This document shows positions 1-64,000 of a stretch of DNA of 64,000 bases, one piece after another. The notes under the pieces were generated by a model. It ran no database searches. It was given only the letters and a program-made list of their open reading frames with translations, and was not told the DNA's origin. The DNA is from an uncultured Alphaproteobacteria bacterium (GTDB taxonomy: Bacteria; Pseudomonadota; Alphaproteobacteria; CADEGL01): the NCBI GenBank assembly GCA_902826885.1, contig CADEGL010000010.1:4037-68036 (forward strand), in the 5' to 3' direction. The number at the start of each line of letters is the position of its first letter. Position 1 is the stretch's first letter. The position numbers were made by a program, and so were the translations under genes.

Positions 1-2
1 AG

Positions 3-491
3 CTCGACCCGAAGGAGTGGCCCGAGGAGCGCGTGCTGCGCGCCAAGCGCAAATACGCGGGCGCCTTCGTCCGCACCACCGCGAAGGCGCTGTGGAACGT
101 CTACGGCCTCAGCCAGACCTGCTACATGATCCAGCAGAGCCTGGCGCTGCTCGCCGTCCAGAACCTGGGCGAGATGCGCGAGCGGATGGGCCATACGGGC
201 AATGGCTTCGGGGACGTGGTCGGCTTCCTCGATCACATGCTGCGCGCGCGAGAGGACGACTATACGGTCGAGACGCTCGGCGCCAACCGCCGCGCGATCA
301 GCCTGCGCTCGTATAAGCCGTTGGAGGACGATGCGATCGAAGACCTGCGCCAGGCCTTCTTCGCCTTTCCGTCCATGTGCGTCCGCCTGATGAACGGGCG
401 GGTGCGGATGACACGCCGGATGGAGCTGAACAAGGGCGCCCGCGACCTCGAGGTCTGGGAACTCGAAGACACCGGCCGCTGGCTCTACTAG
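3..491 (+). CDS. hypothetical protein, C-terminal fragment (5' end lies upstream of the window)
   Basis: The ORF runs from the window edge to a stop at 491 with no start codon before position 33 in frame. Composition is protein-like. No family recognised. Confidence 0.4.
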   Translation, partial: LDPKEWPEERVLRAKRKYAGAFVRTTAKALWNVYGLSQTCYMIQQSLALLAVQNLGEMRERMGHTGNGFGDVVGFLDHMLRAREDDYTVETLGANRRAISLRSYKPLEDDAIEDLRQAFFAFPSMCVRLMNGRVRMTRRMELNKGARDLEVWELEDTGRWLY

Positions 492-507
492 TCCCGAACC
501 GCCGCCA

Positions 508-533
508 GGAACCCGCGTCCGTCCGCCCGCGTT
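508..533 (+). promoter_or_regulatory. sigma-EcfG (general stress response) type promoter: GGAAC-N17-CGTT
   Basis: GGAAC at 508-512 and CGTT at 530-533 with a 17-nt spacer, about 55 nt upstream of the csbD-like start. The promoter at 798-822 shares the extended motif GGAACC...CGCCCGCGTTGTT. Confidence 0.6.
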
Positions 534-587
534 GTTGAAACGCGAGGCGGCGTGAGGCCGTCCGTGCCCTTCGAGACGGAGCGGAAC

Positions 588-788
588 ATGGATTGGGACC
601 AGGCGGCGGGAGACTGGACGCAGTTCAAGGGCCTGTTGAAGGAACAATGGGGCGACCTGACCGACGACGATCTGACCCGGATCGCCGGCAGGCGGCAGCA
701 GCTGGTGGGCTGTTTGCAGGAGCGTTACGGCCTCTCCGAGTCACAGGCGGAAGAGGCAATCGCCGCTTTTGAAGCGGAACATGGCTGA
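588..788 (+). CDS. CsbD-family general stress protein
   Basis: MDWDQAAGDWTQFKGLLKEQWGDLTDDDL...QERYG matches the CsbD signature. The ATG at 588 lies inside the listed 552..788 ORF. Confidence 0.85.
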   Translation: MDWDQAAGDWTQFKGLLKEQWGDLTDDDLTRIAGRRQQLVGCLQERYGLSESQAEEAIAAFEAEHG

Positions 789-797
789 AGCCGTTTA

Positions 798-822
798 GGA
801 ACCTGTTACGCCCGCCCGCGTT
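798..822 (+). promoter_or_regulatory. sigma-EcfG type promoter: GGAAC-N16-CGTT
   Basis: GGAAC at 798-802 and CGTT at 819-822 with a 16-nt spacer, 45 nt upstream of the 868 start codon. Confidence 0.6.
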
Positions 823-867
823 GTTCGAGGCTGGAACCTAGGCCGTCTCAGGAGGGGAGGAAAAGCC

Positions 868-1089
868 ATGAAGCCATTGTCGATATTCGGAATTTTCCTA
901 GTTGTTGCTGGGCTGGCAGCGCTCATCTTTGGCCAGATCAACGTGCCGGACCGCGAGACGCTGGTGAAGGTCGGCGACACCAAGATCGAAGCCGAGACGA
1001 CAAAGACGATCCAATTGCCCCAGATCGCCGGCCTCGTGGCGGTCGGTGCGGGCGTGGTGATTCTGTTTGTCGGTTTCCGCCGCCAATAG
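868..1089 (+). CDS. small two-TM membrane protein (73 aa)
   Basis: Strong SD GGAGGGGAGG before the ATG. Two hydrophobic helices flank a charged loop. The EcfG-type promoter lies immediately upstream. Confidence 0.65.
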   Translation: MKPLSIFGIFLVVAGLAALIFGQINVPDRETLVKVGDTKIEAETTKTIQLPQIAGLVAVGAGVVILFVGFRRQ

Positions 1090-1354
1090 GAATCGAAACC
1101 GAGTTCGCCGAGAATTCGAGCGCGAAGGTACCGCCGGATTCAAGGCGCGGGTCGTGCATCTTTCGTGCGTCGCTCGCGGGACACCTCGACGGCCTGAGCC
1201 GCCCGCTGGAAGGTTCCGCTTGCTTTTCGGCGCGCGTTGGCGACGAAAAAGCGACGATTTCCGCTAGAGACTCTTGTATTTCTTGCGCACCTGTGTTGGC
1301 TTTCACCTTGTACGACGGCCGGATTCGCGCCGTTAACCAAGGGAAGGAATCGCA

Positions 1355-1657
1355 ATGGCTGCAAAGAAAGAAAAAGCGCAGGCGACGGTTACGCTGAGGC
1401 ATCTCGCCGCGACGATCGCGGACGCGGAAGGTCTGTCGAAGAAGCAGACGGAGAGCGTGCTCGGTGGTCTCGTCGACCTGATCGTGAAACACCTCAAGAA
1501 GGGCGACCGGATCCGCATCGGCGGCCTCGGCATCCTGCAGGTCCGTCATCGCGCCGCCCGCATGGGCCGCAACCCGGCGACCGGCGAGGCCATCAAGATC
1601 AAGGCCAGCAAGAAGGTGGCGTTCCGCGCCGCGAAGGATCTCAAGGAAGCGGTCTAA
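1355..1657 (+). CDS. HU/IHF-family nucleoid-associated DNA-binding protein with a Lys/Ala-rich N-terminal extension
   Basis: GDRIRIGGLGILQVRHRAARMGRNPATGEAIKIKASKKVAFRAAKDLKEAV is a classic HU beta-arm and C-terminus. SD GGGAAGGAAT precedes the start. Confidence 0.9.
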   Translation: MAAKKEKAQATVTLRHLAATIADAEGLSKKQTESVLGGLVDLIVKHLKKGDRIRIGGLGILQVRHRAARMGRNPATGEAIKIKASKKVAFRAAKDLKEAV

Positions 1658-1721
1658 GCTTTCTTTCGGTGGCTCCGGCTGCGCCTTTCAAGGCCTTGCA
1701 GCCGGAGCCCCATTCTTCTCG

Positions 1722-1753
1722 ACCGCGGGCCATGGCTCGCGGTTTTTGTTTTT
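1722..1753 (+). terminator. rho-independent terminator after the HU gene
   Basis: Hairpin ACCGCGGGCCATGGCTCGCGGT followed by TTTTTGTTTTT. A 12-bp GC stem (1671-1709) precedes it. Confidence 0.65.
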
Positions 1754-1773
1754 GAAGGCGCCCGGAGACGCAC

Positions 1774-1905
1774 CTAGGCGAAGAACACCAAATATACGGC
1801 GCCCAGGGCGACGACAGAGCCGAGAAGCGACAAGCTCAGTACATAGCGCATGCGCCCGGTCGTCTGGCCCGCGCGAGCCTCGGTGGTGGTCAGCTTTTCC
1901 CGCAT
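1774..1905 (-). CDS. tiny hydrophobic membrane peptide (43 aa; an alternative 25-aa form starts at the internal Met)
   Basis: MREKLTTTEARAGQTTGRMRYVLSLSLLGSVVALGAVYLVFFA. SD GGGGAG lies 6 nt upstream. It is absent from the ORF list because it is shorter than 60 aa. Confidence 0.45.
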   Translation of the reverse strand: MREKLTTTEARAGQTTGRMRYVLSLSLLGSVVALGAVYLVFFA

Positions 1906-1929
1906 CCTTTTCTCCCCTTTATCCGCGCG

Positions 1930-2106
1930 TCAGTGTTTCGGCAACTTCTCGCCTGAGAAATTGTCGCGCTCGCCGCCCCCTTCGTTTTGGGACCCCCGCT
2001 TTGGATCGAGCTCCTGGCGGTGACCGCCGGTTGGGTTGCCGGGGTTGCGCGGCTTACGAGGCTTGGCTTTTGGTTCTGGGGCGGGTTTTTGATTCGGGTC
2101 GGCCAT
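1930..2106 (-). CDS. small hydrophilic, intrinsically disordered basic protein (58 aa)
   Basis: MADPNQKPAPEPKAKPRKPRNPGNPTGGHRQELDPKRGSQNEGGGERDNFSGEKLPKH. SD AGGAG lies 7 nt before the ATG. It is internal to the listed 1930..2151 ORF. Confidence 0.45.
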   Translation of the reverse strand: MADPNQKPAPEPKAKPRKPRNPGNPTGGHRQELDPKRGSQNEGGGERDNFSGEKLPKH

Positions 2107-2190
2107 TTCGATTCTCCTACCTTTGAAAGCCGGGTGGTGGCTTCTCGTCAAAGAGACAACCCGTATCCGCTCGATCGGGTTCGCGAAGAC

Positions 2191-2820
2191 CTAGGCCTGT
2201 TCCAAGCGAATTTCGGATGTCTCGAGACGACGCAGCCGGGCCAGGGCGAAATCCCAGTCGATCAACTGGCCTAAGAAGGCTTTCAGAAAATCTGGCCGCT
2301 TGTTCTTATGGTCGAGGTAATAAGCGTGCTCCCACACATCGCAGGTCGACAGCACGCGCTTGCCTTCGGCCATGGGCGTCGCGGCGTTCGACGTCGTGAC
2401 GATCTCGAGCTTGCCGCTGTTCTCGATTAGCCAAGCCCAGCCGCTGCCGAACTGCGCGGCGGCGTCCGCCGCGAACTTCTCCTTGAACTTATCTAGGCCG
2501 CCAAAACTCTCCTCGACCAGCGGTGCCAATTCCTCGCGTGGCTTCCGCGCGCCGTTGGGTGCCATCGAGCGCCAGAAGATAGTGTGATTCCATGCCTGGG
2601 CGGCGTTGTTGAAGATCTTCTTATGCTCGTTGGAGCCCGCCGTTTTCTTCACGATGGACTCGATGTCCATTTTCTCGAACGGCGTGCCTTCGATCAGCTT
2701 GTTGAGTGTCTCGACGTAGGTTTTGTGATGCTTGCCGTGGTGCGTGCGCAGCGTGTCCTCGGACATACGCGGCGCCAACGCGTCGTAGGCGTAAGGTAGC
2801 TTGGGAAGCTTGAAAGCCAT
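2191..2820 (-). CDS. sodB: Fe/Mn superoxide dismutase
   Basis: MAFKLPKLPYAYDALAP...HHGKHH...DVWEHAYYLD is an unmistakable Fe/Mn-SOD. The listed ORF start at 2910 is an upstream in-frame extension; the real start is the Met at 2820. Confidence 0.9.
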   Translation of the reverse strand: MAFKLPKLPYAYDALAPRMSEDTLRTHHGKHHKTYVETLNKLIEGTPFEKMDIESIVKKTAGSNEHKKIFNNAAQAWNHTIFWRSMAPNGARKPREELAPLVEESFGGLDKFKEKFAADAAAQFGSGWAWLIENSGKLEIVTTSNAATPMAEGKRVLSTCDVWEHAYYLDHKNKRPDFLKAFLGQLIDWDFALARLRRLETSEIRLEQA

Positions 2821-2852
2821 CGCATCACTCCAGTCGGCGCCCCGACGCCGGG

Positions 2853-2927
2853 TTAACGGAACAGAAAGTAGATGAGGATCAGAACGGGGATCGGAACACC
2901 CAGAAGCCACAGCAAGAGGTAACGCAC
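2853..2927 (-). CDS. tiny hydrophobic peptide (24 aa, GTG start)
   Basis: VRYLLLWLLGVPIPVLILIYFLFR*. Very strong SD AAAGGAGG lies 6 nt upstream. It resembles the C-terminal 25 aa of the 1774..1905 peptide (RY-x-L...Y..F). Confidence 0.4.
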   Translation of the reverse strand: MRYLLLWLLGVPIPVLILIYFLFR

Positions 2928-2963
2928 GATCGCCCTCCTTTCGTTACGCGCGTCAAACGGGGC

Positions 2964-3245
2964 TCAATTCCCAAGCTTGCTCCCGGAGGCACCCTGTTCG
3001 CCCTGCGCCGCGCCGATCGTCTCCATCGCGCGCTTCACGCGGTGAAGCATGTTTTCTTCACCGCCGCCCATGCCCTCTTCCTCGGCGACCGCCAACAGAC
3101 GCGCATCTTGTTCCCACTGCTGCAGAAGCTTGCGCTTCTGGGCCACGGTCAGGTTGGCGTCGTCCAGAACGTGTTGCGGCGTTTCGAAGCATTTGGCGGG
3201 GTTCTGAAGCGCTGCTTCGAAGTTGCCCGATGCTTTACGGCCCAT
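2964..3245 (-). CDS. hypothetical protein (93 aa)
   Basis: The internal Met at 3245 is preceded by a GGAG SD. The upstream part of the listed 174-aa ORF lacks an SD and overlaps the divergent promoter region. Confidence 0.45.
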   Translation of the reverse strand: MGRKASGNFEAALQNPAKCFETPQHVLDDANLTVAQKRKLLQQWEQDARLLAVAEEEGMGGGEENMLHRVKRAMETIGAAQGEQGASGSKLGN

Positions 3246-3390
3246 GTCTGTACTCCAGGTTTTCCAACGAGCGCGACAACTTAGGCGTTGCCACGTGGTC
3301 GTGACTCCCAAACGCCTCGCGCGGATCGGGGTTCCCTTGGATCGGGCCCGGGCTGGCTCCTTAGGTTCCTCGATAAGTGCCGGTTTCACC

Positions 3391-3416
3391 GGAACCATTT
3401 CGTGGACACACACGTT
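3391..3416 (+). promoter_or_regulatory. sigma-EcfG type promoter: GGAAC-N17-CGTT
   Basis: GGAAC at 3391-3395 and CGTT at 3413-3416, 75 nt upstream of the DUF1328 gene. Confidence 0.6.
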
Positions 3417-3490
3417 GAAATCCATGACCGGCGGGTCCGAAACGGCCTGCCGCGGATCGTTGGTTCGCCGGAAGAAGGGGAGGCACACGG

Positions 3491-3661
3491 ATGTTGTATT
3501 GGGCCTTGGTTTTCCTTGTTGTCGCGTTGGTCGCCGGCCTATTGGGCTTTGGTGGCGTGGCCGCTACATCGATGGGGATCGCCCAGATCCTGTTCTTTGT
3601 CTTCCTGGTCCTGTTCCTGGTGATGCTGGTGGCAAACCTGCTGCGCAGCGGCCGGCCATAA
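3491..3661 (+). CDS. DUF1328-family small membrane protein (56 aa)
   Basis: [51 protein letters not shown] matches the DUF1328 consensus. SD GGGGAGG precedes it. Not in the ORF list because it is shorter than 60 aa. Confidence 0.8.
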
Positions 3662-3690
3662 CAGCCGGCGAGTTCTGAGGAGGCACGATC

Positions 3691-3990
3691 ATGTCGAAGA
3701 TCAACGGGCGCACGGACACATCGGCGTTGCGATCTGATATCGCGGCATTGCAGGAAAACCTCGATGCCTTGGTGAAGCAGCTCAAGTCGGCTGAAGGCGG
3801 GGAAACGTGGGTCGACCATCAGGTGGACGAGTTACGGCGCGTGCTGGAGCCCGTTATCGAAGCCACCAAGGCCCAGGGTGAGAAAACCGCCGCCATGGCG
3901 CGGGAGACCGTCGAAAACCATCCGCTTTCCAGTGTTCTGGTCGCGTTCGTGGGCGGCGCACTGGCGGCGCTTTTGCTCAGCCGCCGCTGA
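3691..3990 (+). CDS. DUF883 (ElaB/YqjD-like) membrane-anchored stress protein
   Basis: Coiled-coil N-terminus with a C-terminal TM anchor (VLVAFVGGALAALLLSRR). SD GAGGAGG precedes it. Confidence 0.8.
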   Translation: MSKINGRTDTSALRSDIAALQENLDALVKQLKSAEGGETWVDHQVDELRRVLEPVIEATKAQGEKTAAMARETVENHPLSSVLVAFVGGALAALLLSRR

Positions 3991-4006
3991 CGCGATCTTT
4001 TTGAAG

Positions 4007-4444
4007 ATGGAGACCGGGGTGTCCAGCGTGATCGAAAGTATCGGCGTGGTTGCGTCGCGCGCGTCGTTCCATGCGCGGCGGGCTTGGCGACAAATGGTGC
4101 TGGATGCCTGCGTCGGTCTGTTTCTGGTCTTGATGCTGACGATCGCGGGCGGGCTGTTGGTCTACGCGGCCTTCGCTTTCGCCCAGACCATGATGCCGGA
4201 CTATGCGGCTGCGCTCAGCCTGGCCGTATTGATCGGTTTGCTCTGTGCCGTTGTCTATGTCGCCTATTCGAGGGCGGACGAACGGCGTTCGCTTGACTCA
4301 CGGGCGGCGCGAGTTCAACCCGCGGAGTCAGCCGCGGCCGGTGCGGCTTCTCTCCCGCCATCCGCCGTCAGCTTGGCCCTTATGATCGCGCTCACCGCGG
4401 CCCGTCTTTGTGGGCGGAGTCGTGGTACGCGCTCCGATTGTTGA
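4007..4444 (+). CDS. YqjE-like (phage-holin-family) membrane protein
   Basis: The gene order DUF883 then a 2-TM protein mirrors yqjD-yqjE. The Met at 4007 lies inside the listed 3878..4444 ORF. Confidence 0.5.
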   Translation: METGVSSVIESIGVVASRASFHARRAWRQMVLDACVGLFLVLMLTIAGGLLVYAAFAFAQTMMPDYAAALSLAVLIGLLCAVVYVAYSRADERRSLDSRAARVQPAESAAAGAASLPPSAVSLALMIALTAARLCGRSRGTRSDC

Positions 4445-5017
4445 GCCTCGTTCACCATCATCGCCTGGGCCGCGGTGCCCCTGTCCGGTCTTGTTCATGA
4501 GGGCGACGATCTCTGCGCGCGCGCGATTGACGCGCGACTTGATCGTGCCCACCGCGCATTTGCACACGGCGGCCGCTTCCTCGTAGCTGAGCCCTGCGGC
4601 GCTGACCAAGATCAGAGCCTCGCGCAGCTTCACCGGCACGGTCATCAACAACGCCTGGACTTCCTTTAGTTCGAGCGCGGACTGTTGGTTGCCCGACACG
4701 GCGACGAGCGCTTCCGGCACGTCTTCGATCCCGCCGCCGTCATAGCGCCGGCGGCGATATTCGCTGAGATGACGGTTGCGGAGGATGGTGAACAGCCACG
4801 CGCGAAGGTTTGTGCCGGGACGGAACAGATGCTCGCCGGCAATGGCGCGCATCAGCGTATCCTGCACCAGATCGTCGGCGCGGTCGCGGCTGCCAGTCAG
4901 GCCGCGCGAAAAGGCGCGGAGCTGGGGAACAAGTTTGATGATATCGGCACGGAATTCTTCGCTGTCCGACGCGGACGGAGGAGCTTGGGGATGCGAAGTG
5001 GGCTCATTGGACGTCAT
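4328..5017 (-). CDS. ecfG: ECF sigma factor, EcfG type (general stress response sigma)
   Basis: Sigma-70 region 2 (DLVQDTLMRAIAGEHLFRPGTNLRAWLFTILRN) and region 4 (LSYEEAAAVCKCAVGTIKSRVNRAR). It overlaps nepR by 4 nt and is divergent from phyR. The 3' end overlaps the convergent gene by 117 nt. Confidence 0.85.
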   Translation of the reverse strand: MTSNEPTSHPQAPPSASDSEEFRADIIKLVPQLRAFSRGLTGSRDRADDLVQDTLMRAIAGEHLFRPGTNLRAWLFTILRNRHLSEYRRRRYDGGGIEDVPEALVAVSGNQQSALELKEVQALLMTVPVKLREALILVSAAGLSYEEAAAVCKCAVGTIKSRVNRARAEIVALMNKTGQGHRGPGDDGERGSTIGARTTTPPTKTGRGERDHKGQADGGWRERSRTGRG

Positions 5018-5274
5018 TCGTCCCCCGGCTTGCGAGAGCCCTTCGCTTTAGCGTCCCCCCTATTGTTCTTGGGGGCGTGAACCAATTTCATCATGTCGTC
5101 GGGCAGAGGCTCGTCCAGGACCGACTGATAAAGGGCTTTCAGTTGCCCATCCCACCAATTGTCTATGGGCGTCGGCTGGTCGGCTGTCGGATTGCTTTGG
5201 CTCATCGTCTTCTTGGCCGAATCTTTCTTGGCTGTGGCCGACTTTGTGCCATCGCCATCGTTAGACGAGTTCAT
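5014..5274 (-). CDS. nepR: anti-sigma factor NepR
   Basis: A small protein encoded immediately upstream of ecfG and translationally coupled (ATGA overlap). Position and size are as in the canonical nepR-ecfG operon. An alternative start is the Met at 5205. Confidence 0.65.
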   Translation of the reverse strand: MNSSNDGDGTKSATAKKDSAKKTMSQSNPTADQPTPIDNWWDGQLKALYQSVLDEPLPDDMMKLVHAPKNNRGDAKAKGSRKPGDE

Positions 5275-5420
5275 CTACGGTGCGCTCCCCCTTCGTCGCC
5301 GTCCGGCCGCCCCTCGCTGGCGGCGGCCTTGGCGGCACGGAACTCGGCGGCGTTGCTGCCGCCGACCCCGAGGGTGGCTGACCATCCTGGGTCGGCGCAA
5401 CGGCGGGGCCGGTATAGGAA

Positions 5421-5445
5421 TACGCACCAAAGAACGGTTTGTTCC
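5421..5445 (-). promoter_or_regulatory. possible EcfG-type promoter for nepR-ecfG (GGAAC-N16-CGTA, one mismatch)
   Basis: On the minus strand GGAAC (plus 5441-5445) is followed by 16 nt and CGTA. Confidence 0.3.
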
Positions 5446-5497
5446 CCGCTTTCGGTTTTATTCGCGCGGCATAAGGGGTTATGCCCGCCCATCGTTG

Positions 5498-5522
5498 GGA
5501 ACCTTCCGCGCGGTTACCCGTT
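5498..5522 (+). promoter_or_regulatory. sigma-EcfG type promoter upstream of phyR: GGAAC-N16-CGTT
   Basis: GGAAC at 5498-5502 and CGTT at 5519-5522. phyR autoregulation by EcfG is the established pattern. Confidence 0.6.
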
Positions 5523-5689
5523 GAAGTCCTGAATATCCATGCCGATTTACCGGGGGCGGGGTCATGGCCGACCGATAATCCAGGAACGGCATCTCCAGTC
5601 CAAACCCGTGTTCACCACCGGGTTCTGAATCGAGGCCGTCGCCACGCCGAGTCCGCGGCGCGGGGGAAATGCAGAGAGAGGATCGCGGA

Positions 5690-6517
5690 ATGTCGAACTC
5701 GGAGGAACTCGTCGCCTTGCTGCCGTATCTTCGCCGCTATGCGCGCGCGTTGACCGGCTCGCAGGAGCGCGGCGATCGGTACGTCCGGCTGTTTCTCGAG
5801 GTTATCCTGCAAGAGCCCGCGCGGCTTTCCCGCGACGGGGATCTGAAGCACAACATGTTCAAAGCGTTCCACGAAACATGGGACGCGGTCGCGGTGGAGG
5901 CTGAGGGCCCGGATGCGGCCGAGTTGAGCGGCAAGGCCAAGCTCGAGCAGCGGATCGCAGCTCTGCCCGCGCGTCATCGCCAAGTTCTATTGCTGGTGTC
6001 GCTGGAAGGCTTCCCCGTCACCAGGGCGGCCGAAATTATCGGGATCTCCGAGCAGGAGGCACGCCAGGACCTGCTGGATGCGCGCCTGGAGCTGCAGAAG
6101 AATTCGGGAGCCAAGGTCCTGATCATCGAGGACGAAACGGTGATCGCCATGGACATCGCGGTCACTGTGCGCTCCGCCGGCCATATGGTGGTGGGCGTGG
6201 GGGCCACCTTCAAGGAAGCCGTCGGCCTGGCCGAGGAACACCTGCCGGACCTGGTGCTAGCGGATATCCACCTGAAGGGTGGCGACAGCGGTATCGACGC
6301 GGTGGATAGGATTCTGCGCGGCATGACGGTGCCAGTCATCTTCATCACGGGCTTTCCGGAGGCGTTATTGACCGGCAAGAAGGTCGAGCCCGCCTTCGTC
6401 ATCACCAAGCCGTTTGATCCTGAGACGCTGACGGCCGCCATCGGCCAGGCCTTGTCGTTCAGGCCAAGCGGCGGCCGAAACGGCAAACAGAAGGCCGGCG
6501 CGCAGAAGCACGCCTGA
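5690..6517 (+). CDS. phyR: PhyR anti-anti-sigma response regulator (ECF-sigma-like N-terminal domain plus C-terminal receiver)
   Basis: N-terminus LPYLRRYARALTGSQ is sigma-like. The C-terminal REC domain has the phospho-Asp motif (LIIEDE...DLVLADIHL). The Met at 5690 has SD GAGAGAGG; the Met at 5669 is also possible. Confidence 0.85.
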   Translation: MSNSEELVALLPYLRRYARALTGSQERGDRYVRLFLEVILQEPARLSRDGDLKHNMFKAFHETWDAVAVEAEGPDAAELSGKAKLEQRIAALPARHRQVLLLVSLEGFPVTRAAEIIGISEQEARQDLLDARLELQKNSGAKVLIIEDETVIAMDIAVTVRSAGHMVVGVGATFKEAVGLAEEHLPDLVLADIHLKGGDSGIDAVDRILRGMTVPVIFITGFPEALLTGKKVEPAFVITKPFDPETLTAAIGQALSFRPSGGRNGKQKAGAQKHA

Positions 6518-6538
6518 TTTCATCCTTCCTCGAGCGCG

Positions 6539-6569
6539 CCCGGACGGGAGGCATCCCGTCCGGGTTTTT
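6539..6569 (+). terminator. rho-independent terminator after phyR
   Basis: CCCGGACGGGA-GGCA-TCCCGTCCGGG followed by TTTTT. Confidence 0.75.
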
Positions 6570-6613
6570 ATTTGACAGATCCGTCCCGGCCGGACGAATG
6601 CGCGCGCGATTCA

Positions 6614-6639
6614 GGAACCGCGCAGGGTCCCCTCGCGTT
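6614..6639 (+). promoter_or_regulatory. sigma-EcfG type promoter: GGAAC-N17-CGTT
   Basis: GGAAC at 6614-6618 and CGTT at 6636-6639, 57 nt upstream of the PRC-barrel gene. Confidence 0.6.
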
Positions 6640-6695
6640 TTTACCCCGAACACCGAATGACCACGTTCGTGGCTCGGCAAATCGGGAGACCCCGC

Positions 6696-7643
6696 ATGCT
6701 CAACTCCACGTTTCGCAAATACGCGTTGCCCACGACAGCGCTGGCCGTCGTGCTGTTCGCCACCGCTTGCGCGCCCGCCAAGCGCGAGGAAGCGCAAGTC
6801 CTGACCCAGACGCAGAGTGTCGCCTTCACGCGCGATATGAAGATCGATTACGCCAACGGTATCTGGGGCACCCAGACCATGACGCCGTCGGCCGACCTTT
6901 TGCTGACGAAGAACAGCAATCTGATCGGCAGCCGCGTCTCGGATTCCAACGGCGTGTCTTGGGGCACGGTGGTCTTCATGATGGTTGAAGCCAATCAGCA
7001 GCAGCGTCCGATGTACGCGGTGGTCGCCGCCGATGGCGTGTCCGACACTTATATCGCCGTACCCATGTCCGCGGTTCGCGTCGCGGGCGGCGGCGTGCAG
7101 GTCGACACCACGGTTGCCGATCTGAACCGCGTGCCGAAATACACCTTGGCCGGCTTGCAACGCCGCCACGCGGTGGCCAGCAACAGCCCGCCGTTGGTGG
7201 CGCCGGCCGTCGCTACGGCGGCAACGCCGCTCATCACCGCGGCACCCGGTACGGTCGCCGTGATTCCCGGCGCCGGCGTGGTCACGGCTCCGGTCGTCAT
7301 GGCTCCCGTGGTGGTCGCACCCGCGCCGGTCGCGGCTGTCACGCCTGCGCCGCAAAACGTCAATCTCAGCACGCGCAGCGACCTGGTTGGACGCGCCTTC
7401 GTCGATAGCTACGGCAATCAGCTCGGCACGGTGAACTACGTGGCCGTGATGCCCGGTACGGTGGATGCGCGTTACGTCGTGGTAAGCGGTCCTATGTTCG
7501 GCGCTGGGAACCAGGTCTTCGTGCCGGCTTCGCAGGTTCATATGTCCGGCGGCCGCGTCATGGCCGATGTTCCGACGGCCACGCTGGCTCAGTCCCAGCG
7601 ATTTCAGGCCGCGGAGATGCAGCGCTTCGCCGTCGTGAACTGA
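6696..7643 (+). CDS. secreted protein with two PRC-barrel domains joined by an Ala/Pro/Val-rich linker
   Basis: Signal peptide MLNSTFRKYALPTTALAVVLFATACAPA. PRC-barrel-like N- and C-terminal segments. SD GGGAGA precedes it. Confidence 0.65.
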   Translation: MLNSTFRKYALPTTALAVVLFATACAPAKREEAQVLTQTQSVAFTRDMKIDYANGIWGTQTMTPSADLLLTKNSNLIGSRVSDSNGVSWGTVVFMMVEANQQQRPMYAVVAADGVSDTYIAVPMSAVRVAGGGVQVDTTVADLNRVPKYTLAGLQRRHAVASNSPPLVAPAVATAATPLITAAPGTVAVIPGAGVVTAPVVMAPVVVAPAPVAAVTPAPQNVNLSTRSDLVGRAFVDSYGNQLGTVNYVAVMPGTVDARYVVVSGPMFGAGNQVFVPASQVHMSGGRVMADVPTATLAQSQRFQAAEMQRFAVVN

Positions 7644-7719
7644 CGCATCTTCGGGTCCGAAACGAAAGCGGCGCGCCCGTGGCCGGCGCGCCGCTGGCTT
7701 TGGAAGATTGGAAAGACGC

Positions 7720-8127
7720 TTACCCCGTGGCCGCCTTCGGCGCCTCGCGGAACTCCGGCTCGGACATCAACTGGTCCTTCGTCTTGCCGACTTTCACGAC
7801 GCCCCGCTGTTCGTCCACGCGGAGCTCGTTCCAGGCCACCGTTACCTTCTTGCTGCCGAGACCGAGGAATCCGCCGACCTTCACCACGGCGTAATCGACA
7901 TGGCCGTCCTTGTTGACCACCACGTTGTTGATCCGGCCGATATGGGCGTTGTCTTCCGTCTGCACCTTCATGCCGACCAGCGAGCGGCCGGCCACGGCCG
8001 GCGCTTCGGCCACAGCGGGAGCCGAGGCGGCTGCCGGAGCGGATGGCTGGGGTGCCGCGGTCTGGGCGTTGGCCGTCAGGACCGTCGCGGCCGATAAGGC
8101 AACGCCGAGCAGCAGAGCTTTGAACAT
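7720..8127 (-). CDS. PRC-barrel domain protein (secreted)
   Basis: Signal peptide MFKALLLGVALSAATVLTANA. The PRC barrel (GRSLVGMKVQTEDNAHIGRINNVVVNKDGHVDYAVVKVGGFLG) is typical of GSR-regulated PRC proteins. Confidence 0.75.
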   Translation of the reverse strand: MFKALLLGVALSAATVLTANAQTAAPQPSAPAAASAPAVAEAPAVAGRSLVGMKVQTEDNAHIGRINNVVVNKDGHVDYAVVKVGGFLGLGSKKVTVAWNELRVDEQRGVVKVGKTKDQLMSEPEFREAPKAATG

Positions 8128-8194
8128 CTGTCACTCTCCATCGTTATGTGCGCCACGGCGCGACACCGTAGCGGCTCTATGGAATTCAACCTTG

Positions 8195-8219
8195 GGAAAA
8201 CCGGACGGTTCCGCGCGTT
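8195..8219 (+). promoter_or_regulatory. probable EcfG-type promoter variant: GGAAA-N16-CGTT
   Basis: One mismatch in the -35 element. It lies 105 nt upstream of the second csbD paralog. Confidence 0.4.
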
Positions 8220-8323
8220 TTTGGGGTATCGGCGCCTTGTCGCGGAACTTCCTCGGCGCGCGGCGGGTTGGACCGGCACGAGGGCGCTACCGCAGCGCCG
8301 ATTCCGGAAACGAAGGAGCCGAC

Positions 8324-8521
8324 ATGAATTGGGATACGACCAAGGGCAACTGGAATCAGTTCAAGGGCAAGGTCAAGGAGCAGTGGGGCAAGCTGACCGA
8401 CGATGATCTCGCCCGCATCGAAGGCAAGCGTGACCAGCTGCTTGGCCGGGTGCAGGAGCGTTACGGCATCGAGAAGGACGAGGCCGAGCGGCAGGTAAAG
8501 CAGTTCGAGAGCCGCCACTAG
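8324..8521 (+). CDS. CsbD-family general stress protein (second paralog)
   Basis: MNWDTTKGNWNQFKGKVKEQWGKLTDDDLARIEGKRDQLLGRVQERYG. SD AGGAG precedes it. It is internal to the listed 7910..8521 ORF. Confidence 0.85.
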   Translation: MNWDTTKGNWNQFKGKVKEQWGKLTDDDLARIEGKRDQLLGRVQERYGIEKDEAERQVKQFESRH

Positions 8522-8576
8522 GCCGCCCGCGGACGAACGAAAGCCCGGCCTTCCCCGAGGCCGGGCTTTCGCGCTT

Positions 8577-9737
8577 CTAGCGTCCGGTCAGAAAGGCGCG
8601 GAAGCGCCGTGCCACGTCCTTCGGCGCGACAGTGGGGCGGCCCAGCTTTTCCATCGAACCCGGCGCGATGCGGGCGTGGATCAGCGACGGGCCCGGTGTC
8701 TTGAGCGCGGCGCGGAAAGCATCTTGGAAACCATCGGCATCGTCGCAGCGTGCGGCCGCAGCATAGCCGCAAGCCAGCGCCGCCGAGGCGAAATCGACCG
8801 AGGGCGACACCGTGGCTTGGCCGCCGGTCGAATCGTGCGTGCCATTGTCCAGGATGATGTGGATCAAATTCCTCGGCGCATAGGCACCGATCGTGGCCAG
8901 GTTACCCATCTTCATCAGCGCGGCCCCGTCGCCATCCAGCACCACCACGGGGCGTTCGGTGTTCAATGCCACGCCCAGGCCCATGGCGCTGGCGCCGCCC
9001 ATGGAGCCGACTTGGTAGAGATGCTGTTCGCGGTCGGCGAGCGTGAACAGCTCGCGGCCGCATTTGCCGGTCGTGGCGACCACGGCGGCTTCGGTGGGTA
9101 CGATCTCGAGAAAGCGCGCCAGGATATCGGCGCGCGCAGGCCGCGCGCCGTGCCGGCGCAAATCGGCCGAGGCGCCCGCCGGACGGGGCGCGGGCGTTGT
9201 CTGGTCCAATCCGTCGTCACGCACGGAATCTTTTTCCATCACGAACGCGAAAGGCAGGGCGCTCGACGCCATGTGCGAAAGCGCGGCTTCGAGCGCGGGT
9301 GCCACCTGGTCTTCCGCGCGCGGGAAGGGCGCGTGGCGGATTTCCATGGTCTCCAGCAGGCGCTGGGTGATCTGGCCCATCAGCGCGTGCTGCGGCTCGT
9401 CCTTCAAGCCTGGCTGGCCGCGCCAGGTCACGATCAGGAGGGTCGGGATTTGGAACGGATAGTTGAGGGAGGTGAGCGGATTGACCGTGTTGCCGAGGCC
9501 TGAGTTCTGGCACATCACCGCCGTCTCGCGCCCGGCCAGCCATGCGCCCGCCGCGATGGCCACCGCTTCCCCCTCGCTTGCCGCGCCGACATAGCGGATG
9601 CGTTTGTCGGAGATGACGCGGTTGATCAGCGGCGTCAGGAACGAGCAGGGCACGCCCGTATAGAAATCGACGCCGCGCGCCCGCGCGGCGTCGAGGAAGG
9701 CGTCCGCCGAAATCTGGCTAGAGGAAGTTGCGGGCAT
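8577..9737 (-). CDS. ppd: phosphonopyruvate decarboxylase (ThDP-dependent)
   Basis: [26 protein letters not shown] and the overall Ppd/AepY/sulfopyruvate-decarboxylase architecture. The start at 9737 ([14 protein letters not shown]) overlaps the upstream gene by 20 nt. Confidence 0.8.
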
Positions 9738-11385
9738 TCGCCAAGTCGAAGGCGTCGTTGACGTCGAGCCACTGGCCCGCGACATAGGCCACGTCCACAC
9801 GCACGCCGCGCGAAACCAGGCGGCCGAACAGATCGGGCAGGCCCGCCGTCTTCCAGGAGCCGTCCGCCTTCATGAAGGCGATCTCCTCGCGTACCAGGGC
9901 CGCTCCCTTGGCGCTCAGTTTGGCCAGGCCGACCCATTCGCCGTCGACGGCGTCTGGCTTCAGGATGCCGCCGATCCCCGTGATATGGGCCGGCTGGTCG
10001 TCCAGCACGCCGGCCGTGGAGGGGCGTGAGCAATTGACCAGATCGCGCGTGCGGCCGCCGCCCACGCCTTCGCGCGCCATCCACAGCGCATCGACGCTCA
10101 AGACAATATCGCCCGGCGCATCGAGCAGCGCCGACAGGATGTGGTTGCGGAACAGAATGTCGCCGTAGCTGATCAAGCACTCGCCTTCGATCTGCTTTTC
10201 GGCGCAGGCCAAGGACGCCACCTCGCCCGTGGTTTCGTAGGCGTCGTTGTCGACAACGCGGATCGAGGGGACGGTTACGGCCTCCTTGCGATAACCGCGC
10301 ACGACCGTCACGTCGCGCAGGCCTTGCTCGCGTAAGGCGCCGACCAGGCGGCGGAGCAACGGCTGGCCGCGAATGTCGACCATGCATTTCGGCCGGTCGG
10401 CGGTCAGCGCCTCCAAGGTGCTGCCGCGCGAGGCCGCCAGCACCACGGCCTTGGGCTTCGACTTGGCCGGGCCCAGATAGCGGCGCTCGGCCTCATTGAG
10501 CTCTGCATTCTCCGACAGGTCGAAGACGTCTTGGACGCTGGCCACGCGGCCCTCGACGCCCGACAGATTGCCGTCGCGGCGGATGCGCTCCGACACTTCG
10601 CGCATGGCCGTGATGGCGGCGCGCAGATTGTGGTTGGCCCAGATCACCAGCGAGATCCCGGCGTTGGCGAAGGCTTCGGTCGGTGTCGCGTGATACATGG
10701 TCGGCACGATCACGACCGGGCAGCGGCCGCCCCATTCCGCCATGAAGCGCAAGATCTCGTCGGCCGTCTTCAGCTTGGAGTGGACCAAGATCGCGTCCGC
10801 TCCGGCCGCGTGATAGGCCTCGGCCCGGCGCAGCGCCTCGTCCAAACCCCAGCCCGAGATCAGCGCTTCGACGCGCGCGACCATGCAGAAATCGTCGTCC
10901 AGCTGGCTGTCCTTGCCGGCTTTGATCTTGCCGCAGAATTCCTCGATGTCGGCCAAGGGCTGGGCGTCGCCGATGAAGCTGTTGGTCTTGGGGAACAGCT
11001 TGTCCTCGATGCACACGCCCGCGATGTTGCGCTGGCACAGTTTGCGCACCAGGCGGCGCACGTTGTTGAAGTTGCCGTAGCCCGTGTCGCCGTCGACCAG
11101 GATGGGCACGCGCGTCGCATCCGACATGAACTCCAGGACTTCCAGCACCTGGGTCCAGGACGCTTCGTTGGAATCGCGCACGCCGAGCGCAGCCGAGATC
11201 GACAGGCCCGAGGCCCAGATGCCCTCGAAGCCGGCTTGTTCGACGATCTTCGCCGACAAGCCGTTATGGGCTTCCATGATGAAGGACAGCTCCGGCACGT
11301 TCAGCATCGCGCGCAGCCGCGCGGCCTTGCTGGGCTGCGTGTCGGCGGGCGGTGTCCGGGGGATCGCGACCGGTCTCTGAGCCAT
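9718..11385 (-). CDS. pepM: phosphoenolpyruvate phosphomutase fused to a C-terminal nucleotidyltransferase (cytidylyltransferase-like) domain
   Basis: The N-terminal 290 aa are PEP mutase ([16 protein letters not shown]...[11 protein letters not shown]...CIEDK). The C-terminal ~250 aa have an NTP-transferase fold ([33 protein letters not shown]). Confidence 0.85.
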
Positions 11386-11450
11386 GGGGCGGGACTTAAA
11401 CCGGCCTTCCCCGGGAACTCAAGGCCTAAGGCGGCCTGGGCGGGGGCTTT

Positions 11451-11472
11451 GCCGTTCCGGTCCTGGAACGGC
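11451..11472. promoter_or_regulatory. perfect 8-bp inverted repeat GCCGTTCC-N6-GGAACGGC in a divergent intergenic region
   Basis: It lies between the pepM start (11385) and the acyl-CoA synthetase start (11536), so it is a candidate operator. Confidence 0.3.
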
Positions 11473-11535
11473 GCTGCCATTTTTATGGCGCACCTATATC
11501 ATTGGCCCCGTTGGGGGATTTCGGAAGGCAGGGAA

Positions 11536-13155
11536 ATGGCCGCAAGCACCCATGATGCCGCCGCGTTCCGGCGGGCCGTCGAGGCCGAACCGTTGCCCGA
11601 AACCTTGCCGGCGCTCCTGGACCGGGCGGCGTCGCACCACCCCGACCGGGTGATTTGGAACTTTTTCGAGCGGAACGAGAGCTATACCTACCGCCAGGCG
11701 CAGGAGCGCGTGGCGCGGGCGGCCAACGCCCTGCGCGCGCTCGGTGTGCGCAAAGGTACCCATGTGGGGATCATGTCGCCCAACGTCGGGGCCTTCCCCA
11801 TCACCTGGTTGGCGCTCGGGCGGCTTGGTGCCGTGGCGGTCGCGCTCAACACCCGTTACACGCCGCGCGAGGTCGATTACGTCCTGCGCGACAGCGACGC
11901 CGATTTCTTCATCGTGCACGAAAGCCTGCGCCCGGTTTATGAGGCCATTCCCGACAAGCCGCCGCGCATCGCGAAGGACCGCATCGTCGTCATCGATGGC
12001 GCGGGCTCCGGCTACAAAGTCTGGGACGATCTGGTCAATGCGGCCTCGTCCGACTTCACGGCGCGGGAGCCGGTCGCTTGCGACGACGTGCTCAACATCC
12101 AATACACCTCGGGCACCAGCGGCTTCCCGAAAGGTTGCCTCTTGACGCACCGCTATTGGCTCACCATGGGCAAGGCGCACAGCGCGGTGGCCGAGGTCCC
12201 CATTGAGCGCGCGCTCTACAACCAGAACTTCTTCTATCTGGACGGGCCGTGCATCGCGACCATGTGCATGTTCCTGGGCGCCACGTTCTTCTTCGCTTCC
12301 AAGCCCAGCGCGGCCAAGTTCGTCGAATGGGCGCGCACGCACCGCATCAACTATCTGTTCTTCTTCGAGGTGCTCTATAAGCAGCCCGAGACGCCGCTCG
12401 ACGGGCAGAGCGATCTGAAGATGATCCACATCTTCGGCTTCAACAAAAAATACCACGCCGATCTCGAACGCCGCTTCGCGCTCATCGCGCGCGAGTCCTA
12501 CGGCATGACCGAGGCCGGCTGCATCACTTACATGCCGGTTGCGGACAAGCACATGGTGGGCTCGGGCTCCTGCGGCATCCCCGCACCCTGGCGCGAGGTG
12601 AAGATCGCGGGCGACGACGGCGTGCCCGTCGCGCGCGGCGAGATCGGCGAATTGTGGGTGCGCGGTCCGGGCATGATGCTGGGCTATTACAAGAAGCCCG
12701 AGGCCAACGCCGAGTCGTTGCGCGACGGCTGGTTCCTGACCGGCGACCTGCTGCGGCAGGACGAGGCCGGCTACTACACCATCGTAGGCCGGAAGAAGGA
12801 CATGATCCGCCGCAACGCCGAGAACGTGGCCGCGCGCGAGGTCGAGGCCGTGCTGCGCGGCCTGCCGCAAGTGAAGGAGGCCGCCGTGGTGCCGGTGCCG
12901 GACGAGCGCGTGGGCGAGGAGATCAAGGCCTATCTGCAGCTTCAGCCGGGCCTCCAGCACGCCGATCTTCCGCCCGAGCAGGTGATCGCCCACTGCAAGG
13001 CGAATCTCGCGAGCTTCAAGATCCCGCGCTATATCGCTTTCGCCGACACGTTTCCAATGACCGATTCGGACCGGGTCGAAAAGAAAAAGCTGATCGCCGG
13101 CGTGCCCGATCTCACGCGCGACAGTTACGATCGCGTCGACAACATCTGGCGATAG
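11536..13155 (+). CDS. AMP-dependent acyl-CoA synthetase/ligase
   Basis: AMP-binding motifs YTSGTSGFPKG and GYGMTEAG, plus a C-terminal lysine region. The listed ORF 10531..13155 is extended 5' only because its frame lacks a stop; that extension is antisense to pepM. Confidence 0.85.
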   Translation: MAASTHDAAAFRRAVEAEPLPETLPALLDRAASHHPDRVIWNFFERNESYTYRQAQERVARAANALRALGVRKGTHVGIMSPNVGAFPITWLALGRLGAVAVALNTRYTPREVDYVLRDSDADFFIVHESLRPVYEAIPDKPPRIAKDRIVVIDGAGSGYKVWDDLVNAASSDFTAREPVACDDVLNIQYTSGTSGFPKGCLLTHRYWLTMGKAHSAVAEVPIERALYNQNFFYLDGPCIATMCMFLGATFFFASKPSAAKFVEWARTHRINYLFFFEVLYKQPETPLDGQSDLKMIHIFGFNKKYHADLERRFALIARESYGMTEAGCITYMPVADKHMVGSGSCGIPAPWREVKIAGDDGVPVARGEIGELWVRGPGMMLGYYKKPEANAESLRDGWFLTGDLLRQDEAGYYTIVGRKKDMIRRNAENVAAREVEAVLRGLPQVKEAAVVPVPDERVGEEIKAYLQLQPGLQHADLPPEQVIAHCKANLASFKIPRYIAFADTFPMTDSDRVEKKKLIAGVPDLTRDSYDRVDNIWR

Positions 13156-13166
13156 GGGACACGGGA

Positions 13167-13559
13167 ATGGCCGACAAGGAACCGGTAACCGAGGGGATGC
13201 TGCGCGTGCGGCTGGGGCTGCACGACACGCACTACGCGGACGGCCTCATCCCCGCGGCCACGATCATGCGGCTGTTCGCCGACTGCCAGTCCGAGGTGTC
13301 GATCCGCATGGACGGTGTCGACGGCTATATGGCGGCGTATGAGAAGTCGGAGTTCCTGAAGCCGATCTACGCCGGCGACTATCTTGAAATTCGCGCGAAG
13401 CTGATCGGCCAGGGAAACCGCTCGCGCCGCTTCGCCATGGAAGCCTTGCGCTGCTTGGCGACGAAGGAGCTGGGCGGCGGCCTGTCGGGCGGCACCATCT
13501 TCGATCCGCCCGAACTGGTGGCGCGCGCGACGCTGGTGTGCGTGAAGCCGCGCACCTGA
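13167..13559 (+). CDS. hotdog-fold protein (thioesterase/dehydratase or aminoacyl-CoA ammonia-lyase-like)
   Basis: A 130-aa single hotdog domain translationally adjacent to the acyl-CoA ligase (12-nt gap). Confidence 0.55.
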   Translation: MADKEPVTEGMLRVRLGLHDTHYADGLIPAATIMRLFADCQSEVSIRMDGVDGYMAAYEKSEFLKPIYAGDYLEIRAKLIGQGNRSRRFAMEALRCLATKELGGGLSGGTIFDPPELVARATLVCVKPRT

Positions 13560-13603
13560 CGGTCTGCTGGAGCCCGGTGCGGCGGAGTTACCGCACCTGC
13601 CGG

Positions 13604-14302
13604 TCAGTAGCGCGTCGCCGCGGCTTTGTCGGGTGCCGGAAACTCCAGCATCTTGCCGGCGCGCGCTTCCATGGCGTCGCGTGGGCGCAAGCGGCGCGCC
13701 TGGGCCGCGCTCAGCAGCGGGAAATGGCGCGTCTCGTCGATTGCCAGCGCCGCGTCCCAGCAATGGTCCTTGTTCGTGACCCACAGCGCGGGGTCTAGGC
13801 GGCGCAGATCGTAGGGTTGCGAATAGCGCCGCAAGGTCTTTTTCGTGCCGATGACGTACTCGTGGAAGTAGGACAGCGCCAGCTCGCGCGGGCTGCGATA
13901 GATCGGGTCGCGCCAGCGCAGCCAGATATGGTTGCTCTTCGAGATGGCGCCCCAGTGCCTGCCGTGACGGAACAGCGCCACGACATGATCGTCGTCGCCC
14001 TGGGCTTGGAAATCCATCAGCAGCGGCTTTTGACCCGCGAGCCACAGGGCGCAAGCCGCGACGAAGGCGCCCTCGATGCAATGGGCATGATTCGCATCCA
14101 GGGTGGAGGCCACCGACAGGCAGGTATCGCCGCCTTGCTCGAAATTGGTCGGCAGGGCAGAGACGAAATCCTGGATACGCTCTGGCGTGCGCAGCTTCGC
14201 CAGGGCGGACACATGAGCGCGCGCGAGCCCGAGCTTGCGCCCCAGCGCCGCGCCGCGCAGGCGGCTTCGCCTAGAAACGGTTGGCGCGGAACGGCGTGAC
14301 AT
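13604..14302 (-). CDS. hypothetical protein (possible Cys-His-Asp papain/transglutaminase-like fold)
   Basis: HCIEGAFVAACALWLAG...HVVALFRHGRHWGAI. No confident family assignment and the start is uncertain. Confidence 0.4.
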   Translation of the reverse strand: MSRRSAPTVSRRSRLRGAALGRKLGLARAHVSALAKLRTPERIQDFVSALPTNFEQGGDTCLSVASTLDANHAHCIEGAFVAACALWLAGQKPLLMDFQAQGDDDHVVALFRHGRHWGAISKSNHIWLRWRDPIYRSPRELALSYFHEYVIGTKKTLRRYSQPYDLRRLDPALWVTNKDHCWDAALAIDETRHFPLLSAAQARRLRPRDAMEARAGKMLEFPAPDKAAATRY

Positions 14303-15566
14303 CGAAATCCGTTTTGCGGCCGGCGACCAGATCGGCGATGGCCTTGCCGGTGACGGCGCCGAGGGTCAGGCCGTAATGGTCGTGGCCGAAGGCCAGCATG
14401 ACGCCCGGCGTATTGGGCGCGGGGCCGACGACCGGCTTTGAATCCGGCAGCGACGGCCGCATGCCCATCCACGGCACCGCCCCCTCGGTATTCAATCCCG
14501 GCACTAGGCGCTTGGCACGCTTGATCATCGGGTCCACGCGGCGGTAATCGGGCGGCGCATGCACGCTGGCCAACTCGTCGGTGCCGGCGATGCGCAGGCC
14601 CAATTCCATCGGCGTCATATAGAATCCGCCTTCGGCGGACTTCACCGGGATGCGCAGTTCGACGCCGGGATTGGGCAGCATGGCGTGATAGCCGCGCTCG
14701 GTGTCCAGCGGCACGCGCGCACCGGCCTGCGCGGCGAATTTCTTGGACAAGGCACCCGCCGCGACCACGACCAGATCGGCGTCCAAAGGTGCTCCGTCCG
14801 TGTGCACGGTCGACTTTCCGCCGCCCTTGGCCTCGATGCGCCTGGCTTCGCCGCGCACGAACCGGCCGCCGCGTTTCGCCGCCAACTCGGCGATGCGCTG
14901 GCTGTGCTTCAAGGGATTGATGACGGTGTCCATGTCGGTGCGGTGGATGCCACCCGCGAAATTACCGCTGAGCGCGGGCTCGATCTGGCGGATTTCTTCC
15001 GGTCCCACCACGTTCAATGGCACGCCGTGGCGCTGGCGCATCTTCACGCTGGTTTGGATGTTGTCGAAGGCCGCCTTGGTCTCGAACACTTCCAGCGCGC
15101 CGCGCGGACGGATCAGGTCGGCCAGTCCCGCATCGGCCACGATGGGCTCATAGCATTTGCGCGCATGCGCGATCATCGCGCCGAAGTCGCGCATGAAGGC
15201 CTCGACCTTCTCTGGCGTGGCGGATGCGACGAAGCGCAAGAGCCAGGGCGCCAAGTTCAGCAGATAGGCCCAGCGGATGGTCAAGGGGCCCATCGGGTCC
15301 ATCAGCATGCCGGGCACGCGCTTGAGGATGCCGGGCGTGGCCAAGGGCAGGAAGGTCGAGTCCGAACGCTGGCCGGCATTGCCATAGGAGCAGCCTTCGC
15401 CGGGCCCGCGCGGATCGATCCAGGTGACCTGCCAGCCGTCGCGCTGCAGATAGGTGCCGCAGCACAGCCCCACGATGCCTGCGCCGATCACCACCGCGTG
15501 GCCGCGGCCGCTTGTACCCTGAGAATTCACGGTGTCCCCCATTGGTTGACCCGAGAAAAAGACCAC
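14271..15566 (-). CDS. FAD-dependent D-amino-acid dehydrogenase-like oxidoreductase
   Basis: VVIGAGIVGLCCGTYL dinucleotide-binding motif and DAO-family layout similar to DadA. The start could be 15566 or 15542. Confidence 0.7.
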   Translation of the reverse strand: MVFFSGQPMGDTVNSQGTSGRGHAVVIGAGIVGLCCGTYLQRDGWQVTWIDPRGPGEGCSYGNAGQRSDSTFLPLATPGILKRVPGMLMDPMGPLTIRWAYLLNLAPWLLRFVASATPEKVEAFMRDFGAMIAHARKCYEPIVADAGLADLIRPRGALEVFETKAAFDNIQTSVKMRQRHGVPLNVVGPEEIRQIEPALSGNFAGGIHRTDMDTVINPLKHSQRIAELAAKRGGRFVRGEARRIEAKGGGKSTVHTDGAPLDADLVVVAAGALSKKFAAQAGARVPLDTERGYHAMLPNPGVELRIPVKSAEGGFYMTPMELGLRIAGTDELASVHAPPDYRRVDPMIKRAKRLVPGLNTEGAVPWMGMRPSLPDSKPVVGPAPNTPGVMLAFGHDHYGLTLGAVTGKAIADLVAGRKTDFDVTPFRANRF

Positions 15567-15626
15567 ACCAGGCGCGCGACGGCAATTCGGTTAGCATGGC
15601 ACCCCCAATCGGACGGAGAAGCGGGC

Positions 15627-16013
15627 ATGGCGGCGCGTTGGAACCTGTGGCTGGTCTTGGCTGGATTGAACGGCGCGGCCTTCGTCGCGCTGGGCGCTTA
15701 TGGCGCGCACGGATTAGGCGATGCGCCCCAGACGCAGCGCTGGTTCGACATCGCGTTGCGCTATCACGCCTGGCATGCGGTGGCCGTGCTGGCCGTCGCA
15801 TTGTGGGCACCCGCGAAAACCGCGGCGCGCTGGCTGCGCGGTGGCGCATTGGCGCTGTTTCTCATCGGCACGATTCTCTTCAGCGGCTCGCTCTACCGCA
15901 TGGCGCTCACGGATTTGCCGTTGTTCGCGGGCGCGGCGCCGGTCGGCGGCGCGAGTTTTATTCTCGGCTGGCTCGTGCTCGCCGGGGCCGGTTTTGTCAG
16001 ACGGGAGGCTTGA
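15627..16013 (+). CDS. DUF423 family membrane protein
   Basis: Four TM helices with an SD GGAGAAG. It is internal to the listed 14559..16013 ORF, whose 5' part is antisense to the DAO gene. Confidence 0.65.
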   Translation: MAARWNLWLVLAGLNGAAFVALGAYGAHGLGDAPQTQRWFDIALRYHAWHAVAVLAVALWAPAKTAARWLRGGALALFLIGTILFSGSLYRMALTDLPLFAGAAPVGGASFILGWLVLAGAGFVRREA

Positions 16014-16659
16014 AGCTGACCGCCAATTCGGCCGCGGCCGCTTCCAGCAGAGCGCCCATGATCCTTGGTGCGCGGGCGCGCCGTCCCGATTTGCCGAAGA
16101 AGGGGCTGCCTCCTTCCATCTGAGCGTAGATGCAGGCGGCCAGATTGCGCCGCGCGGCCTCGTCCAGATCCGGCCGCAGCGCGGCCAGCAGGATCGCGTA
16201 CTGACTGGTGACCCAGTCGTACCAATCGCCGACGATGGCGCCGGCCTCTTCGTCATGCGCGGCGAAGGCCCATTTTTCCCAGGCTTGCGCCTTCACCACC
16301 TCGTCCCGGTTCAACGAGTTCTCGTAGCGCAGCATGGTCAGGAGCCGCGCGCGCGGCTCGACCGGCGCCGACGCCAGATGCTTCGCCCAGCGGTCCTTCT
16401 GCCGGTTCACCTGATAGGACAGGACGGCGCGCAAAAGGGTGGTCTTGGTCGGGAAATAATATTGAAGGTTGCCTTTGCGCACGCCGGTGGCGCTGGCGAT
16501 TTTGCCGATGCTCAGGCTGGCGTAACCCTCGCGACCCATGATCTCGAGCGCAGTCGCCAGGATATGGTCCGAGGTGCGGCGGCCCTTGGGCGAACGCGGG
16601 CGGGCGCTGCCACGGGCCGGCGCGGCGCGGCGCGGCGATTCCGTTCGTCGTGCGGCCAC
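15997..16659 (-). CDS. TetR/AcrR family transcriptional regulator
   Basis: N-terminal HTH (ILATALEIMGREGYASLSIGKIASATGVRKGNLQYYFPTK). It is divergent from the phyH-like gene. Confidence 0.85.
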   Translation of the reverse strand: MAARRTESPRRAAPARGSARPRSPKGRRTSDHILATALEIMGREGYASLSIGKIASATGVRKGNLQYYFPTKTTLLRAVLSYQVNRQKDRWAKHLASAPVEPRARLLTMLRYENSLNRDEVVKAQAWEKWAFAAHDEEAGAIVGDWYDWVTSQYAILLAALRPDLDEAARRNLAACIYAQMEGGSPFFGKSGRRARAPRIMGALLEAAAAELAVSFKPPV

Positions 16660-16754
16660 TGTGCTGAATCCTCTGTATTCCGGGTCCCCCGCGCTAAATT
16701 AAGCGCCACGCGCCCGCTAGTCACGGATTGACTTGCCTGAATGATTCTTCCTTA

Positions 16755-16774
16755 ATTAGGTCGTACGACCTAAT
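16755..16774. promoter_or_regulatory. perfect 20-bp palindrome ATTAGGTCGTACGACCTAAT, a candidate TetR operator
   Basis: It lies 14 nt upstream of the phyH-like start, in the TetR-divergent intergenic region. Confidence 0.6.
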
Positions 16775-16787
16775 AACAGAGGCCGCC

Positions 16788-17705
16788 ATGCCCGCTTCGA
16801 CCCTGCCCACGCCGACCGCCGATCCGGCCCGCTTGAAGGCCGATATGGATGCGTATGGCTATTGTCTGGTGGCCGATGCGCTCACTCCAGCACAGGTCGC
16901 GACGGCCCGGCAACGGCTGGAGGAACAGGCCGAGGCCGAACGCAAACAGGGCATCCGCATTCAGAACGCCCCCCATGTGGACGAGATCAACCAATGGGTG
17001 ACGATGCTGATCAACAAGGGGCCGATCTTCGCCGAACTGGCGACCAATCCGGCCACGCTCGCGATCGTCGATCACGTCATCGGTGGCGATTTCCTTCTGT
17101 CCGTCCTTGAGGCGCATCTGGTGCGCGCGGGCGGCGCGCCCATGTCGCTGCATTGCGACCAATGGTGGCTGCCGTTTCCCGCGCAGGCCGACGCCGGCTA
17201 TGCGCGCGTCGGCACGATCACACGCTCCACGGTGCCGACGATGCCGGCCGATCCGGCGGGAAAGGTGATCTGGCCCGCGGCCGTGGTGAACTGCATGTTC
17301 ATGCTGACCGATTACACCGAGCGCAACGGCGCGACACGCATCGTGCCCGGCAGCCATTTGAGCGGCGCGCAGCCTTCGGCTGCGATCCCTCATCCGGTGA
17401 AAACGATCGCGGCCGAGGCGCCGGCCGGCACGGCGGTTCTTTTCGAAGGGCGCACGTGGCATGCCGCCGGCCTCAACACGACCAATCAGGCGCGGCTTGG
17501 CGTGACCTGTACCTATTGCGGGCCCATGTTCCGCCAGCTCACCAACTTCACCGTCGGCACCTGTGATGACGTGCTGCAAGGGGCGTCGCCTTTGCTGCGC
17601 CGCTTGCTCGGCTTCAAGATCTGGTCGACCTATGGCGGTGTCGACGACCATGCGGCCGAGTTCATCGAGCGCGCGCCGGGCAAAGTCCGCGAACTGGCGC
17701 CCTAG
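16788..17705 (+). CDS. phytanoyl-CoA dioxygenase (PhyH) family Fe(II)/2-oxoglutarate oxygenase
   Basis: PhyH-family length and a His-x-Asp...His facial triad are visible (HCD...H). Confidence 0.7.
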   Translation: MPASTLPTPTADPARLKADMDAYGYCLVADALTPAQVATARQRLEEQAEAERKQGIRIQNAPHVDEINQWVTMLINKGPIFAELATNPATLAIVDHVIGGDFLLSVLEAHLVRAGGAPMSLHCDQWWLPFPAQADAGYARVGTITRSTVPTMPADPAGKVIWPAAVVNCMFMLTDYTERNGATRIVPGSHLSGAQPSAAIPHPVKTIAAEAPAGTAVLFEGRTWHAAGLNTTNQARLGVTCTYCGPMFRQLTNFTVGTCDDVLQGASPLLRRLLGFKIWSTYGGVDDHAAEFIERAPGKVRELAP

Positions 17706-17765
17706 CGCGTCCGGCGCTGGCGAGGGACAATCGGGCGGGATTGCCGCGACGAGGGGGAATACGTC

Positions 17766-18653
17766 ATGAATTACGAAGTCATCGTCACCTGCGCGATCAC
17801 GGGCGCGGGCGACACGGTGGGACGCCATCCGGCGATTCCCGTGACGCCGCAGCAGATCGCGGATTCGGCGATCGAAGCCGCCAAGGCCGGCGCGTCGGTC
17901 GTCCATTGCCATGTCCGCGACCCCAAGACCGGAAAAGGCACACGCGACGTGACGCTCTATCGCGAGGTGGTCGAGCGTATCCGCAAAAGCGGCGTGGACG
18001 TGGTGTTGAACCTGACCTGCGGCATGGGCGGGGACCTGACCGTCGACGACGCCGACCCCATGCGGCCCGGGCCGGGCACCGATCTGGTCGACGCCATGGC
18101 GCGCCTCGAACACGTCGTCGAGTTGCGGCCGGAGATCTGCACGCTCGATTGCGGCACGATGAATTTCGGCGACGGCAATACGATCGTTATCCAGACACCC
18201 AACATGCTGCGCGCCATGGCCAAGCGCGTGCGCGAATTGGGCGTGAAGCCGGAGCTCGAGGTGTTCGACACCGGTCAGCTTTGGTTCGGCAAGCAGATGT
18301 ACCAAGAGGGCCTCTTGGACGATCCGCCGCTGTTCCAGCTTTGCCTCGGCATCCCGTGGGGCGCGCCGGCCGACAGTCAGACCATGGCGCACATGGTCCA
18401 GCAGCTTCCCCCCAACGCCGTTTGGGCCGGTTTCGGCATCAGCCGCGCGCAGATGCCGATGGTGGCGCAAGCCGCGCTTCTCGGCGGCAACGTGCGCGTG
18501 GGCCTTGAAGACAATCTCTATCTGGAGAAGGGCGTCTTCGCGACCAACGCGCAATTGGTCGAAAAGGCCATCCGGATTTTGCGGGAATTGGGCGCGCGCC
18601 CGTGCTCGCCCGAAGAGACACGGCAAAGATTGCGGCTTAAGAAGCAGCGCTAG
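17766..18653 (+). CDS. BKACE family (3-keto-5-aminohexanoate cleavage enzyme-like, DUF849) beta-keto-acid cleavage enzyme
   Basis: [13 protein letters not shown]...[12 protein letters not shown]...GLEDNLYL are canonical BKACE motifs. SD GAGGGGGAA precedes it. Confidence 0.85.
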
Positions 18654-18739
18654 GACCGCAACCGCGCCATCCCGGAAACGCATGGCGGGCGCGGCTTCGC
18701 GGCTTGCCCGGTATGGCTGATCGGCCTAGGTTTCCGGCC

Positions 18740-19975
18740 ATGACAGCCATCGCCACGACGACCACGTTCCGTGCCGACGCCAAGGTCATGGGCTTGGTCG
18801 GCACGGCGCATTTCAGCAGCCATTTCTTTCAATTGGCGCTGGCGCCGCTGTTTCCGATTCTGGCCTCTCGATTCGGCGTCAGCTTCGCCGAGTTGGGCGC
18901 GGTCGTCACCGTCTTCTATGTCGCGTCCGGCATTTGCCAAGCCTTCGCCGGCATCGTGGTCGATCGTTTCGGCGCGCGGCCCATCCTGGCGCTGGGTTTG
19001 GCTTTGCTGGCTGGCTCGATCGCGCTGTCGGGTCTCGTCACGCACTATTGGATGCTCTTGCCGCTCGCGATTCTCGCCGGCATCGGCAACAGCGTGTTCC
19101 ATCCGGCGGATTTTTCGATCCTGACCGCCAAGATCGACAAAACGCGCATCGGCCGTGCTTACAGCATTCATGCCCTACTCGGGACCATCGGCTACGCCAT
19201 GGCGCCGATCGTGATCACCATGCTGGCGGAACAGCTTGGCAATTGGCGCTCGGCCTTGATCGTTACGGGCGTGGCAGGTGTCATCATTGCGCTGATCCTG
19301 TGGCGCTCGCCGACCTTGGTGGTGGCGCCCACGCATCTTCGCGGCAACAAGACCGCGGGCGAAACGGCGGCGTTCAGCTATGGGCGCCTCATCGCCAATC
19401 CCGCGATCATTGCCTCGTTCCTGTATTTCGTCTTCACGGCAGGGGCGAGTATCGGCCTGACGTCGTTCAGCGTGTCGGCTTTCTCGGAAATCTTCAGCTT
19501 CACCACCGGCGAGCAGATCGCCCGGGCCGGTTTGCTCCTGACCGCGTTCCTGGTTTCGAGCGCGTCCGGCATGCTGATCGGAGGCATCATCGCCGACCGG
19601 ACCACGCGCCATCATATCGTGGCCATGGCGGGCATGACGTCCGCGGCCCTGTTCATGCTGCTGCTGGCTTTTGGCGGTTTGTCCTATTGGCCGACCGTCG
19701 CGGCGATGGCCATCGCCGGGTTTACCTACGGCAGCACGGCACCCTCGCGCGACATGCTGGTGCGCGCGGCGACACCGCCGGGCGCCACGGGCAAAGTCTT
19801 CGGATTTGTCTACTCGGGCCTCGACGTTGGCTCGTGGCTGGTGCCGGTGTTCTATGGCGGCTTTATCGACAATCATACGCCGCACTACGTATTCTTGACC
19901 TCGGCTGTCCTGTTCGCCTTCGCGATCGGCACGGTCATGCAGGTGCGCAAGCGCTCGGTGCCGAAACCCGCCTAA
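18740..19975 (+). CDS. MFS transporter
   Basis: Twelve predicted TM helices and an MFS-type loop motif (GIVVDRFGARP). Confidence 0.75.
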   Translation: MTAIATTTTFRADAKVMGLVGTAHFSSHFFQLALAPLFPILASRFGVSFAELGAVVTVFYVASGICQAFAGIVVDRFGARPILALGLALLAGSIALSGLVTHYWMLLPLAILAGIGNSVFHPADFSILTAKIDKTRIGRAYSIHALLGTIGYAMAPIVITMLAEQLGNWRSALIVTGVAGVIIALILWRSPTLVVAPTHLRGNKTAGETAAFSYGRLIANPAIIASFLYFVFTAGASIGLTSFSVSAFSEIFSFTTGEQIARAGLLLTAFLVSSASGMLIGGIIADRTTRHHIVAMAGMTSAALFMLLLAFGGLSYWPTVAAMAIAGFTYGSTAPSRDMLVRAATPPGATGKVFGFVYSGLDVGSWLVPVFYGGFIDNHTPHYVFLTSAVLFAFAIGTVMQVRKRSVPKPA

Positions 19976-19998
19976 CGTCGTCCGCGTCACGGAAGGGG

Positions 19999-20802
19999 AT
20001 GATGACGGAAGTTCTTTGGGGCAATCTGCGCGCGCCGGCCTTGCGCGCGCTCGCCGCGCGCGGCGCTCTGGCCATCGTGCCCGTGGGCTCGATCGAACAG
20101 CACGGCCCCCATCTTCCGGTTCAGGTCGATGCGCTCCTGGCGGGCGAGATTGCGCGCCGGGCGGCGGTGAGGGTTTCGAAGAAACAGCCCGTCGTGGTCG
20201 CGCCCACGATCTGGTCGGGCCTGGCCGAACATCATATGTCGCTGGGCGGCACGATCACCTTGGATCTCGCGACCTTCCACGCGGTGATCCGCTGCGTCTG
20301 CGCCTCCATCCTGCGTCATGGCTTCAAGCGCATCCTGATCTTGAACGGCCATGGCGGGAATATCGCGGCCTTGACCGTCCTGGTCGGCGAACTGGCGCGC
20401 GAGTTGGGCGCGCCCATCGCCACCGCGACCTACTGGACGATGCCGGAGACGCAAGCCTCCTTCGCCAAGATCCTGAAGAAGCAGAAGACCGTGCGCCACG
20501 CCTGCGAGGCCGAGACCTCGATGCTTTTGGTGCTGAAGCCCGAGCTGGTCGACCGCGCCGCCGCGCGCGCGGTCAAGGCGCCGATCGAGGGTTTGGCGCC
20601 GGAGGACGGTATCTACCGTTACCGTCCGGTCGCCCATTGGACGAAGTCGGGCGTGCTGGGCGTGCCTTCGGCGGCGTCGGTCGAAAAGGGCGAAAAGCTT
20701 TTGGAAGCGGCGGCTGCGTCCGTCGCCAACGCGATTCTGGCTGGCAAGGCATGGCGGAGCGATGACGCCTCACTTCGTAAACGAAAGGTAAGGCGTTCAT
20801 GA
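19999..20802 (+). CDS. creatininase-family amidohydrolase
   Basis: VPVGSIEQHGPHLPV, ILILNGHGGN and HACEAETS are creatininase-fold motifs. The listed 622-aa ORF is an upstream frame continuation; the real start is MMTEV at 19999. Confidence 0.8.
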   Translation: MMTEVLWGNLRAPALRALAARGALAIVPVGSIEQHGPHLPVQVDALLAGEIARRAAVRVSKKQPVVVAPTIWSGLAEHHMSLGGTITLDLATFHAVIRCVCASILRHGFKRILILNGHGGNIAALTVLVGELARELGAPIATATYWTMPETQASFAKILKKQKTVRHACEAETSMLLVLKPELVDRAAARAVKAPIEGLAPEDGIYRYRPVAHWTKSGVLGVPSAASVEKGEKLLEAAAASVANAILAGKAWRSDDASLRKRKVRRS

Positions 20803-21290
20803 AACTACGATTGCTCGCATGCGCGGCCGCGTTCACCGCTCTCGGTTCTGTTTCGGTATTGGCCGCGGTCGGAAGCCAGGCCGATTGGCAGTTCTCGGAG
20901 CGCCCGACCCAGGATGGTGAGAAGAAGCTGATCGCGGCCAGCGCCGCCGCCGCGATCGACGGTCAACCGGCTTCTCTCACGATCGCCTGCGTTGGCGGTA
21001 AGCCCGCCGTAACGTTGCAGGCGCCGGTCACCTGGACGGTTCAGAGATTCCGGTTTCAATTCGACGGGGCGCAGGTCCGCAACGTCGTCGACGAGATCCA
21101 GACCAAGGACACCGTGATGGTGGTGCGTGGCCGTCCCGCGCGCTCCTTTATCCGCGGCGCTTCGCAGGCGAAATCGGTCCTTGTCACTTACGCGGCGCAG
21201 CCCGAGTCGCAGGAGGTCCGCTACGACCTGTCCGGCTTTCAGGCCGGCGCCGCCGATCTCTTGGCCGCATGCAAGGACGCGCTGCTGTAA
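20799..21290 (+). CDS. secreted hypothetical protein
   Basis: Signal peptide MKLRLLACAAAFTALGSVSVLAAVGSQA. The start overlaps the creatininase stop by 4 nt (ATGA). Confidence 0.6.
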   Translation: MKLRLLACAAAFTALGSVSVLAAVGSQADWQFSERPTQDGEKKLIAASAAAAIDGQPASLTIACVGGKPAVTLQAPVTWTVQRFRFQFDGAQVRNVVDEIQTKDTVMVVRGRPARSFIRGASQAKSVLVTYAAQPESQEVRYDLSGFQAGAADLLAACKDALL

Positions 21291-21401
21291 CGAGGCTATA
21301 AAGGAGCGCCCCGGATTGCGCCGGTACGGGGCGGAGGGCTAGTCTGCGCCTATCGGGCATATCGGCCGTTCGACGCACGAAGACACGGGGAGACGCGCGC
21401 C

Positions 21402-22274
21402 ATGACCTACAAGAGCATCCTGGTCCATATCGACGACAGCAAGCGCAACGCCGCGCGGCTCGACTTCGCGATCGATATGGCCAACGCCCACAAGGCGCAT
21501 CTGACCGGCATCTACGTGCTGCGCGCGCCCACCGCGGTGCTTTATGCCGAAGGCGGCATGCCGGTCGAGTTTTACGAGAAGGAAGCGGCCGCGACCCAGG
21601 ATCTGGCCAATTCCGCCAAGGCCAAGTTCGAAAAGCGTTTGGCCAAGGAAGGGCTGTCATTCGAATGGCGCCAGAGTCAGGGCGACCACGCCGAGATCGT
21701 CTCGACGAATGCCCGCTATGCCGACATCACCATCATGGGCCAGACGGATTTGGATGACACCTCGTCATCCACGCCGCCCGATCTGGCCGAATTGGTCGCG
21801 CTGTCCAGCGGACGTCCGATTCTGACCGTTCCTTTCGCGGGCGACTTCAAGTTCGGCACGCCGCATATCATGGTGGCGTGGAATGGCAGCCGGGAGGCCA
21901 CGCGTGCCGTCCATGACACGCTGCCCCTGCTCCAGAGCGCCAAAAAAGTGACGGTTCTGGTGGTTTCCCAGAAGAAGGAGGCCGAAGGCCACGGCGAGCA
22001 GCCCGGCGCCGACATCGCCCTCTATCTGGCCCGTCACGGCGTGAAGGCCGAGGCGCATTTCGTCGTCGCGCCGCACGAGAGCTCCGCCGGCCACCGTTTC
22101 TCTCTGCCCAAGATCGACGTGGGCGGAGAGGTTCTATCGCGCGCGGCGGATTTCGGGGCCGACATGATCGTGATGGGCGCCTATGGCCATTCGCGTCTTC
22201 GCGAACTGGTGTTGGGCGGCGTGACTCATCACGTCTTCCGCCACATGACCGTTCCGATCGTCGTTTCGCACTAA
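21402..22274 (+). CDS. universal stress protein with tandem UspA domains
   Basis: Two Usp domains, each ending in the G-x2-G-x9-G(S/T) motif (MGAYGHSRLRELVLGGVT). Confidence 0.85.
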   Translation: MTYKSILVHIDDSKRNAARLDFAIDMANAHKAHLTGIYVLRAPTAVLYAEGGMPVEFYEKEAAATQDLANSAKAKFEKRLAKEGLSFEWRQSQGDHAEIVSTNARYADITIMGQTDLDDTSSSTPPDLAELVALSSGRPILTVPFAGDFKFGTPHIMVAWNGSREATRAVHDTLPLLQSAKKVTVLVVSQKKEAEGHGEQPGADIALYLARHGVKAEAHFVVAPHESSAGHRFSLPKIDVGGEVLSRAADFGADMIVMGAYGHSRLRELVLGGVTHHVFRHMTVPIVVSH

Positions 22275-22301
22275 GGCGGCGTTGACTTCTGGCCGGGAGC
22301 C

Positions 22302-22907
22302 TCAGCCGCTTCCGGCCGCCAGCGCCGTCCGTACAAGGTCGGACAGGCTGCGGGCTTCCATTTTCTCCATCACGTTGGCGCGGTGGATCTCGACGGTGCG
22401 CGGGCTGATCTCCAGCGCGTGCGCGATGGCCTTGTTTTGCAGCCCCTCGACCAGCCGGTCCAACACCTCGCGCTCGCGCGGAGTCAGGCGCGCGAGCCGC
22501 GTCTGGGCCTCGGCTTTTCCGCCGACCGTGCGCGCGCGTTGCTCGACCAAGCCCGCGGCGCGCGCGACGGCATCCAGGATTGTTTCGTCCGAATAGGGCT
22601 TCTCGACGAAATCCACCGCGCCGTCGCGCATGGCCTGAACGGCCATGGGAATATCGCCGTGCCCGCTCATCACCACGACCGGCAGCATGTGGCCGGCGAG
22701 GCGGCGCTGAAGTTCGAGCCCGTCCATCTCGGGCATCCGCACGTCGGTCAGGACGCAGCCGCGCGTGTCCGTGCCGATCGCGGCCAAGAGCTTCGGGGCC
22801 GATTCGAACGCACGCACCTCGAAGCCCTTGGCCTGGAGCAACGCTTGGAGCGAATCGCGCACGGCCTCGTCGTCGTCGACGACGAAAATCGTGGTCTTTT
22901 CAGCCAT
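22302..22907 (-). CDS. FixJ/NarL-family response regulator (REC plus LuxR-type HTH)
   Basis: MAEKTTIFVVDDDEAVRDSL...DVRMPEMDGLEL is the receiver domain. The C-terminal HTH is LTPREREVLDRLVEGLQNKAIAHALEISPRTVEIHR. Confidence 0.85.
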   Translation of the reverse strand: MAEKTTIFVVDDDEAVRDSLQALLQAKGFEVRAFESAPKLLAAIGTDTRGCVLTDVRMPEMDGLELQRRLAGHMLPVVVMSGHGDIPMAVQAMRDGAVDFVEKPYSDETILDAVARAAGLVEQRARTVGGKAEAQTRLARLTPREREVLDRLVEGLQNKAIAHALEISPRTVEIHRANVMEKMEARSLSDLVRTALAAGSG

Positions 22908-24915
22908 GGGTCGTATCGGCGGCGGGCAGGGTGAAGGCGAAGATGGCGCCACCGGGAGGATTCGCCTCATGCCGGAGATGGCCGCCATGGGCCTCGACGA
23001 TGGTGCGGCAGATAGACAGGCCCACGCCCATGCCGTCGGCCTTGGTCGTGACGAACGGCTCGAACAGCCGGCCTTCGACCTCGGGCGCCAAGCCCGTGCC
23101 GCTGTCGATGACGGCGACCTCGACGCCGCCGCCGGGCGCCGGCCGCGTGCGGATGGACAATTCGCGCCGGGGCGAGGCGGCCATGGCGTCGATCGCATTG
23201 CGGACCAAGTTGATCACGACCTGCTGGATCTGTAGCCGGTCGACGGCCACGTCCGGCAGGCCGGCTGCCAGGTCCAGCACCGTGCGGACGCCGGCATCAC
23301 TGGCGCCGGCTAGGGCGAGCGCGTTGGCCTCGGCAACCAGGCGGTTGGCGCTCTCGCGCGTGATCTCGGGCTCGCGCTTCTTCAGGAAAGAACGCAAGTT
23401 GCGAATGATGCCGCCGGCGCGCTCGGCCTGGGCCGCGGCCTTGCCCATGACGTCGCGCGTCTTCACGCGCCAATCGGCGCCCTCGTCGGTCAAGAGATGC
23501 TTGCCGGCCTGAACGTAATTCGCAATCGCGGTCAGCGGCTGGTTGATCTCGTGCGCCAGCGCCGAGGCGATATGGCCCATCGTGCTGAGTCGCGTGACGT
23601 GCAGCAATTCACTTTGCAATTCCTGTAGACGCCGCTCGGTCGATTGCCGTTTCGAGATGTCGTGGATGAAGACGGTAAGGATGCGCCGTTCCCGCGTCCG
23701 CGCCTCGCCGATCGAAAGCTCGGTTGGGAAGACCGAGCCGTCCTTGCGGTGGGCCATCACGGCCCGGTTGCGGCCGGGCGACAAATGTCCCGGCAGGTCG
23801 CTCTCATAGTCCTCGCGATAAGGGTTCGACAGCAGGGTGGCGAAGCTCTGGCCAACGACCTCCGCTTCGTCATGGCCGAACAAGCGCGAGGCAGCTGCAC
23901 CGAAGGATTCGATCTTGCCATCCTCGTCGACGGTGACGAGCGCGTCCGGCACGGCGTCCAAAATCGATTGCAGGCGCGCCTCGCGCTCCATCAATGCCTT
24001 CTCGCTGGTTCGGCGCGCGTCCGAGGCAGTGAACACCACATAGGCCGCGATGGCTGTCGTCGACAGGAAGGCCTGCAGCCAGATCACCTGGTCGGCCAGC
24101 GAGCCCATGATCTGGGTGGTCGGCCCTTCGCCCAGCGAGGTCGCCCATGAGCCGATGACGGCGACGGCGACCAGAAGCGTCACGATTTCGAGCGCGGTCC
24201 GGCGCACCGCGAGCCAGACGAAGATCGGTACCAGCACGTAAACACCCATCAGGCGCAGCGTCTGGCTGGTCAGCGCATCCATGAAGACCACCGCCGTGAT
24301 GCCCAGGATCGCGGCGGCGAAAACATAGGCCGAGCGGGAATGCAGGGCCGCGCGCAGTGACTCGCGCGGGCGCATCCAGACCAGGATGGCCGGCGTGATG
24401 AACAGAGTGCCGGTGAAGACCGCGGGCGCCCAAACGATCCAGACCAGGCCGTAGAACGCGGCGAAGGCGTTCTGATACGCCGCGGCCCCCAAGGTGGCGG
24501 AGAGCGCCGCGTTCATCATGGCCGCCGCGATCAGGGCCATGACCGGCCGGCGCGCATCCAGCGGCAGGACAGAGCGTGCGATGGCCTTGTAAACCATGGC
24601 CCCGGCCAGCGCGGCGACGATGCCGTTAGAGGCCAGCCATAGGCCGAGCCAGAACGGGCCGCCCGAAAGATAGATGACGGCGGCCTCGGCCGCGAATAGG
24701 GCGCCCATGAGTGGCAGCCAGTCCCGCTTGGGCCACCATAGGAAGGCCGCCAGGGCCACGCCGGCGGACATCGAGCAGACCGCGATCTCTTGCGGCTCGA
24801 TCCTTAGATGGATGTCGAGCAGGGTCGTGACGGCTCCCAGCGCCGCGATGGCCAGGCAGGCCAGGGCCAGTGGGCCGCGGCTTGACCGGAGGGATGCGCT
24901 TGGGTGTGTCGTCAC
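22900..24915 (-). CDS. sensor histidine kinase with an N-terminal multi-TM (MASE1-like) domain, a PAS domain and a HisKA/HATPase core
   Basis: H-box SALAHEINQPL, an N-box, and G-boxes DSGTG/GMGVGL. It overlaps the RR gene by 8 nt. Confidence 0.85.
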   Translation of the reverse strand: MTTHPSASLRSSRGPLALACLAIAALGAVTTLLDIHLRIEPQEIAVCSMSAGVALAAFLWWPKRDWLPLMGALFAAEAAVIYLSGGPFWLGLWLASNGIVAALAGAMVYKAIARSVLPLDARRPVMALIAAAMMNAALSATLGAAAYQNAFAAFYGLVWIVWAPAVFTGTLFITPAILVWMRPRESLRAALHSRSAYVFAAAILGITAVVFMDALTSQTLRLMGVYVLVPIFVWLAVRRTALEIVTLLVAVAVIGSWATSLGEGPTTQIMGSLADQVIWLQAFLSTTAIAAYVVFTASDARRTSEKALMEREARLQSILDAVPDALVTVDEDGKIESFGAAASRLFGHDEAEVVGQSFATLLSNPYREDYESDLPGHLSPGRNRAVMAHRKDGSVFPTELSIGEARTRERRILTVFIHDISKRQSTERRLQELQSELLHVTRLSTMGHIASALAHEINQPLTAIANYVQAGKHLLTDEGADWRVKTRDVMGKAAAQAERAGGIIRNLRSFLKKREPEITRESANRLVAEANALALAGASDAGVRTVLDLAAGLPDVAVDRLQIQQVVINLVRNAIDAMAASPRRELSIRTRPAPGGGVEVAVIDSGTGLAPEVEGRLFEPFVTTKADGMGVGLSICRTIVEAHGGHLRHEANPPGGAIFAFTLPAADTTHG

Positions 24916-24993
24916 GTCTGACTTTCGGGCAACCGGCCGGAGCTCTTTTTTACCCCGCGCGGCGAGAGCGCGAAAGCCAGACGGGATTTGCCC

Positions 24994-26565
24994 CTACGTC
25001 CTGATCCGCGCCCGGCGGAACAGAAGGGCGATCGGCGCCGCGCACATGGCTCCGACCATGATGATGGCGAAGGTCTGGTTATAGCCAATCATGCCGGCTT
25101 GGCGCAGGATTTCGGCATGTATCGACGAGATGCCCGCGGCGCGGCCCACGTCCCATAGTTCGGGCATCGTGTGGATCAGCGGGTTATAGAGCGAGACATG
25201 CTCGATCAGCATGGCGTGCGTGCTCTGGGTGTGATTCGTCCAGTAAGTCACGGTGCTGGCGATGCCGATGCTCGTGCCCAGGTTGATGACCAGATAGAAC
25301 AGCGGCACGGCTTGCGGCCGGTCCTCCGTCGACACGGTCGCGAAGGCCATCGTGTTGAAGGGAATGAAGGCCAGCGCGCAGCCCACGCCCTGCGCCAGCG
25401 CCATCAGCGCCACGCTCCACAGCGTGACGTCCGTCGACCAAAGCGACATCTCGAAAGCGGAGAAGGCGATCAGCCCGAAGCCCACCACGGCCACCAGGCG
25501 AGGGTCGGCGCGCCGGATCAGGAACCCGGTCAGGACGCTGCCGGTCAGATAGCCGAGCTGCCGCGGGGTCAAAAGGATGCCGATCATCTCGACCGGCAAG
25601 CCGCGGAAGTTCTGCAGGAGCAGAGGCAGCATCACCGTCGGCAAGGCCCACATCGTGCCGTAGATGAAAGCGCCGATCAGGCCGATCGTGTAGTTCCGGT
25701 CGCGGAACGGTTCGGGCTTCAGGAACGGGTTCTTGGCCGTCGCGGAATGGGCGACGAACAGATAGAGGCACAAGACGGCGACGATGCACTCCACGATGAT
25801 CTCGGTCGAGCCGAACCAGTCCAGCCGCGCGCCGCGGTTGAACAGAAGCTGGATCGCGCCCAGCCCTACGATCAGCGTGACCAGGCCGAACGCGTCCAGC
25901 CGGCGCGGCCGCTCGTTCGATTCGCGCGGCACGACCGCGATGGCGCCCAGGAGGCCCAGCACCGCCAGCGGCACATTCATGTAAAACACGGCCGGCCAGC
26001 CATAGGCCTCGATCACATAGCCAGCCAACGGCGGCGCCATGATCGAGCCGGCCACGCTACCGACACTCCACAGGGTTAGGGCGTGGCCATACATGGCGCG
26101 CGGGTAGGCATCGACGGCGATCACTTGCGAGAGCGGGATGATCATCGCGCCGGTGAGGCCGAGCAGGAAACGCCACAGCACCTCCTCCTCCAGCGAGTGC
26201 GCGTTGGCGCACAGGATGGTGATGATCAGGAACGCGCTGATGGAAAACGTGAACAGGCGCTTGCGGCCCGTTACGCCGGTCAGCCAGCCGACCAGCGTGA
26301 TGGTTACGGTCGCGCCCACGATGAACGCCGTCACCACCCAGGCGATCTGGTCTGGTGTCGCGGAGAAAGTGCCTTGCATGTGGGGCAGGGCGACGCTGAC
26401 GACCGTAAGGTCGAGCGAATACATGCTGGAGGCCAGCATGGTCGTCGCCATGATCAGACGGCGCCGCAAAACGGAATCGCCGCTGGCCGCATTTGCGAGG
26501 CCGCGCATCATGGCCGGATCAGTCGGTCCTCTCTCGGCGGCTGGTGGATATGGCCGGTGGAGCAT
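24994..26565 (-). CDS. MFS transporter, DHA2 (14-TMS drug:H+ antiporter) family
   Basis: VSVALPHMQG motif and 14 predicted TM helices. The start is ambiguous between Mets at 26565, 26511 and 26451. Confidence 0.75.
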   Translation of the reverse strand: MLHRPYPPAAERGPTDPAMMRGLANAASGDSVLRRRLIMATTMLASSMYSLDLTVVSVALPHMQGTFSATPDQIAWVVTAFIVGATVTITLVGWLTGVTGRKRLFTFSISAFLIITILCANAHSLEEEVLWRFLLGLTGAMIIPLSQVIAVDAYPRAMYGHALTLWSVGSVAGSIMAPPLAGYVIEAYGWPAVFYMNVPLAVLGLLGAIAVVPRESNERPRRLDAFGLVTLIVGLGAIQLLFNRGARLDWFGSTEIIVECIVAVLCLYLFVAHSATAKNPFLKPEPFRDRNYTIGLIGAFIYGTMWALPTVMLPLLLQNFRGLPVEMIGILLTPRQLGYLTGSVLTGFLIRRADPRLVAVVGFGLIAFSAFEMSLWSTDVTLWSVALMALAQGVGCALAFIPFNTMAFATVSTEDRPQAVPLFYLVINLGTSIGIASTVTYWTNHTQSTHAMLIEHVSLYNPLIHTMPELWDVGRAAGISSIHAEILRQAGMIGYNQTFAIIMVGAMCAAPIALLFRRARIRT

Positions 26566-26719
26566 TGTGGCGGCGGCGGCCGGAATGCGCCATCGCCGCC
26601 GCGCGCCGCGACCGGGACCTCCTCCTAAAGTCGACTTGCCCTTGGCGTCGAAATACCGCTTTATATCTACGGCTTAGTCGCCTACCTCGATGCTGGGGCA
26701 GGTCAAATATCGGGGCCGG

Positions 26720-28687
26720 ATGTCCCATATCGTCATCATCGATGACCGGGTCACTAATCGGAACATTCTCGTCAAGCTGGCTCAGTCGCTTGACAGGAAT
26801 GTCGATGTTCGCGCGTTCGCCGACCCGAGCGCGGCAATCGAGTGGTTCGCCGACCACACGCCGGACCTGGTCATCACCGACTACAAGATGCTCAGCATGG
26901 ACGGCGACGCCTTCATCCGGCAGTTCCGCCGCCTGCCGTTCTGCTTCGACGTTCCTGTCATCGTTGTGACGGTCTATGAAGACCGCGACTTCCGATATCG
27001 GGCGCTCGAGGCGGGCGCCACCGACTTCCTTCTAAGCCCTGTCGATCATCATGAATTCCGTGCCCGCGCGCGCAACCTCCTGACCTTGCGTCGCCAGCAG
27101 GAAATCATCCGCAAGCGTGCCCTCACCCTCGAACAGAAGCTGCGCACCTCGGACCGCCTTCACAAGCAGGCGCTTCACACCAGCGCGGAGCTTCTGCGCC
27201 TTGTGGTCGGGTCCGTGCCCGCGATGATCAGCGCGACCGATGAAGAGGGGCGCTGCGTCTTCGTCAACGACTACCTGGCGGATTTCTTCGGCGTTGATCC
27301 CGCCGCCACGATTGGCCGAACGATGGGCGAGCTGTTCGGCGCCGACTACGGCGCGCGGCACGCCGAATACGGTCGGAGCGTTCTGGCCGATGGGCGGCCG
27401 CTGGCCGGCATCGAGGAAGCCTTGAACGACAGGAACGGCCGGCCGGCCGTCTTCCTCACCACCAAGGCGCCGCTGCGCGATGCGGCGGGACGGATCTCCA
27501 GCATCGTGTCCGTGTCGCTCGACATCACCGAGCGCCGCGCGCGCGAGCGCAGCCTCAACGAAGCCTCGGCCCTGGTGAAGGTCACGACGGAGGCCATGGC
27601 CCAGGGTCTGGTCGCGTTCGACGCCGAAATGACCATCCTGATCGCCAACACGCGGGCCGCGTTTCTGCTCGACGTGGCACCGGCCATGCTTCAGCCCGGC
27701 CAGGATTTCCGGAAGATCGTGGCCTATGGCGTGGCGCGCGGGGACTATGCCGCTGCCAGCGCGGACGAGGTTTCGCGCCGCTACTTGCAGATGGGCCGGC
27801 GGGGCGCGGCCTTCACGATCGGTCAGCCGGGATCGGACGACGTCGCGGTCGAGGTTCGCGGCAGCCCGATGCCGACGGGCGGCGCGGTGCTGACCTTCAC
27901 GGACATTACCGAGCGAAAGAAGGTCGAGGCCGAGTTGCTGGTCGCCAAGGAGAACGCCGAGCGGGCCAGCCGCGCCAAGTCGGAGTTCCTGGCGCATATG
28001 AGCCACGAGTTGCGTACGCCGCTCAATGCCATCATGGGCTTTTCCGAATTGATGAAGAGCGAGGTGTTCGGTCCCGTCGGCAGCGACCGTTACCGCGAAT
28101 ACTGCGCCGACATCTACAATAGCGGCGCCCATTTGCTCAGCTTGATCAACGACATCCTGGACCTGTCCAAGATCGACGCCGGCAAGGCGGACCTTCAGGA
28201 ATCCAGCGTCGATGTGGCGGCTTCGATCGAGAACGTGCTGCGCCTGGTGCGCATCCGCGCCGAGGAGGGCAAGGTGCGGCTCGAGGTCGACGTGGCGCCG
28301 GGCTTGCCGCCGATGCGGCTGGACGCGCGCAAGTTCAAGCAGATCTTGATGAATTTGGTTTCCAACGCGGTCAAGTTCACGCCCGAAGGCGGTCAGGTGC
28401 GAATCGGCGCGCGGCTGAGCACCGACCACGGCATGCTGATCGAGGTCGCCGATACCGGTATCGGTATCTCCGAGGAGGATCTGCCGCGCGTGATCACCCG
28501 CTTCGGCCAGGTGACGGGCGAGCATGCGCGCCAGCACGCGGGCAGCGGTCTCGGCCTGCCACTCGCCATCGAGCTGACCAAGCTGCATGGCGGGCGCTGC
28601 GACATCTCGAGCCAAGTGGGCGTCGGTACGGTGGTAACCGTGCGTCTGCCCGGCGAGCGATCCGAACTGCAGGCCAATATCGCCTAA
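26720..28687 (+). CDS. hybrid sensor histidine kinase with N-terminal receiver, two PAS domains, HisKA and HATPase
   Basis: REC domain (IVIIDD...DLVITDYKM). H-box [12 protein letters not shown]-boxes DTGIGI/GSGLGL. Confidence 0.85.
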
Positions 28688-28721
28688 GACGCGGCGGGAA
28701 GACGGCGATGGCGTTCGTGCG

Positions 28722-31259
28722 ATGACCACGGTCGAAACGGCGCAAACCGGCAAGCGGGGCCGCTTGGCCTGGCTGCGCGGCCGTCTCGCCAACCGGCCGG
28801 ACAGCGAGCACGAACAGGCCATTATCCGCGTCGTCATCGTCAGCCTGCTGGCGTTTTATTTTTACGTTTTGGACGACGGTGTGGCGCGGCCGGGCGTGGA
28901 TTATCACGCGGGTTTCCTGTTCGCCTGCGCCTATCTCGCGACCGCGATTTTGATCGTCGGCATGATTGTCGCGCGGCCGGGTAAATCGGTGGCGCGGCGC
29001 ATCTTCGCCATGGTGGGCGACCAGACCACGCTGTCGGTCCTCATGTATTTCGGCGGCGAGGCGGGTGCGGGTATTTACCCGATCTATCTATGGATCACGC
29101 TGGGTTACGGCTTCCGCTATGGCGTGGCCTATCTGCGTCCCGCGGCGTTGTTCAGCATTCTGGGCTTCCTGGCCGTCACGCTGACCAACGAGTATTGGAG
29201 CATCAGCCATCCGCTCTCGATCGGTCTGCTCTTGGCGCTGGTCGTGCTGCCCGCTTATGTCAGTACGCTGATCAAGAAGCTGACCGAGGCCAAGGCGGTG
29301 GCCGAGGACGCCAACCAAGCCAAGAGCCGGTTCCTGGCCAACATGAGCCACGAACTGCGCACGCCGCTCAACGCCATCATCGGCATGAGCGACCTTCTGC
29401 GCGGCACCACGCTGGACGCCGAGCAGCGCGACATGACGCACACGATCGGAAGTTCGGGCCGCGCACTCCTGTCGCTGATCGACGATATTCTCGATCTTTC
29501 GAAGATCGAGGCGCGGAAATATGCGGTCGAAGTCTCCGACTTCGACCTGCACGCCGAGGTGGCCGATCTTGTGTCGATCGTACAACCCCAGGCCGCGGGC
29601 AAGGGGTTGGACCTGCGTGCCCACTTCACGGCGCATACGCCGCACGCCTTGCGCGGCGACGTTCGTCACCTACGCCAAGTGCTGATGAACTTCCTGTCCA
29701 ACGCGGTGAAGTTCACCGAGCGTGGCCATGTCGTCTTGTCGATCGATGCGGTCGATACGCGGGGCGACAAGGCCGTGCTTCTGTTCCGCGTCGTCGACTC
29801 GGGCATCGGCATCCGGCCCGAAGACCGGCAGCGCATCTTCGACAGCTTCACCCAGGCCGATGACGCCACCAACCGCCGCTACGGCGGCACGGGCCTGGGC
29901 CTTGCCATCGCGAAACAGCTCGCGGGTCTTCTGGGCGGCGAGATCGGTGTCGAGAGCGTGCCCGGCGAGGGCAGCACGTTCTGGGTCAAGGCGCCCTTCG
30001 CCATGCGCGCCGCGGATGAGGCACCCTTGGCGCTCGAAGGCCGCGCACTGATCCTCACCGCCGACGGTGCCCTGGCCAACGAGTTGCTGCCGTTGGTCGA
30101 GCGCGCCGGCATGGAGGCCGCCGTGACCCCGACCGCCAGTAAGGCTGTCGAGGAAGCCATGGGTGCCGCCGCGGCGGGCATGGGTTATCGCGTCGTATTG
30201 GTCGATGCGCGCGCGCCGGGGGTCGAGACAAGGAATATCGTCGACGCGATCCGGGCGAGCGATCGCGCATGCCAATTCGTCTTGTTGCGTGGGCCGGCCA
30301 GCGAGCCGGAAGCCTTTGCCCGCGCCTATGTCGCAACGGTGCCGGTTCCGCTGACGGCCGAATCGGTCGAAAACGCGCTGCGCGCGGCCGTGGCATTCGA
30401 CCCGGCCCGCCACGCCGCGGCACCCGCCCGGCCCACTTCGCCGCACCGCGCGTTGCGGGTGCTGATCGCCGAGGACAATCCGGTCAATCGCAAGGTGACG
30501 GCCAAGATTCTGGAGAAGGGCGGACATATCCCCATTCTTGTCGGCACGGCAGACGAGGCGCTCGATCTCTTGGATGCCGAGCCGTTCGACGCCGTGCTGA
30601 TGGACGTCAACATGCCGGGCACGAGCGGGCTCGACGCGGTCAAGCTTTACCGCATGGCGCATCTGGACGGGCGGCATTTGCCGTTCATCGCGTTGACCGC
30701 CGACGCCACGCCCGAGGCGCGCAAGCGCTGCGAGGATGCCGGCATGGACGCTTATCTCACCAAGCCGGTGGATACCGCGCGGCTGATCGCGACGGTTGAA
30801 TCCCTGGCCGTAACGGCGGGCGAGCCGACGGAGGCGGACATGGGCCAAGTGGCCGACATCACCAAGCACCCGCGCTTTCAAAGCGAAGCGCAGCCCGTGG
30901 TCGATTTCCGCGCGTTGGAGGAACTGCATGCGCTCGGCCAAGGCGGCGCGTTCGTGGCCGAGGTGATCGACGACTTCATCGTCGACGCCGAGCAGGTGAT
31001 CGCGGACCTGCGCACCGCCGTGGCCGCCGACGACATCCCGGCCTTCCGCGACAACCTTCATGCCTTGCGCAGCAGCGCCGCCAACGTGGGCGCCGTGCGC
31101 CTGCATCGCGTCTGCTCGGGCTTCGACCGTCGCGGCGCGGCCTCGCTTCGCGACGAGGGGGCAGCCCAAGCGGAGCAGATCGCGGAGGAGTTCGCGCGCT
31201 ACCGCTCGGTGGTCGCGCGCCATCTGGCCGAGCGTTACGGACGCTCGCGCCCCTCCTGA
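28722..31259 (+). CDS. RpfC-like hybrid sensor kinase: multi-TM sensor, HisKA, HATPase, a degenerate REC-like linker, REC and HPt
   Basis: The 5-6 TM N-terminus is followed by the H-box [13 protein letters not shown]. The REC domain reads [13 protein letters not shown]...VLMDVNMP. The HPt motif is [12 protein letters not shown]. Confidence 0.8.
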
Positions 31260-31294
31260 CGGCGGGAGCCGCCGGCCCCCGCCTGCTCACGATC

Positions 31295-32263
31295 TCAGAC
31301 GCCGATGGCCGCCCAGCGCCGGTCCTGCGCCGCGGCCAAACGCTCCATCTTCCGCAAGTCGCTGTTCTCGAGCGTCAGCGCCGTTTCGACCCACAGGTCG
31401 GTGATGTCCAGCAGTTCGCGATGGGAGACCGGGTTGACCATCCGCCGCACTTTGTATACCGCGCGGTGGGCGTTGAAGCTGCGGTCGCGCTCCTCGACAT
31501 ACTGGTAAACCGCTTCCTCGCCTTGGCCGTCGGGCGCCACCATATCGATCACATCCATCGCCTTCAGCTCCTCGGCGGAATAGATACGTCCCGACAGGAT
31601 CATTTCCTCCGCGCGCGCGGGGCCAATGCGACGGCCCAAGAGACTGTAGGCGCCCATGCCGGGAAAAAGGTTGAACAGGATTTCCGGCAGGCCGAACTTG
31701 GCGCTTTTCTCCGCCACGATCACGTCGGCGGCCAGCGCGCATTCGAAGCCGCCGCCGAGTGCGTCGCCCTGGACTAGCGAGATGCTGACCACCGGCGTAT
31801 CCATATTGATTGCGCGCGCATGTTGGACGTCGATGCAGGCATGGGCGTAGCGGCGCAAGCCGGCGCGGTCCTTGGCGCGGATCAGTTCGACGAACAACGG
31901 CAGGTCGCCGCCCAGGTTGAAGATGCCCGGCATGCGCGAGGCCATGACGACGTATCGCATGGACGCTTCGCCGCTCTCCGGGATCTCGGCGAAGACGGTT
32001 TCGACCCAGCGCTGGGCCGCGCGCATGTCGGACAGAAGACCCATGGTGAAACTTGGGCGTCCTGACGGCTTCATGTGCTGCCACAGGATGCGCGCGGGTG
32101 CATCGAGCCGCACGTCGAGTTCGCCCAAATGGGCGGTGTTGCCTAGATCGATTGCGGGTGGGGAAAGCGGCTGGATGGCCAGATTGCCCGTGTATTCCAG
32201 CGTGCGGGCCGCGAGCCGCCCGGCGGGCGCGAACGCGTGAACGGTCTGCTTGGTTTCACTCAT
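31295..32263 (-). CDS. rpfF: RpfF-family DSF (cis-2-unsaturated fatty-acid signal) synthase, crotonase fold
   Basis: Near-identical motif blocks to Xanthomonas RpfF: FNLGGDLPLF, SLVQGDALGGGFECALAADVIVAE, GLPEILFNLFPGMGAYS and WVETALTLENSDLRKMERL. SD AAGGAG lies 6 nt before the ATG at 32263. Confidence 0.8.
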   Translation of the reverse strand: MSETKQTVHAFAPAGRLAARTLEYTGNLAIQPLSPPAIDLGNTAHLGELDVRLDAPARILWQHMKPSGRPSFTMGLLSDMRAAQRWVETVFAEIPESGEASMRYVVMASRMPGIFNLGGDLPLFVELIRAKDRAGLRRYAHACIDVQHARAINMDTPVVSISLVQGDALGGGFECALAADVIVAEKSAKFGLPEILFNLFPGMGAYSLLGRRIGPARAEEMILSGRIYSAEELKAMDVIDMVAPDGQGEEAVYQYVEERDRSFNAHRAVYKVRRMVNPVSHRELLDITDLWVETALTLENSDLRKMERLAAAQDRRWAAIGV

Positions 32264-32465
32264 GATCATCTCCTTGGGAACCGGTTTGAGGCGAGCGATG
32301 GGACTCCCCCCATGGAAAGATGCGCGCGGCATTTGACAGGCGCAATACGACCTCCCTTTCCGATTGCCTTGAGGTGCCGGCAAAAGTGGCGCCGGAGCGC
32401 TTGGCCGGGCGCCCGTCCAGCGGCTAAGCTGCGGGCCCGCAAAGGGAAATGAGGGGGAGCCTCCC

Positions 32466-34175
32466 GTGCAATACGACTACGTCATCATCGGCGGCGGGTC
32501 CGCCGGCTGCGTGCTCGCGAACCGCTTGTCGGCCGATTCGAACAAGACCGTATGCCTGATCGAGGCCGGGCCGAACGAATCGCCCGAGCACATGCCGCAG
32601 TCGCTCTATGAGGCGTCCTTCCTGCCCGATTATTTCGAGGACAAGCGCTACTGGACCAAGCTCGAAGCCTTCATGGACCCGATCGGCAACAAGACGGTCG
32701 ACGAGGTCGCCTCATCGGGAAAGGCGCGCCGCTATGAGCAGGCGCGGGTGATCGGCGGCGGCTCGGCCGTCAATGGCCAGGTCGCCATCCGCGGCATCCC
32801 CTCGGACTACGACGAGTGGGCTTCGCTCGGCGCCGACGGCTGGACGTTCAAGGACGTCCTGCCCTACTTCAACAAGCTTGAACGCGACCTGGATTTCGAC
32901 GGCCCCTATCACGGCAAGCAGGGGCCGATTCCCATCCACCGCATCTTCCCGCAGGATTGGGGCGGCCTGTCGTTGGCTTTCCGCGACGCGGTCGCCACGC
33001 GCGGTGTCCCCTATTACGACGACTGCCACGCCAACTTCACGGACGGCTGTTTCCCCTTCACGCGCAACAACGCTTATCTGCACCGTGTCTCGGCCAACAC
33101 GGGCTATCTCGACGGCGCGACGCGCCAGCGCAAGAACCTGCACATCACGGGCGAAAGCTTCGTCGATTCCTTCGTCTTCGAAGGCAACCGGGTGGTGGGC
33201 GCGCGCGTGCGCCGTGCCGGTAAGACCGACGTCATCAAGGGCCGCGAGATCATCCTGTCGGCGGGCGCCATCCATTCGCCCGCCATGCTGATGCGCGCGG
33301 GCATCGGACCCGGCGATCATTTGAAGGAACGCGGTATCGAAGTGCGCGTCGACCGGCCGGGCGTGGGCTCGAATCTGCAGGACCATCCGCTCATCGGCTA
33401 TGGGCTGCACTTGAAGCCCGAGGGCCGCATGGCCGAGACCCTGCGCTGCAACTTCCTGTTGCATATGCGCTGGTCGTCCAAGTTCGAGGGCTGCACGCCC
33501 ATGGACATGAAGCTGTCGGTCTCGAACCGCTTCTCCTGGAGCAAGATGGGCCAGCAGATCGCGACCATCCAGTTTGGCGCCAACAAGGCCTATTCCAAGG
33601 GCTTTGTGCGCCTGAAAAACGCTTCGCCGGACGAGGAGCCGATCGTGGCGTTTAATCTTCTGTCCGATTCGCGTGATCTGGAGCGGACGAAATGGGCTGC
33701 GCGTTTCGTCTACGACGTGCTGATGAACGGGCCGGTCAAGGACATGTACCACTCGGCCTGGCCGGGCATTTACGCCGACTCCGTCCGCAACCTGCAGCCG
33801 GAGACGGGTCTTAACAAGTTCATCACCAATATGGCCGCGATGCTGCTCGACATGGGCGGCCCGGCGCGCGCCTTCGTGATCAAGCAGGCCGTCGATCCGC
33901 GCTTCGACCTGCACGAAATCCAGAAGAACGAAAAGCTGATGGAAGAGTGGATTCGGGCGGGCGTGCAGGGCGACTGGCACGCTTGCGGCACCTGCCGGAT
34001 GGGCCGCAAGGACGACCGCATGGCGGTGACCGATCCGCACGGCCGCGTCTACGGTATCGAAGGATTGCGCGTGGTCGATGCTTCGATCATGCCGTCGGTG
34101 CCCTGCGCCAACACCAACATCTCGACGATCATGATCGGCGAGAAGATGTCCGATCACATCAAGGCGGCGGGCTGA
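32466..34175 (+). CDS. GMC-family FAD-dependent oxidoreductase (choline/alcohol dehydrogenase-like)
   Basis: YDYVIIGGGSAGCVLANRLS at the N-terminus and a GMC C-terminal His-containing active-site block. GTG start with SD GAGGGGGAG. Confidence 0.85.
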   Translation: MQYDYVIIGGGSAGCVLANRLSADSNKTVCLIEAGPNESPEHMPQSLYEASFLPDYFEDKRYWTKLEAFMDPIGNKTVDEVASSGKARRYEQARVIGGGSAVNGQVAIRGIPSDYDEWASLGADGWTFKDVLPYFNKLERDLDFDGPYHGKQGPIPIHRIFPQDWGGLSLAFRDAVATRGVPYYDDCHANFTDGCFPFTRNNAYLHRVSANTGYLDGATRQRKNLHITGESFVDSFVFEGNRVVGARVRRAGKTDVIKGREIILSAGAIHSPAMLMRAGIGPGDHLKERGIEVRVDRPGVGSNLQDHPLIGYGLHLKPEGRMAETLRCNFLLHMRWSSKFEGCTPMDMKLSVSNRFSWSKMGQQIATIQFGANKAYSKGFVRLKNASPDEEPIVAFNLLSDSRDLERTKWAARFVYDVLMNGPVKDMYHSAWPGIYADSVRNLQPETGLNKFITNMAAMLLDMGGPARAFVIKQAVDPRFDLHEIQKNEKLMEEWIRAGVQGDWHACGTCRMGRKDDRMAVTDPHGRVYGIEGLRVVDASIMPSVPCANTNISTIMIGEKMSDHIKAAG

Positions 34176-34185
34176 AGGAGGCCGG

Positions 34186-34548
34186 ATGGCGGCGGTTACG
34201 GCGGAACGGCCAGGCGGCTTATTGATCGCGAGCGTCGTCGCGGCGCTTGTGGTCGTGGCCGCCGCGTTGGCCGTCCGCTTTCTCGTCATCGAGGGCCAGA
34301 TGGCCCAGGCCTGTATCGCGATGACGCCGCCGTCCTGGTGCGCGGCACGGAACTCGCTGGTGCAGTTCTTCCGCGCCGAAGGTTTCGGCTACGCGGCGCT
34401 GGCGGCCGGCATCCTGGCGCATCTCTTCGGCGGCCGGCCCGCGGCCATCGTGGCGCTGATCGTGGGGGCGGCGGGGTTGGTGCTCTACAACACCGGCCTG
34501 GCGTCGGTCGCCGTTCTGCTCGGCCTGTTGCGTCTCGTCCGGCGCTAG
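34186..34548 (+). CDS. small membrane protein (120 aa, 3 TM)
   Basis: SD AAGGAGG precedes it. Hydrophobic helices are present. No family assignment. Confidence 0.55.
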   Translation: MAAVTAERPGGLLIASVVAALVVVAAALAVRFLVIEGQMAQACIAMTPPSWCAARNSLVQFFRAEGFGYAALAAGILAHLFGGRPAAIVALIVGAAGLVLYNTGLASVAVLLGLLRLVRR

Positions 34549-36188
34549 GCGCGCTTCCGCAAGCCGAGCCACGGCCAGGCCAGGACCAAGCAGGTCACCG
34601 TCCAGCCCCAGGCCTGCCAGTTCTCGAACCCTTCGCGCACGCCGCCCACCAAGGCCGCCGTGGCCAGAAGCCACGCCAGCCAGCGTTCTTCCGTGCGCCC
34701 CGGTGCAAGCCGTCCACCCGCCGCCAGGAAACCCACGGCGGGAATCAGGAACGCGACGGTGGGGAAATCGCGGTAGCGCGGATCGAAAACGAGGGCGAGC
34801 GCGATGGCGGTCGCGGCGAACACCGACGCACCGTGCAGAACGCCGAGCCACAACGATGGGGTGAAGGGTGCCGCCCAGAACCCGCGCGGCCAGGCCAGCA
34901 CGTCGCGCAACGGGGCCGCGCGGTAACCGTCCCCCGCATACGGCCAGAACAATGCGCCGCGCGCGGCATGGCGCAGCAAGGTCCAGGCCGTGGCCAAGGA
35001 CAGCGCGATACCCGCGATCCCGAAGCCCCAATCGCGCGGCGTGACGCTGGTGATCGCGACGAAGCGTGCCTGCACGACGACGATGCAACCAGCCGCCATG
35101 GCGGCGAAGGCAAAGGCCAGCCATTCGGCGGTGGAGAAACGCCGGCCGCGGCTGAGCGCGTACAACACCGGCAAGGCCGCGAGCGCGAGGGAGGCCGCGA
35201 GCCGCTCGCGCCAGAACGCATCGCCTCCGGCGGGACCGATGAAGGGGAATTTGGCTTGGCGCGCGGTGTCGTAGAGGCCCCAATAGCCGCCGACCGTGCC
35301 TTCCTGCGCGCGCTTCCACGATTGGTCGAAGGCCTCGATCACGTTGTAGTCGATGCCCTTGGCCTCGGCGAGATTGACGAAGCCGCGGATGAAGCGCGCC
35401 TGGTTCGCGGGGCTCGGCCGCGCGGCCTCGCGCATGCGCCCTTCGCTCGGCCAGCCCGTCTCGCCGATCAGGAGCTTCTTGTTCGGAAACTTGGCCTGGA
35501 CGATTCCCAGGATGTTGGCGATGTGATCGACCGCATGGTCGATGCCGATCGGATCGTCCTCCCAATAGGGCAGGATGTGGATGGTCACGAAGTCCGCCGC
35601 CTCGGCCAGCTGCGGATTTCGAAGCCAAAATTCCCACACGTCGGCGTAGGTGACAGGCACTTTGGTCGCCTGCCGCGCCTGATTCATCATCGCGGCCAAG
35701 GCTTCGGGCGGTTGTTCCTGGCGTAGAAGCGTCTCGTTGCCGATGACCAGCGCCCGCACCGTGTCGGGATAGGCGTTGGCCAGTTCGATGACCTCTTGCA
35801 GCTCGCGCGCATTGCGGTCGGCCTCGCGCCCGATCCAGGCGCCCACGATCACTTTAATGCCGAGCTTCTGCGCGAGGCGCGGGATCGCGTCCTGGCCGTG
35901 GGCGGTGGAATAGGTGCGCACGCAGTCGAAGCGCTCGGCCAGATAGCGAAGGTCGGCCTCCATCTGCGCGGACGGAATCATCAGCTCGGGGTCGGCGGGC
36001 GTTTGCCAGCCCTGGAACGGCGCATAGGAGACGCAGCGCAATTTCGCCGTCGGCGCGTCGGGAATTCCCGCCACGGGCTGGCCTTCGAACCACCAGCCGA
36101 TCGCCGCGAGGATGGCGGCCAAGAGAAAGGCCAGCGCGCCGACCCAGCGCGGGCGGAAGCGTTGCACACTTTGCTCCGCCCCCACCAT
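34545..36188 (-). CDS. NdvC-like glycoside hydrolase family 17 (beta-1,3-glucan transglycosylase) fused to a C-terminal polytopic membrane domain
   Basis: GH17 catalytic motifs IGNE and GETGWPS. The C-terminal ~250 aa form a multi-TM region. The start at 36188 overlaps the exoD stop by 1 nt. Confidence 0.75.
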   Translation of the reverse strand: MVGAEQSVQRFRPRWVGALAFLLAAILAAIGWWFEGQPVAGIPDAPTAKLRCVSYAPFQGWQTPADPELMIPSAQMEADLRYLAERFDCVRTYSTAHGQDAIPRLAQKLGIKVIVGAWIGREADRNARELQEVIELANAYPDTVRALVIGNETLLRQEQPPEALAAMMNQARQATKVPVTYADVWEFWLRNPQLAEAADFVTIHILPYWEDDPIGIDHAVDHIANILGIVQAKFPNKKLLIGETGWPSEGRMREAARPSPANQARFIRGFVNLAEAKGIDYNVIEAFDQSWKRAQEGTVGGYWGLYDTARQAKFPFIGPAGGDAFWRERLAASLALAALPVLYALSRGRRFSTAEWLAFAFAAMAAGCIVVVQARFVAITSVTPRDWGFGIAGIALSLATAWTLLRHAARGALFWPYAGDGYRAAPLRDVLAWPRGFWAAPFTPSLWLGVLHGASVFAATAIALALVFDPRYRDFPTVAFLIPAVGFLAAGGRLAPGRTEERWLAWLLATAALVGGVREGFENWQAWGWTVTCLVLAWPWLGLRKRA

Positions 36189-36805
36189 CACCAGGCCTGG
36201 AGTTGCTGGAAGAAGCGGGTCACGGCGTAGAAGCCGGTACCCACAATGGCGACGAAGACGGCCAGGGCCACGGCACTGGCCAGCACACCCGCCAGCACCG
36301 TCACGCCATCGGCTTCGATCAGCCCCAGCGAGACGATGGCGATGCCGATGGCGGGCAGCAGGTTCGCGCCCACTAGCGGCAGCAGCAGCACGAGTCCCAA
36401 TACGACCAATAGAAGGCCGAGCAGCCGTTCGGCCACGCCTTGCGGCGTCACGGTCAGCCGCGGCTTGCAATAGCGTTCGAACCGTTCGATGGCGGGCCGC
36501 ACCCGGTCGGCCATGCGCTTGAAGTCGGCGCGCCGCACGTCGCGCGTGAGCAACTTCTTGGGCAGCCATGGGCGCTTGTGCCCCAGCATCATCTGTCCGG
36601 CCGTGATCACGATCAGCACGCCGAACAGGGACGAGATGCCGGGCAGGGGGATCATGTTGGGCAGCGCCCAGATGAAGAGAATGACACCGAAGCCCCGCCC
36701 GCCCAGCTCTTCCGCCAGATCGGCGAAGGACAGGCGATCCTCCGGATGCCCTTCGTCCGCGATGCGCCGCAGAAGCGTGGAAATACGTTCATGATGCGGT
36801 CGCAT
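36188..36805 (-). CDS. exoD: ExoD family exopolysaccharide synthesis protein
   Basis: ExoD family membrane topology and conserved N-terminus (DRLSFADLAEELGGRGFGVILFIWALPNMIP). Confidence 0.75.
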   Translation of the reverse strand: MRPHHERISTLLRRIADEGHPEDRLSFADLAEELGGRGFGVILFIWALPNMIPLPGISSLFGVLIVITAGQMMLGHKRPWLPKKLLTRDVRRADFKRMADRVRPAIERFERYCKPRLTVTPQGVAERLLGLLLVVLGLVLLLPLVGANLLPAIGIAIVSLGLIEADGVTVLAGVLASAVALAVFVAIVGTGFYAVTRFFQQLQAW

Positions 36806-36964
36806 GGACGGCGGGCGGCTCCCAACGGATCGGCCATAAAGACCCCACTGGACGGCGGGCGTCAATCGCGGGAAGCGCCGTTTTTTCGCCGGATTCCGCG
36901 CGGCGGGCCTTGAAGGTTCGGCGCCGCTGTTGGAAACATGGGCGGCCAACCGAGGGGACCCGCC

Positions 36965-37963
36965 ATGCAGATCAAGACGCCGTATCTATTGTTCCTGGGC
37001 GACGCGCGCGACCAGCTTGCCGCCAAAACCGCCCAGGGCATCGCCTATTGGCGCCCCGAATGGTGCGTGGGCCAGCTTCGCCTGACGGATTGCAACGCCA
37101 ATCTCGGTCTCAAGGAATTGACGGTCGCCGAGGCCGCCAAGGCCGGGGTCAAGACGTTGATCGTCGGCGTGGCCAATCGCGGCGGCATCATCTCCGATGC
37201 CTGGATCGCGGTCTTGAACGAGGCGCTGGAGCGCGGCATGGACCTGGCCGCGGGCCTGCACAACAAACTGTCCGAGGTGCCCAAATTGCGCGAGACGGCC
37301 ACGCGTCTTGGCCGCGAGCTGTTCGACGTGCGCCATCCGACGCGGCCCTTCCCACTGGGTACGGGTGCGAAGCGTCCGGGTTTGCGCCTGCTCGCCGTCG
37401 GCACCGATGTCTCGTCGGGCAAGATGTACACGACGCTGGCGCTGGAGAAGGAATTGAAGAAGCGCGGCCGCAAGGCCGATTTCCGCGCCACGGGCCAGAC
37501 CGGCATCTTCATCGCCGGCAGCGGTGTGTCGATCGACGCCGTCGTCTCCGATTTCGTCTCGGGCGCGGTCGAGACCTTGTCGCCCGCCAACGATCCCGAC
37601 CATTGGGATCTGGTGGAAGGCCAGGGCTCGCTGTTCCACGCCTCCTACGCGGGCGTCACGCTCGGCCTCATCCACGGCTCGCAGCCGGACGCCCTCGTCA
37701 TGTGCCACGAGCCGACGCGCCAGCATGTGCGCGGCCTGCCGCACTTCAAGCTGCCCGGCATCAAGGAATGCATGGAGGCCAACCTGGCCGCCGCGCGCCT
37801 GACCAACCCGGCGGCCAAGTTCGTCGGGATCGCCCTCAACACCTCGCAGATGTCCGAGGCCGACGCGCTGAAGGAAATCGCGAAGACCGAAGCGGCCTAC
37901 GGGCTGCCCACGGTCGATCCGGTGCGCCAGGGCGTCGCCAAGATCGCCGACCGTCTTTGGTAA
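36965..37963 (+). CDS. dgcN: DUF1611-family protein (D-glutamate N-acetyltransferase DgcN-like)
   Basis: DUF1611 architecture, encoded directly upstream of an enolase-superfamily racemase or epimerase (5-nt gap). Confidence 0.6.
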   Translation: MQIKTPYLLFLGDARDQLAAKTAQGIAYWRPEWCVGQLRLTDCNANLGLKELTVAEAAKAGVKTLIVGVANRGGIISDAWIAVLNEALERGMDLAAGLHNKLSEVPKLRETATRLGRELFDVRHPTRPFPLGTGAKRPGLRLLAVGTDVSSGKMYTTLALEKELKKRGRKADFRATGQTGIFIAGSGVSIDAVVSDFVSGAVETLSPANDPDHWDLVEGQGSLFHASYAGVTLGLIHGSQPDALVMCHEPTRQHVRGLPHFKLPGIKECMEANLAAARLTNPAAKFVGIALNTSQMSEADALKEIAKTEAAYGLPTVDPVRQGVAKIADRLW

Positions 37964-37967
37964 TCCG

Positions 37968-38948
37968 ATGACCGAACTCGACGTTCGCCGCGAATCCTGG
38001 CCGATCCGCGGCAGCTTCGCCATTTCGCGTGGCAGCCGCACGGCGACCGAAGTGGTGGTTGTCGATCTGACGCGCGACGGGCATACGGGACGCGGCGAAT
38101 GCGTGCCCTATCCGCGCTATGGCGAGACGGTCGAAGGCGTGATCGCCGACATCGAATCGTTGCGTGTGCGTCTTGGGGCCGGGCTCGGCCGGGAGGGGCT
38201 GCAAACGGCGCTGCCCGCCGGCGCCGCGCGCAACGCGGTCGATTGCGCCTTCTGGGATCTGGAGGCCAAGCGCACGGGCAAGCGCGCGTTCACGCTTGCC
38301 GGGCTATCCGCGCCCAAGCCGCTCACCACCGCCTACACCCTGTCGCTGGACGCTCCCGATATTATGGGCCGCGCGGCGGCGGAGAATGCGCACCGGCCCC
38401 TGCTCAAGCTCAAGGTGACGGGCGAGGGCGATTTGGAGCGGGTGCGCGCGGTGCGCGCGAATGCGCCGAAGTCTCGCCTCGTGGTCGATGCGAACGAGGC
38501 GTGGACGCCCGAGTTGTTCACGCGCTTCGTGCCGGAGCTAGCGGGACTCGGCGTCGCCATGATCGAGCAGCCGCTGCCGGCCAAGGAGGACACGCCGTTG
38601 GCCTCGCTCAAGCGCGCCATCCCCGTCTGCGCCGATGAATCCTGCCATGATGCAAGCACGATCGCGGCCTTGGTCGGCCGCTATGACATGATCAACATCA
38701 AATTGGACAAGACCGGCGGCCTGACCGAGGCGCTGAAACTGCGCCGCGCGGCCGAGGCCAAGGGCTTCGGCGTCATGGTCGGTTGCATGATCGCGACATC
38801 ACTGTCGATGGCGCCGGCGGTCTTGGTGGCGCAAGGCGCCGCGGTCGTCGATCTCGACGGCCCGCTTCTCCTCGCGCGCGACCGCGACGCCGGCCTGCGT
38901 TATGACGGCAGCACGGTTCACCCGTCCGATGCGGCGCTCTGGGGTTAG
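37968..38948 (+). CDS. dgcA: enolase-superfamily dipeptide epimerase / N-acetyl-D-glutamate racemase (DgcA-like)
   Basis: MR/MLE-family metal ligands (KLK...DANEAW...EQP...D) with an N-terminal capping domain. Confidence 0.65.
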   Translation: MTELDVRRESWPIRGSFAISRGSRTATEVVVVDLTRDGHTGRGECVPYPRYGETVEGVIADIESLRVRLGAGLGREGLQTALPAGAARNAVDCAFWDLEAKRTGKRAFTLAGLSAPKPLTTAYTLSLDAPDIMGRAAAENAHRPLLKLKVTGEGDLERVRAVRANAPKSRLVVDANEAWTPELFTRFVPELAGLGVAMIEQPLPAKEDTPLASLKRAIPVCADESCHDASTIAALVGRYDMINIKLDKTGGLTEALKLRRAAEAKGFGVMVGCMIATSLSMAPAVLVAQGAAVVDLDGPLLLARDRDAGLRYDGSTVHPSDAALWG

Positions 38949-39889
38949 TCCTTCTCGAACGCGTTCTTGATCTTGGCCAGTTCGACCAGGCGCGCGTCGC
39001 GGGCGCGGGCCATGTCGGCCGGCGTTCGGCCGTTCAGCATCTCCTCGACTTGGTCGATGAGGATCTTCTGTTGCTCGGGCGTCAGGCGGATGCGCGAGGC
39101 GCGGTCGACCGCCATCGTGTCGCGTGGACCGAACATCTCGAAGGTGCGTTTCAGACCGCCTTCGCCGCCCGCCAGCATGTAGGACAGGAACGGGCCGATG
39201 AAGGCCCAGCGCCGCCCCGGCCCTTCGGTGATGGCCGCATCCACGTCGGCCGCGGTGCAATAGCCCTGTAGCACCATCTGCACGGCCTCGTTCCAGACCA
39301 CGTATTGCAGGCGGTTGGCGATATGGCCGTAAATCTCGCGCTTGAGCCGCACGGGCTTCAAGCCTGCCTCGGCATAGAACGCCTCGGCCAAATCGATCGC
39401 CGCGGGATCGGTGCGCTCGCCGCCGGCCAGTTCCATCAGCGGCACCAAGTGCGGCGGGTTGAACGGATGCGCCAGGATGCAGCGCTCGGGATGCGCGCAT
39501 TCGAGGGCCAGGCGCGTCATCACCAGCGCCGAGGTGCTGGAGGCGATCACGCGTTCCTTGGGAAACGCGGCGTCGATCTCGGCCAACACCTTAATCTTGA
39601 GCGCTTCCGTCTCGGGTGCGTTCTCCTGCACGAAATCGGCGTCCTTCACGCAGGACGCCACATCGCGCGCGAAGGCGAAGGGCGGCGGCGCATCCAGCTT
39701 CGTCGCGCCGATCTCGCGCAGTTGCGGCCAGATGCGCGCGACGAAGGCGCGCAGCTTCGCTTCGCCGTCCGGCGCCGGGTCGGTCGCCGTTACCCGATAG
39801 CCGCGCGCGAGGAAATGCGCGCAGAACGAGCCGCCGATGGTGCCCGTGCCGACCAGCGCGATGTGTTTGATCTTTCGCCGCTCGATCAT
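38945..39889 (-). CDS. 3-hydroxyacyl-CoA dehydrogenase family protein (L-carnitine dehydrogenase-like)
   Basis: NAD-binding IALVGTGTIGGSF and a 3HCDH C-terminal domain. The ~314-aa size is typical of carnitine 3-dehydrogenases. Confidence 0.7.
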   Translation of the reverse strand: MIERRKIKHIALVGTGTIGGSFCAHFLARGYRVTATDPAPDGEAKLRAFVARIWPQLREIGATKLDAPPPFAFARDVASCVKDADFVQENAPETEALKIKVLAEIDAAFPKERVIASSTSALVMTRLALECAHPERCILAHPFNPPHLVPLMELAGGERTDPAAIDLAEAFYAEAGLKPVRLKREIYGHIANRLQYVVWNEAVQMVLQGYCTAADVDAAITEGPGRRWAFIGPFLSYMLAGGEGGLKRTFEMFGPRDTMAVDRASRIRLTPEQQKILIDQVEEMLNGRTPADMARARDARLVELAKIKNAFEKD

Positions 39890-39900
39890 CGTGCTCTCCG

Positions 39901-40314
39901 TCAGTGGATCGTCTTCGAAGGTTTGGCGGGCGCCGGTTTCTCTTCCGGCGGCGCGTCGTTGGTGGGGCCGGCCTGGTGGTGGGTCATGCGCCAGATGCCG
40001 TCCTCGCGCGCGAAGATGTTGGTGGCGATCAGATAGCCGCCTTCCACCATCTCAAAGCAGATCACGAAGGCCACGTCGCCGATCACGAAGGCACGCGCGC
40101 CGCGGCAGGTCACCTTGGGCGCGTTGGTGCTGGACAGGATGCCCTGCCAGCTGGTCATCACCGCTTCGCGCGTGACGAGGGCGCCCCAACCCGGATGGAT
40201 GCAGGCCACCGGCGCGCGCCGGGCCCACAAGGCTTCCATGGCGGCGATGTCGCGCTCCGAGAACGCCTTGTAGAAGCTCTCGTTGGCTTGCAGAACCAGA
40301 TCGTCGTCGTTCAT
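39901..40314 (-). CDS. NTF2-like (SnoaL/DUF4440) family protein
   Basis: Small alpha+beta cone-fold signature (FYKAFSERDIAAMEALW). Confidence 0.55.
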   Translation of the reverse strand: MNDDDLVLQANESFYKAFSERDIAAMEALWARRAPVACIHPGWGALVTREAVMTSWQGILSSTNAPKVTCRGARAFVIGDVAFVICFEMVEGGYLIATNIFAREDGIWRMTHHQAGPTNDAPPEEKPAPAKPSKTIH

Positions 40315-40369
40315 GTCCGTTCCCCGTCGGTCGCGCCAGTGAAGCGGAACGGAGCGGCGCGGTCGAGCC

Positions 40370-41494
40370 TCATGCGAAGCGGCCAGGATCGAAGCGCGTC
40401 AGGTCCAGGGGCGGCTCGCGGCCCTGGATCATCTCCGACAGGGCCAGGGCTTGCGCCGGCCCCATGTGAAAGCCGCCGCGCGCGCCCGCCGCGATATAGG
40501 CCTGTTCATGACCGGGCAGGCGGCCGATCACGGGCAAGGCGTCCGGTGTCACGGCCTGGAACCCGGCCCAGCTGCGCACCGCGCGCAAGTCCGCCAAGCC
40601 CGGCACCACCGAAGCGGCGGTGGCCCAGTTCTGCCGCAGCCGGTCATAATCGGTCTTGCGCTGTCCGGTCGCGAACACGCCGCGCCCCTGCCAGCCGCCG
40701 CCGATCATGCAGGTGCCGTTCTCGTACTGCTTAAGCGTCAGAATGCCGGCCACGTGACTGACCACCCGGTCGAACAGCTTGGGTCCGGGCTCGGTGATGG
40801 TCAGCATGTTGGTGTCGACATAGAGCGGTAGGGAAACGTCCAGCATGCGCGCGACCTCGCCCGACCATGGCCCGGCGGTCACCACGACGGCGCGGCAGCG
40901 CAGGCCGCCCGCGGCGCTTTTGACGAGATAGCTGGCGCCCGCGCGCGTGACGGCTTCGACCGGAGTCTGCGATAGCACGTACGCGCCCGCGCGCCGCGCG
41001 GCGGCGACCACGGCGTTACCCGCGAGCAGCGGGCTTGCATGGGAATCCTCGTTGCAGAAGGTGGCCGCGCGAACGTCCCGCCCGAGCCAGGGTGCGCGGT
41101 CGCGCATCGCGTTGGCTTCGAGCCATTCTAGTTCGAGCCCCGATTGGGCCTGCTTGGCGGCATAGTCGCGCAAATGCGCGATGTGGGCATCGTTGGTCGC
41201 GACCAGGAAGCCGCCCAGCCGATGGAATCCCACCTCCATCCCGTCTTCTTCCTGGAACCGTTGCCACAGCGCGATGCCGAGCCGCGCCATGGCCAGCACC
41301 TCGACGCGCATGGCCTGAATGGAGAGGGTGCCGGCATTGGAGCCGGAGGCGTCGCTCCACGGCTCGGTGCGGTCGAAGGCAACGACCGAACGCCCCGCGC
41401 GGGCAAGGAACAGCGCGGCTGAAATGCCGACCACGCCGCCGCCGATCACGGCCACGTCCGCGTCCCGCGGAATTGTGGAATCCCTTCCGTCCAT
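40370..41494 (-). CDS. FAD-dependent oxidoreductase, DAO family
   Basis: DVAVIGGGVVGISAALFLARAG dinucleotide-binding motif. Confidence 0.75.
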   Translation of the reverse strand: MDGRDSTIPRDADVAVIGGGVVGISAALFLARAGRSVVAFDRTEPWSDASGSNAGTLSIQAMRVEVLAMARLGIALWQRFQEEDGMEVGFHRLGGFLVATNDAHIAHLRDYAAKQAQSGLELEWLEANAMRDRAPWLGRDVRAATFCNEDSHASPLLAGNAVVAAARRAGAYVLSQTPVEAVTRAGASYLVKSAAGGLRCRAVVVTAGPWSGEVARMLDVSLPLYVDTNMLTITEPGPKLFDRVVSHVAGILTLKQYENGTCMIGGGWQGRGVFATGQRKTDYDRLRQNWATAASVVPGLADLRAVRSWAGFQAVTPDALPVIGRLPGHEQAYIAAGARGGFHMGPAQALALSEMIQGREPPLDLTRFDPGRFA

Positions 41495-41633
41495 CGCCTC
41501 TCCTTACGCTCCGGCGGGCCAGGATGCCGCCCCCGACTATCGCAGAGCAATCGCTAATCGGGCCCGCGCGTTGGCATGCCGGATGCGCGGCCGATATGCT
41601 CGGTCCATATCGCCACGCACGGGGGAGGGTTTC

Positions 41634-43205
41634 ATGGCACGCCAAGCGCTCGGGACACTCGATGGCAAGCAGTTCGACGTGGCCGTCGTCGGCGCGGGCC
41701 TCAACGGCATATCGTCGGCTCAGCATCTGGCCGCGGCTGGCTATTCCGTCCTTCTGGTCGAGAAGAACGATTTCTGCACCGGCGCCTCCAGCCGCTCCAG
41801 CCGTATGCTCTCCTGCGGCATTCGCTATCTCGAACGCGGCATGTCCATGTGGCAGTTCATGGCCAAGCCGGACTTGCTGTTCGCCTCGCTCAAGATGGCG
41901 CGCCAGGCCATGAAGACGCGCAGCCAGTTCGTCAACACGGCGTCCCCGCATCTGCGCGAACTGAAATTCGCCTTCCCGATCTACAACACGGATTACTACC
42001 AGCCCTGGCAGGTGAAGCTCGCGTTCAAGATGCTGGAGATCCTGGGGCCGGGCGACGTGCCGATCGATTTCAAGATCCTGAAGCCGGCCGAGATCAAGAA
42101 CCAGCCGCTCCTGTCCTGGATGCGTGATCAGGACAAGATGAAGGGCGCGGCCATGTTCCGCGAATACCATTTCGACTGGCCCGAGCGCGTGGCCATGGAC
42201 ACGGTGCTGGACGCCGAGCGCATGGGCGCGGTCGTGCGCAATTACACGCCGGTCACGGGGATGCGCCGCGACGGCGAAGGTTGGCGCGTCTCGTTGGCCG
42301 ATTCTCTGCAACCCGGCGCGGAAGCGACGGTCAGGGCCAAAATCGTGCTCAACATGGCGGGCACCTGGATCGACCGCGTCAACAAGCTGGCCGGCGATTC
42401 GGCCAAGCGGAAGATCTGCGGCACCAAGGGCGTGCATTTCGCGGTCAAGCTGCCGCCCGAATGCCAGTATCGCGGCGTCATGGGCCACCACCGCGAGCAT
42501 GAGCATCTCTACTGCTTCCCCTGGCGCGATCTGCATTATTTCGGCCCGACCGAGACGCTGTTCGAAGGCAACATCGACGATATCCGCGCGACGGATAACG
42601 AGATCGACTGGCTCTTGGCCGAGGCCAATTACCTGTTCCCGTCTCTTAATTTGAAGCGCTCGGACATCTTGTTCTCGTGGGCGGGCGTGCGGCCCTTGAC
42701 CTACGACCCGCGCTATCCCAAGGGCTCGCGCGACCGCCTCGTGCACGATCTGGCCTCGGAAGGAATGCCTGGCGTCCTCGCCATGACGGCGGGGCCGATC
42801 ATGACCCATCGCTCGGCGGGCCAGGAGATGTGCGCGGCCGTTCAGGGCAAGATCCAACCATCGGGCGCGCCGCAGGCGATCGACTATTCGGCGCGCAAGT
42901 TCCCGGAAAACCAGAACTCGCCGCCGCTGCTCGACCATTGGACGACGGCCAAAGTCTCCGACCTGAAGCATGTCGCGGCGACCGAGTATCCCGCGACGTT
43001 GGTGGATGCGATCCGCCGTGTGGGCGCGCATTGGACCCGCACCATGGCGGGCGAGGCGGCCGAGAAAGCCGCGCGCGCGATCGCGCCCGAGATGGGCTGG
43101 GACGAGGCCCGAATCGTGCAGGAGGCCAAGGATTACGTGGCCTATATCGCGCACCAGCATCTGCGCGGACCCGAAGGGCTGATCCACTCCGACGCGAAGC
43201 AGTAA
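41634..43205 (+). CDS. GlpD-like FAD-dependent (glycerol-3-phosphate dehydrogenase family) oxidoreductase
   Basis: FDVAVVGAGLNGISSA and GlpD-family blocks (GGKxTTYR-like region GTKGVHF). SD GGGGGAGGG precedes it. The listed ORF start at 41319 is an upstream extension. Confidence 0.75.
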   Translation: MARQALGTLDGKQFDVAVVGAGLNGISSAQHLAAAGYSVLLVEKNDFCTGASSRSSRMLSCGIRYLERGMSMWQFMAKPDLLFASLKMARQAMKTRSQFVNTASPHLRELKFAFPIYNTDYYQPWQVKLAFKMLEILGPGDVPIDFKILKPAEIKNQPLLSWMRDQDKMKGAAMFREYHFDWPERVAMDTVLDAERMGAVVRNYTPVTGMRRDGEGWRVSLADSLQPGAEATVRAKIVLNMAGTWIDRVNKLAGDSAKRKICGTKGVHFAVKLPPECQYRGVMGHHREHEHLYCFPWRDLHYFGPTETLFEGNIDDIRATDNEIDWLLAEANYLFPSLNLKRSDILFSWAGVRPLTYDPRYPKGSRDRLVHDLASEGMPGVLAMTAGPIMTHRSAGQEMCAAVQGKIQPSGAPQAIDYSARKFPENQNSPPLLDHWTTAKVSDLKHVAATEYPATLVDAIRRVGAHWTRTMAGEAAEKAARAIAPEMGWDEARIVQEAKDYVAYIAHQHLRGPEGLIHSDAKQ

Positions 43206-43211
43206 CGCGCG

Positions 43212-44150
43212 CTAGAAGCGCAGGGCCGCGCCCGTCAGATGCACCGACGGCACGGCGCGCGCCAGCTCCTTCAAGACCTTGTTCAAGTCGGCGAGGAAGT
43301 CGTTGGCGGTGCGCGACGGCGGGCGGTAGCGCGAGCAGATCGCGAAGATCCGGAAGTCGATGCTGGGCTTGAAGCGCCGGATCTCGAGGCCGCTGAAGAC
43401 GCCTTCGAGGGACGCCGAATCCATCAGCCCCACGACACCGCCTTCCGACACCATGGTCGGCGCCGTGAGCGACAGGTTGGATTCGATGATGGCGTCCATC
43501 TGCTCGGGGCGGAGCGCCTCGCGGATCAGCATGCCTGTCATGGCGTTGTCGGTCAGCGTCACGATCCGTTCGTCGATCAGATCGTCGGCCGCGACGACGC
43601 GCTTCTGCGCGAGGCGATGGCCCGGCGGGAACACGCACACGATTTCCGATCGGCAGATGGGGATCGAGCGGACCTTGGAAAGATCCGTCGGCGAATAGAC
43701 GAAGCCGAAATCGACCTCCTGCCGGACGACGGATTCGGCAATCCGCGTCATGGAATGCGATTCGAGCCGGATGCTCACCTTCCGCTTCCGCGCTGCATAT
43801 CGGGCTACAGCGCGGGACAGGAAGGATGTCACGAGGCCCGGCGGTGCCGCGATAGCGAGCGTGCCCTCGTTGCGCGCCCGCACGGCCCTGATACGGCCCT
43901 CGACCAGATCATGGTGCAGAAGCAGCTCGTCGATCTCGGGCAGAAGGTTGCGTGCCTCGACGGTCGGCGTGGTGCGTCCGCTGGAGCGGTTGAAGAGGGG
44001 GAAGCCGACCTGCTCCTCCAGTTCGAACAGCGCGCGGGAGGTGGCCGGCTGGGAAATGCCCAACTGCTGCGCGGCCTCGGTCACCGACCGGGCGCGCATC
44101 ACGGTCTGGAAGATCAGCATGTGGCGGCGGCGCAGGCTTGCCATACCCAT
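43212..44150 (-). CDS. LysR-family transcriptional regulator
   Basis: N-terminal HTH (MLIFQTVMRARSVTEAAQQLGISQPATSRALFELEEQVGFPLF). It is divergent from the GlpD-like paralog. Confidence 0.8.
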   Translation of the reverse strand: MGMASLRRRHMLIFQTVMRARSVTEAAQQLGISQPATSRALFELEEQVGFPLFNRSSGRTTPTVEARNLLPEIDELLLHHDLVEGRIRAVRARNEGTLAIAAPPGLVTSFLSRAVARYAARKRKVSIRLESHSMTRIAESVVRQEVDFGFVYSPTDLSKVRSIPICRSEIVCVFPPGHRLAQKRVVAADDLIDERIVTLTDNAMTGMLIREALRPEQMDAIIESNLSLTAPTMVSEGGVVGLMDSASLEGVFSGLEIRRFKPSIDFRIFAICSRYRPPSRTANDFLADLNKVLKELARAVPSVHLTGAALRF

Positions 44151-44270
44151 TTGGTTATGACTCGCGTTTGTTAGATTATTGGACGGGCAGAATGGGGGCC
44201 GTTTAGATGGCCCGTCAAACAGAATGCGAATCGTCCACATTCGCCGCAGGCAGGGTTGGGGGAACAATCG

Positions 44271-45839
44271 ATGAAACGGATGGCTCTCAAGGAGCTCGAC
44301 GGGCGCAGGTTCGACGCGATCGTGGTGGGCGCCGGCGTGAACGGATCCAGCGGCGCGCACCACCTGGCCGCCGCAGGCTACAAGGTGCTGGTGGTGGACA
44401 AGGGCGATTTCGCCGCCGGCTCGTCCAGCCGTTCCAGCCGCCTGCTCCATTGCGGCCTGCGTTTCATCGAGCCGGGCGAGGGGCTGGGTTACCGCAAACC
44501 CAGCATGTTCGACTATTTCACCAAGCCCAAGGACACGATCCGCAACCTGGGTCGCGCGCGCGACGCCATGAACGCACGCAGCCAGATCTCGACGACGATG
44601 CCCGAGCGGGTGCGCGCCTTCTCCTTCTGCTTCCCGGTCTACACCGACAGCATCTACAAGCCGTGGCAGGTCACGGTCGGCATGAGGATTCTAGCGGCGC
44701 TCGGTCCTGGCGACGTACCGCTCGATCCCAAGCGTATCCCCGCCAAGGAAGCGCTCCAGATGCCGCTCCTCAGGTGGCTGCGCAATCCGGAAAAGCTGAC
44801 CTCGGTGTTCAGTTACCGGGAGTACCGCTACGAGTGGCCCGAGCGCATCGCAATGGACACCCTTCTCGACGCCGAGCGCATGGGCGCCGTCGTGCGCAAC
44901 TACACGCCCGCGACCAAGATGGTCCGCGAAGGCGACGATTGGCGCATCGATCTGGCCGACGCCTTCGATCCCAACGCCAAGGCGTCGGTTTCGGCGCCCG
45001 TGGTTCTCAACACCGGCGGCATCTGGACCGACCGCATCAACAAGTTGGCGACCGAGCATGCGCGCCGGAAGATCCTGGGCACCAAGGGCTCCCACATCAT
45101 GTTTCGCCTGCCGCCCGAATGCGAAAACATGGGCGTCATCGCCCACACGACCGACCGCGAGCCGCACTACGTCATCCCATGGCGCGGCATGCACTACACC
45201 GGCCCCACGGACACCAAGTATGAGGGCGACATCGACGACATCAGCGCGACGGAGGAGGAGAAGGAGCACCTGATCCACGAAACCAACGCGCTGCTGCCGG
45301 GCCTCGGCCTCACGCGCAAGGACGTGCTGTTCTCCTGGGCGGGCGTGCGGCCGCTCACCTATGACCCGGACCTGCCCATGGGCAAGCGCGGCCATACGCT
45401 GCATGACCTGGAGGCCGACGGTCTCCCCGGCATGTACGCCATGACGTCCTCGCCCATCCAGTCGCACCGCCTGGCGGGGGTGCAGCTGGCCACCGCCGTG
45501 CAGAAGAAATTCAAGCCCTCGGGCCAGCCCCAGCAGATCTCCTATGCGGCCAAGCCCTATCCCAAGGACGATTCGCCGGCGCTCCTCAACCATTGGCCCG
45601 ATGCACGCATTTCCCATCTGCACGCAGCGGCCAAGAACGAGCAGCCCGTGACGCTGGTGGACCTGTTGTTCCGCCGGGTCGGCGCGGGCTGGACCCAGAC
45701 CATGGGGCGCGAAGTCGCCCGCCGTGCGGCGCAGGAAGTTGCGCCGATCCTGGGCTGGGACCAGACGCGCCAGGACAAGGAAGTGCGCGACTACTTGGCG
45801 CACATCGACCGGCTGCACGGGGTGAAGGCGGACGGTTAG
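44271..45839 (+). CDS. GlpD-like FAD-dependent oxidoreductase (paralog of 41634..43205)
   Basis: About 55% identical by eye to the upstream paralog (FDAIVVGAGVNGSSGA..., WAGVRPLTYDP...). Confidence 0.75.
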   Translation: MKRMALKELDGRRFDAIVVGAGVNGSSGAHHLAAAGYKVLVVDKGDFAAGSSSRSSRLLHCGLRFIEPGEGLGYRKPSMFDYFTKPKDTIRNLGRARDAMNARSQISTTMPERVRAFSFCFPVYTDSIYKPWQVTVGMRILAALGPGDVPLDPKRIPAKEALQMPLLRWLRNPEKLTSVFSYREYRYEWPERIAMDTLLDAERMGAVVRNYTPATKMVREGDDWRIDLADAFDPNAKASVSAPVVLNTGGIWTDRINKLATEHARRKILGTKGSHIMFRLPPECENMGVIAHTTDREPHYVIPWRGMHYTGPTDTKYEGDIDDISATEEEKEHLIHETNALLPGLGLTRKDVLFSWAGVRPLTYDPDLPMGKRGHTLHDLEADGLPGMYAMTSSPIQSHRLAGVQLATAVQKKFKPSGQPQQISYAAKPYPKDDSPALLNHWPDARISHLHAAAKNEQPVTLVDLLFRRVGAGWTQTMGREVARRAAQEVAPILGWDQTRQDKEVRDYLAHIDRLHGVKADG

Positions 45840-45876
45840 TTTCGGAATGCATTCGCAGAATGATGGAGGAAACGTG

Positions 45877-46728
45877 ATGAACGCGATGACGGTCCGGCGG
45901 CTGACCGGCAATCTGGGCGCGGAAATCTCCGGCATCAATCTGAACACCCTCAGCCCGTTCGAGGTGACGTCCATCCGAAAGGCGTTCCTGGATCACCAGG
46001 TTGTCTTTTTTCCGGGGCAGAGACTGAGCGCGGACAGTTTCGCCGCCCTGGCGAAGAAGTTCGGCGAGATCGAGCCGCCCCATACCGGCCTCGATAAGCA
46101 TCCCGACAATACGAATGTGATGCTGGTCACCGCGCGCGCGAGCAAAGGCGGACGAAACTACAACGACGTCTGGCACTCGGACGTTTCGTTCGACGAGACG
46201 CCGCCGCTGGGCTCCCTGCTGCACCCGATGACGTTGCCGCAGATCGGCGGCGACACGCTGTGGGTCTCCATGTATGCCGCTTACGAAAACCTGTCTGAGC
46301 GCATGAAGGCGATGATCGAGGGGCTTCAGGTGCTGCACGACGGCGTGCCCACTTTCACGCCTTTCCTTCTGGACCCGGCCACAAAGGACGGGCCGGAGCG
46401 TCTCAAGAAAATGAAGGTCGAGAAGCCGGGCTGCGTACATCCGATGGTCATCCGCCATCCTGAAACCGGCCGGCGCGCGCTGTTCGTCAGCCGCGCCTAC
46501 GCGGCGCGCGTCCTCGGTGTGTCCGAGATCGAGAGCCGGCACCTCATCAACATGCTTTGCGACCACTGCGAGCAGGCGAATTTCCAGGTCCGCTGGCGCT
46601 GGTCGGAAGGCGATGTGGCCTTCTGGGACAATCGCTGCACGATTCATTACGCCGCGAACGATTACGGCGTGCAGGAACGCCAGATGATGCGGGTCACGAT
46701 CAAGGGCTCGAAACCGCTGGCCGCCTGA
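45877..46728 (+). CDS. TauD/TfdA-family Fe(II)/2-oxoglutarate dioxygenase
   Basis: WHSDVSF (H-x-D) and C-terminal H/R motifs. SD GGAGGAA precedes it. Confidence 0.8.
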   Translation: MNAMTVRRLTGNLGAEISGINLNTLSPFEVTSIRKAFLDHQVVFFPGQRLSADSFAALAKKFGEIEPPHTGLDKHPDNTNVMLVTARASKGGRNYNDVWHSDVSFDETPPLGSLLHPMTLPQIGGDTLWVSMYAAYENLSERMKAMIEGLQVLHDGVPTFTPFLLDPATKDGPERLKKMKVEKPGCVHPMVIRHPETGRRALFVSRAYAARVLGVSEIESRHLINMLCDHCEQANFQVRWRWSEGDVAFWDNRCTIHYAANDYGVQERQMMRVTIKGSKPLAA

Positions 46729-46749
46729 ACAAGGGCGCCGGTTTTTCCG

Positions 46750-47394
46750 TCAGCGCTGTCCCTTCGTCTCCAGGTCGGCTGGGGTGATGTCGACGCACGG
46801 CACGGTGACGCTAGCCCGCGCATAGGGGCGGTAATCGCCTCGCTCGAGCTTCGCCTCCATCGCCCGTGCGAAAGGGGCCAAGTCCCGGGCAGCCAGCAGG
46901 TTGGCCTGGGCCGGAGTCAGGTCCGCGCGCCCGAAATAACGGGCCAAGGTCGCGAGCGCGACGAAGCCCAGGACGGGCCGGTCCCCGTCCCACCCCTCGA
47001 TGACGGTTTGGTCCGTGCCCGGATGGGCGTGGATCACGGCAAGCCGGTCCAAGGCGACCGCGGTCTCGTTGACCAGGACACGGACGGCGGCCGAGACAGC
47101 GTTCAGGTCGCCGGCCCGGACCGCGCCGCGCAAATTCTGGATGACGGGCGCCACGCGCCCCCATTTCCCGGCCGAGTCCTGCTGGCGCTGGCGAAGGGCC
47201 TGAGTGCGCCCGGGGCCGGTCAGCGCCACGCCGTTGCTGCTGGCCGGGCGGCCTACCCGGCGGGGCGCCGACGCGACCCAAGCGTCATGGGCCTCGGTAT
47301 AGGCCGTCCCGGTTTCGGCAGATGGGTTCTGCCGCGCCTGGGTCCACGCGGCTTCGATATTGGCCAAGGCGGTTTCGAGTTTTCGATCAGCCAC
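46750..47394 (-). CDS. hypothetical protein
   Basis: Clean 214-aa ORF with no recognisable family. The AT-rich island forms its upstream region. Confidence 0.45.
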   Translation of the reverse strand: MADRKLETALANIEAAWTQARQNPSAETGTAYTEAHDAWVASAPRRVGRPASSNGVALTGPGRTQALRQRQQDSAGKWGRVAPVIQNLRGAVRAGDLNAVSAAVRVLVNETAVALDRLAVIHAHPGTDQTVIEGWDGDRPVLGFVALATLARYFGRADLTPAQANLLAARDLAPFARAMEAKLERGDYRPYARASVTVPCVDITPADLETKGQR

Positions 47395-47506
47395 GGGCTT
47401 ATATTATTTCGCTGGCAGCGAAAATAATATACCAATAATTTAGTTACCAGCTAAAATATTAAATCATATTTATCAATATCATGTTAATGAATCCTGGTGC
47501 GCGTGC
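47395..47506. repeat. AT-rich island (~25% GC) with a 13-bp-stem palindrome TATTATTTCGC-TGG-CAGCGAAAATAATA
   Basis: GC content drops sharply from the ~68% flanks. It sits between two minus-strand genes. Confidence 0.6.
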
Positions 47507-49000
47507 TCAATCGAGCCCCGCCTTCTTTCGGATGATGGCGAGGCCCTCGCTACGGTCGTAGGTGCGATACAGCTCCTCGCGCAGGGGAGCGGCCGGGGTG
47601 GCGTTGAGGTTCTCGAACAAGGCGATGCGCAGGGCGGCGCCGCTCGAACTCATGTCCCAGATCAGGTTGAACAACCGGTTCTTCTCCCGCGCCGAAACCT
47701 TATAGCCGGGCAGATAACGGTCGAGCAGGGGGCCGATATCCTGCCGTTCCCAGGTCGCGCGCGGCACCCGGCTGATGAGGCCCTGGCCGGACAGTTCGCG
47801 CAGGTGCTGCATGATGCCCGGCAGGCCGACCACGGAGTGGAGGCGACAGGCCGTGACCATGACCGGATCGGGCAGGAACACCCCGCTCTCGGTCGCCTGC
47901 GCCCGCTCCACCGCCGCGACCATGAAGGCGCGCAGGGTGGCGGCATAGGCGCAGACATCGGCCACGAGTGCCCGCACGCCTTGGATGTGGTCGGTGCCAA
48001 GCGCATCGACGATGGCTTGCGCGGCGCCCGCGAAGATCTCGGCCCGGTAGGACAGGCGGGCTGCGATCTTGAACTGGGCGAAGCGGCCGAGCGTGTAGTA
48101 AGCGCCGGAGGTCGCCTTGTTCTTGAAACTGAAGACGTACTCGTCCGGGATGAAAACCCGGTCGAACAGGAGCATCCCGTCGCCTTCCTCGCCGGCCGAA
48201 TCGAGCGGGTGGTCCTCGGGGTGCTCGAGGCCCGTGGTCGCGGGCTCGCGCAGGATGTTCTTAATGCCCTCGACGTGGGAGGGCACGACCGACCACAGCA
48301 TGCATTCGTCGGGCATGGTCGGGTTGGGCGGCGGCATGGAGATCGTGCCGATATTGCCCTGGGCCATGACCGAGTTGCCGGCCTTGATGCCGGAGACGAT
48401 CACCCCGTCCTTGCGTTGCTCCACAACCCGCAGCCGCCCCTCCTGTTCGGGCATGGGCAGCTTCCGGCTGGTCTGGACGTCGATGATGATGTCGGCGCTG
48501 ACCAGGTTATGGCGCTGGCCGATCTCGATGAAGCGCTCGATCTTGTCGATCGCGCCGGGCTCCTCTTTCTTCACCAGGTGGTTGAAGGCCATGAAGCCGA
48601 TGGCCTTGACCGGGCCGTAATCGGGCGGGCGGCCGAAGACGCCGAACGTGTGCAAGGTCGAGAAGCGGATCGTGGCCAGATGCCGCTTCAGATCGTCCTT
48701 GCTGCGCGGCACCAGCCAGCCGGTGGCGATGCGGTTGCCGCTTTTGGGTTCGATCGAGGTGACCTCCTCGCGCGTCTCGGGATCGAACTGCGCGTCGAAC
48801 AGGCCCGCCAAGGTGTCGATGCCGCGGCGGAGTTGCGGTTCCTTCGTCACGTCCTCGACGTCTCGGCCGCCCAGGATGACGGCGCGCCCGTCGCGCAAAG
48901 ACTCGACATACTGCGCGCCCGTGCGCAAGCAAGGGTCGGTGCGCTCGACTGCGCGTCCCACCAGCCATTCGCCCGTGGCGGGCGGCGTGGACTTGTTCAT
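47507..49000 (-). CDS. HpaB-family flavin-dependent monooxygenase oxygenase component (4-hydroxyphenylacetate 3-hydroxylase-like)
   Basis: HpaB/4-hydroxybutyryl-CoA-dehydratase fold blocks. The listed 821-aa ORF is a 5' frame extension through the upstream gene; the real start is MNKST at 49000. Confidence 0.7.
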   Translation of the reverse strand: MNKSTPPATGEWLVGRAVERTDPCLRTGAQYVESLRDGRAVILGGRDVEDVTKEPQLRRGIDTLAGLFDAQFDPETREEVTSIEPKSGNRIATGWLVPRSKDDLKRHLATIRFSTLHTFGVFGRPPDYGPVKAIGFMAFNHLVKKEEPGAIDKIERFIEIGQRHNLVSADIIIDVQTSRKLPMPEQEGRLRVVEQRKDGVIVSGIKAGNSVMAQGNIGTISMPPPNPTMPDECMLWSVVPSHVEGIKNILREPATTGLEHPEDHPLDSAGEEGDGMLLFDRVFIPDEYVFSFKNKATSGAYYTLGRFAQFKIAARLSYRAEIFAGAAQAIVDALGTDHIQGVRALVADVCAYAATLRAFMVAAVERAQATESGVFLPDPVMVTACRLHSVVGLPGIMQHLRELSGQGLISRVPRATWERQDIGPLLDRYLPGYKVSAREKNRLFNLIWDMSSSGAALRIALFENLNATPAAPLREELYRTYDRSEGLAIIRKKAGLD

Positions 49001-49917
49001 GGCCGCACCTTGTCCGGCTTCACGTCGCCCAATTCCGGGATAGGGCCGGTGTAGTAGGGCAGCTGGTCCACGCGCGGCTGCCAACGGCCTTCGGCCGCCA
49101 TCTTGCGCGCATGGGCCGCGATCTCTTCCAAGGGCGCGAACCACACCTTGCCCTTGCGCGCCATGTGCTGGATCAGCTTGTCGATCCACATGGCGCGCGC
49201 CAGGCGTCCGGACAGGAACGGGTGCCAGACGGAAATCCACAGGCCGCCGTACTCCCACGCGGCCTCGAATTCGTCGACGAAGACCTGATAGGCCTGGCTC
49301 GGCGCCTTCACGGCCATGATGTAGTTGAAGTCGCGGCTGACTTGGTAATGCGGCCAATCGTCGAGGCCGTAATGCGAGGGCAGCTCGACCACCGAGCCCT
49401 TCTTGTTGGAGAGGATGTAGGGGATGTCGTCGCCGAACAGGGACGCGTCGTATTCGATTCCGTTGTCGAGCAGGATGTCGAGCGTATTGCGCGAGAATTT
49501 GTAGGTCGCGGCGCGATAGCCGCGCGGCTTGCGCCCCGTGGCTTTCACGATCACGTCCATCGAGCGTTCGAACCAATAGCGCTCCTCGTCGGGCTCCAGC
49601 TCGTTCGGGTGCTCGTGCAGATAGCTGTGATGCGCGATCTCGTGACCGTCCTTCAGGATGGTTTCGACCGCGGCCGGATAGCGCTCGATGCACCAGGCCG
49701 GCAGGAAGAAGGTCTGCTTGATGCCGTGGCGCCGGTACATGTCGACCAGGCGCGGCACCGCGACCTCGGGCCCGTAACGCAGGCCCGACATGGATGCCAC
49801 GCGTGTGTCGGCCGAGGCGTGATGGGCCAAATGCAGGATGCTGTCGGCATCCATGTCGAAGGTGAAGGCCACGGCGCAGCGCGCGCCGTCGGGCCACGGA
49901 ATCTGGTTGCGGATCAC
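48997..49917 (-). CDS. polysaccharide deacetylase (CE4/NodB-homology, PuuE-like) family protein
   Basis: NodB-homology motifs (FTFDMD, HSYLH). It is translationally coupled to the downstream gene by an ATGA overlap. Confidence 0.75.
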   Translation of the reverse strand: MIRNQIPWPDGARCAVAFTFDMDADSILHLAHHASADTRVASMSGLRYGPEVAVPRLVDMYRRHGIKQTFFLPAWCIERYPAAVETILKDGHEIAHHSYLHEHPNELEPDEERYWFERSMDVIVKATGRKPRGYRAATYKFSRNTLDILLDNGIEYDASLFGDDIPYILSNKKGSVVELPSHYGLDDWPHYQVSRDFNYIMAVKAPSQAYQVFVDEFEAAWEYGGLWISVWHPFLSGRLARAMWIDKLIQHMARKGKVWFAPLEEIAAHARKMAAEGRWQPRVDQLPYYTGPIPELGDVKPDKVRP

Positions 49918-50023
49918 GGCTTGTCCTCCCCCTGTGCGCGCCCGAAGGGGCGCCGGGGAGGCAGCGTTGCAAACCCGCTCTCGATAGAGAAATATAGTTT
50001 CTCGATCATCGGGATCAGGAAAT

Positions 50024-50944
50024 TTGATCGACGTATCGCTCCGCGTGCTGCGCTATTTCGTCGCCGCCGCCGACCACGGCAACGTGACCGCGGCGGCGCG
50101 GGCGCTCACGGTGTCGCAGCCCTCGGTCTCCCTCGCCATCGCCCAGCTCGAGGCGGCGGCGGGCACCCAGCTTTTCGTGCGTCAGCATTCGCGCGGCGTG
50201 GCACTGACGCAAGCTGGCACCACGGTCTTGCGCGAGGCGCGGAAGCTTTTGGCCCATGTGGGCGACTTCGCCGACGGCGTCTCGGGCGTGGCGGAAGAAA
50301 CGCGCGGCAGCCTGGCCATCGGGTGCCTCGGCTATTTGGCGCCGCGCTATCTGGCCGGCCTTTTGGGCGGCTTCCTGGCGCAGTATCCGCAGACGGATGT
50401 GACCTTCCGCGACGGCGACCAGCCCGATCTCATCCGTGGCATGGTCAACGGCGAGCTGGAGGTGGCGCTGACCTACGATCTGATGCTGCCGCGCCCTTTC
50501 ACGGTCGAGCCGTTGCTCGATCTGCCGCCCTATATCCTGCTGCCCGCGCGGCACCGGCTGGCCAAGCACGGCGCCATCCATCTGCGCGAGGTCGCGGATG
50601 AGCCTTGCGCGATGCTCGACCTGCCGATCAGTCAGGATTATTTCGGCTCGGTCTTCGCCTCGCTCGGACTTGCGCCCAACGTGCGCTATCGCACGGGTTC
50701 GATGGAGACCGTGCGCAGCCTGGTCGGCAACGGGTTGGCCTATTCCATCCTGACATTGCCGCTCAAGATCTCCGCCACCTACGACGGCAAGCGCATGGCG
50801 ACCGTGCGCCTGCGCGATTCGATCCAGCCTGCGCGCGTCGCCGCCGTGCATCTTGCCGAACACAAGCCGCGCCCCATCGCCCAGTCTTTCCTGGCCTTCG
50901 CGCGCGACTATTTCCGCAAGCAGGCAAGGCCAGGCGAGCGGTAA
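50024..50944 (+). CDS. LysR-family transcriptional regulator (TTG start)
   Basis: HTH LRYFVAAADHGNVTAAARALTVSQPSVSLAIAQLE. It is divergent from the deacetylase operon. A GAGAAA-N5-TTTCTC inverted repeat lies at 49987-50003 in the shared intergenic region. Confidence 0.75.
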   Translation: MIDVSLRVLRYFVAAADHGNVTAAARALTVSQPSVSLAIAQLEAAAGTQLFVRQHSRGVALTQAGTTVLREARKLLAHVGDFADGVSGVAEETRGSLAIGCLGYLAPRYLAGLLGGFLAQYPQTDVTFRDGDQPDLIRGMVNGELEVALTYDLMLPRPFTVEPLLDLPPYILLPARHRLAKHGAIHLREVADEPCAMLDLPISQDYFGSVFASLGLAPNVRYRTGSMETVRSLVGNGLAYSILTLPLKISATYDGKRMATVRLRDSIQPARVAAVHLAEHKPRPIAQSFLAFARDYFRKQARPGER

Positions 50945-51007
50945 TCCTACAGGGGTTTGGAAGGCCCCTTCGTGTCGCGTCGCATGTCATTTGCCACTCA
51001 TCGGCAC

Positions 51008-51108
51008 GTCACCCCGGACTTGATCCGGTCCGGTGCTGGCCGTCAGGCCAGCGGAAAACCTCGTTTGCGCGCTCCGCGCGACTGGACCCCGGATCAAGTC
51101 CGGGGCGA
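51008..51108. repeat. structured element bounded by 21-bp near-perfect inverted repeats (GTCaCCCCGGACTTGATCCGG / CCGGATCAAGTCCGGGGcGAC), with an internal palindrome CTGGCC-GTCA-GGCCAG
   Basis: The arms at 51008-51028 and 51089-51109 match at 20 of 21 positions and flank a ~60-nt core. It is intergenic between the LysR gene and nfeD. Confidence 0.55.
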
Positions 51109-51199
51109 CGGACGAGGTTTGCATCTGGCCGCGCGGCTTGGGATGCGGCCATGCCGGGCGTAGACTGGAGTTCCGACGTCGGCTGAACCGCGAGGTCCC

Positions 51200-52591
51200 A
51201 TGATCGTCGCGCTGCCTAAGGCAAGTCCGTTCCGCAAGGCGCGTCTGCTGATCTGCGGCCTCTTTCTGGGCTTGCCGTTTCTCGGCGCGCTGGCCGCGCC
51301 GCCCATTCCGGCGTCCGGCGCGGCCGTCGTCTTCAACGTCAAAGGTGCCATCGGCGTCGCCACCGGCGATTTCGTCGCCAAGACCCTGGCACGCGCGAGA
51401 AGCGAGAACGCGGGCATCGTGGTGATGCGTCTCGACACGCCCGGCGGCCTCTTGGAATCCACCCGCGCGGTGATTCAGGCGATTTTGGCTTCGCCCGTCC
51501 CGGTCGTCGTCTATGTGGCGCCCAGCGGCGCACGGGCGGCTTCGGCGGGCACCTACATGGTCTATGCCGCGCATGTGGCGGCCATGGCGCCGGGCACCCA
51601 TCTCGGCGCCGCGACGCCGGTGCGCATCGGCGGCGTGCCGGGCGGTCCGCCGCCCGAGCCGCCGGATGCGTCGAAGAAGAAAAAGGGCGCGCCCGCCGGC
51701 GATGACGCGGCGATGGAGAAGAAGATCCTCAACGACTCGGTCGCATACTTGCGCACCCTCGCGCAGTTGCGCGGGCGCAACGCGGCTTGGGCGGAGAAGG
51801 CCGTGCGCGACGGCGCCACGCTGACGGCCGAGGAGGCGCGCAAGCAGGGCGTGGTGGAGATCGTGGCGCGCGATCTGCCCGACCTTCTCGTTCAACTTGA
51901 CGGGCGCACCGTGCGCACCGCCGAGGGCGAGCGGCGCCTCGCGACCAAGGACAAGCCGGTGGTCGAGGTTACGCCAGACTTTCGCACGCGCTTCCTGTCC
52001 GTGATCGCCGACCCGAACGTGGCCTTCATCCTCATGCTGATCGGCATCTACGGCATCCTGTTCGAGTTCTGGCATCCGGGGGCGGTGGCGCCCGGCGTTA
52101 TCGGCGGCATAAGCCTGATCGTGGCCGCCATGGCGCTGGCCATGTTGCCGGTCGACTATGCCGGACTCGCGCTGCTCCTGCTCGGCCTGGCGCTCATGGT
52201 GGCCGAGGCGTTCGCGCCCAGCTTCGGCGCGCTCGGCATCGGCGGGGTTGTGGCGTTCGTGTTCGGCGCGATCTTCCTGTTCGACGAGAACGCGGCCGAT
52301 TTCGAATTCGGCGTCGCCCTGCCGGTGATAGCAGGCGGTGCCTTGACCAGCTTCGGCATGCTGGCCTTCGTGCTCGGCTTCGCGATCAAGGCGCGCAGGC
52401 GGCCGGTCGTCAGCGGCGCGGAGCAGATCGTCGGCAGCACGGGCACCGTGGTCGATTGGCAGGGCGCCGAGGGCCGCATCCGCACCCATGGCGAGGTGTG
52501 GGCGGCGCGTGCTGTTCAGCCCCTCGATCCCGGCCGCACCGTCCGTGTTGTGGCCCGCCAAGGCCTCACGCTGATCGTCGAGCCCGCATAG
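51200..52591 (+). CDS. NfeD-family membrane-bound serine protease
   Basis: Signal/TM region, a ClpP-like protease domain, a C-terminal multi-TM domain and an OB-fold tail. It forms the classic operon with the downstream SPFH gene. Confidence 0.8.
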   Translation: MIVALPKASPFRKARLLICGLFLGLPFLGALAAPPIPASGAAVVFNVKGAIGVATGDFVAKTLARARSENAGIVVMRLDTPGGLLESTRAVIQAILASPVPVVVYVAPSGARAASAGTYMVYAAHVAAMAPGTHLGAATPVRIGGVPGGPPPEPPDASKKKKGAPAGDDAAMEKKILNDSVAYLRTLAQLRGRNAAWAEKAVRDGATLTAEEARKQGVVEIVARDLPDLLVQLDGRTVRTAEGERRLATKDKPVVEVTPDFRTRFLSVIADPNVAFILMLIGIYGILFEFWHPGAVAPGVIGGISLIVAAMALAMLPVDYAGLALLLLGLALMVAEAFAPSFGALGIGGVVAFVFGAIFLFDENAADFEFGVALPVIAGGALTSFGMLAFVLGFAIKARRRPVVSGAEQIVGSTGTVVDWQGAEGRIRTHGEVWAARAVQPLDPGRTVRVVARQGLTLIVEPA

Positions 52592-52618
52592 AGCCCGAAA
52601 AAAAAGGAGACGACGTCC

Positions 52619-53401
52619 ATGACTGGCTTCCTGGACTTCCTGCCCGTCGCGATCGTGCTGCCGCTGATCGTGATCGTCATCCTTCTGAGCCAGGCGCTGC
52701 GCATCCTGCGCGAGTACGAGCGCGGCGTCGTCTTCATGCTGGGCCGCTTCTGGCGCGTGAAGGGGCCGGGCCTCATCATCCTCATCCCCATCCTGCAGAA
52801 GATGGTGCGCATCGATTTGCGCACGCGCGTGCTCGACGTGCCGAGCCAGGACGTGATTTCGCGCGACAACGTCTCGGTCAAGGTGAACGCCGTTCTTTAC
52901 TACCGCGTCATCGATCCGGAGAAGGCCATCATCCAGGTCGAGAATTACGACGTGGCCACCAGCCAGTTGGCGCAGACCACGTTGCGCTCGGTGCTGGGCC
53001 AGCACGAGCTGGACGAGATGCTATCGGGCCGCGACAAACTCAATGCCGACATCCAGCGCATCCTCGATCAGCAGACCGACGCCTGGGGCATCAAGGTCGC
53101 GAATGTCGAGCTGAAACACGTTGATCTGAATGAAACCATGGTGCGCGCCATCGCCAAGCAGGCCGAGGCCGAGCGGTTGCGCCGTGCCAAAGTGATCGAC
53201 GCTGAGGGCGAATTCCAAGCCGCGCAGAAGCTTCTGGAGGCGGGCGAAATCCTGGCCGCCAAGCCCCAGGCCATGCAGCTCCGCTATCTCGGCACGCTGC
53301 TCAACATCGCGGGCGAGAAAAGCTCGACCATCGTCTTCCCGATGCCGGTCGAGCTGCTGGAATGGTTCCGGGGCGTCAGCGGTAGCAAGGAAAAACCTTA
53401 G
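52619..53401 (+). CDS. SPFH/band-7 (stomatin-like) protein
   Basis: N-terminal TM followed by an SPFH domain ([14 protein letters not shown]...). Confidence 0.85.
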
Positions 53402-53601
53402 GTTCTCGAATCTCGTCGCATTTCGCACAGAATTGGCAGGCTTTGCCGGTGGCGGAATCGCGTGCGTGATCGGCGGCGGAGCGTGGGTCTAAGCTACTGA
53501 TTCAAAACCAAAAGTTTATGCCTTGGTTATGTGTGCAATGCGGTAAGTCGGTGTTTTTACTCGGATAAGTCGGCACGGCCGTTGCTCCTGATACTTTCGT
53601 T

Positions 53602-55077
53602 ATGGCGACGTTCTATGGCACTCCAGGCAACGACACGATCAGCGGCACAAAGAAGGTCGATCTGATCTATGGCTATGCGGGCAACGACACGCTCTCCGGC
53701 ATCGCGGGCAACGACACCATCTATGGCGGTGTCGACAGCGACACGATCTTCGGCGGCAAGGGCAGCACCATCCTGTGGGGTGACGAGGGCTGGTACCAAG
53801 ACGCGGATGGCAACGACGTTATCCATGGCGGCTCGGCCGGCAACAACACGCTCTATGGCGGCGGCGGCCGGGACATCATCTTCGGCAGCGGCAAGCGCGA
53901 CCTGATCTATGGCGACCTCTGGTACGCCAATTCTAACGCGCGGCCCGAGGGCTGGCACAACGACACTATCGACGGCGGCAAGGGCGACGACACCATTTAT
54001 GGCGGCAACGATTCCGACAGTATCGTGGGTGGCGATGGTAACGATCTAATCCACGGCGACTATGCTTCGTCCACCCTCTATGACGGCGCCGATTCGATTG
54101 ACGGCGGCAAGGGCGACGACACGATCTATGGCGGTGGCGCGGGCGACACGATCGACGGCGCCAACGACGACGACCTGATCTACGGCGACTTCGGCTCGTT
54201 CTCCGACCAGGACGGCTCCGACCTGATTAATGCCGGCGCGGGCAAGGACACCGTCTATGGCAGCGGCGGCAACGACAACATCTTCGGCGAAGACGACGAC
54301 GACGTGCTGTGGGGCGGCTTCGACCTCTACGATTCGCGCGACGGTAACGACACGATCAACGGCGGCGCGGGCAAGGACACGGTCTATGGCGGCGCGGGCG
54401 AGGACCTCATCTATGGCGGCGACCACAATGACACTCTTTGGGGTGGCCTAGGCTTTAGCTATTACGACCCGCTGGACGGCAACGACATCATCTACGGCGA
54501 CAAGGGCAACGACACGATTTACGGCGGCGGCGGCCGCGACACGCTCTACGGCGGCGACGACAACGACGTCATCTATGGCGACTTGAATCTGAACTACAGC
54601 AGCTCATACGAAGGCATCGATCTGCTGGTCGGCGGCAACGGCAACGACACCACGTATGGCGGCGGCGGCGATGACACGCTGTGGGCCGAAAGCGGCGGCG
54701 ACTCGCTGTTCGGCGGCAAGGGCGGCGACGATCTGTATGCCGGTTCGGGTTCGACCTATATGTCGGGCGGTGAGGATTACGACACGTATTTCTTCGGCCG
54801 CGGCGACGGGGTGGCCACCATCGAGGATGGCGGCACCGGCGCGAACGCGCTCCAGATCTATTACGGCTTCAACGGCCCGCCGCAGAACATCACACCGAGC
54901 GACATCGCCTTCACGAACAACAACAATGGCACCTGGACGATCACCATCACCGCGACAAACGATACGGTGACCTTCAAGTCCAGCGAGATCTACGACATCA
55001 ACGTTTGGGGCACCAACCAGGCCTATTGGTACGAATGGAACGGCACCGACTACGGCTCGCCCCACCTCGACGTCTAA
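53602..55077 (+). CDS. RTX-type calcium-binding repeat protein (hemolysin-type beta-roll), putative T1SS substrate
   Basis: More than 25 GG-x-G-x-D-x-(L/I/F)-x nonapeptide repeats. There is no N-terminal signal peptide, and the acidic C-terminus is consistent with T1SS secretion. Confidence 0.8.
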   Translation: MATFYGTPGNDTISGTKKVDLIYGYAGNDTLSGIAGNDTIYGGVDSDTIFGGKGSTILWGDEGWYQDADGNDVIHGGSAGNNTLYGGGGRDIIFGSGKRDLIYGDLWYANSNARPEGWHNDTIDGGKGDDTIYGGNDSDSIVGGDGNDLIHGDYASSTLYDGADSIDGGKGDDTIYGGGAGDTIDGANDDDLIYGDFGSFSDQDGSDLINAGAGKDTVYGSGGNDNIFGEDDDDVLWGGFDLYDSRDGNDTINGGAGKDTVYGGAGEDLIYGGDHNDTLWGGLGFSYYDPLDGNDIIYGDKGNDTIYGGGGRDTLYGGDDNDVIYGDLNLNYSSSYEGIDLLVGGNGNDTTYGGGGDDTLWAESGGDSLFGGKGGDDLYAGSGSTYMSGGEDYDTYFFGRGDGVATIEDGGTGANALQIYYGFNGPPQNITPSDIAFTNNNNGTWTITITATNDTVTFKSSEIYDINVWGTNQAYWYEWNGTDYGSPHLDV

Positions 55078-55122
55078 AAAGACCGCGACGGTCGGTCGCC
55101 AGCTCTGGTGCATGATGGAAAT

Positions 55123-55157
55123 AAAAAGGGCCCGCCTCCCGAAGGCGGGCCCTTTTC
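55123..55157. terminator. bidirectional rho-independent terminator
   Basis: AAAAA-GGGCCCGCCT-CCCGAA-GGCGGGCCC-TTTT sits between the convergent RTX (+) and DAO (-) genes. Confidence 0.8.
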
Positions 55158-55171
55158 ATTTCAGCGGCGTA

Positions 55172-56455
55172 TCACGAATCGAACCGGTCGCGGAATTTCC
55201 ACCAGCGGGCGATCCAGGGCACGAACCATGGATTGCCGGTGTAGGTCGGTCGGATCTGGAACGGCAAATCGTCATAGGCCGTGCGTCCTTCGGACGAGCC
55301 CAACAGGCGCAGCGCGATCTTGCGCCCCAGATGCGTGCCCATGGGCACGCCCGTACCATTCATGGCCAGGGCATAATGCATGCCGTCATGGATGCCCAAA
55401 TGCGGGATGCGGTCGAAGCTCAAGCCCAGCATCCCGCCCCAGCAATGGCTGATCCGGACGCCGACGAATTCCGGCAATGAATCCGTCATCTCGGCGTGAA
55501 GCTTCCGCGCCATGCGCTTCATGTCGTCGTCGCGATAGCCGCTGAGGCTGCCGAACAAGAGGCGTGTGCCGTCGGGCGAGGCGCGCAGATAGCGCCAGGC
55601 GCGGCGCGAATCGATCACCATGCGCCCGTTGGGGATGGCGCGCTTCAGCATGTCTGGCGGAACCGGCTCTGTCGCCATCATGGTCGCCTGCACGGGCAGG
55701 ACGCGGCGGCGGAAATGGGGCACCAGACCGTCGGCATAGCCGTTGGTCGCGATGACGACGTCGCGCACTTCGGTCTTGCCCAATTCGTGCGTCAGCGAGA
55801 AGCCGGAATTTCCGCGCGCGATGGACAGGACACGGCAGCGCGGCGCCAGCACCGCATCCGCCATCGCGACCCGCGCGGCCATGTGGTGGGCCAGCTTGCC
55901 GGGGTGCAGTGTGGCCGTACCGTCCACTACCACGCCGCCCGCCCCCTTCCGCACGCCGTATTCCTGGGCCTGGTCGGACGCATCCAGCCAGCGGCATTGC
56001 ACGCCCGAGAAGTTCTGCATGAAGTCCATTTCGACGCGCAAATTGTGGGCGTGCGCGCGCGAGGCCGCGGCCAGGAAGCGGCCGCTCATGCGCCAGTCGC
56101 AGTCGATCTTTTCGTTTGCGATCAGGTTGCGCACTGCATCAAAGGCATCGGCCGCCTCTTTCGTCAGCGCGCCGAACTGCGCGCGGTCCATCTTCTCCGC
56201 CATGTGGGCGAAGCCCGTGTGCAGCATGCGCGTCACGGCGCCCGCGTTGCGCGAGGAGGCGCCGTGGCCGATATCGCCCGCATCGAAGACGACGGTCTGC
56301 CGGCCGGCGCGCGCGAGGGTGAGGGCGGCGGACAGGCCGGTGAAGCCGCCGCCGATCACGGCCACGTCGGCGCGCGCGGGCGGCACAGTACGATCCGTCG
56401 GCGGCGGCAAGCCCTCCCACCAATAGGGCGTCGGTTTGAAGTCCGGGCTCAACAT
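55172..56455 (-). CDS. FAD-dependent oxidoreductase (gamma-glutamylputrescine oxidase/OrdL-like, DAO family)
   Basis: DVAVIGGGFTGLSAALTLARAG motif and a 427-aa DAO-family length. Confidence 0.75.
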   Translation of the reverse strand: MLSPDFKPTPYWWEGLPPPTDRTVPPARADVAVIGGGFTGLSAALTLARAGRQTVVFDAGDIGHGASSRNAGAVTRMLHTGFAHMAEKMDRAQFGALTKEAADAFDAVRNLIANEKIDCDWRMSGRFLAAASRAHAHNLRVEMDFMQNFSGVQCRWLDASDQAQEYGVRKGAGGVVVDGTATLHPGKLAHHMAARVAMADAVLAPRCRVLSIARGNSGFSLTHELGKTEVRDVVIATNGYADGLVPHFRRRVLPVQATMMATEPVPPDMLKRAIPNGRMVIDSRRAWRYLRASPDGTRLLFGSLSGYRDDDMKRMARKLHAEMTDSLPEFVGVRISHCWGGMLGLSFDRIPHLGIHDGMHYALAMNGTGVPMGTHLGRKIALRLLGSSEGRTAYDDLPFQIRPTYTGNPWFVPWIARWWKFRDRFDS

Positions 56456-56473
56456 GACGCGCCGGTGCGCTTG

Positions 56474-57484
56474 TCAGCCGGTGCGCGCCACCCGCCCGCG
56501 TGGTGGATAGTTGGGATCGGTGTAGCCGGGGGTGGAGGGATGGCCGGGCTTCACCAGCCTGTCGACCAGCGCCTCGTCTTCCTTGGTGAATTTATAGTCG
56601 AGCGCGCCCGCATATTCCTTCCACTGCTCCATCGTGCGCGGGCCCGCGATGACGGAGGAGACGATTGCGTTGTTCAGCACCCAGGCGGTGGCGAACTGGC
56701 CCGCCGTGATGCCGCGCTTCTCGGCGTGGCGCTTGATGGTGGAAGCGATCTCGACCGACTCTTTCCGCCATTCCGTGTCCATGATGCGCTTGTCGCTGAT
56801 GGCGACGCGCGTGCCCTTGGGCGCGGGCTTGTTCCATTGGTACTTGCCGGTCAAGACGCCGCGCGCGAGGGGGCTGTAAGGCACCACGCCCAGGCCATAA
56901 TTGGCGCAAGCCGGCAGGATCTCGTCCTCCGGCATGCGGTTCATGGCGTTGTAGTAGGGCTGGCACACGATGGGGCGCGGGATGGAATTGGCGTCGCAGA
57001 AGCTGGCCAGCTCCGCGATGCGCCAGCCGCGGAAATTGCTCACGCCGAAATAGCGGATCTTGCCCTGGCGGATCGCGTCGGCCATGGCGTGCGCCGATTC
57101 CGCGATGGGCGTGTCCTGGTCGTCCTTGTGGAAATAATAGACGTCGATGAAGTCGGTCTTGAGGCGGCGCAGGCTGGCGTCCAGCTGTTCCATGATCCAT
57201 TTGCGCCCGGTGCCGGAGCGGTTGGGCTTCTTCTCCCACTCGGTGCCGACCTTGGTCGCCAGGACCCAGTCGTGACGGTCCTTGGCGATGGCGCGCCCGA
57301 TGATCTGTTCCGACTTGCCGTGGGCGTACTGGTCGGCCGTGTCGATGAAGTTGATCCCGCGTGCTTTCGCGTCGGCCATGATGCGCCGCGCATCCTTTTC
57401 CTCGGTGCGCAGGCCGAACATCATCGTGCCGAGGCAGATGGGCGAAACGGTTAGGCCGCTTTGGCCCAGACGGCGGTAATCCAT
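56474..57484 (-). CDS. aldo/keto reductase
   Basis: AKR catalytic tetrad context (D..Y..K..H). The GINFIDTADQY motif is present. Confidence 0.85.
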   Translation of the reverse strand: MDYRRLGQSGLTVSPICLGTMMFGLRTEEKDARRIMADAKARGINFIDTADQYAHGKSEQIIGRAIAKDRHDWVLATKVGTEWEKKPNRSGTGRKWIMEQLDASLRRLKTDFIDVYYFHKDDQDTPIAESAHAMADAIRQGKIRYFGVSNFRGWRIAELASFCDANSIPRPIVCQPYYNAMNRMPEDEILPACANYGLGVVPYSPLARGVLTGKYQWNKPAPKGTRVAISDKRIMDTEWRKESVEIASTIKRHAEKRGITAGQFATAWVLNNAIVSSVIAGPRTMEQWKEYAGALDYKFTKEDEALVDRLVKPGHPSTPGYTDPNYPPRGRVARTG

Positions 57485-57634
57485 GGCGCGGCTCCTCGGA
57501 TTTCTTCACCCCTTCCCAACGGGGAGGGGTAGGGGGTGACCAAGACCGGACGGCGCAGTTTTCCCCCTCACCCGGGCGCTTGCGCGCTTACCCTCTCCCG
57601 CGTCGGGGAGAGGGTCGTTCGGAGGCAACGTCCG

Positions 57635-58426
57635 CTACATCTTATAGCTGGGGTCGACGCGGTCCATCATGCGGCAGAGAGACGGCCATTCGCGGTCGCC
57701 GTAGATCGGGCCGTTAGACAGGTGCATGCCGTTGAACTGTTTGGCCGTGTGCTCTTTCACCTCTTCCGAGAGCGCGATCGGCTTCTGGCCGGTGGCAAGC
57801 GCCTCGAGCTGGGCTTTGCACGCTTTTTCCAGCCGGTGCATCAGCACGAAGGCTTCCGCGATCGAGCGGCCGGTGGTGAGCAACCCGTGGTTCTTCAGGA
57901 TCATGGATTGGTGTTTGCCCAAATCGCGCCCCAGGCGCGTGCGTTCGTCGAGGTCCAGCGCCACGCCCTCGTAATCGTGATAGGCGATGTTGTTGTGAAA
58001 GCGCAGCGAGGTTTGCGTCATCGGCAAGAGGCCGCATTCCAGCGACGACACGGCCATGCCCGCGCTCGTGTGGGTGTGCAGCACGCATTGCACGTCCGGC
58101 CGCGCGGCCAGGACGCCGCTGTGGATCGTGTAGCCGGCAGGGATGTATTCGTACGGGCTGTCCTTGTCGATCGTCCCGTCCATGTGGGTCTTCACGAGCG
58201 AGGAGGCCGTGATCTCCTCGAACATCATGCCGAACGGGTTCAAAAGGAAATGGTCCGGCTGCCCGGGGATGCGCGACGAGATATGGGTGAAGGTTAGATC
58301 CGTCATGTCGTAATAGGCGACCAGGCGATAGCAGGCGGCCAGATCGACGCGCACTTGCCATTCTTCTGGGCTCACTTTGTCGCGCAGCTTCATGCTGCGG
58401 CTCACGCTGGCGGGATTGGCCGTCAT
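57635..58426 (-). CDS. class II aldolase/adducin family protein
   Basis: The motif HTHTSAGMAVS contains the metal-binding His residues of the class II aldolase fold. Confidence 0.8.
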   Translation of the reverse strand: MTANPASVSRSMKLRDKVSPEEWQVRVDLAACYRLVAYYDMTDLTFTHISSRIPGQPDHFLLNPFGMMFEEITASSLVKTHMDGTIDKDSPYEYIPAGYTIHSGVLAARPDVQCVLHTHTSAGMAVSSLECGLLPMTQTSLRFHNNIAYHDYEGVALDLDERTRLGRDLGKHQSMILKNHGLLTTGRSIAEAFVLMHRLEKACKAQLEALATGQKPIALSEEVKEHTAKQFNGMHLSNGPIYGDREWPSLCRMMDRVDPSYKM

Positions 58427-58464
58427 CGCTTCCTCGGATTGTTAGGGGCCAGCGGGTCCGTCGC

Positions 58465-59250
58465 TCAGGTCTTGTAGGACGAATCGACCCGGTCGAGCGT
58501 GCGCAGGTGCGCGGGCCACGCGCGCTCGCCGGGAATCTTGTTGCCGGTGAAGCGGATGTATTGCTGCGCCGTGCTCTCGCAGATTTCTTTCGGCACCAAA
58601 TGCAGATTGCCGTTGCCGCCGGCCTGGGCGTCGACCTGCGCCTGGCAGGCATGCTCCAGCTCGTGGATCATCAGCCACGCTTCGGCGACCGAGCGGCCGC
58701 AGGCCAAGAGCCCGTGGTTGCGCAGGATCATGGCCGAGTTGGTGCCCAGATGCTCAACCAAGCGATCTTCCTCACCCGGCTCCGCGATGCCTTCATACTC
58801 GTGGTACGAGAGCTTGCCGTAGAAACGCAGCGAGGTCTGGGTTAGCGGCAAAAGGCCGTCCTTCTGCGCCGCCACGCCCATGCCCGCGCGGGTGTGGGTG
58901 TGCACCACGCTGTTGAGGTCGGGGCGGCCGCGCATGACGGCCGTGTGGATCACCACACCCGCGGGGTTCAGCCCGTACTCGTTCTGCTCGACGATGTTGC
59001 CGTCGAGATCCAGCTTCACCAGGGACGAGGCGGTGATCTCGTGGAACAGCATCCCGAAGGGGTTGAGGAAGATGTGCTCCGGATTTTCGGGCGAGCGCGC
59101 CGAGATATGCGTCGCGTCTAGATCGGTCATGCCGTTCAAGGCGACTAGCCGATAGCAAGCGGCCAGATTGACGCGCGTCTGCCAATCCGCCTCGCTGTAT
59201 TTTTGCTTCTTGCCGTTCGTCTTGCCCTTGGTTTTGCGTGCGGCGGCCAT
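58465..59250 (-). CDS. class II aldolase/adducin family protein (tandem paralog)
   Basis: HTHTRAGMGVA. About 55% identical to the downstream paralog. It has a Lys-rich N-terminal tail. Confidence 0.8.
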   Translation of the reverse strand: MAAARKTKGKTNGKKQKYSEADWQTRVNLAACYRLVALNGMTDLDATHISARSPENPEHIFLNPFGMLFHEITASSLVKLDLDGNIVEQNEYGLNPAGVVIHTAVMRGRPDLNSVVHTHTRAGMGVAAQKDGLLPLTQTSLRFYGKLSYHEYEGIAEPGEEDRLVEHLGTNSAMILRNHGLLACGRSVAEAWLMIHELEHACQAQVDAQAGGNGNLHLVPKEICESTAQQYIRFTGNKIPGERAWPAHLRTLDRVDSSYKT

Positions 59251-59277
59251 GGCTCGTCCTCGTCCGTGGGTGCGTTA

Positions 59278-59300
59278 CAAGAATACTAGAATACTAGTGC
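59278..59300. promoter_or_regulatory. tandem direct repeat GAATACTAG-AATACTAG in the promoter region of the aldolase gene
   Basis: A locally AT-rich 9-bp unit occurs twice, 30-47 nt upstream of the minus-strand start at 59250. Confidence 0.35.
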
Positions 59301-59395
59301 GCCGCCGGCCTTGGCCCAAGGGCCACTTGCCTCAACGGTTTCATGCCACAGGCGCGCGAAGCGCATAGCGATACTGTGACCCTGTTGGGGTCGTT

Positions 59396-60556
59396 CTAGG
59401 CCTTGTTGCCGATCACCCGGTCCAGCACCCAGTTGCGGTGGATGTGGGACAAGGCCTCGAAATTGGAGACGCGGCCGGCCTTGGCGAGCGGCGAGGAGAC
59501 GCCCTTCTGCTGGATCTCGTTGATCTCGTTGTCCTCGATCACGCTGATGTCCCAGCGCTTGTAATAGTTCTCGAGCGTCTCGGCGAAATCAGGCCGCGCG
59601 ATCGTCTCGGGATGGAAACAGCCGCCGACCGCCAGCTTGATCCGGTCCGGCCCCAGCGGATGGATCTCGACATGCCAGGTGCAGTCCTTCGTCTGCGCCA
59701 TCAGCGTGCAGGGGAACAGGCAAACGTAGGTCGAGCCGTCCTTCGCGCGGCCGGAAAGCTTCGGCATCGGCGGGAAGCCCTTGGCGCCCGGCAACAGCGC
59801 CGCACTGCCTTCGTGTTTGGCATAGAGCGCCATGTACTCGCCCTTGCCGCGCTCGGCCGTCGGCGGGTTGCGGTGGTAGACGGACAGATTGCCCGCGGCC
59901 AGCGATTTCTGATGCACCGTCGGCGTGTGGTAATAGTCCATGAAGTTCTCGACATAGACCTTCCAGTTGCACGCCACCTCGTATTCGGTGCGGCGCACAA
60001 GCTTCAGCTCGTCGAGCGCATAAGGCGCCAGCAATTGCGGTAGGTCGCCCAAATACTGGGCCAACGAAACGCTGTTCGGGTCGAAGTTCACGAACATCAA
60101 CTGGCCGAACAGCTCCAGCTTCACCTCGATCAGCCCGTGGTCGGATTTTGTGAAGCCCGGCGTGTGCTCCATTTCGGGCGCGCCGGTCAAGGCGCCGTCC
60201 AGACCATAGATCCAATGGTGATACGGGCATTTGAAAGCGCGGCAATTGCCCGAGCCTTCCGCGATGGCCGCGCCGCGGTGGCGGCATGAATTGGCGTAGG
60301 CGCGCGGGCGTCCCTCGCGGTCGCGCACCAGGATCAGCGAGGCGCCGGCATAATCGAGGGTGGTGTAGTCGCCCACGTTCGGGATGCGCGCGGCGTGGCC
60401 GACAAAATTCCAGGTCTTGTTGAAGATGCGCTCAGTCTCGCGCGCGTAGAACTCTTTGCCCGCATACGCCCAGGGGGGCAGCGTCTCGGCATCCTCCACG
60501 GGGCGCCGTACGTTGGCGTAGTATTTCGGTTCGAACAGGTCGGTCGGCAAGCCCAT
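59396..60556 (-). CDS. Rieske [2Fe-2S] aromatic-ring-hydroxylating oxygenase alpha subunit
   Basis: Rieske motif CRHRG...CPYHHW and a mononuclear iron catalytic domain. Confidence 0.85.
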   Translation of the reverse strand: MGLPTDLFEPKYYANVRRPVEDAETLPPWAYAGKEFYARETERIFNKTWNFVGHAARIPNVGDYTTLDYAGASLILVRDREGRPRAYANSCRHRGAAIAEGSGNCRAFKCPYHHWIYGLDGALTGAPEMEHTPGFTKSDHGLIEVKLELFGQLMFVNFDPNSVSLAQYLGDLPQLLAPYALDELKLVRRTEYEVACNWKVYVENFMDYYHTPTVHQKSLAAGNLSVYHRNPPTAERGKGEYMALYAKHEGSAALLPGAKGFPPMPKLSGRAKDGSTYVCLFPCTLMAQTKDCTWHVEIHPLGPDRIKLAVGGCFHPETIARPDFAETLENYYKRWDISVIEDNEINEIQQKGVSSPLAKAGRVSNFEALSHIHRNWVLDRVIGNKA

Positions 60557-60729
60557 CGCGGCACCCTCCCCACGGTTCCGTCCGTTCTAGCCAAGCCCCG
60601 GGGGCCGGTCCAGACTACCCCATCGCATACCGAGCGGCGGCGGGCACGAACCCGGTTTCCGCGCTAGGCTGGCCATGGCGCCGCGGTTCAAGCCGCCGGG
60701 GGCAGGGGTCGAACGGGGGAACGCTCGCC

Positions 60730-61410
60730 ATGAAACGGCTTCGTGTGCTTCACAAGGGCCATATCGCACACACGCCCTATCACTATCTTCTGCTTTTGCT
60801 GATCGCCTTCTTGCTGGGCTATCCGTTCTTCGTCGGCTCCGCCATTGGCCGCGAGACACTGGGCGGTTTCATCCTCGCGGTTCTGGTTCTGGGCGTCTTC
60901 TCGGCGACGCGCACCAAGCTTCTGCGCGTCATCGCGGTCGCGATCGCGGCCCCGGCCTACCTTCTGCTGATCCTCTATTTCACCTCGGGCGACGAGCGGC
61001 TGTTCTACATTGCCGGGATTGGCATGCTGGTGGCGCTGGCGTTCACGCTCGGCAACGTGCTGGCCTATGTGCTGCATCGCGGCCCCGTGACGGAGGACCG
61101 GATCGCGGCCGCCATATGCGGCTATCTTTTGATCGGCATCCTGTGGGCGGCATTCTACGCTTTCGTCGATGTGATGACGCCGGGCGCCTTCATCGCGGTC
61201 GTGGGCGAGCGCGCGGGCCACTATTACGAGTTCATCTATTTCAGCTTCACGACCCTGACCACGACGGGTTATGGCGACATCGCGCCGGTTTCGTTCCACG
61301 CGCGCGCCTTGGCCAACGCCGAGCAGCTTATAGGCATCTTCTACATCGCGCTTCTGATCGCGCGGCTGACCGGGCTTTACCAGTCGACGCGCGGTGTCAG
61401 TGGTGAATAA
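60730..61410 (+). CDS. potassium channel family protein (TTTGYGD selectivity filter)
   Basis: TLTTTGYGDIAP pore motif, preceded by several TM helices. Confidence 0.75.
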   Translation: MKRLRVLHKGHIAHTPYHYLLLLLIAFLLGYPFFVGSAIGRETLGGFILAVLVLGVFSATRTKLLRVIAVAIAAPAYLLLILYFTSGDERLFYIAGIGMLVALAFTLGNVLAYVLHRGPVTEDRIAAAICGYLLIGILWAAFYAFVDVMTPGAFIAVVGERAGHYYEFIYFSFTTLTTTGYGDIAPVSFHARALANAEQLIGIFYIALLIARLTGLYQSTRGVSGE

Positions 61411-62227
61411 AAAGCGCTGAGGTGCAACGCTCGAGAAAGCGCTGGGTGAACGAGCCCAGCAACGCTTCGCGCCAGCCCCGGCGTCCATAGGCCCCCATGA
61501 CCACCATGTCTGCGCCGATTGCATTGGCCTGCACGGCGATCAACTCGGCCGAGTCCGCCGCGGACACGAGCGTCAACGGCTTGGGCGACAGCCCGTGTAG
61601 GGCAAGATACGCGCCGGCCTGCTCCACGTGGCGCGTGGCCATCTCGCTTTCTTCGTGTGCGGACAGGACAGTGATCTCGGCGTTGGCAGCGATTCCCAGC
61701 AGGACGAAAAGTTGCAATGCCCGCGCCGCAGGCACACTGCCGTCATAAGCGATGGCTATGTGCGACGGCGCGTGCGTTGTTCCAGATGTCACGATCAAGG
61801 GGCGTGGGCCATTCTTCAGCAGGCCGGCGATTGTTGACGCGACCGTGTCACCACCCTCGCCGTGAAACGCACATTCGCGGCCGATGGCAATAACATCGTG
61901 CATAGCGGCGGCCTCCCGCAGCATCTCGGCCGGCTCGCCTTTGAGTGTGAGCGTCACGCCGGGCACTCCCTCCGTCTTGCAGCGGGCGAGAAAACCTTCA
62001 CGCAACGCTTCGTTGCGCGCGCGCGTATTGCGCAACATCTCCTGGTCGGAGCCAGCCTTATAATGGATGGAGCCGATGACCCCGGGCATGGGCGCGGTGA
62101 TGAACTCGGTATCCAGGACGCTTGCGCCTGTCACTGCGGCGCCTCGCGCTTTGGCCAACGCTACTGCCAGCGCCATGGCTGCTGAGCCGCTTGCGGTTGG
62201 GTCGAGGGCGACCAGAATGCTTTTCAT
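61397..62227 (-). CDS. universal stress protein (tandem UspA domains)
   Basis: MGAYGRRGWREALLGSFT ATP-binding motif. Two Usp domains. Confidence 0.8.
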   Translation of the reverse strand: MKSILVALDPTASGSAAMALAVALAKARGAAVTGASVLDTEFITAPMPGVIGSIHYKAGSDQEMLRNTRARNEALREGFLARCKTEGVPGVTLTLKGEPAEMLREAAAMHDVIAIGRECAFHGEGGDTVASTIAGLLKNGPRPLIVTSGTTHAPSHIAIAYDGSVPAARALQLFVLLGIAANAEITVLSAHEESEMATRHVEQAGAYLALHGLSPKPLTLVSAADSAELIAVQANAIGADMVVMGAYGRRGWREALLGSFTQRFLERCTSALFIHH

Positions 62228-62250
62228 CGTAACTTTCTCGTCGATTTTCG

Positions 62251-63423
62251 TTAGGCGTGGCTGCGCCTAACGCGCCCGCCAGCCAGCAACCAGTATCCCA
62301 GGCCGGCGGCCAGGACGGAACCACTCAGTACACCGAGGCGCACCTGGTCAATCTCGGCGGGGGAATCGAACGCCAGACTACCGATGAACAGGCTCATGGT
62401 GAAACCGATGCCGCACAGCGCCGAGAGACCGGCGATATGCCGCCAAGTGCATCCTGCCGGCATGGGGCTCACGCCGGCCGCCACTGCGAGACGAAGGGCT
62501 AGGAACACGCCGCCCAGCTTTCCAGCCAGCAGTCCCAGCACGATTCCAACCGTCACCGTTTCCTCCAATGTCGCCAGGCCCACGCCGCCCAACGCGACCC
62601 CCGCGTTTGCGAAGGCGAAAGCCGGTAGCACCAGATAGACCACCCACGGGTGCAGCAGGTGCTCCAACCGCCGGAGGGGCGAAATCTCGCGCTTGCCATC
62701 ATGGGCGCTCAGGGGCACGGCAAAGGCCGTCGCGACTCCTGCCAGCGTCGCATGTACGCCGGACTTCAGCACACACACCCAGAGCAATGTCCCCACGAGG
62801 ATATAGGCCGCTGGATTCTTCACACCGGCGCGGTTGAGCAAGGCTAGCGCAATTACCGCAACCGCGCCGAGCGCCAGCGACGGCAGTGACAGATTCGCCG
62901 TGTAGAAGGCCGCGATGATCACGATGGCGCCCAGATCGTCGATGATGGCAATGGCGGTGAGCAGTGCCTTGAGACTGGCCGGCGCGCGTGAGCCCAGCAG
63001 CGCTAGCACGCCCAGCGCGAACGCGATGTCGGTCGCGGTAGGAATGGCCCAACCGCGCATCGCGACGGAGTCGCTCCAGTTAAGCGCGACATAGACCAGA
63101 GCGGGCAGGGCCATGCCGCCAACCGCGCCTATCACGGGCAGGCGCGCGGCTCGGCCTTGAAGTTCGCCGCCCATCAGCTCGCGCTTGATCTCTAGCCCGA
63201 CCAGAAAGAAGAACACGGCCATCCAGCCGTCGTTCAGCCACAGGTAGAGCGGTTTGCGAATCTCCAGCGCGCCGACGATCACCGCGCCTTGGATGTTGAG
63301 GAACGCTTGGTAGAGCCAATCGAGCGGTGAATTCGCGGCGACCACCGCCACCAACGCGGCCACACCGAGGGCGATGCCGCCCGATGCCTCGAGTTTCAGG
63401 AAATCGCGCAGTGCTTTCTGCAT
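62251..63423 (-). CDS. nhaA: Na+/H+ antiporter NhaA
   Basis: The N-terminus MQKALRDFLKLEASGGIALG and the conserved TM IV/XI regions identify NhaA. It is probably in an operon with the downstream usp gene. The listed ORF has a 128-aa in-frame 5' extension. Confidence 0.8.
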   Translation of the reverse strand: MQKALRDFLKLEASGGIALGVAALVAVVAANSPLDWLYQAFLNIQGAVIVGALEIRKPLYLWLNDGWMAVFFFLVGLEIKRELMGGELQGRAARLPVIGAVGGMALPALVYVALNWSDSVAMRGWAIPTATDIAFALGVLALLGSRAPASLKALLTAIAIIDDLGAIVIIAAFYTANLSLPSLALGAVAVIALALLNRAGVKNPAAYILVGTLLWVCVLKSGVHATLAGVATAFAVPLSAHDGKREISPLRRLEHLLHPWVVYLVLPAFAFANAGVALGGVGLATLEETVTVGIVLGLLAGKLGGVFLALRLAVAAGVSPMPAGCTWRHIAGLSALCGIGFTMSLFIGSLAFDSPAEIDQVRLGVLSGSVLAAGLGYWLLAGGRVRRSHA

Positions 63424-64000
63424 CGGATAGGTCACTCCCAGCGTACCGCGCCAAGCCCGTCCTATAGCAGATTTCCCGCTGCCGTGACTCCGTGGCAGCT
63501 TAGGAAGCGCTGCTCGTTTCACACGCCGCTTGACCGAGAGCAATGTCGAGACCGGCGGCGCCTTTTGGCAAGGCCGCAGCATGGCCGGGGTTTTCTCGAT
63601 CGCGCTGCCGGGCGTGGTCTTGCCGCTGGCGTCCAGGTTCCCCCTGCTGTCATGGAACGTGACCGAGACGGCGTTGCCGTCGGCGCCGATCATCAGAACA
63701 GCCTCTAGCTTCGCGAAAATGTTCCCGAGCGCGGCGATCGGTCGGTTGCCCTCGCGGTAGATTTTCATCGGTTGCGCTCGGCCGAGGCGCACGCGGCGTT
63801 TCTCCACCGGCCCCGGTAAGCGCGCAGGATTCCGGCGCCTCTCAACCCAATATCGAGGGAAATCACCGCCTATTCGCCGCTATGATTCACACATCGTTTA
63901 CCGGAACGGCTTTTCGATGGCATCCCAAACCCCGCGCGCACTCGGTTTTATGAATCTCGAACGCGGGCCGTCGCCCCCGCCGCCGCGGCCAGGCGCGCTG

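Follow-up and report, generated by a model that had tools for sequence, protein, structure and literature searches.

The window analysed here, an alphaproteobacterial stretch of 64 kb, carried a two-gene phosphonate locus in which a PEP mutase (PepM or Ppm) fused to a C-terminal nucleotidyltransferase (NTase) was followed by phosphonopyruvate decarboxylase (Ppd). This locus was an ordinary member of the commonest phosphonate core class. On balance, it was probably not a distinct pathway but a conserved phosphonyl-tailoring front end, namely a stripped-down and lineage-specific form of a seven-gene phosphonolipid-type cluster whose remaining partners are unlinked. The only unusual feature of the locus was that the follow-on genes adjoining the pair in its relatives were missing from the 64 kb.

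The fusion gene, ppd and the limits of the operon

The two genes, their boundaries and the residues discussed below were located as follows:

8324..8521 (+): csbD-like gene, convergent, 3' operon boundary (NF007748, 1.9e-30; the syntenic gene of the related locus L001 matched PF05532, CsbD)
8577..9737 (-): ppd, phosphonopyruvate decarboxylase, 386 aa plus stop (TIGR03297, TPP domains, GDG-X26-N)
9718..9737 (-): overlap of 20 nt between the pepM stop (TAG, 9718-9720) and the ppd start (ATG, 9735-9737)
9718..11385 (-): pepM-NTase fusion gene, an ORF of 555 aa plus stop (PF13714 and PF12804; TIGR02320 above its cutoff)
10507..11313 (-): PEP mutase domain, residues 25-293 (TIGR02320, residues 24-293; Mytilus 1M1B; Foldseek)
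10978..11007 (-): Ppm-specific motif, residues 127-136, in which K133 corresponds to Mytilus K120 (translation; homologue alignment)
11173..11175 (-): D71, corresponding to the catalytic D58 of Mytilus PepM (alignment to 1M1B and to the D58A mutant 1S2U)
11451..11472 (no strand): palindrome GCCGTTCC-N6-GGAACGGC in the region upstream of pepM (sequence)
11536..13155 (+): divergent acyl-CoA ligase gene, 5' operon boundary, outside the module (AMP-binding and AMP-binding_C)

The N-terminal part of the fusion protein was a PEP mutase. Namely, PF13714 (PEP_mutase) covered residues 25-268 (1e-62, Pfam), and the NCBIfam model TIGR02320 scored 392 bits against an equivalog cutoff of 319.55; the models of the sister families (phosphonopyruvate hydrolase, PrpB and CPEP mutase) each stayed below their own cutoffs on this protein. 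The sequence of Mytilus edulis PEP mutase (1M1B/1PYM) matched the domain with E = 4e-119, and in Foldseek the two had a TMt of 0.75 and 64% identity, which extended across the entire PepM domain with all the catalytic residues retained. The mollusc enzyme, in contrast, is single-domain, whereas the window protein is fused. In the alignment to 1M1B, D58 and K120 of the Mytilus enzyme corresponded to D71 and K133, so that the two residues whose loss the preliminary description had named as grounds for abandoning its reading were both kept. The region of D71 read GVRDSNEA, compared with GVRASNEA in the D58A mutant 1S2U. Moreover, the motif EDKXXXXXNS, which defines Ppm (Rice 2019, PMC6697681), was present at residues 127-136, and together with D71 and K133 it was unchanged across 18 homologues.

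The Ppd product scored 445.6 bits with TIGR03297 (equivalog cutoff 312.5), contained both TPP_enzyme_N (PF02776) and TPP_enzyme_C (PF02775) according to Pfam, and showed the GDG-X26-N TPP motif in its translation. ORFs, Pfam and NCBIfam bore out the gene calls made earlier from the letters alone, including the order of PepM and the C-terminal NTase, the downstream ppd and the overlap of 20 nt; the csbD gene was also on the other strand as described. The same overlap was present in independent gene calls of a 94%-identical relative. At two other related loci (L086 and L003) the ppd ATG followed the pepM stop, whereas in the window clade the same codon was CAG and the start was shifted seven codons upstream. 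It is probable that the overlap couples the translation of pepM and ppd. On the other side of the fusion gene, the acyl-CoA ligase adjoined pepM in the window clade only.

The palindrome GCCGTTCC-N6-GGAACGGC was a possible operator or 5'-UTR hairpin. Its arms were invariant and its spacer varied in the window, L001, L006 and L002, although, with relatives as close as these, the evidence is not strong. General-stress control of pepM was rejected, as six of the seven EcfG-type motifs (GGAAC-N15-18-CGTT) in the window were in an adjacent stress locus and none was upstream of pepM. There was no Rfam match to a riboswitch or another known RNA in the whole window. We also rejected an attenuator in the form of a terminator-like palindrome of 12 bp within ppd (9694-9667), which was not kept in L001, L006, L086 and L003 and tracked the coding sequence; this palindrome was probably a coincidence.

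Both genes were under strong purifying selection, with dN/dS of about 0.055-0.17 over three diverged genomes (dS 0.34-0.56). In comparison to L001 and L006, dN/dS of pepM was 0.09-0.17 and low in both domains (0.11-0.22 for the NTase domain), and that of ppd was 0.055-0.07.

The fused nucleotidyltransferase domain

The C-terminal part of the fusion protein comprised two further features:

9721..10458 (-): LicC/PntC-like NTase domain, residues 310-555 (PF12804; matches to LicC and Tde1415 PntC)
10387..10440 (-): variant pyrophosphate loop, residues 316-333 (alignments to LicC, Tde-PntC, stand-alone PntC2 and fused-type representatives)

NTP_transf_3 (PF12804) covered residues 313-428 (3.7e-13; 50.4 bits against a gathering cutoff of 27), and this family together with PF13714 was found in all 120 of the best homologues listed. 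It has previously been reported that Ppm with PF12804 is the commonest Ppm architecture, accounting for 33% of 1485 Ppm, and that about 60% of Ppm are fused to some NTase (Rice 2019, Nat Commun, PMC6697681). The window protein resembled this class in having PF13714 with EDKXXXXXNS, then PF12804, and ppd immediately after. It differed from the characterised PntCs (Tde1415 and Ari-PntC), which are stand-alone or AEPT-fused and have GXGSR where the window type has AAS-R-G-x-x.

The preliminary description had presented the protein as the reverse of the fosfomycin enzyme Fom1. The domain order was right, but neither the relation to Fom1 nor the notability of the arrangement held, since Ppm-PF12804 is so common and the domain of Fom1 is of another Pfam family. 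Namely, the N-terminal cytidylyltransferase of Fom1 is PF01467 and acts on 2-hydroxyethylphosphonate (Rice 2019, PMC6697681). PF01467 is unrelated to PF12804, which ruled out a reversed or domain-swapped Fom1, and no N-terminal PF01467 domain was detected in the window protein, where PF13714 was followed by PF12804 only. What the two proteins have in common is a bifunctional PepM with a cytidylyltransferase-type domain for a downstream phosphonate, an activity that is predicted for the window protein.

Among the homologues with a solved structure, LicC from S. pneumoniae (1JYK, 2.4e-11) was the best match to the C-terminal domain, and Tde1415 PntC from T. denticola (6PD1/6PD2) matched with 2.3e-4 (6PD1). 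With both enzymes the domain shared the PK lysine and acidic metal ligands; the first Gly and Arg15 of their signature, however, were replaced. The consensus GXG(T/S)R, the pyrophosphate site and the roles of Arg15 and Lys25 have been defined for PntC, and R15A cut Tde-PntC activity to <10% (Rice 2019, PMC6697681). In the fused NTase the loop read S319-R320-G321-S322-T323...PK compared with the consensus GXG(T/S)RX4-8PK, and thus the GXG(T/S)R signature was lacking, without its first Gly and the Arg15 equivalent. All the Ppm-fused NTase domains examined were without the canonical arginine and had AAS-R-G in place. Throughout the fused subfamily the Arg15 position was variable and a basic residue (R or K) was conserved at the X position of the loop; the stand-alone PntCs adjoining the fusion in relatives had the canonical loop. 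The Lys25 equivalent K333 (P332-K333), G408-D409 and W539-L-D541 were conserved in the alignment, which was unreliable with respect to Tde-PntC around Lys153 and for the substrate-pocket residues. The AlphaFold model of the full-length fusion had a mean pLDDT of 72, with values <50 for residues 319-340 of the pyrophosphate loop, and the Foldseek matches listed for this model covered the PepM domain only.

Loss of the NTase loop had been named beforehand as evidence against the reading. In part this was observed, as S-R-G-S-T replaced G-x-G-T/S-R, but the replacement was conserved subfamily-wide, which favours a variant of the enzyme over an inactive one. The fused NTase probably works as an enzyme, judging from the conserved K333, D409 and W-L-D541, and because it is the only NTase able to supply a CMP-activated donor in L003-type clusters, which consist of MlaC, PepM-NT, Ppd, RidA and CDP-OH_P_transf with the fused domain as their sole NTase. 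The missing-Arg loop common to Ppm-fused NTases may be a new point; the literature searched contained no Ppm-fused PF12804 domain that has been characterised. These domains account for one third of all Ppm, and their non-canonical pyrophosphate loop bears on whether the commonest phosphonate fusion is bifunctional.

Related loci and the partners missing from the window

A seven-gene core called 'Burkholderiales CDP-OH' has been described, which comprises Ppm-PntC, Ppd, AEPT, a 2OG oxygenase, a second PntC and two phospholipid genes, and whose product is still uncharacterised (Li & Horsman 2022, PMC8942020). The window locus shared the core of the Ppm-PntC fusion and Ppd with this cluster, and its alphaproteobacterial relatives shared the accessory set; five of the seven genes, however, were absent from the 64-kb window. 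We surveyed 42 related alphaproteobacterial loci with >=5 kb on both flanks, identifying families by Pfam and AEPT by source names. Ppd was found at 35 loci, PhyH at 18, CDP-OH_P_transf and PntC2 at 15 each, AEPT at 14 (in each case <=10 kb from the fusion gene) and LPG_synthase_TM at 12. Among the loci surveyed, the window protein family was usually part of the known phosphonolipid-type cluster. The uncharacterised cluster known from Burkholderiales was also carried by alphaproteobacterial relatives of the window.

The nearest outgroup, L086 (72% identity), was sister to the window clade in the NJ tree. Around the same pair it had AEPT, PntC2, three CDP-OH_P_transf genes, two LPG_synthase_TM genes, MMPL and MlaC, with AEPT located two genes from ppd. 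When the L086 AEPT was used as a homology query, many matches at 65-72% identity were obtained, and the best NCBI candidate (P0275) belonged to another assembly. Dispersal was seen in other forms as well: bare pepM-NT/ppd pairs made up nine of the 42 loci and came from several lineages, seven loci had CDP-OH_P_transf without AEPT within 10 kb, and both PepM-NT without ppd and AEPT without pepM occurred in Alphaproteobacteria. Owing to this frequent scattering of the cluster genes, such genomes will be wrongly assigned to 'post-Ppd other' in inventories that rely on gene neighbourhoods.

Among the approximately 50 predicted genes of the 64 kb, Pfam identified no aminotransferase, CDP-alcohol phosphatidyltransferase, LicD-like protein or second NTase. 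With accessory-gene seeds from relatives, tblastn against the whole 64 kb gave the fused NTase domain itself as the sole match. By both approaches, linked AEPT, 2OG oxygenase, second PntC, CDP-OH_P_transf and LPG_synthase_TM were absent from the 64 kb, and, in agreement with the preliminary description, the pair had no linked transaminase, dehydrogenase or transferase. A PhyH gene of the window (16977-17705) was unrelated to the cluster oxygenase. The acyl-CoA ligase, a hot-dog protein, a DAO oxidoreductase, PhyH and BKACE were rejected as hidden partners, as they occurred with pepM in the window clade only and resembled a separate catabolic cluster.

Proposed pathway and alternative readings

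In the proposed pathway, the N-terminal domain would convert PEP to phosphonopyruvate, and the coupled Ppd would convert the latter to phosphonoacetaldehyde, drawing the unfavourable mutase equilibrium forward. We infer that 2-aminoethylphosphonate (AEP) would then be produced by a transaminase encoded outside the window, for which a dedicated AEPT of the PhnW type, like that of the relatives, is the simplest candidate. The C-terminal LicC/PntC-like domain would use AEP or a close derivative and CTP to form a CMP-phosphonate, from which an unlinked enzyme of the CDP-alcohol-phosphatidyltransferase type would move the phosphonate onto a membrane lipid as its head group, so that a phosphonolipid is formed. 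A lipid is suggested as the acceptor by the neighbours of the pair in relatives. Partner genes located elsewhere in the genome are the most likely reading of the conserved core, since the full set in L086 and the frequent gene dispersal in the family make unlinked dedicated partners the simpler explanation. For the same reasons, a 'minimal' module need not mean a new pathway, and the earlier suggestion of an uncharacterised surface-decoration pathway borrowing housekeeping enzymes was not upheld, although a role of the phosphonate in the cell envelope is plausible. An AEPT-independent route may still exist, as only one third of the related loci had AEPT <=10 kb from the fusion gene.

The model of the preliminary description is a self-contained minimal pathway, in which housekeeping (non-dedicated) transaminases or reductases convert phosphonoacetaldehyde and the fused NTase activates the resulting phosphonate, such as AEP or HEP, so that it can decorate the cell surface in an uncharacterised way. 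The lack of a dedicated partner in the 64 kb, the recurrence of bare pairs in several lineages, the purifying selection and the seven loci with CDP-OH_P_transf but without AEPT nearby are all consistent with it, and phosphonate pathways that use promiscuous aminotransferases with genes at another site have been described before (Li & Horsman 2022, PMC8942020). Nevertheless, we consider it unlikely, because in the sister lineage L086 a dedicated AEPT gene is two genes away from ppd, dedicated AEPT unlinked from pepM does occur in Alphaproteobacteria, and absence from a single 64-kb window says little for a genome of several Mb. The missing accessory genes of the sister lineage could also mean that a formerly complete cluster is in decay and that the pair left of it has ceased to make a product. 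This is barely credible given two intact ORFs with all catalytic residues, the low dN/dS reported above, and the re-establishment of an overlapping start following the loss of the ancestral ATG.

Another reading concerns the fused domain, which might be non-catalytic and serve Ppm in regulation or scaffolding by binding a nucleotide or a phosphonate, so that stand-alone PntCs carry out the activation and the module supplies phosphonoacetaldehyde or AEP. The degenerate GXG(T/S)R (S-R-G-S-T), the unconserved Arg15 position across the fused subfamily and the effect of R15A on Tde-PntC point in this direction, as does a canonical stand-alone PntC adjoining the fusion at 15 of the 42 loci, which suggests that the two are not redundant. 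However, Lys25, the GD aspartate and the acidic residue of W-x-D/E are conserved, the NTase domain has the dN/dS of 0.11-0.22 given above, and clusters with CDP-OH_P_transf and the fused NTase alone exist. Furthermore, the conserved R/K at the X position of the loop could replace Arg15; ADP-glucose pyrophosphorylases, for comparison, carry GGRGTRL. A non-catalytic domain is quite improbable. It is a similarly long shot that the AAS-(R/K)-G NTases are distinct enzymes for a non-AEP phosphonate (2-hydroxyethylphosphonate or a phosphonoacetaldehyde-derived species), or that they assist Ppm by allostery or channelling. In that case, the bare pepM-NT/ppd pair would suffice by itself to make a nucleotide-activated phosphonate, independently of AEPT.

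The window adds one soil or freshwater alphaproteobacterial lineage to the approximately 5% of bacteria that are able to make C-P compounds. As a separate observation, alphaproteobacterial phosphonolipid-type clusters often adjoined hopanoid genes.

The pepM-ppd operon and its products

The pepM-ppd locus was real, intact and ordinary. It belonged to the best-known phosphonate core class, and its stripped-down arrangement recurred in its family. What the preliminary description observed at the locus was right in every particular. The operon and its limits were as follows:

8324-8521, convergent: csbD-like gene downstream of ppd (downstream limit of the operon)
8577-9737, minus strand: ppd (phosphonopyruvate decarboxylase), 386 aa, best start ATG at 9737
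9718-9737, minus strand: 20-nt overlap of the 3' end of pepM with the 5' end of ppd
9718-11385, minus strand: pepM-nucleotidyltransferase (NTase) fusion ORF, ATG start, 555 aa
11536-13155, divergent: acyl-CoA ligase upstream of pepM (upstream limit of the operon)

The Pfam PEP_mutase domain covered residues 25-268 of the fusion (1e-62), and the protein scored 392 bits with the NCBIfam equivalog model for PEP mutase (TIGR02320, cutoff 319.55) while falling below the cutoff of the NCBIfam models for phosphonopyruvate hydrolase, methylisocitrate lyase and CPEP mutase. The PepM domain aligned to the Mytilus edulis PEP mutase with E = 4e-119, and the Foldseek match had 64% identity. The possible loss of the catalytic D58 and K120 equivalents, raised in the preliminary description, did not occur. 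Namely, D71 corresponded to D58 (the D58A mutant entry 1S2U and our query differed at exactly this residue), K133 aligned to K120, and the Ppm-diagnostic motif EDKXXXXXNS was present; none of these varied across 18 homologues. The ppd product contained both TPP domains (Pfam) and scored 445.6 bits vs 312.5 with TIGR03297, the phosphonopyruvate decarboxylase model.

The fusion itself was a common one. In an inventory of 1485 Ppm proteins, 59.5% were fused to another domain, with PF12804 as the commonest partner (33.0%) and PF01467, to which the Fom1 CyTase belongs, fused in 23.6% (Rice et al. 2019, PMC6697681). Our fusion had previously been described as the reverse of Fom1. Since its NTase is from PF12804, a different family from that of Fom1, and in its usual position, it was not a reversed Fom1. 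PF13714 was combined with PF12804 in each of the 120 best homologues from the database (66-96% identity, 531-622 aa), and their named sources were Alphaproteobacteria or Rhodospirillales MAGs.

The variant loop of the fused nucleotidyltransferase

The Pfam domain NTP_transf_3 (PF12804) spanned residues 313-428 of the fusion (3.7e-13). The closest solved relative of the C-terminal domain was LicC (1JYK, 2.4e-11), and the PntC domain of Tde1415 (6PD1) was a more distant match (2.3e-4). The nucleotidyltransferase consensus has been given as GXG(T/S)RX4-8PK (Rice et al. 2019, PMC6697681). The pyrophosphate loop of the fusion, S319-R320-G321-S322-T323...P332-K333 (window 10387-10440), deviated from it by having Ser in place of the first Gly and Thr at the Arg15 position. 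The Lys25 equivalent, the GD aspartate D409 and the acidic W-L-D541 motif were kept.

We also searched 1.84 billion cluster representatives using the C-terminal domain alone. Matches that were Ppm-motif proteins or fragments of such fusions carried LAA[S/T/G/A][R/K/Q]G-x-x-[L/F], even at identities as low as about 33%; their Arg15 position was unconserved, with no equivalent of the Arg15 of GXG(T/S)R. The Ppm-fused PF12804 domains (the window, homologues P0121-P0215 and others) shared the loop LAA[S/T][R/K]G-x-x-L. The canonical LAAGxGxRL was found in stand-alone proteins of about 255 aa further down the match list, and in stand-alone PntC genes adjoining the fusion in related loci. ADP-glucose pyrophosphorylases have the loop GGRGTRL, and by analogy R320 might fill the role of Arg15. 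The AlphaFold model was uninformative on R320 because residues 319-340 were below pLDDT 50. No biochemical characterisation of the Ppm-fused NTase subfamily was found in the literature searched, and it is the conserved non-canonical loop of this whole subfamily, not the window itself, that could be of interest to specialists.

Gene neighbourhoods of relatives and the candidate pathway

We called, clustered and annotated (recurrent clusters) the genes of 80 related loci from GTDB species representatives and several from metagenome assemblies. Neighbours were counted in the 42 loci, window included, that had 5 kb or more of sequence on each side. Ppd was found anywhere in the flank in 35 of them and directly followed the fusion, on the same strand, in 32. 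Accessory families were less frequent: PhyH-type oxygenase (18/42), CDP-OH_P_transf (15/42), stand-alone PntC (15/42), PhnW-type AEP transaminase (AEPT, 14/42) and LPG_synthase_TM (12/42). This set corresponded to the seven-gene core of the 'Burkholderiales CDP-OH' group, which has been read as a phosphonolipid pathway, probably for a 1-hydroxy-AEP lipid (Li & Horsman 2022, PMC8942020).

In a neighbour-joining tree of fusion proteins, the window and loci L001 and L006 formed a clade that was sister to locus L086 (72% identity). The L086 locus held three CDP-OH_P_transf and two LPG_synthase_TM genes, a stand-alone NTase, MMPL, MlaC, the fusion, Ppd and AEPT. Because this sister locus holds the full set, the window's bare pair is a derived state. 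Bare pairs, with Ppd and none of the five accessory families in the flank, occurred in 9 of the 42 loci and in several lineages. Additionally, seven loci had CDP-OH_P_transf without AEPT, and one close relative had the fusion without ppd. Phosphonate genes were often scattered. For example, on the 17-kb contig L090, which had no pepM, a PhnW-type AEPT that was 72% identical to that of L086 adjoined a GMC oxidoreductase, and a stand-alone Ppd-like TPP gene lay 4 kb from it on the opposite strand (L090 7017-13328).

According to the pathway that we favour, and consider moderately probable as a whole, the PepM domain converts PEP to phosphonopyruvate and Ppd, from the same two-gene operon, converts this to phosphonoacetaldehyde. 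An AEPT encoded outside the window would perform transamination to AEP, the fused PntC-like domain may carry out CMP activation, and, judging from the relatives' neighbourhoods, a CDP-alcohol-phosphatidyltransferase-type enzyme could attach the phosphonate to a membrane lipid as its head group. The preliminary description had proposed a truly minimal pathway relying on housekeeping enzymes, which seems unlikely to us. Among the approximately 50 predicted genes of the window, Pfam revealed no aminotransferase, CDP-OH_P_transf, LicD-like protein or extra NTase. In tblastn searches of the whole 64-kb window seeded with AEPT, cluster PhyH, CDP-OH_P_transf, LPG_synthase_TM, PntC2 (the stand-alone PntC), MlaC, MMPL, RidA, DegT and an epimerase, the sole match was the fused NTase domain itself.

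It was quite unlikely that the fused NTase domain is non-catalytic. The preliminary description had named loss of a GxGTRL-like loop as a refuting result. This loss was partly borne out: the loop was non-canonical, in a variant shared across the fused subfamily. The strict conservation of the AAS-R-G motif, the NTase domain dN/dS of 0.11-0.22, and some clusters whose only NTase is the fused domain, beside a CDP-alcohol phosphatidyltransferase, speak for an enzyme that is altered and not dead. That the pair is a relic appeared highly improbable, since dN/dS was low for both genes (0.09-0.17 in both domains of pepM and 0.055-0.07 in ppd; window vs L001 and L006, dS 0.34-0.56) and the ppd start was re-set after the ancestral ATG was lost. 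In the outgroups L086 (~11660-11680) and L003 (~11670-11690), the ppd ATG came after the stop codon of pepM. In the window clade this ATG is now CAG and the start lies seven codons upstream, inside pepM, which created the 20-nt overlap; independent gene calls gave an identical overlap in a 94%-identical relative. The re-set start fits expression that is coupled and maintained but does not fit decay, and by these substitution rates the pair is kept by selection.

Several other arrangements were observed among the relatives. Hopanoid genes (squalene-hopene cyclase, HpnH-like radical SAM with DUF3463, HpnG-like, IspH and HpnN-like MMPL transporter) abutted the phosphonate cluster in many of them (L007, L018, L023, L037, L050, L068, L075), a hint that phosphonolipid and hopanoid membrane remodelling are functionally linked. 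A subgroup (L028, L039, L040, L043, L045) had no ppd within 10 kb of the fusion and may represent an uncharacterised 'pre-Ppd' phosphonate pathway; its gene order was MFS and DegT-type aminotransferase (divergent), fusion, PhyH-like oxygenase, hydantoinase B and hydantoinase A. In AEPT-less clusters (L003, L004, L005, L012, L016), a RidA/YjgF-family gene (PF01042) was located between ppd and CDP-OH_P_transf.

Flanking regions and regulatory signals

No Rfam family matched anywhere in the 64-kb window. Inside ppd, a perfect GC-rich palindrome of 12 bp with a T-tract behind it resembled a terminator (9667-9694, minus strand, about ppd codons 15-24). It was rejected as such because the palindrome was not kept in relatives, and it probably just arises from the coding sequence. 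A general-stress-response neighbourhood of about 8 kb (window 500-8500) adjoined pepM-ppd, and the syntenic region of L001 encoded PhyR, NepR, an EcfG-like sigma factor, CsbD, PRC-barrel proteins, DUF1328 and SOD. EcfG-type motifs (GGAAC-N15-18-CGTT) numbered seven in the window vs 2.08 expected, six of them in 500-8500; the window scan placed none upstream of pepM. The signals were:

508, 798, 3311 (minus strand), 3391, 5498 and 6614: EcfG-type motifs of the stress-response neighbourhood
11451-11472: palindrome GCCGTTCC-N6-GGAACGGC, pepM/acyl-CoA-ligase intergenic region, upstream of pepM

The arms of this palindrome were invariant and its spacer variable in three close relatives, which means little because they were too similar (92% in this region). 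Finally, a catabolic-looking cluster adjoined pepM-ppd at 11536-20802, with synteny in L001 and L006 only. It encoded the acyl-CoA ligase, a 3-aminobutyryl-CoA ammonia-lyase-like hot-dog protein, a D-amino-acid-dehydrogenase-like DAO, TetR, PhyH, a BKACE β-keto-acid cleavage enzyme, MFS and a creatininase-family protein.

Follow-up and report, generated by a model that had tools for sequence, protein, structure and literature searches.

A probable DSF-family quorum-sensing module with the Xanthomonas rpf gene order and a likely phosphorelay output in an alphaproteobacterial MAG

The window, i.e., the whole 64-kb stretch of DNA analysed here, carries between positions 26720 and 32263 three genes encoding a REC-PAS-PAS-histidine kinase, a membrane hybrid kinase and, in convergent orientation, a crotonase, which confirms the observation made at this site in the original prediction. 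The first gene (hereafter the rpfG-position gene, with the domain order REC-PAS_4-PAS_7-HisKA-HATPase_c) occupies a forward-strand open reading frame of 665 aa (26690..28687), or 655 aa when counted from Met11 at position 26720, where both the public gene calls and the original prediction place its start. The gene for the RpfC-type hybrid sensor kinase (845 aa, 28722..31259, forward strand) begins 34 nt 3' of it, and the RpfF-family crotonase (322 aa, 31295..32263, reverse strand) is read from Met41 of the open reading frame 31295..32383, the stop codons of these two genes converging across 35 nt (31260..31294). GC3 is high in all three genes (0.80-0.85), and identical copies of each are recorded in public collections. 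As had been predicted, the neighbourhood holds no HD-GYP protein and no evident rpfB, and none was found across the entire 64 kb; GGDEF and EAL domains are likewise absent from the three genes and from the rest of the window. A 3-hydroxyacyl-CoA dehydrogenase gene lies 7 kb from the crotonase.

The crotonase shares 44% identity with RpfF of Xanthomonas campestris (Xcc) and 37% with RpfF of B. cenocepacia, and it matches the Pfam family ECH_1 above the gathering score (E 1.4e-27). Its matches among solved structures are 7zq7 (6e-58), Xcc RpfF (3m6m, 1e-57) and the RpfF proteins 6dgn and 5fus (2e-49), and the best non-RpfF crotonase structure reaches only 2e-19, i.e., RpfF is matched ~38 orders of magnitude better in E-value than every other crotonase. 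On these comparisons the protein is closer to characterised RpfF than to other crotonases, a likeness that is not due to chance. The RpfF sequence blocks quoted in the original prediction were all recovered (FNLGGDLPLF, LVQGDALGGGFE, GLPEILFNLFPGMGAYS and WVETALTL), and the catalytic glutamates expected as equivalents of Xcc E141 and E161 are kept: E174 (codon 31742-31744) and E194 (31682-31684; the pair spans 31682..31744 on the reverse strand), placed by alignment with Xcc and B. cenocepacia RpfF, correspond to the GGGFE and GLPE glutamates of the Xcc enzyme and are invariant in a 10-sequence alignment. Since ordinary enoyl-CoA hydratases share these two residues, an RpfF must have them, but their presence does not set it apart. 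The C-terminal region specific to RpfF (ITxxWVxTA...LRxMxRLxxAQxRR) is also conserved. The protein passes the NCBIfam model NF006452 (370 bits, cut-off 177) and falls below the RpfF equivalog cut-off (NF053515, 235.5 bits against 550), and by that criterion it is therefore a member of the RpfF family and not an equivalog of the xanthomonad enzyme. Its NCBI label reads only "crotonase/enoyl-CoA hydratase family protein". From its homology, it is presumed to be a DSF-family signal synthase.

The hybrid kinase begins with a hydrophobic stretch of ~190 aa, followed in Pfam searches by HisKA, HATPase_c, Response_reg and Hpt. Its membrane input domain (residues 1-186, 28722..29279) shows in a hydropathy scan four strong helices and a weaker hydrophobic stretch at ~93-125, and the same type of scan gives five helices in orthologues adjoining REC-HD-GYP genes. 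The kinase core (29319..29999) consists of HisKA (200-264, with H210) and HATPase_c (312-426), and the C-terminal part (30459..31193) of a receiver (580-692, predicted acceptor D628) and an HPt domain (747-824, with H780). Between them lies an unassigned segment of ~145 aa (residues 429-575, 30006..30446, all these features being on the forward strand), with no Pfam match at E <= 0.01, no PDB match, and tblastn matches solely in near-identical contigs. Pfam finds no HAMP domain, and only ~24 aa separate the last helix from the H-box.

Directly before the first transmembrane helix, the juxtamembrane motif R25-P-D27-S28-E29-H30-E-Q32 (28794..28817, forward strand) retains, with the same spacing, the five residues needed for DSF sensing in Xcc RpfC (R15, D17, S18, E19 and Q22; PMC5391125). 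The Xcc counterpart reads R15-A-D17-S18-E19-H20-A-Q22, and two further residues of the window protein, L18 and R21, correspond to Xcc L8 and R11. This motif is also present, with Xcc numbering, in the RpfC of locus L085, a canonical rpfG(REC+HD-GYP)-rpfC/rpfF-rpfB cluster taken as the reference for the RpfC input domain and the RpfG receiver, whose own RpfC receiver shares 74% identity with the Xcc one. Residues 27-427 of the window kinase are 41% identical to L085 RpfC over 408 aa (E 9e-96), an alignment that begins at the sensor motif and takes in the membrane input domain, and its receiver finds its best solved match in the Xcc RpfC receiver (3m6m chain D, E 4.7e-29). Judged by its sequence, the hybrid kinase is of the RpfC type. 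The architecture originally ascribed to it, a hybrid kinase with a multi-TM input domain, REC and a C-terminal HPt, is borne out, and the proposed pairing of an RpfF-family synthase with an RpfC-type sensor is strengthened by the sensing motif, the homology to a canonical RpfC input domain and the receiver match. The structure 3m6m is that of the RpfC receiver crystallised with RpfF. Under JGI names, the 90% cluster representative is called "sensor histidine kinase RpfC" and the synthase "DSF synthase".

In the rpfG-position protein (residue numbers of the 665-aa frame, forward strand), Pfam identifies a receiver (Response_reg, 14-127, 26729..27070), PAS_4 and PAS_7 domains (175-284, E 1.1e-24, and 301-413, E 9.6e-27; 27212..27928) and a kinase core (HisKA 429-498 and HATPase_c 545-655; 27974..28654). 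Its translation shows the H-box, the NAVKF box and the G1 (DTGIG) and G2 (GSGLGL) motifs, and the catalytic motifs are intact in both this kinase and the hybrid kinase. Its receiver, with the acidic pair D18/D19 and the predicted phospho-acceptor D64 (ITDYKM), aligns, linker helix included, with the RpfG receiver of L085 without gaps (46% over 142 aa, E 4e-42) and is 38-50% identical to five REC-HD-GYP receivers adjoining rpfC/rpfF, as against just 22% and 29% to two other receivers of the window. No HD or HD_5 match was found by Pfam in this protein, whose output is PAS_4-PAS_7-HisKA-HATPase_c; it is therefore not RpfG, but an RpfG-type receiver placed on a different output. The original view of this REC-first kinase as a separate second system gives way accordingly, as the gene holds the rpfG position and carries the matching receiver. 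Two residues of that receiver are unusual: the conserved Lys is replaced by Ser (LLSPVD), here and in all alphaproteobacterial relatives examined, and Leu instead of the usual Pro follows the acceptor Asp, as in close relatives. These substitutions could weaken or alter phosphorylation-dependent switching.

The distribution of these genes was followed in a comparison set of 80 loci, the best species-level matches, ~60 of which are labelled alphaproteobacterial. The RpfC-type input domain adjoins a convergent RpfF homologue in 66 of the 80, across many orders, and in ~55 related loci the RpfC-like gene is immediately preceded, on its own strand, by a homologous REC-first gene. Within the 80 loci, the REC-first gene ends in PAS-GGDEF-EAL in 36, in a PAS-kinase in 9 and in HD-GYP in 5. 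The trio is conserved among related loci, variation being confined to the output of the first gene. The front end is common to two of the output types: residues ~11-290 (REC-PAS_4) are mostly 42-57% identical to alphaproteobacterial REC-PAS-GGDEF-EAL proteins in the same position, falling to 33-37% in sphingomonad loci. No fourth gene and no metabolic genes are conserved beside the module in the related loci, and no kinase-type locus encodes beside it a cognate response regulator for the second kinase.

Among Alphaproteobacteria the module is common, and annotation pipelines already label it, so that the original description of it as little explored stands for experiments but fails for occurrence, given the ~60 alphaproteobacterial loci among the 80 best matches and the existing JGI labels. 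A KEGG-based survey also notes RpfC-RpfG in alpha-proteobacteria (PMC8895600). Literature searches returned no experimental study of the alphaproteobacterial module, and no measured signal molecule, binding event or phosphotransfer for any member of the alphaproteobacterial group.

The closest characterised counterpart is found in Xcc, where an rpfGC operon is convergent to rpfF (PMC4504480). In both clusters rpfC forms an operon with a regulator gene and faces rpfF, the RpfC architecture lacks HAMP, the DSF-sensing residues are present and the first gene has an RpfG-like receiver. In contrast with the HD-GYP output of Xcc, the first gene of the window ends in PAS_4-PAS_7-HisKA-HATPase, which leaves its module without a c-di-GMP enzyme; it also lacks rpfH and an rpfB beside rpfF, its RpfC-type kinase has the extra ~145-aa segment, its RpfF has a ~45-aa N-terminal extension, and its host is an alphaproteobacterial MAG. 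Clusters of rpfF, rpfG and rpfC are known outside xanthomonads in Methylophaga, Leptospirillum, Thiobacillus and Methylobacillus (PMC4504480), and retain the HD-GYP output, unlike the window. The Methylophaga locus (L080) has REC-HD-GYP, RpfC-type and RpfF genes in the order of the window, with 38% identity in the input domain and 42-47% in the receiver, and the Leptospirillum locus (L083) is a 5.1-kb contig from which the RpfF homologue alone was recovered; both RpfF proteins are 48-49% identical to the window crotonase. The alphaproteobacterial REC-PAS-GGDEF-EAL clusters (the 36 loci above, including Inquilinus limosus, Pseudovibrio, Microvirga, Aureimonas and sphingomonads) agree with the window in the order of the three genes, in the REC-PAS_4 front end and in the RpfF clade, the neighbour-joining tree being approximate only, but differ in their c-di-GMP turnover output (GGDEF-EAL) and in a sensor motif that is mostly the variant RPD(S/T/R)EHEM..NR. 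No paper on these REC-PAS-GGDEF-EAL / RpfC-type / RpfF-type clusters was found in the literature.

More distant likenesses concern parts of the design. The RpfF-RpfR system of Burkholderia and Cronobacter also has an RpfF-family synthase convergent with a sensor gene and uses PAS in signalling (PMC4504480), but RpfR is a soluble PAS-GGDEF-EAL receptor with neither membrane kinase nor receiver, an architecture that Pfam finds in none of the three module genes. The phc system of Ralstonia, with the sensor kinase PhcS and the receiver-plus-histidine-kinase regulator PhcR (PMC8578825), resembles the window in being an operon for a fatty-acid-derived signal and in placing a soluble receiver-histidine kinase without DNA-binding domain downstream of the sensor, although its synthase is the methyltransferase PhcB and its signals are methyl 3-hydroxy fatty acid esters. 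The likeness of PhcR to the rpfG-position kinase is best read as an analogy of design, from a comparison of domain plans only.

The explanation we favour from these comparisons is that the locus probably represents a complete DSF-family quorum-sensing module, rpfG*-rpfC-rpfF, in the Xanthomonas gene order, whose output is likely a second phosphorelay and not c-di-GMP hydrolysis. By homology, the crotonase would convert a 3-hydroxyacyl thioester to a cis-2-unsaturated fatty acid, with dehydration and thioester cleavage by E174 and E194. The retained sensing residues and input domain imply that this signal would be perceived by the N-terminal R-x-D-S-E-H-x-Q motif and the membrane helices of the RpfC-type kinase, which has the residues for autophosphorylation and would pass the phosphate from H210 via D628 to H780. 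From the HPt domain it may then reach the upstream protein, at D64 in its RpfG-type receiver, as receiver homology and conserved position indicate, and that receiver would control a PAS-PAS-histidine kinase in place of an HD-GYP phosphodiesterase, so that the signal would leave the module by a second phosphotransfer to a response regulator whose gene lies elsewhere; an added cytoplasmic input may come from the two PAS domains. With a REC-first kinase in the rpfG position and an RpfG-type receiver on it, the second kinase would not be an extra. A further-reaching reading, to which we give somewhat less than an even chance, is that the DSF pathway has been rewired in one alphaproteobacterial lineage and that RpfC phosphorylates an RpfG-type receiver fused to a PAS_4-PAS-kinase, merging the role of RpfG as phosphorelay acceptor with that of RpfS as cytoplasmic PAS_4 sensor kinase for fatty acids and turning a c-di-GMP output into a two-tier kinase cascade, the rpf genes forming a cassette with interchangeable outputs (HD-GYP, PAS-GGDEF-EAL or PAS-kinase) that is widespread in Alphaproteobacteria.

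The rpfG-position kinase might belong to the module in another role, as a phosphate sink or competitor of RpfC or as a parallel cytoplasmic DSF sensor that binds the fatty acid through PAS_4, its receiver merely modulating. Binding of DSF through PAS_4 is known from the soluble Xcc kinase RpfS, and binding of BDSF through PAS from RpfR (PMC4504480); the first PAS domain of the window kinase is a PAS_4, the REC-PAS_4 unit is retained as a block in both kinase-type and GGDEF-EAL-type proteins, and the receiver lacks the conserved Lys. PAS_4 is, however, a very common family, and RpfR is not among the solved-structure matches. We regard this possibility as unlikely, though worth keeping in view, and it overlaps the favoured explanation rather than excluding it. 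In another reading the kinase is an unrelated second system, adjacent by accident, and RpfC signals instead to a distant regulator or to the one of FixJ/LuxR type at ~22.3 kb. A REC-GerE regulator is indeed present 4 kb upstream, in a window that holds no HD-GYP, GGDEF or EAL protein, but its gene overlaps the 3' end of a same-strand MASE1-PAS histidine kinase gene, which is the usual layout of a self-contained pair, and its receiver shares no more than 29% identity with the RpfG-type one. The pair is not conserved beside rpfC/rpfF, where its tblastn matches are the module's own genes, whereas the REC-first gene with the RpfG-like receiver keeps its position in ~55 loci. We consider this reading improbable; the original proposal of an output regulator absent from the locus, or of the FixJ-type protein at 22.3 kb in that role, is not supported, given a regulator paired with its own MASE1-PAS kinase and a REC-first kinase in the rpfG position.

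It is very improbable that the locus has no part in signalling and that the crotonase is an ordinary enoyl-CoA hydratase or thioesterase of fatty-acid metabolism. The generic NCBI name, the superfamily-wide glutamate pair, the failed RpfF equivalog cut-off and the dehydrogenase gene 7 kb away would all suit a metabolic enzyme, but the far better match to RpfF and the conserved RpfF-specific C-terminal region oppose it, as do the RpfC-type sensor tied to the crotonase in 66 of 80 loci and the lack of conserved metabolic genes alongside.

Nearly all work on DSF signalling concerns xanthomonads, Burkholderia and a small number of other pathogens, in which RpfG or RpfR links the signal to c-di-GMP. 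The window and ~55 related loci combine the synthase-sensor pair with a conserved RpfG-type receiver that has had its output domain exchanged, and what is new here is a kinase output replacing the usual cyclic-di-GMP-degrading regulator in a Xanthomonas-like DSF cluster. The three output types constitute a natural experiment in connecting a single phosphorelay to different outputs, and Inquilinus, Skermanella, Pseudovibrio, Microvirga and Plastoroseomonas are indicated as culturable hosts. If the proposed wiring is true, gene expression in some Alphaproteobacteria of soil and water would be under the control of DSF-family signals through a module without a c-di-GMP enzyme.

Gene calls and Pfam domains place three genes where the original prediction had set a DSF-type locus, and that observation is therefore right at its coordinates. 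The first gene (26690..28687, +, 665 aa; started by public gene calls at Met11, position 26720) encodes Response_reg (14-127), PAS_4 (175-284), PAS_7 (301-413), HisKA (429-498) and HATPase_c (545-655) domains. The second (28722..31259, +, 845 aa) starts 34 nt past the first and encodes a hydrophobic N-terminal region of about 190 aa followed by HisKA (200-264), HATPase_c (312-426), Response_reg (580-692) and Hpt (747-824), while the third (31295..32263, −, 322 aa) encodes an ECH_1 protein, the stop codons of the second and third genes being 35 nt apart. GC content at the third codon position is high in all three, and scanning 26.4-32.6 kb for promoters and terminators gave no signal above shuffled controls. 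Divergent from the third gene lies a GMC oxidoreductase gene (32466-34175, +), and beyond it are genes for a 120-aa protein without a family (34186-34548, +) and a 674-aa protein that weakly matches GH17 (34545-36569, −); these three are considered to be outside the module because they are conserved in near-identical contigs only.

By its sequence, the crotonase encoded by the third gene is an RpfF-family protein. In a search against all solved structures it matched 7zq7 (6e-58), RpfF of Xanthomonas campestris (Xcc; 3m6m, 1e-57) and the RpfF proteins 6dgn and 5fus (2e-49), with the closest ordinary crotonase structure reaching only 2e-19. An alignment of ten sequences puts its identity at 44% to the Xcc RpfF fragment and at 37% to the B. 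cenocepacia fragment, and the two catalytic glutamates on which the original prediction had made the assignment depend, E174 and E194 (those of GGGFE and GLPE), are invariant. Since ordinary enoyl-CoA hydratases carry the same two glutamates, these are necessary rather than diagnostic of RpfF; conserved as well is the RpfF-specific C-terminal block (ITDLWVETA...LRKMERLAAAQDRR). The protein scores above the cut-off of NCBIfam NF006452 (370 bits vs 177) and below that of the strict RpfF equivalog model (235 bits vs 550), and the best RpfF match among the species representatives returned is 63% identical to it.

The hybrid kinase is, from several features of its sequence, RpfC-type. DSF sensing by Xcc RpfC requires R15, D17, S18, E19 and Q22, which belong to a short N-terminal stretch next to the first membrane helix, positions 16, 20 and 21 being Ala, His and Ala (Cai et al., PMC5391125). 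The window kinase carries R25-P-D27-S28-E29-H30-E-Q32 immediately N-terminal to its first helix, and its L18 and R21 match Xcc L8 and R11. The crystallised receiver sequence of Xcc RpfC led to a comparator, the RpfC of L085 (a 123-kb contig of JGI metagenome 3300045721), whose receiver shares 74% identity with the Xcc RpfC receiver. The gene order of L085 is rpfG (REC plus HD-GYP), rpfC, convergent rpfF and AMP-binding rpfB, and its RpfC begins ...L8..R11...R15-Q-D-S-E-H-G-Q22, numbered as in Xcc; by receiver identity, gene order and sensor-motif numbering, it is a canonical cluster. All four L085 genes are split by frameshifts, more likely through long-read assembly error than through pseudogenisation. 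A GMC oxidoreductase adjoins this cluster, as also in the window.

Residues 27-427 of the window kinase, including the whole membrane domain, are 41% identical to L085 RpfC over 408 aa (E 9e-96). A hydropathy scan finds four clear helices and one weak helix (five in orthologues), followed by a linker of about 24 aa without a HAMP domain, as also described for RpfC. The best solved match to the receiver is 3m6m chain D, the RpfC receiver crystallised with RpfF (4.7e-29), and H210 lies in a normal H-box, D628 in a normal receiver motif and H780 in a normal HPt motif. An Ala/Val-rich segment of about 145 aa (residues 429-575; 30006-30446, +) separates the ATPase domain from the receiver; it has no match in Pfam or the PDB, and its conservation is detectable in near-identical contigs only. 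Relatives are nonetheless of similar total length (about 820-870 aa). The segment may, at a guess, be a degenerate receiver.

The REC-first kinase encoded upstream had been taken for a separate second system, but it stands in the rpfG position and has an RpfG-like receiver. The window keeps the exact rpfG-rpfC/convergent rpfF order of the Xcc cluster, with a different output standing in for the HD-GYP domain; the Xcc rpfG-rpfC operon is convergent to rpfF, and rpfF-rpfG-rpfC clusters are also found in Methylophaga, Leptospirillum, Thiobacillus and Methylobacillus (2015 review, PMC4504480). The receiver is 46% identical to that of L085 RpfG over 142 gap-free aa (E 4e-42) and 38-50% identical to five RpfG-type receivers from HD-GYP loci over 149 aa, linker helix included, as compared with 22% for the receiver of the RpfC-type kinase itself and 29% for that of the LuxR-type regulator at 22.3 kb. 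At the position of the conserved receiver Lys, its sequence (26729-27070, +) has Ser, as do all alphaproteobacterial relatives examined (..DFL(L/Q/I)SPVD..), where HD-GYP-linked receivers have Arg or Lys, and the lineage of the window has Leu for the usual Pro after the acceptor Asp (DYKMLSMDG vs DYKMPxMDG in relatives). Both substitutions are grounds for caution. No match to an RpfR-like PAS domain was found among solved structures.

The FixJ/LuxR-type regulator at 22.3 kb, previously suggested as the output, was rejected on that low receiver identity, on the overlap of its gene with its own kinase gene and on its absence near other rpf genes. That kinase, of MASE1-PAS-HisKA-HATPase type, is encoded at 22900-24915, overlapping the start of the gene for the REC-GerE regulator within 22302-24915 (−). 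With an MFS transporter on either side (18704-19975 and 24994-26565), the two look like a two-component pair complete in itself. Likewise rejected, as an rpfB candidate, was the sole AMP-binding enzyme in the window (10531..13155), which lies 18 kb off and scores below every NCBIfam cut-off. A scan of predicted genes over all 64 kb found no HD-GYP, GGDEF, EAL or Clp-like gene, and the window has no convincing rpfB, in agreement with the earlier statement that neither an rpfB nor an HD-GYP RpfG is nearby. The description of the region as bearing a general stress response also holds: Pfam calls (PhyR_sigma2, PhyR_sigma-like, Response_reg) identify an ECF sigma factor that has a region like PhyR_sigma2, together with the anti-anti-sigma response regulator PhyR, at 4328-5017 (−) and 5669-6517 (+), with no link seen to the rpf module. 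Elsewhere in the window are an RTX-repeat protein with eight HemolysinCabind stretches (53602-55077, +), two class II aldolase paralogues in tandem (57635-59250, −), two tandem-Usp-domain proteins (21402-22274, + and 61397-62227, −) and six scattered DAO-family FAD oxidoreductases.

Pipelines already label the module proteins, for which JGI has the names "DSF synthase" and "sensor histidine kinase RpfC", and RpfC-RpfG is mentioned for alpha-proteobacteria in a survey based on KEGG (PMC8895600). In the open-access literature, subscription journals being outside this coverage, we found no experimental DSF system in Alphaproteobacteria and, within the same incomplete coverage, no description of rpf clusters with a kinase output or with a REC-PAS-GGDEF-EAL protein; of the papers covered that mention RpfF or RpfC, none contains the phrase "REC-PAS-GGDEF-EAL".

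Every catalytic and phospho-accepting residue of a His-Asp-His-Asp relay is present, the last being D64 of the RpfG-type receiver, and the cores of both kinases are intact. The crotonase would release a cis-2-enoic fatty acid, which the RpfC-type sensor would bind at its juxtamembrane motif; phosphate would be passed to D64, and its phosphorylation would switch the attached PAS-PAS-kinase, which would act on a regulator encoded elsewhere. This design has a precedent in the Ralstonia phc system, where PhcR, a receiver-histidine kinase protein, is downstream of the sensor PhcS (PMC8578825). Xcc RpfS binds DSF via its PAS_4 domain (PMC4504480), inviting the idea that PAS_4 of the first gene could be a second, cytoplasmic fatty-acid input.

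How widely the arrangement is shared was examined by scanning species-representative genomes with an RpfF alignment. About 60 of the 80 best matches are labelled alphaproteobacterial (including Acetobacteraceae, Rhodospirillales, Hyphomicrobiales, Sphingomonadales, Inquilinus, Skermanella, Pseudovibrio, Microvirga and Aureimonas), and a few are gamma-, beta- or zetaproteobacterial, or Leptospirillum. Five alphaproteobacterial-type RpfF/RpfC loci (L019, L016, L027, L031 and L056) come from assemblies labelled Mycobacterium sp. KBS0706, Terriglobia, Opitutaceae, Bacteroidota and Thermoplasmata, probably mislabelled or contaminated during binning rather than real hosts; the one labelled Mycobacterium has the same arrangement and protein lengths as L021 of Inquilinus limosus. 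An RpfC-type input domain adjoins the RpfF homologue convergently in 66 of these 80 loci, mostly with a gap below 430 nt, and in about 55 a REC-first gene whose N-terminal receiver matches that of the window lies directly upstream on the same strand. Its output is PAS-GGDEF-EAL in 36 loci, PAS(-PAS)-HisKA-HATPase in nine (one a REC-kinase without a matched PAS), HD-GYP as in canonical RpfG in five (including Methylophaga, Sideroxydans and Thioalkalivibrio) and truncated or unclear in five. In the kinase-output loci no further conserved gene, for example one for a cognate regulator, was found beside the three; only module genes and antisense shadow ORFs cluster across loci.

In an approximate neighbour-joining tree of RpfF, Xcc is basal, followed by HD-GYP-linked and then kinase-linked sequences, among which the window RpfF pairs with that of a related locus (L005), with the GGDEF-EAL-linked ones as the crown; this topology is compatible with an exchange of outputs within a single family. 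Across these loci, the RpfC-type N-termini carry the sensor motif in two forms. One is Xcc-like: the window kinase has it, as do most sensors linked to a kinase output and three of the five linked to HD-GYP, the remaining HD-GYP-linked pair having degenerate versions. The other, RPD(S/T/R)EHEM..NR, is that of most GGDEF-EAL-linked sensors. Two loci (L008 and L028) are exceptions to the link between motif and output. These two forms might mean different signal chemistry.
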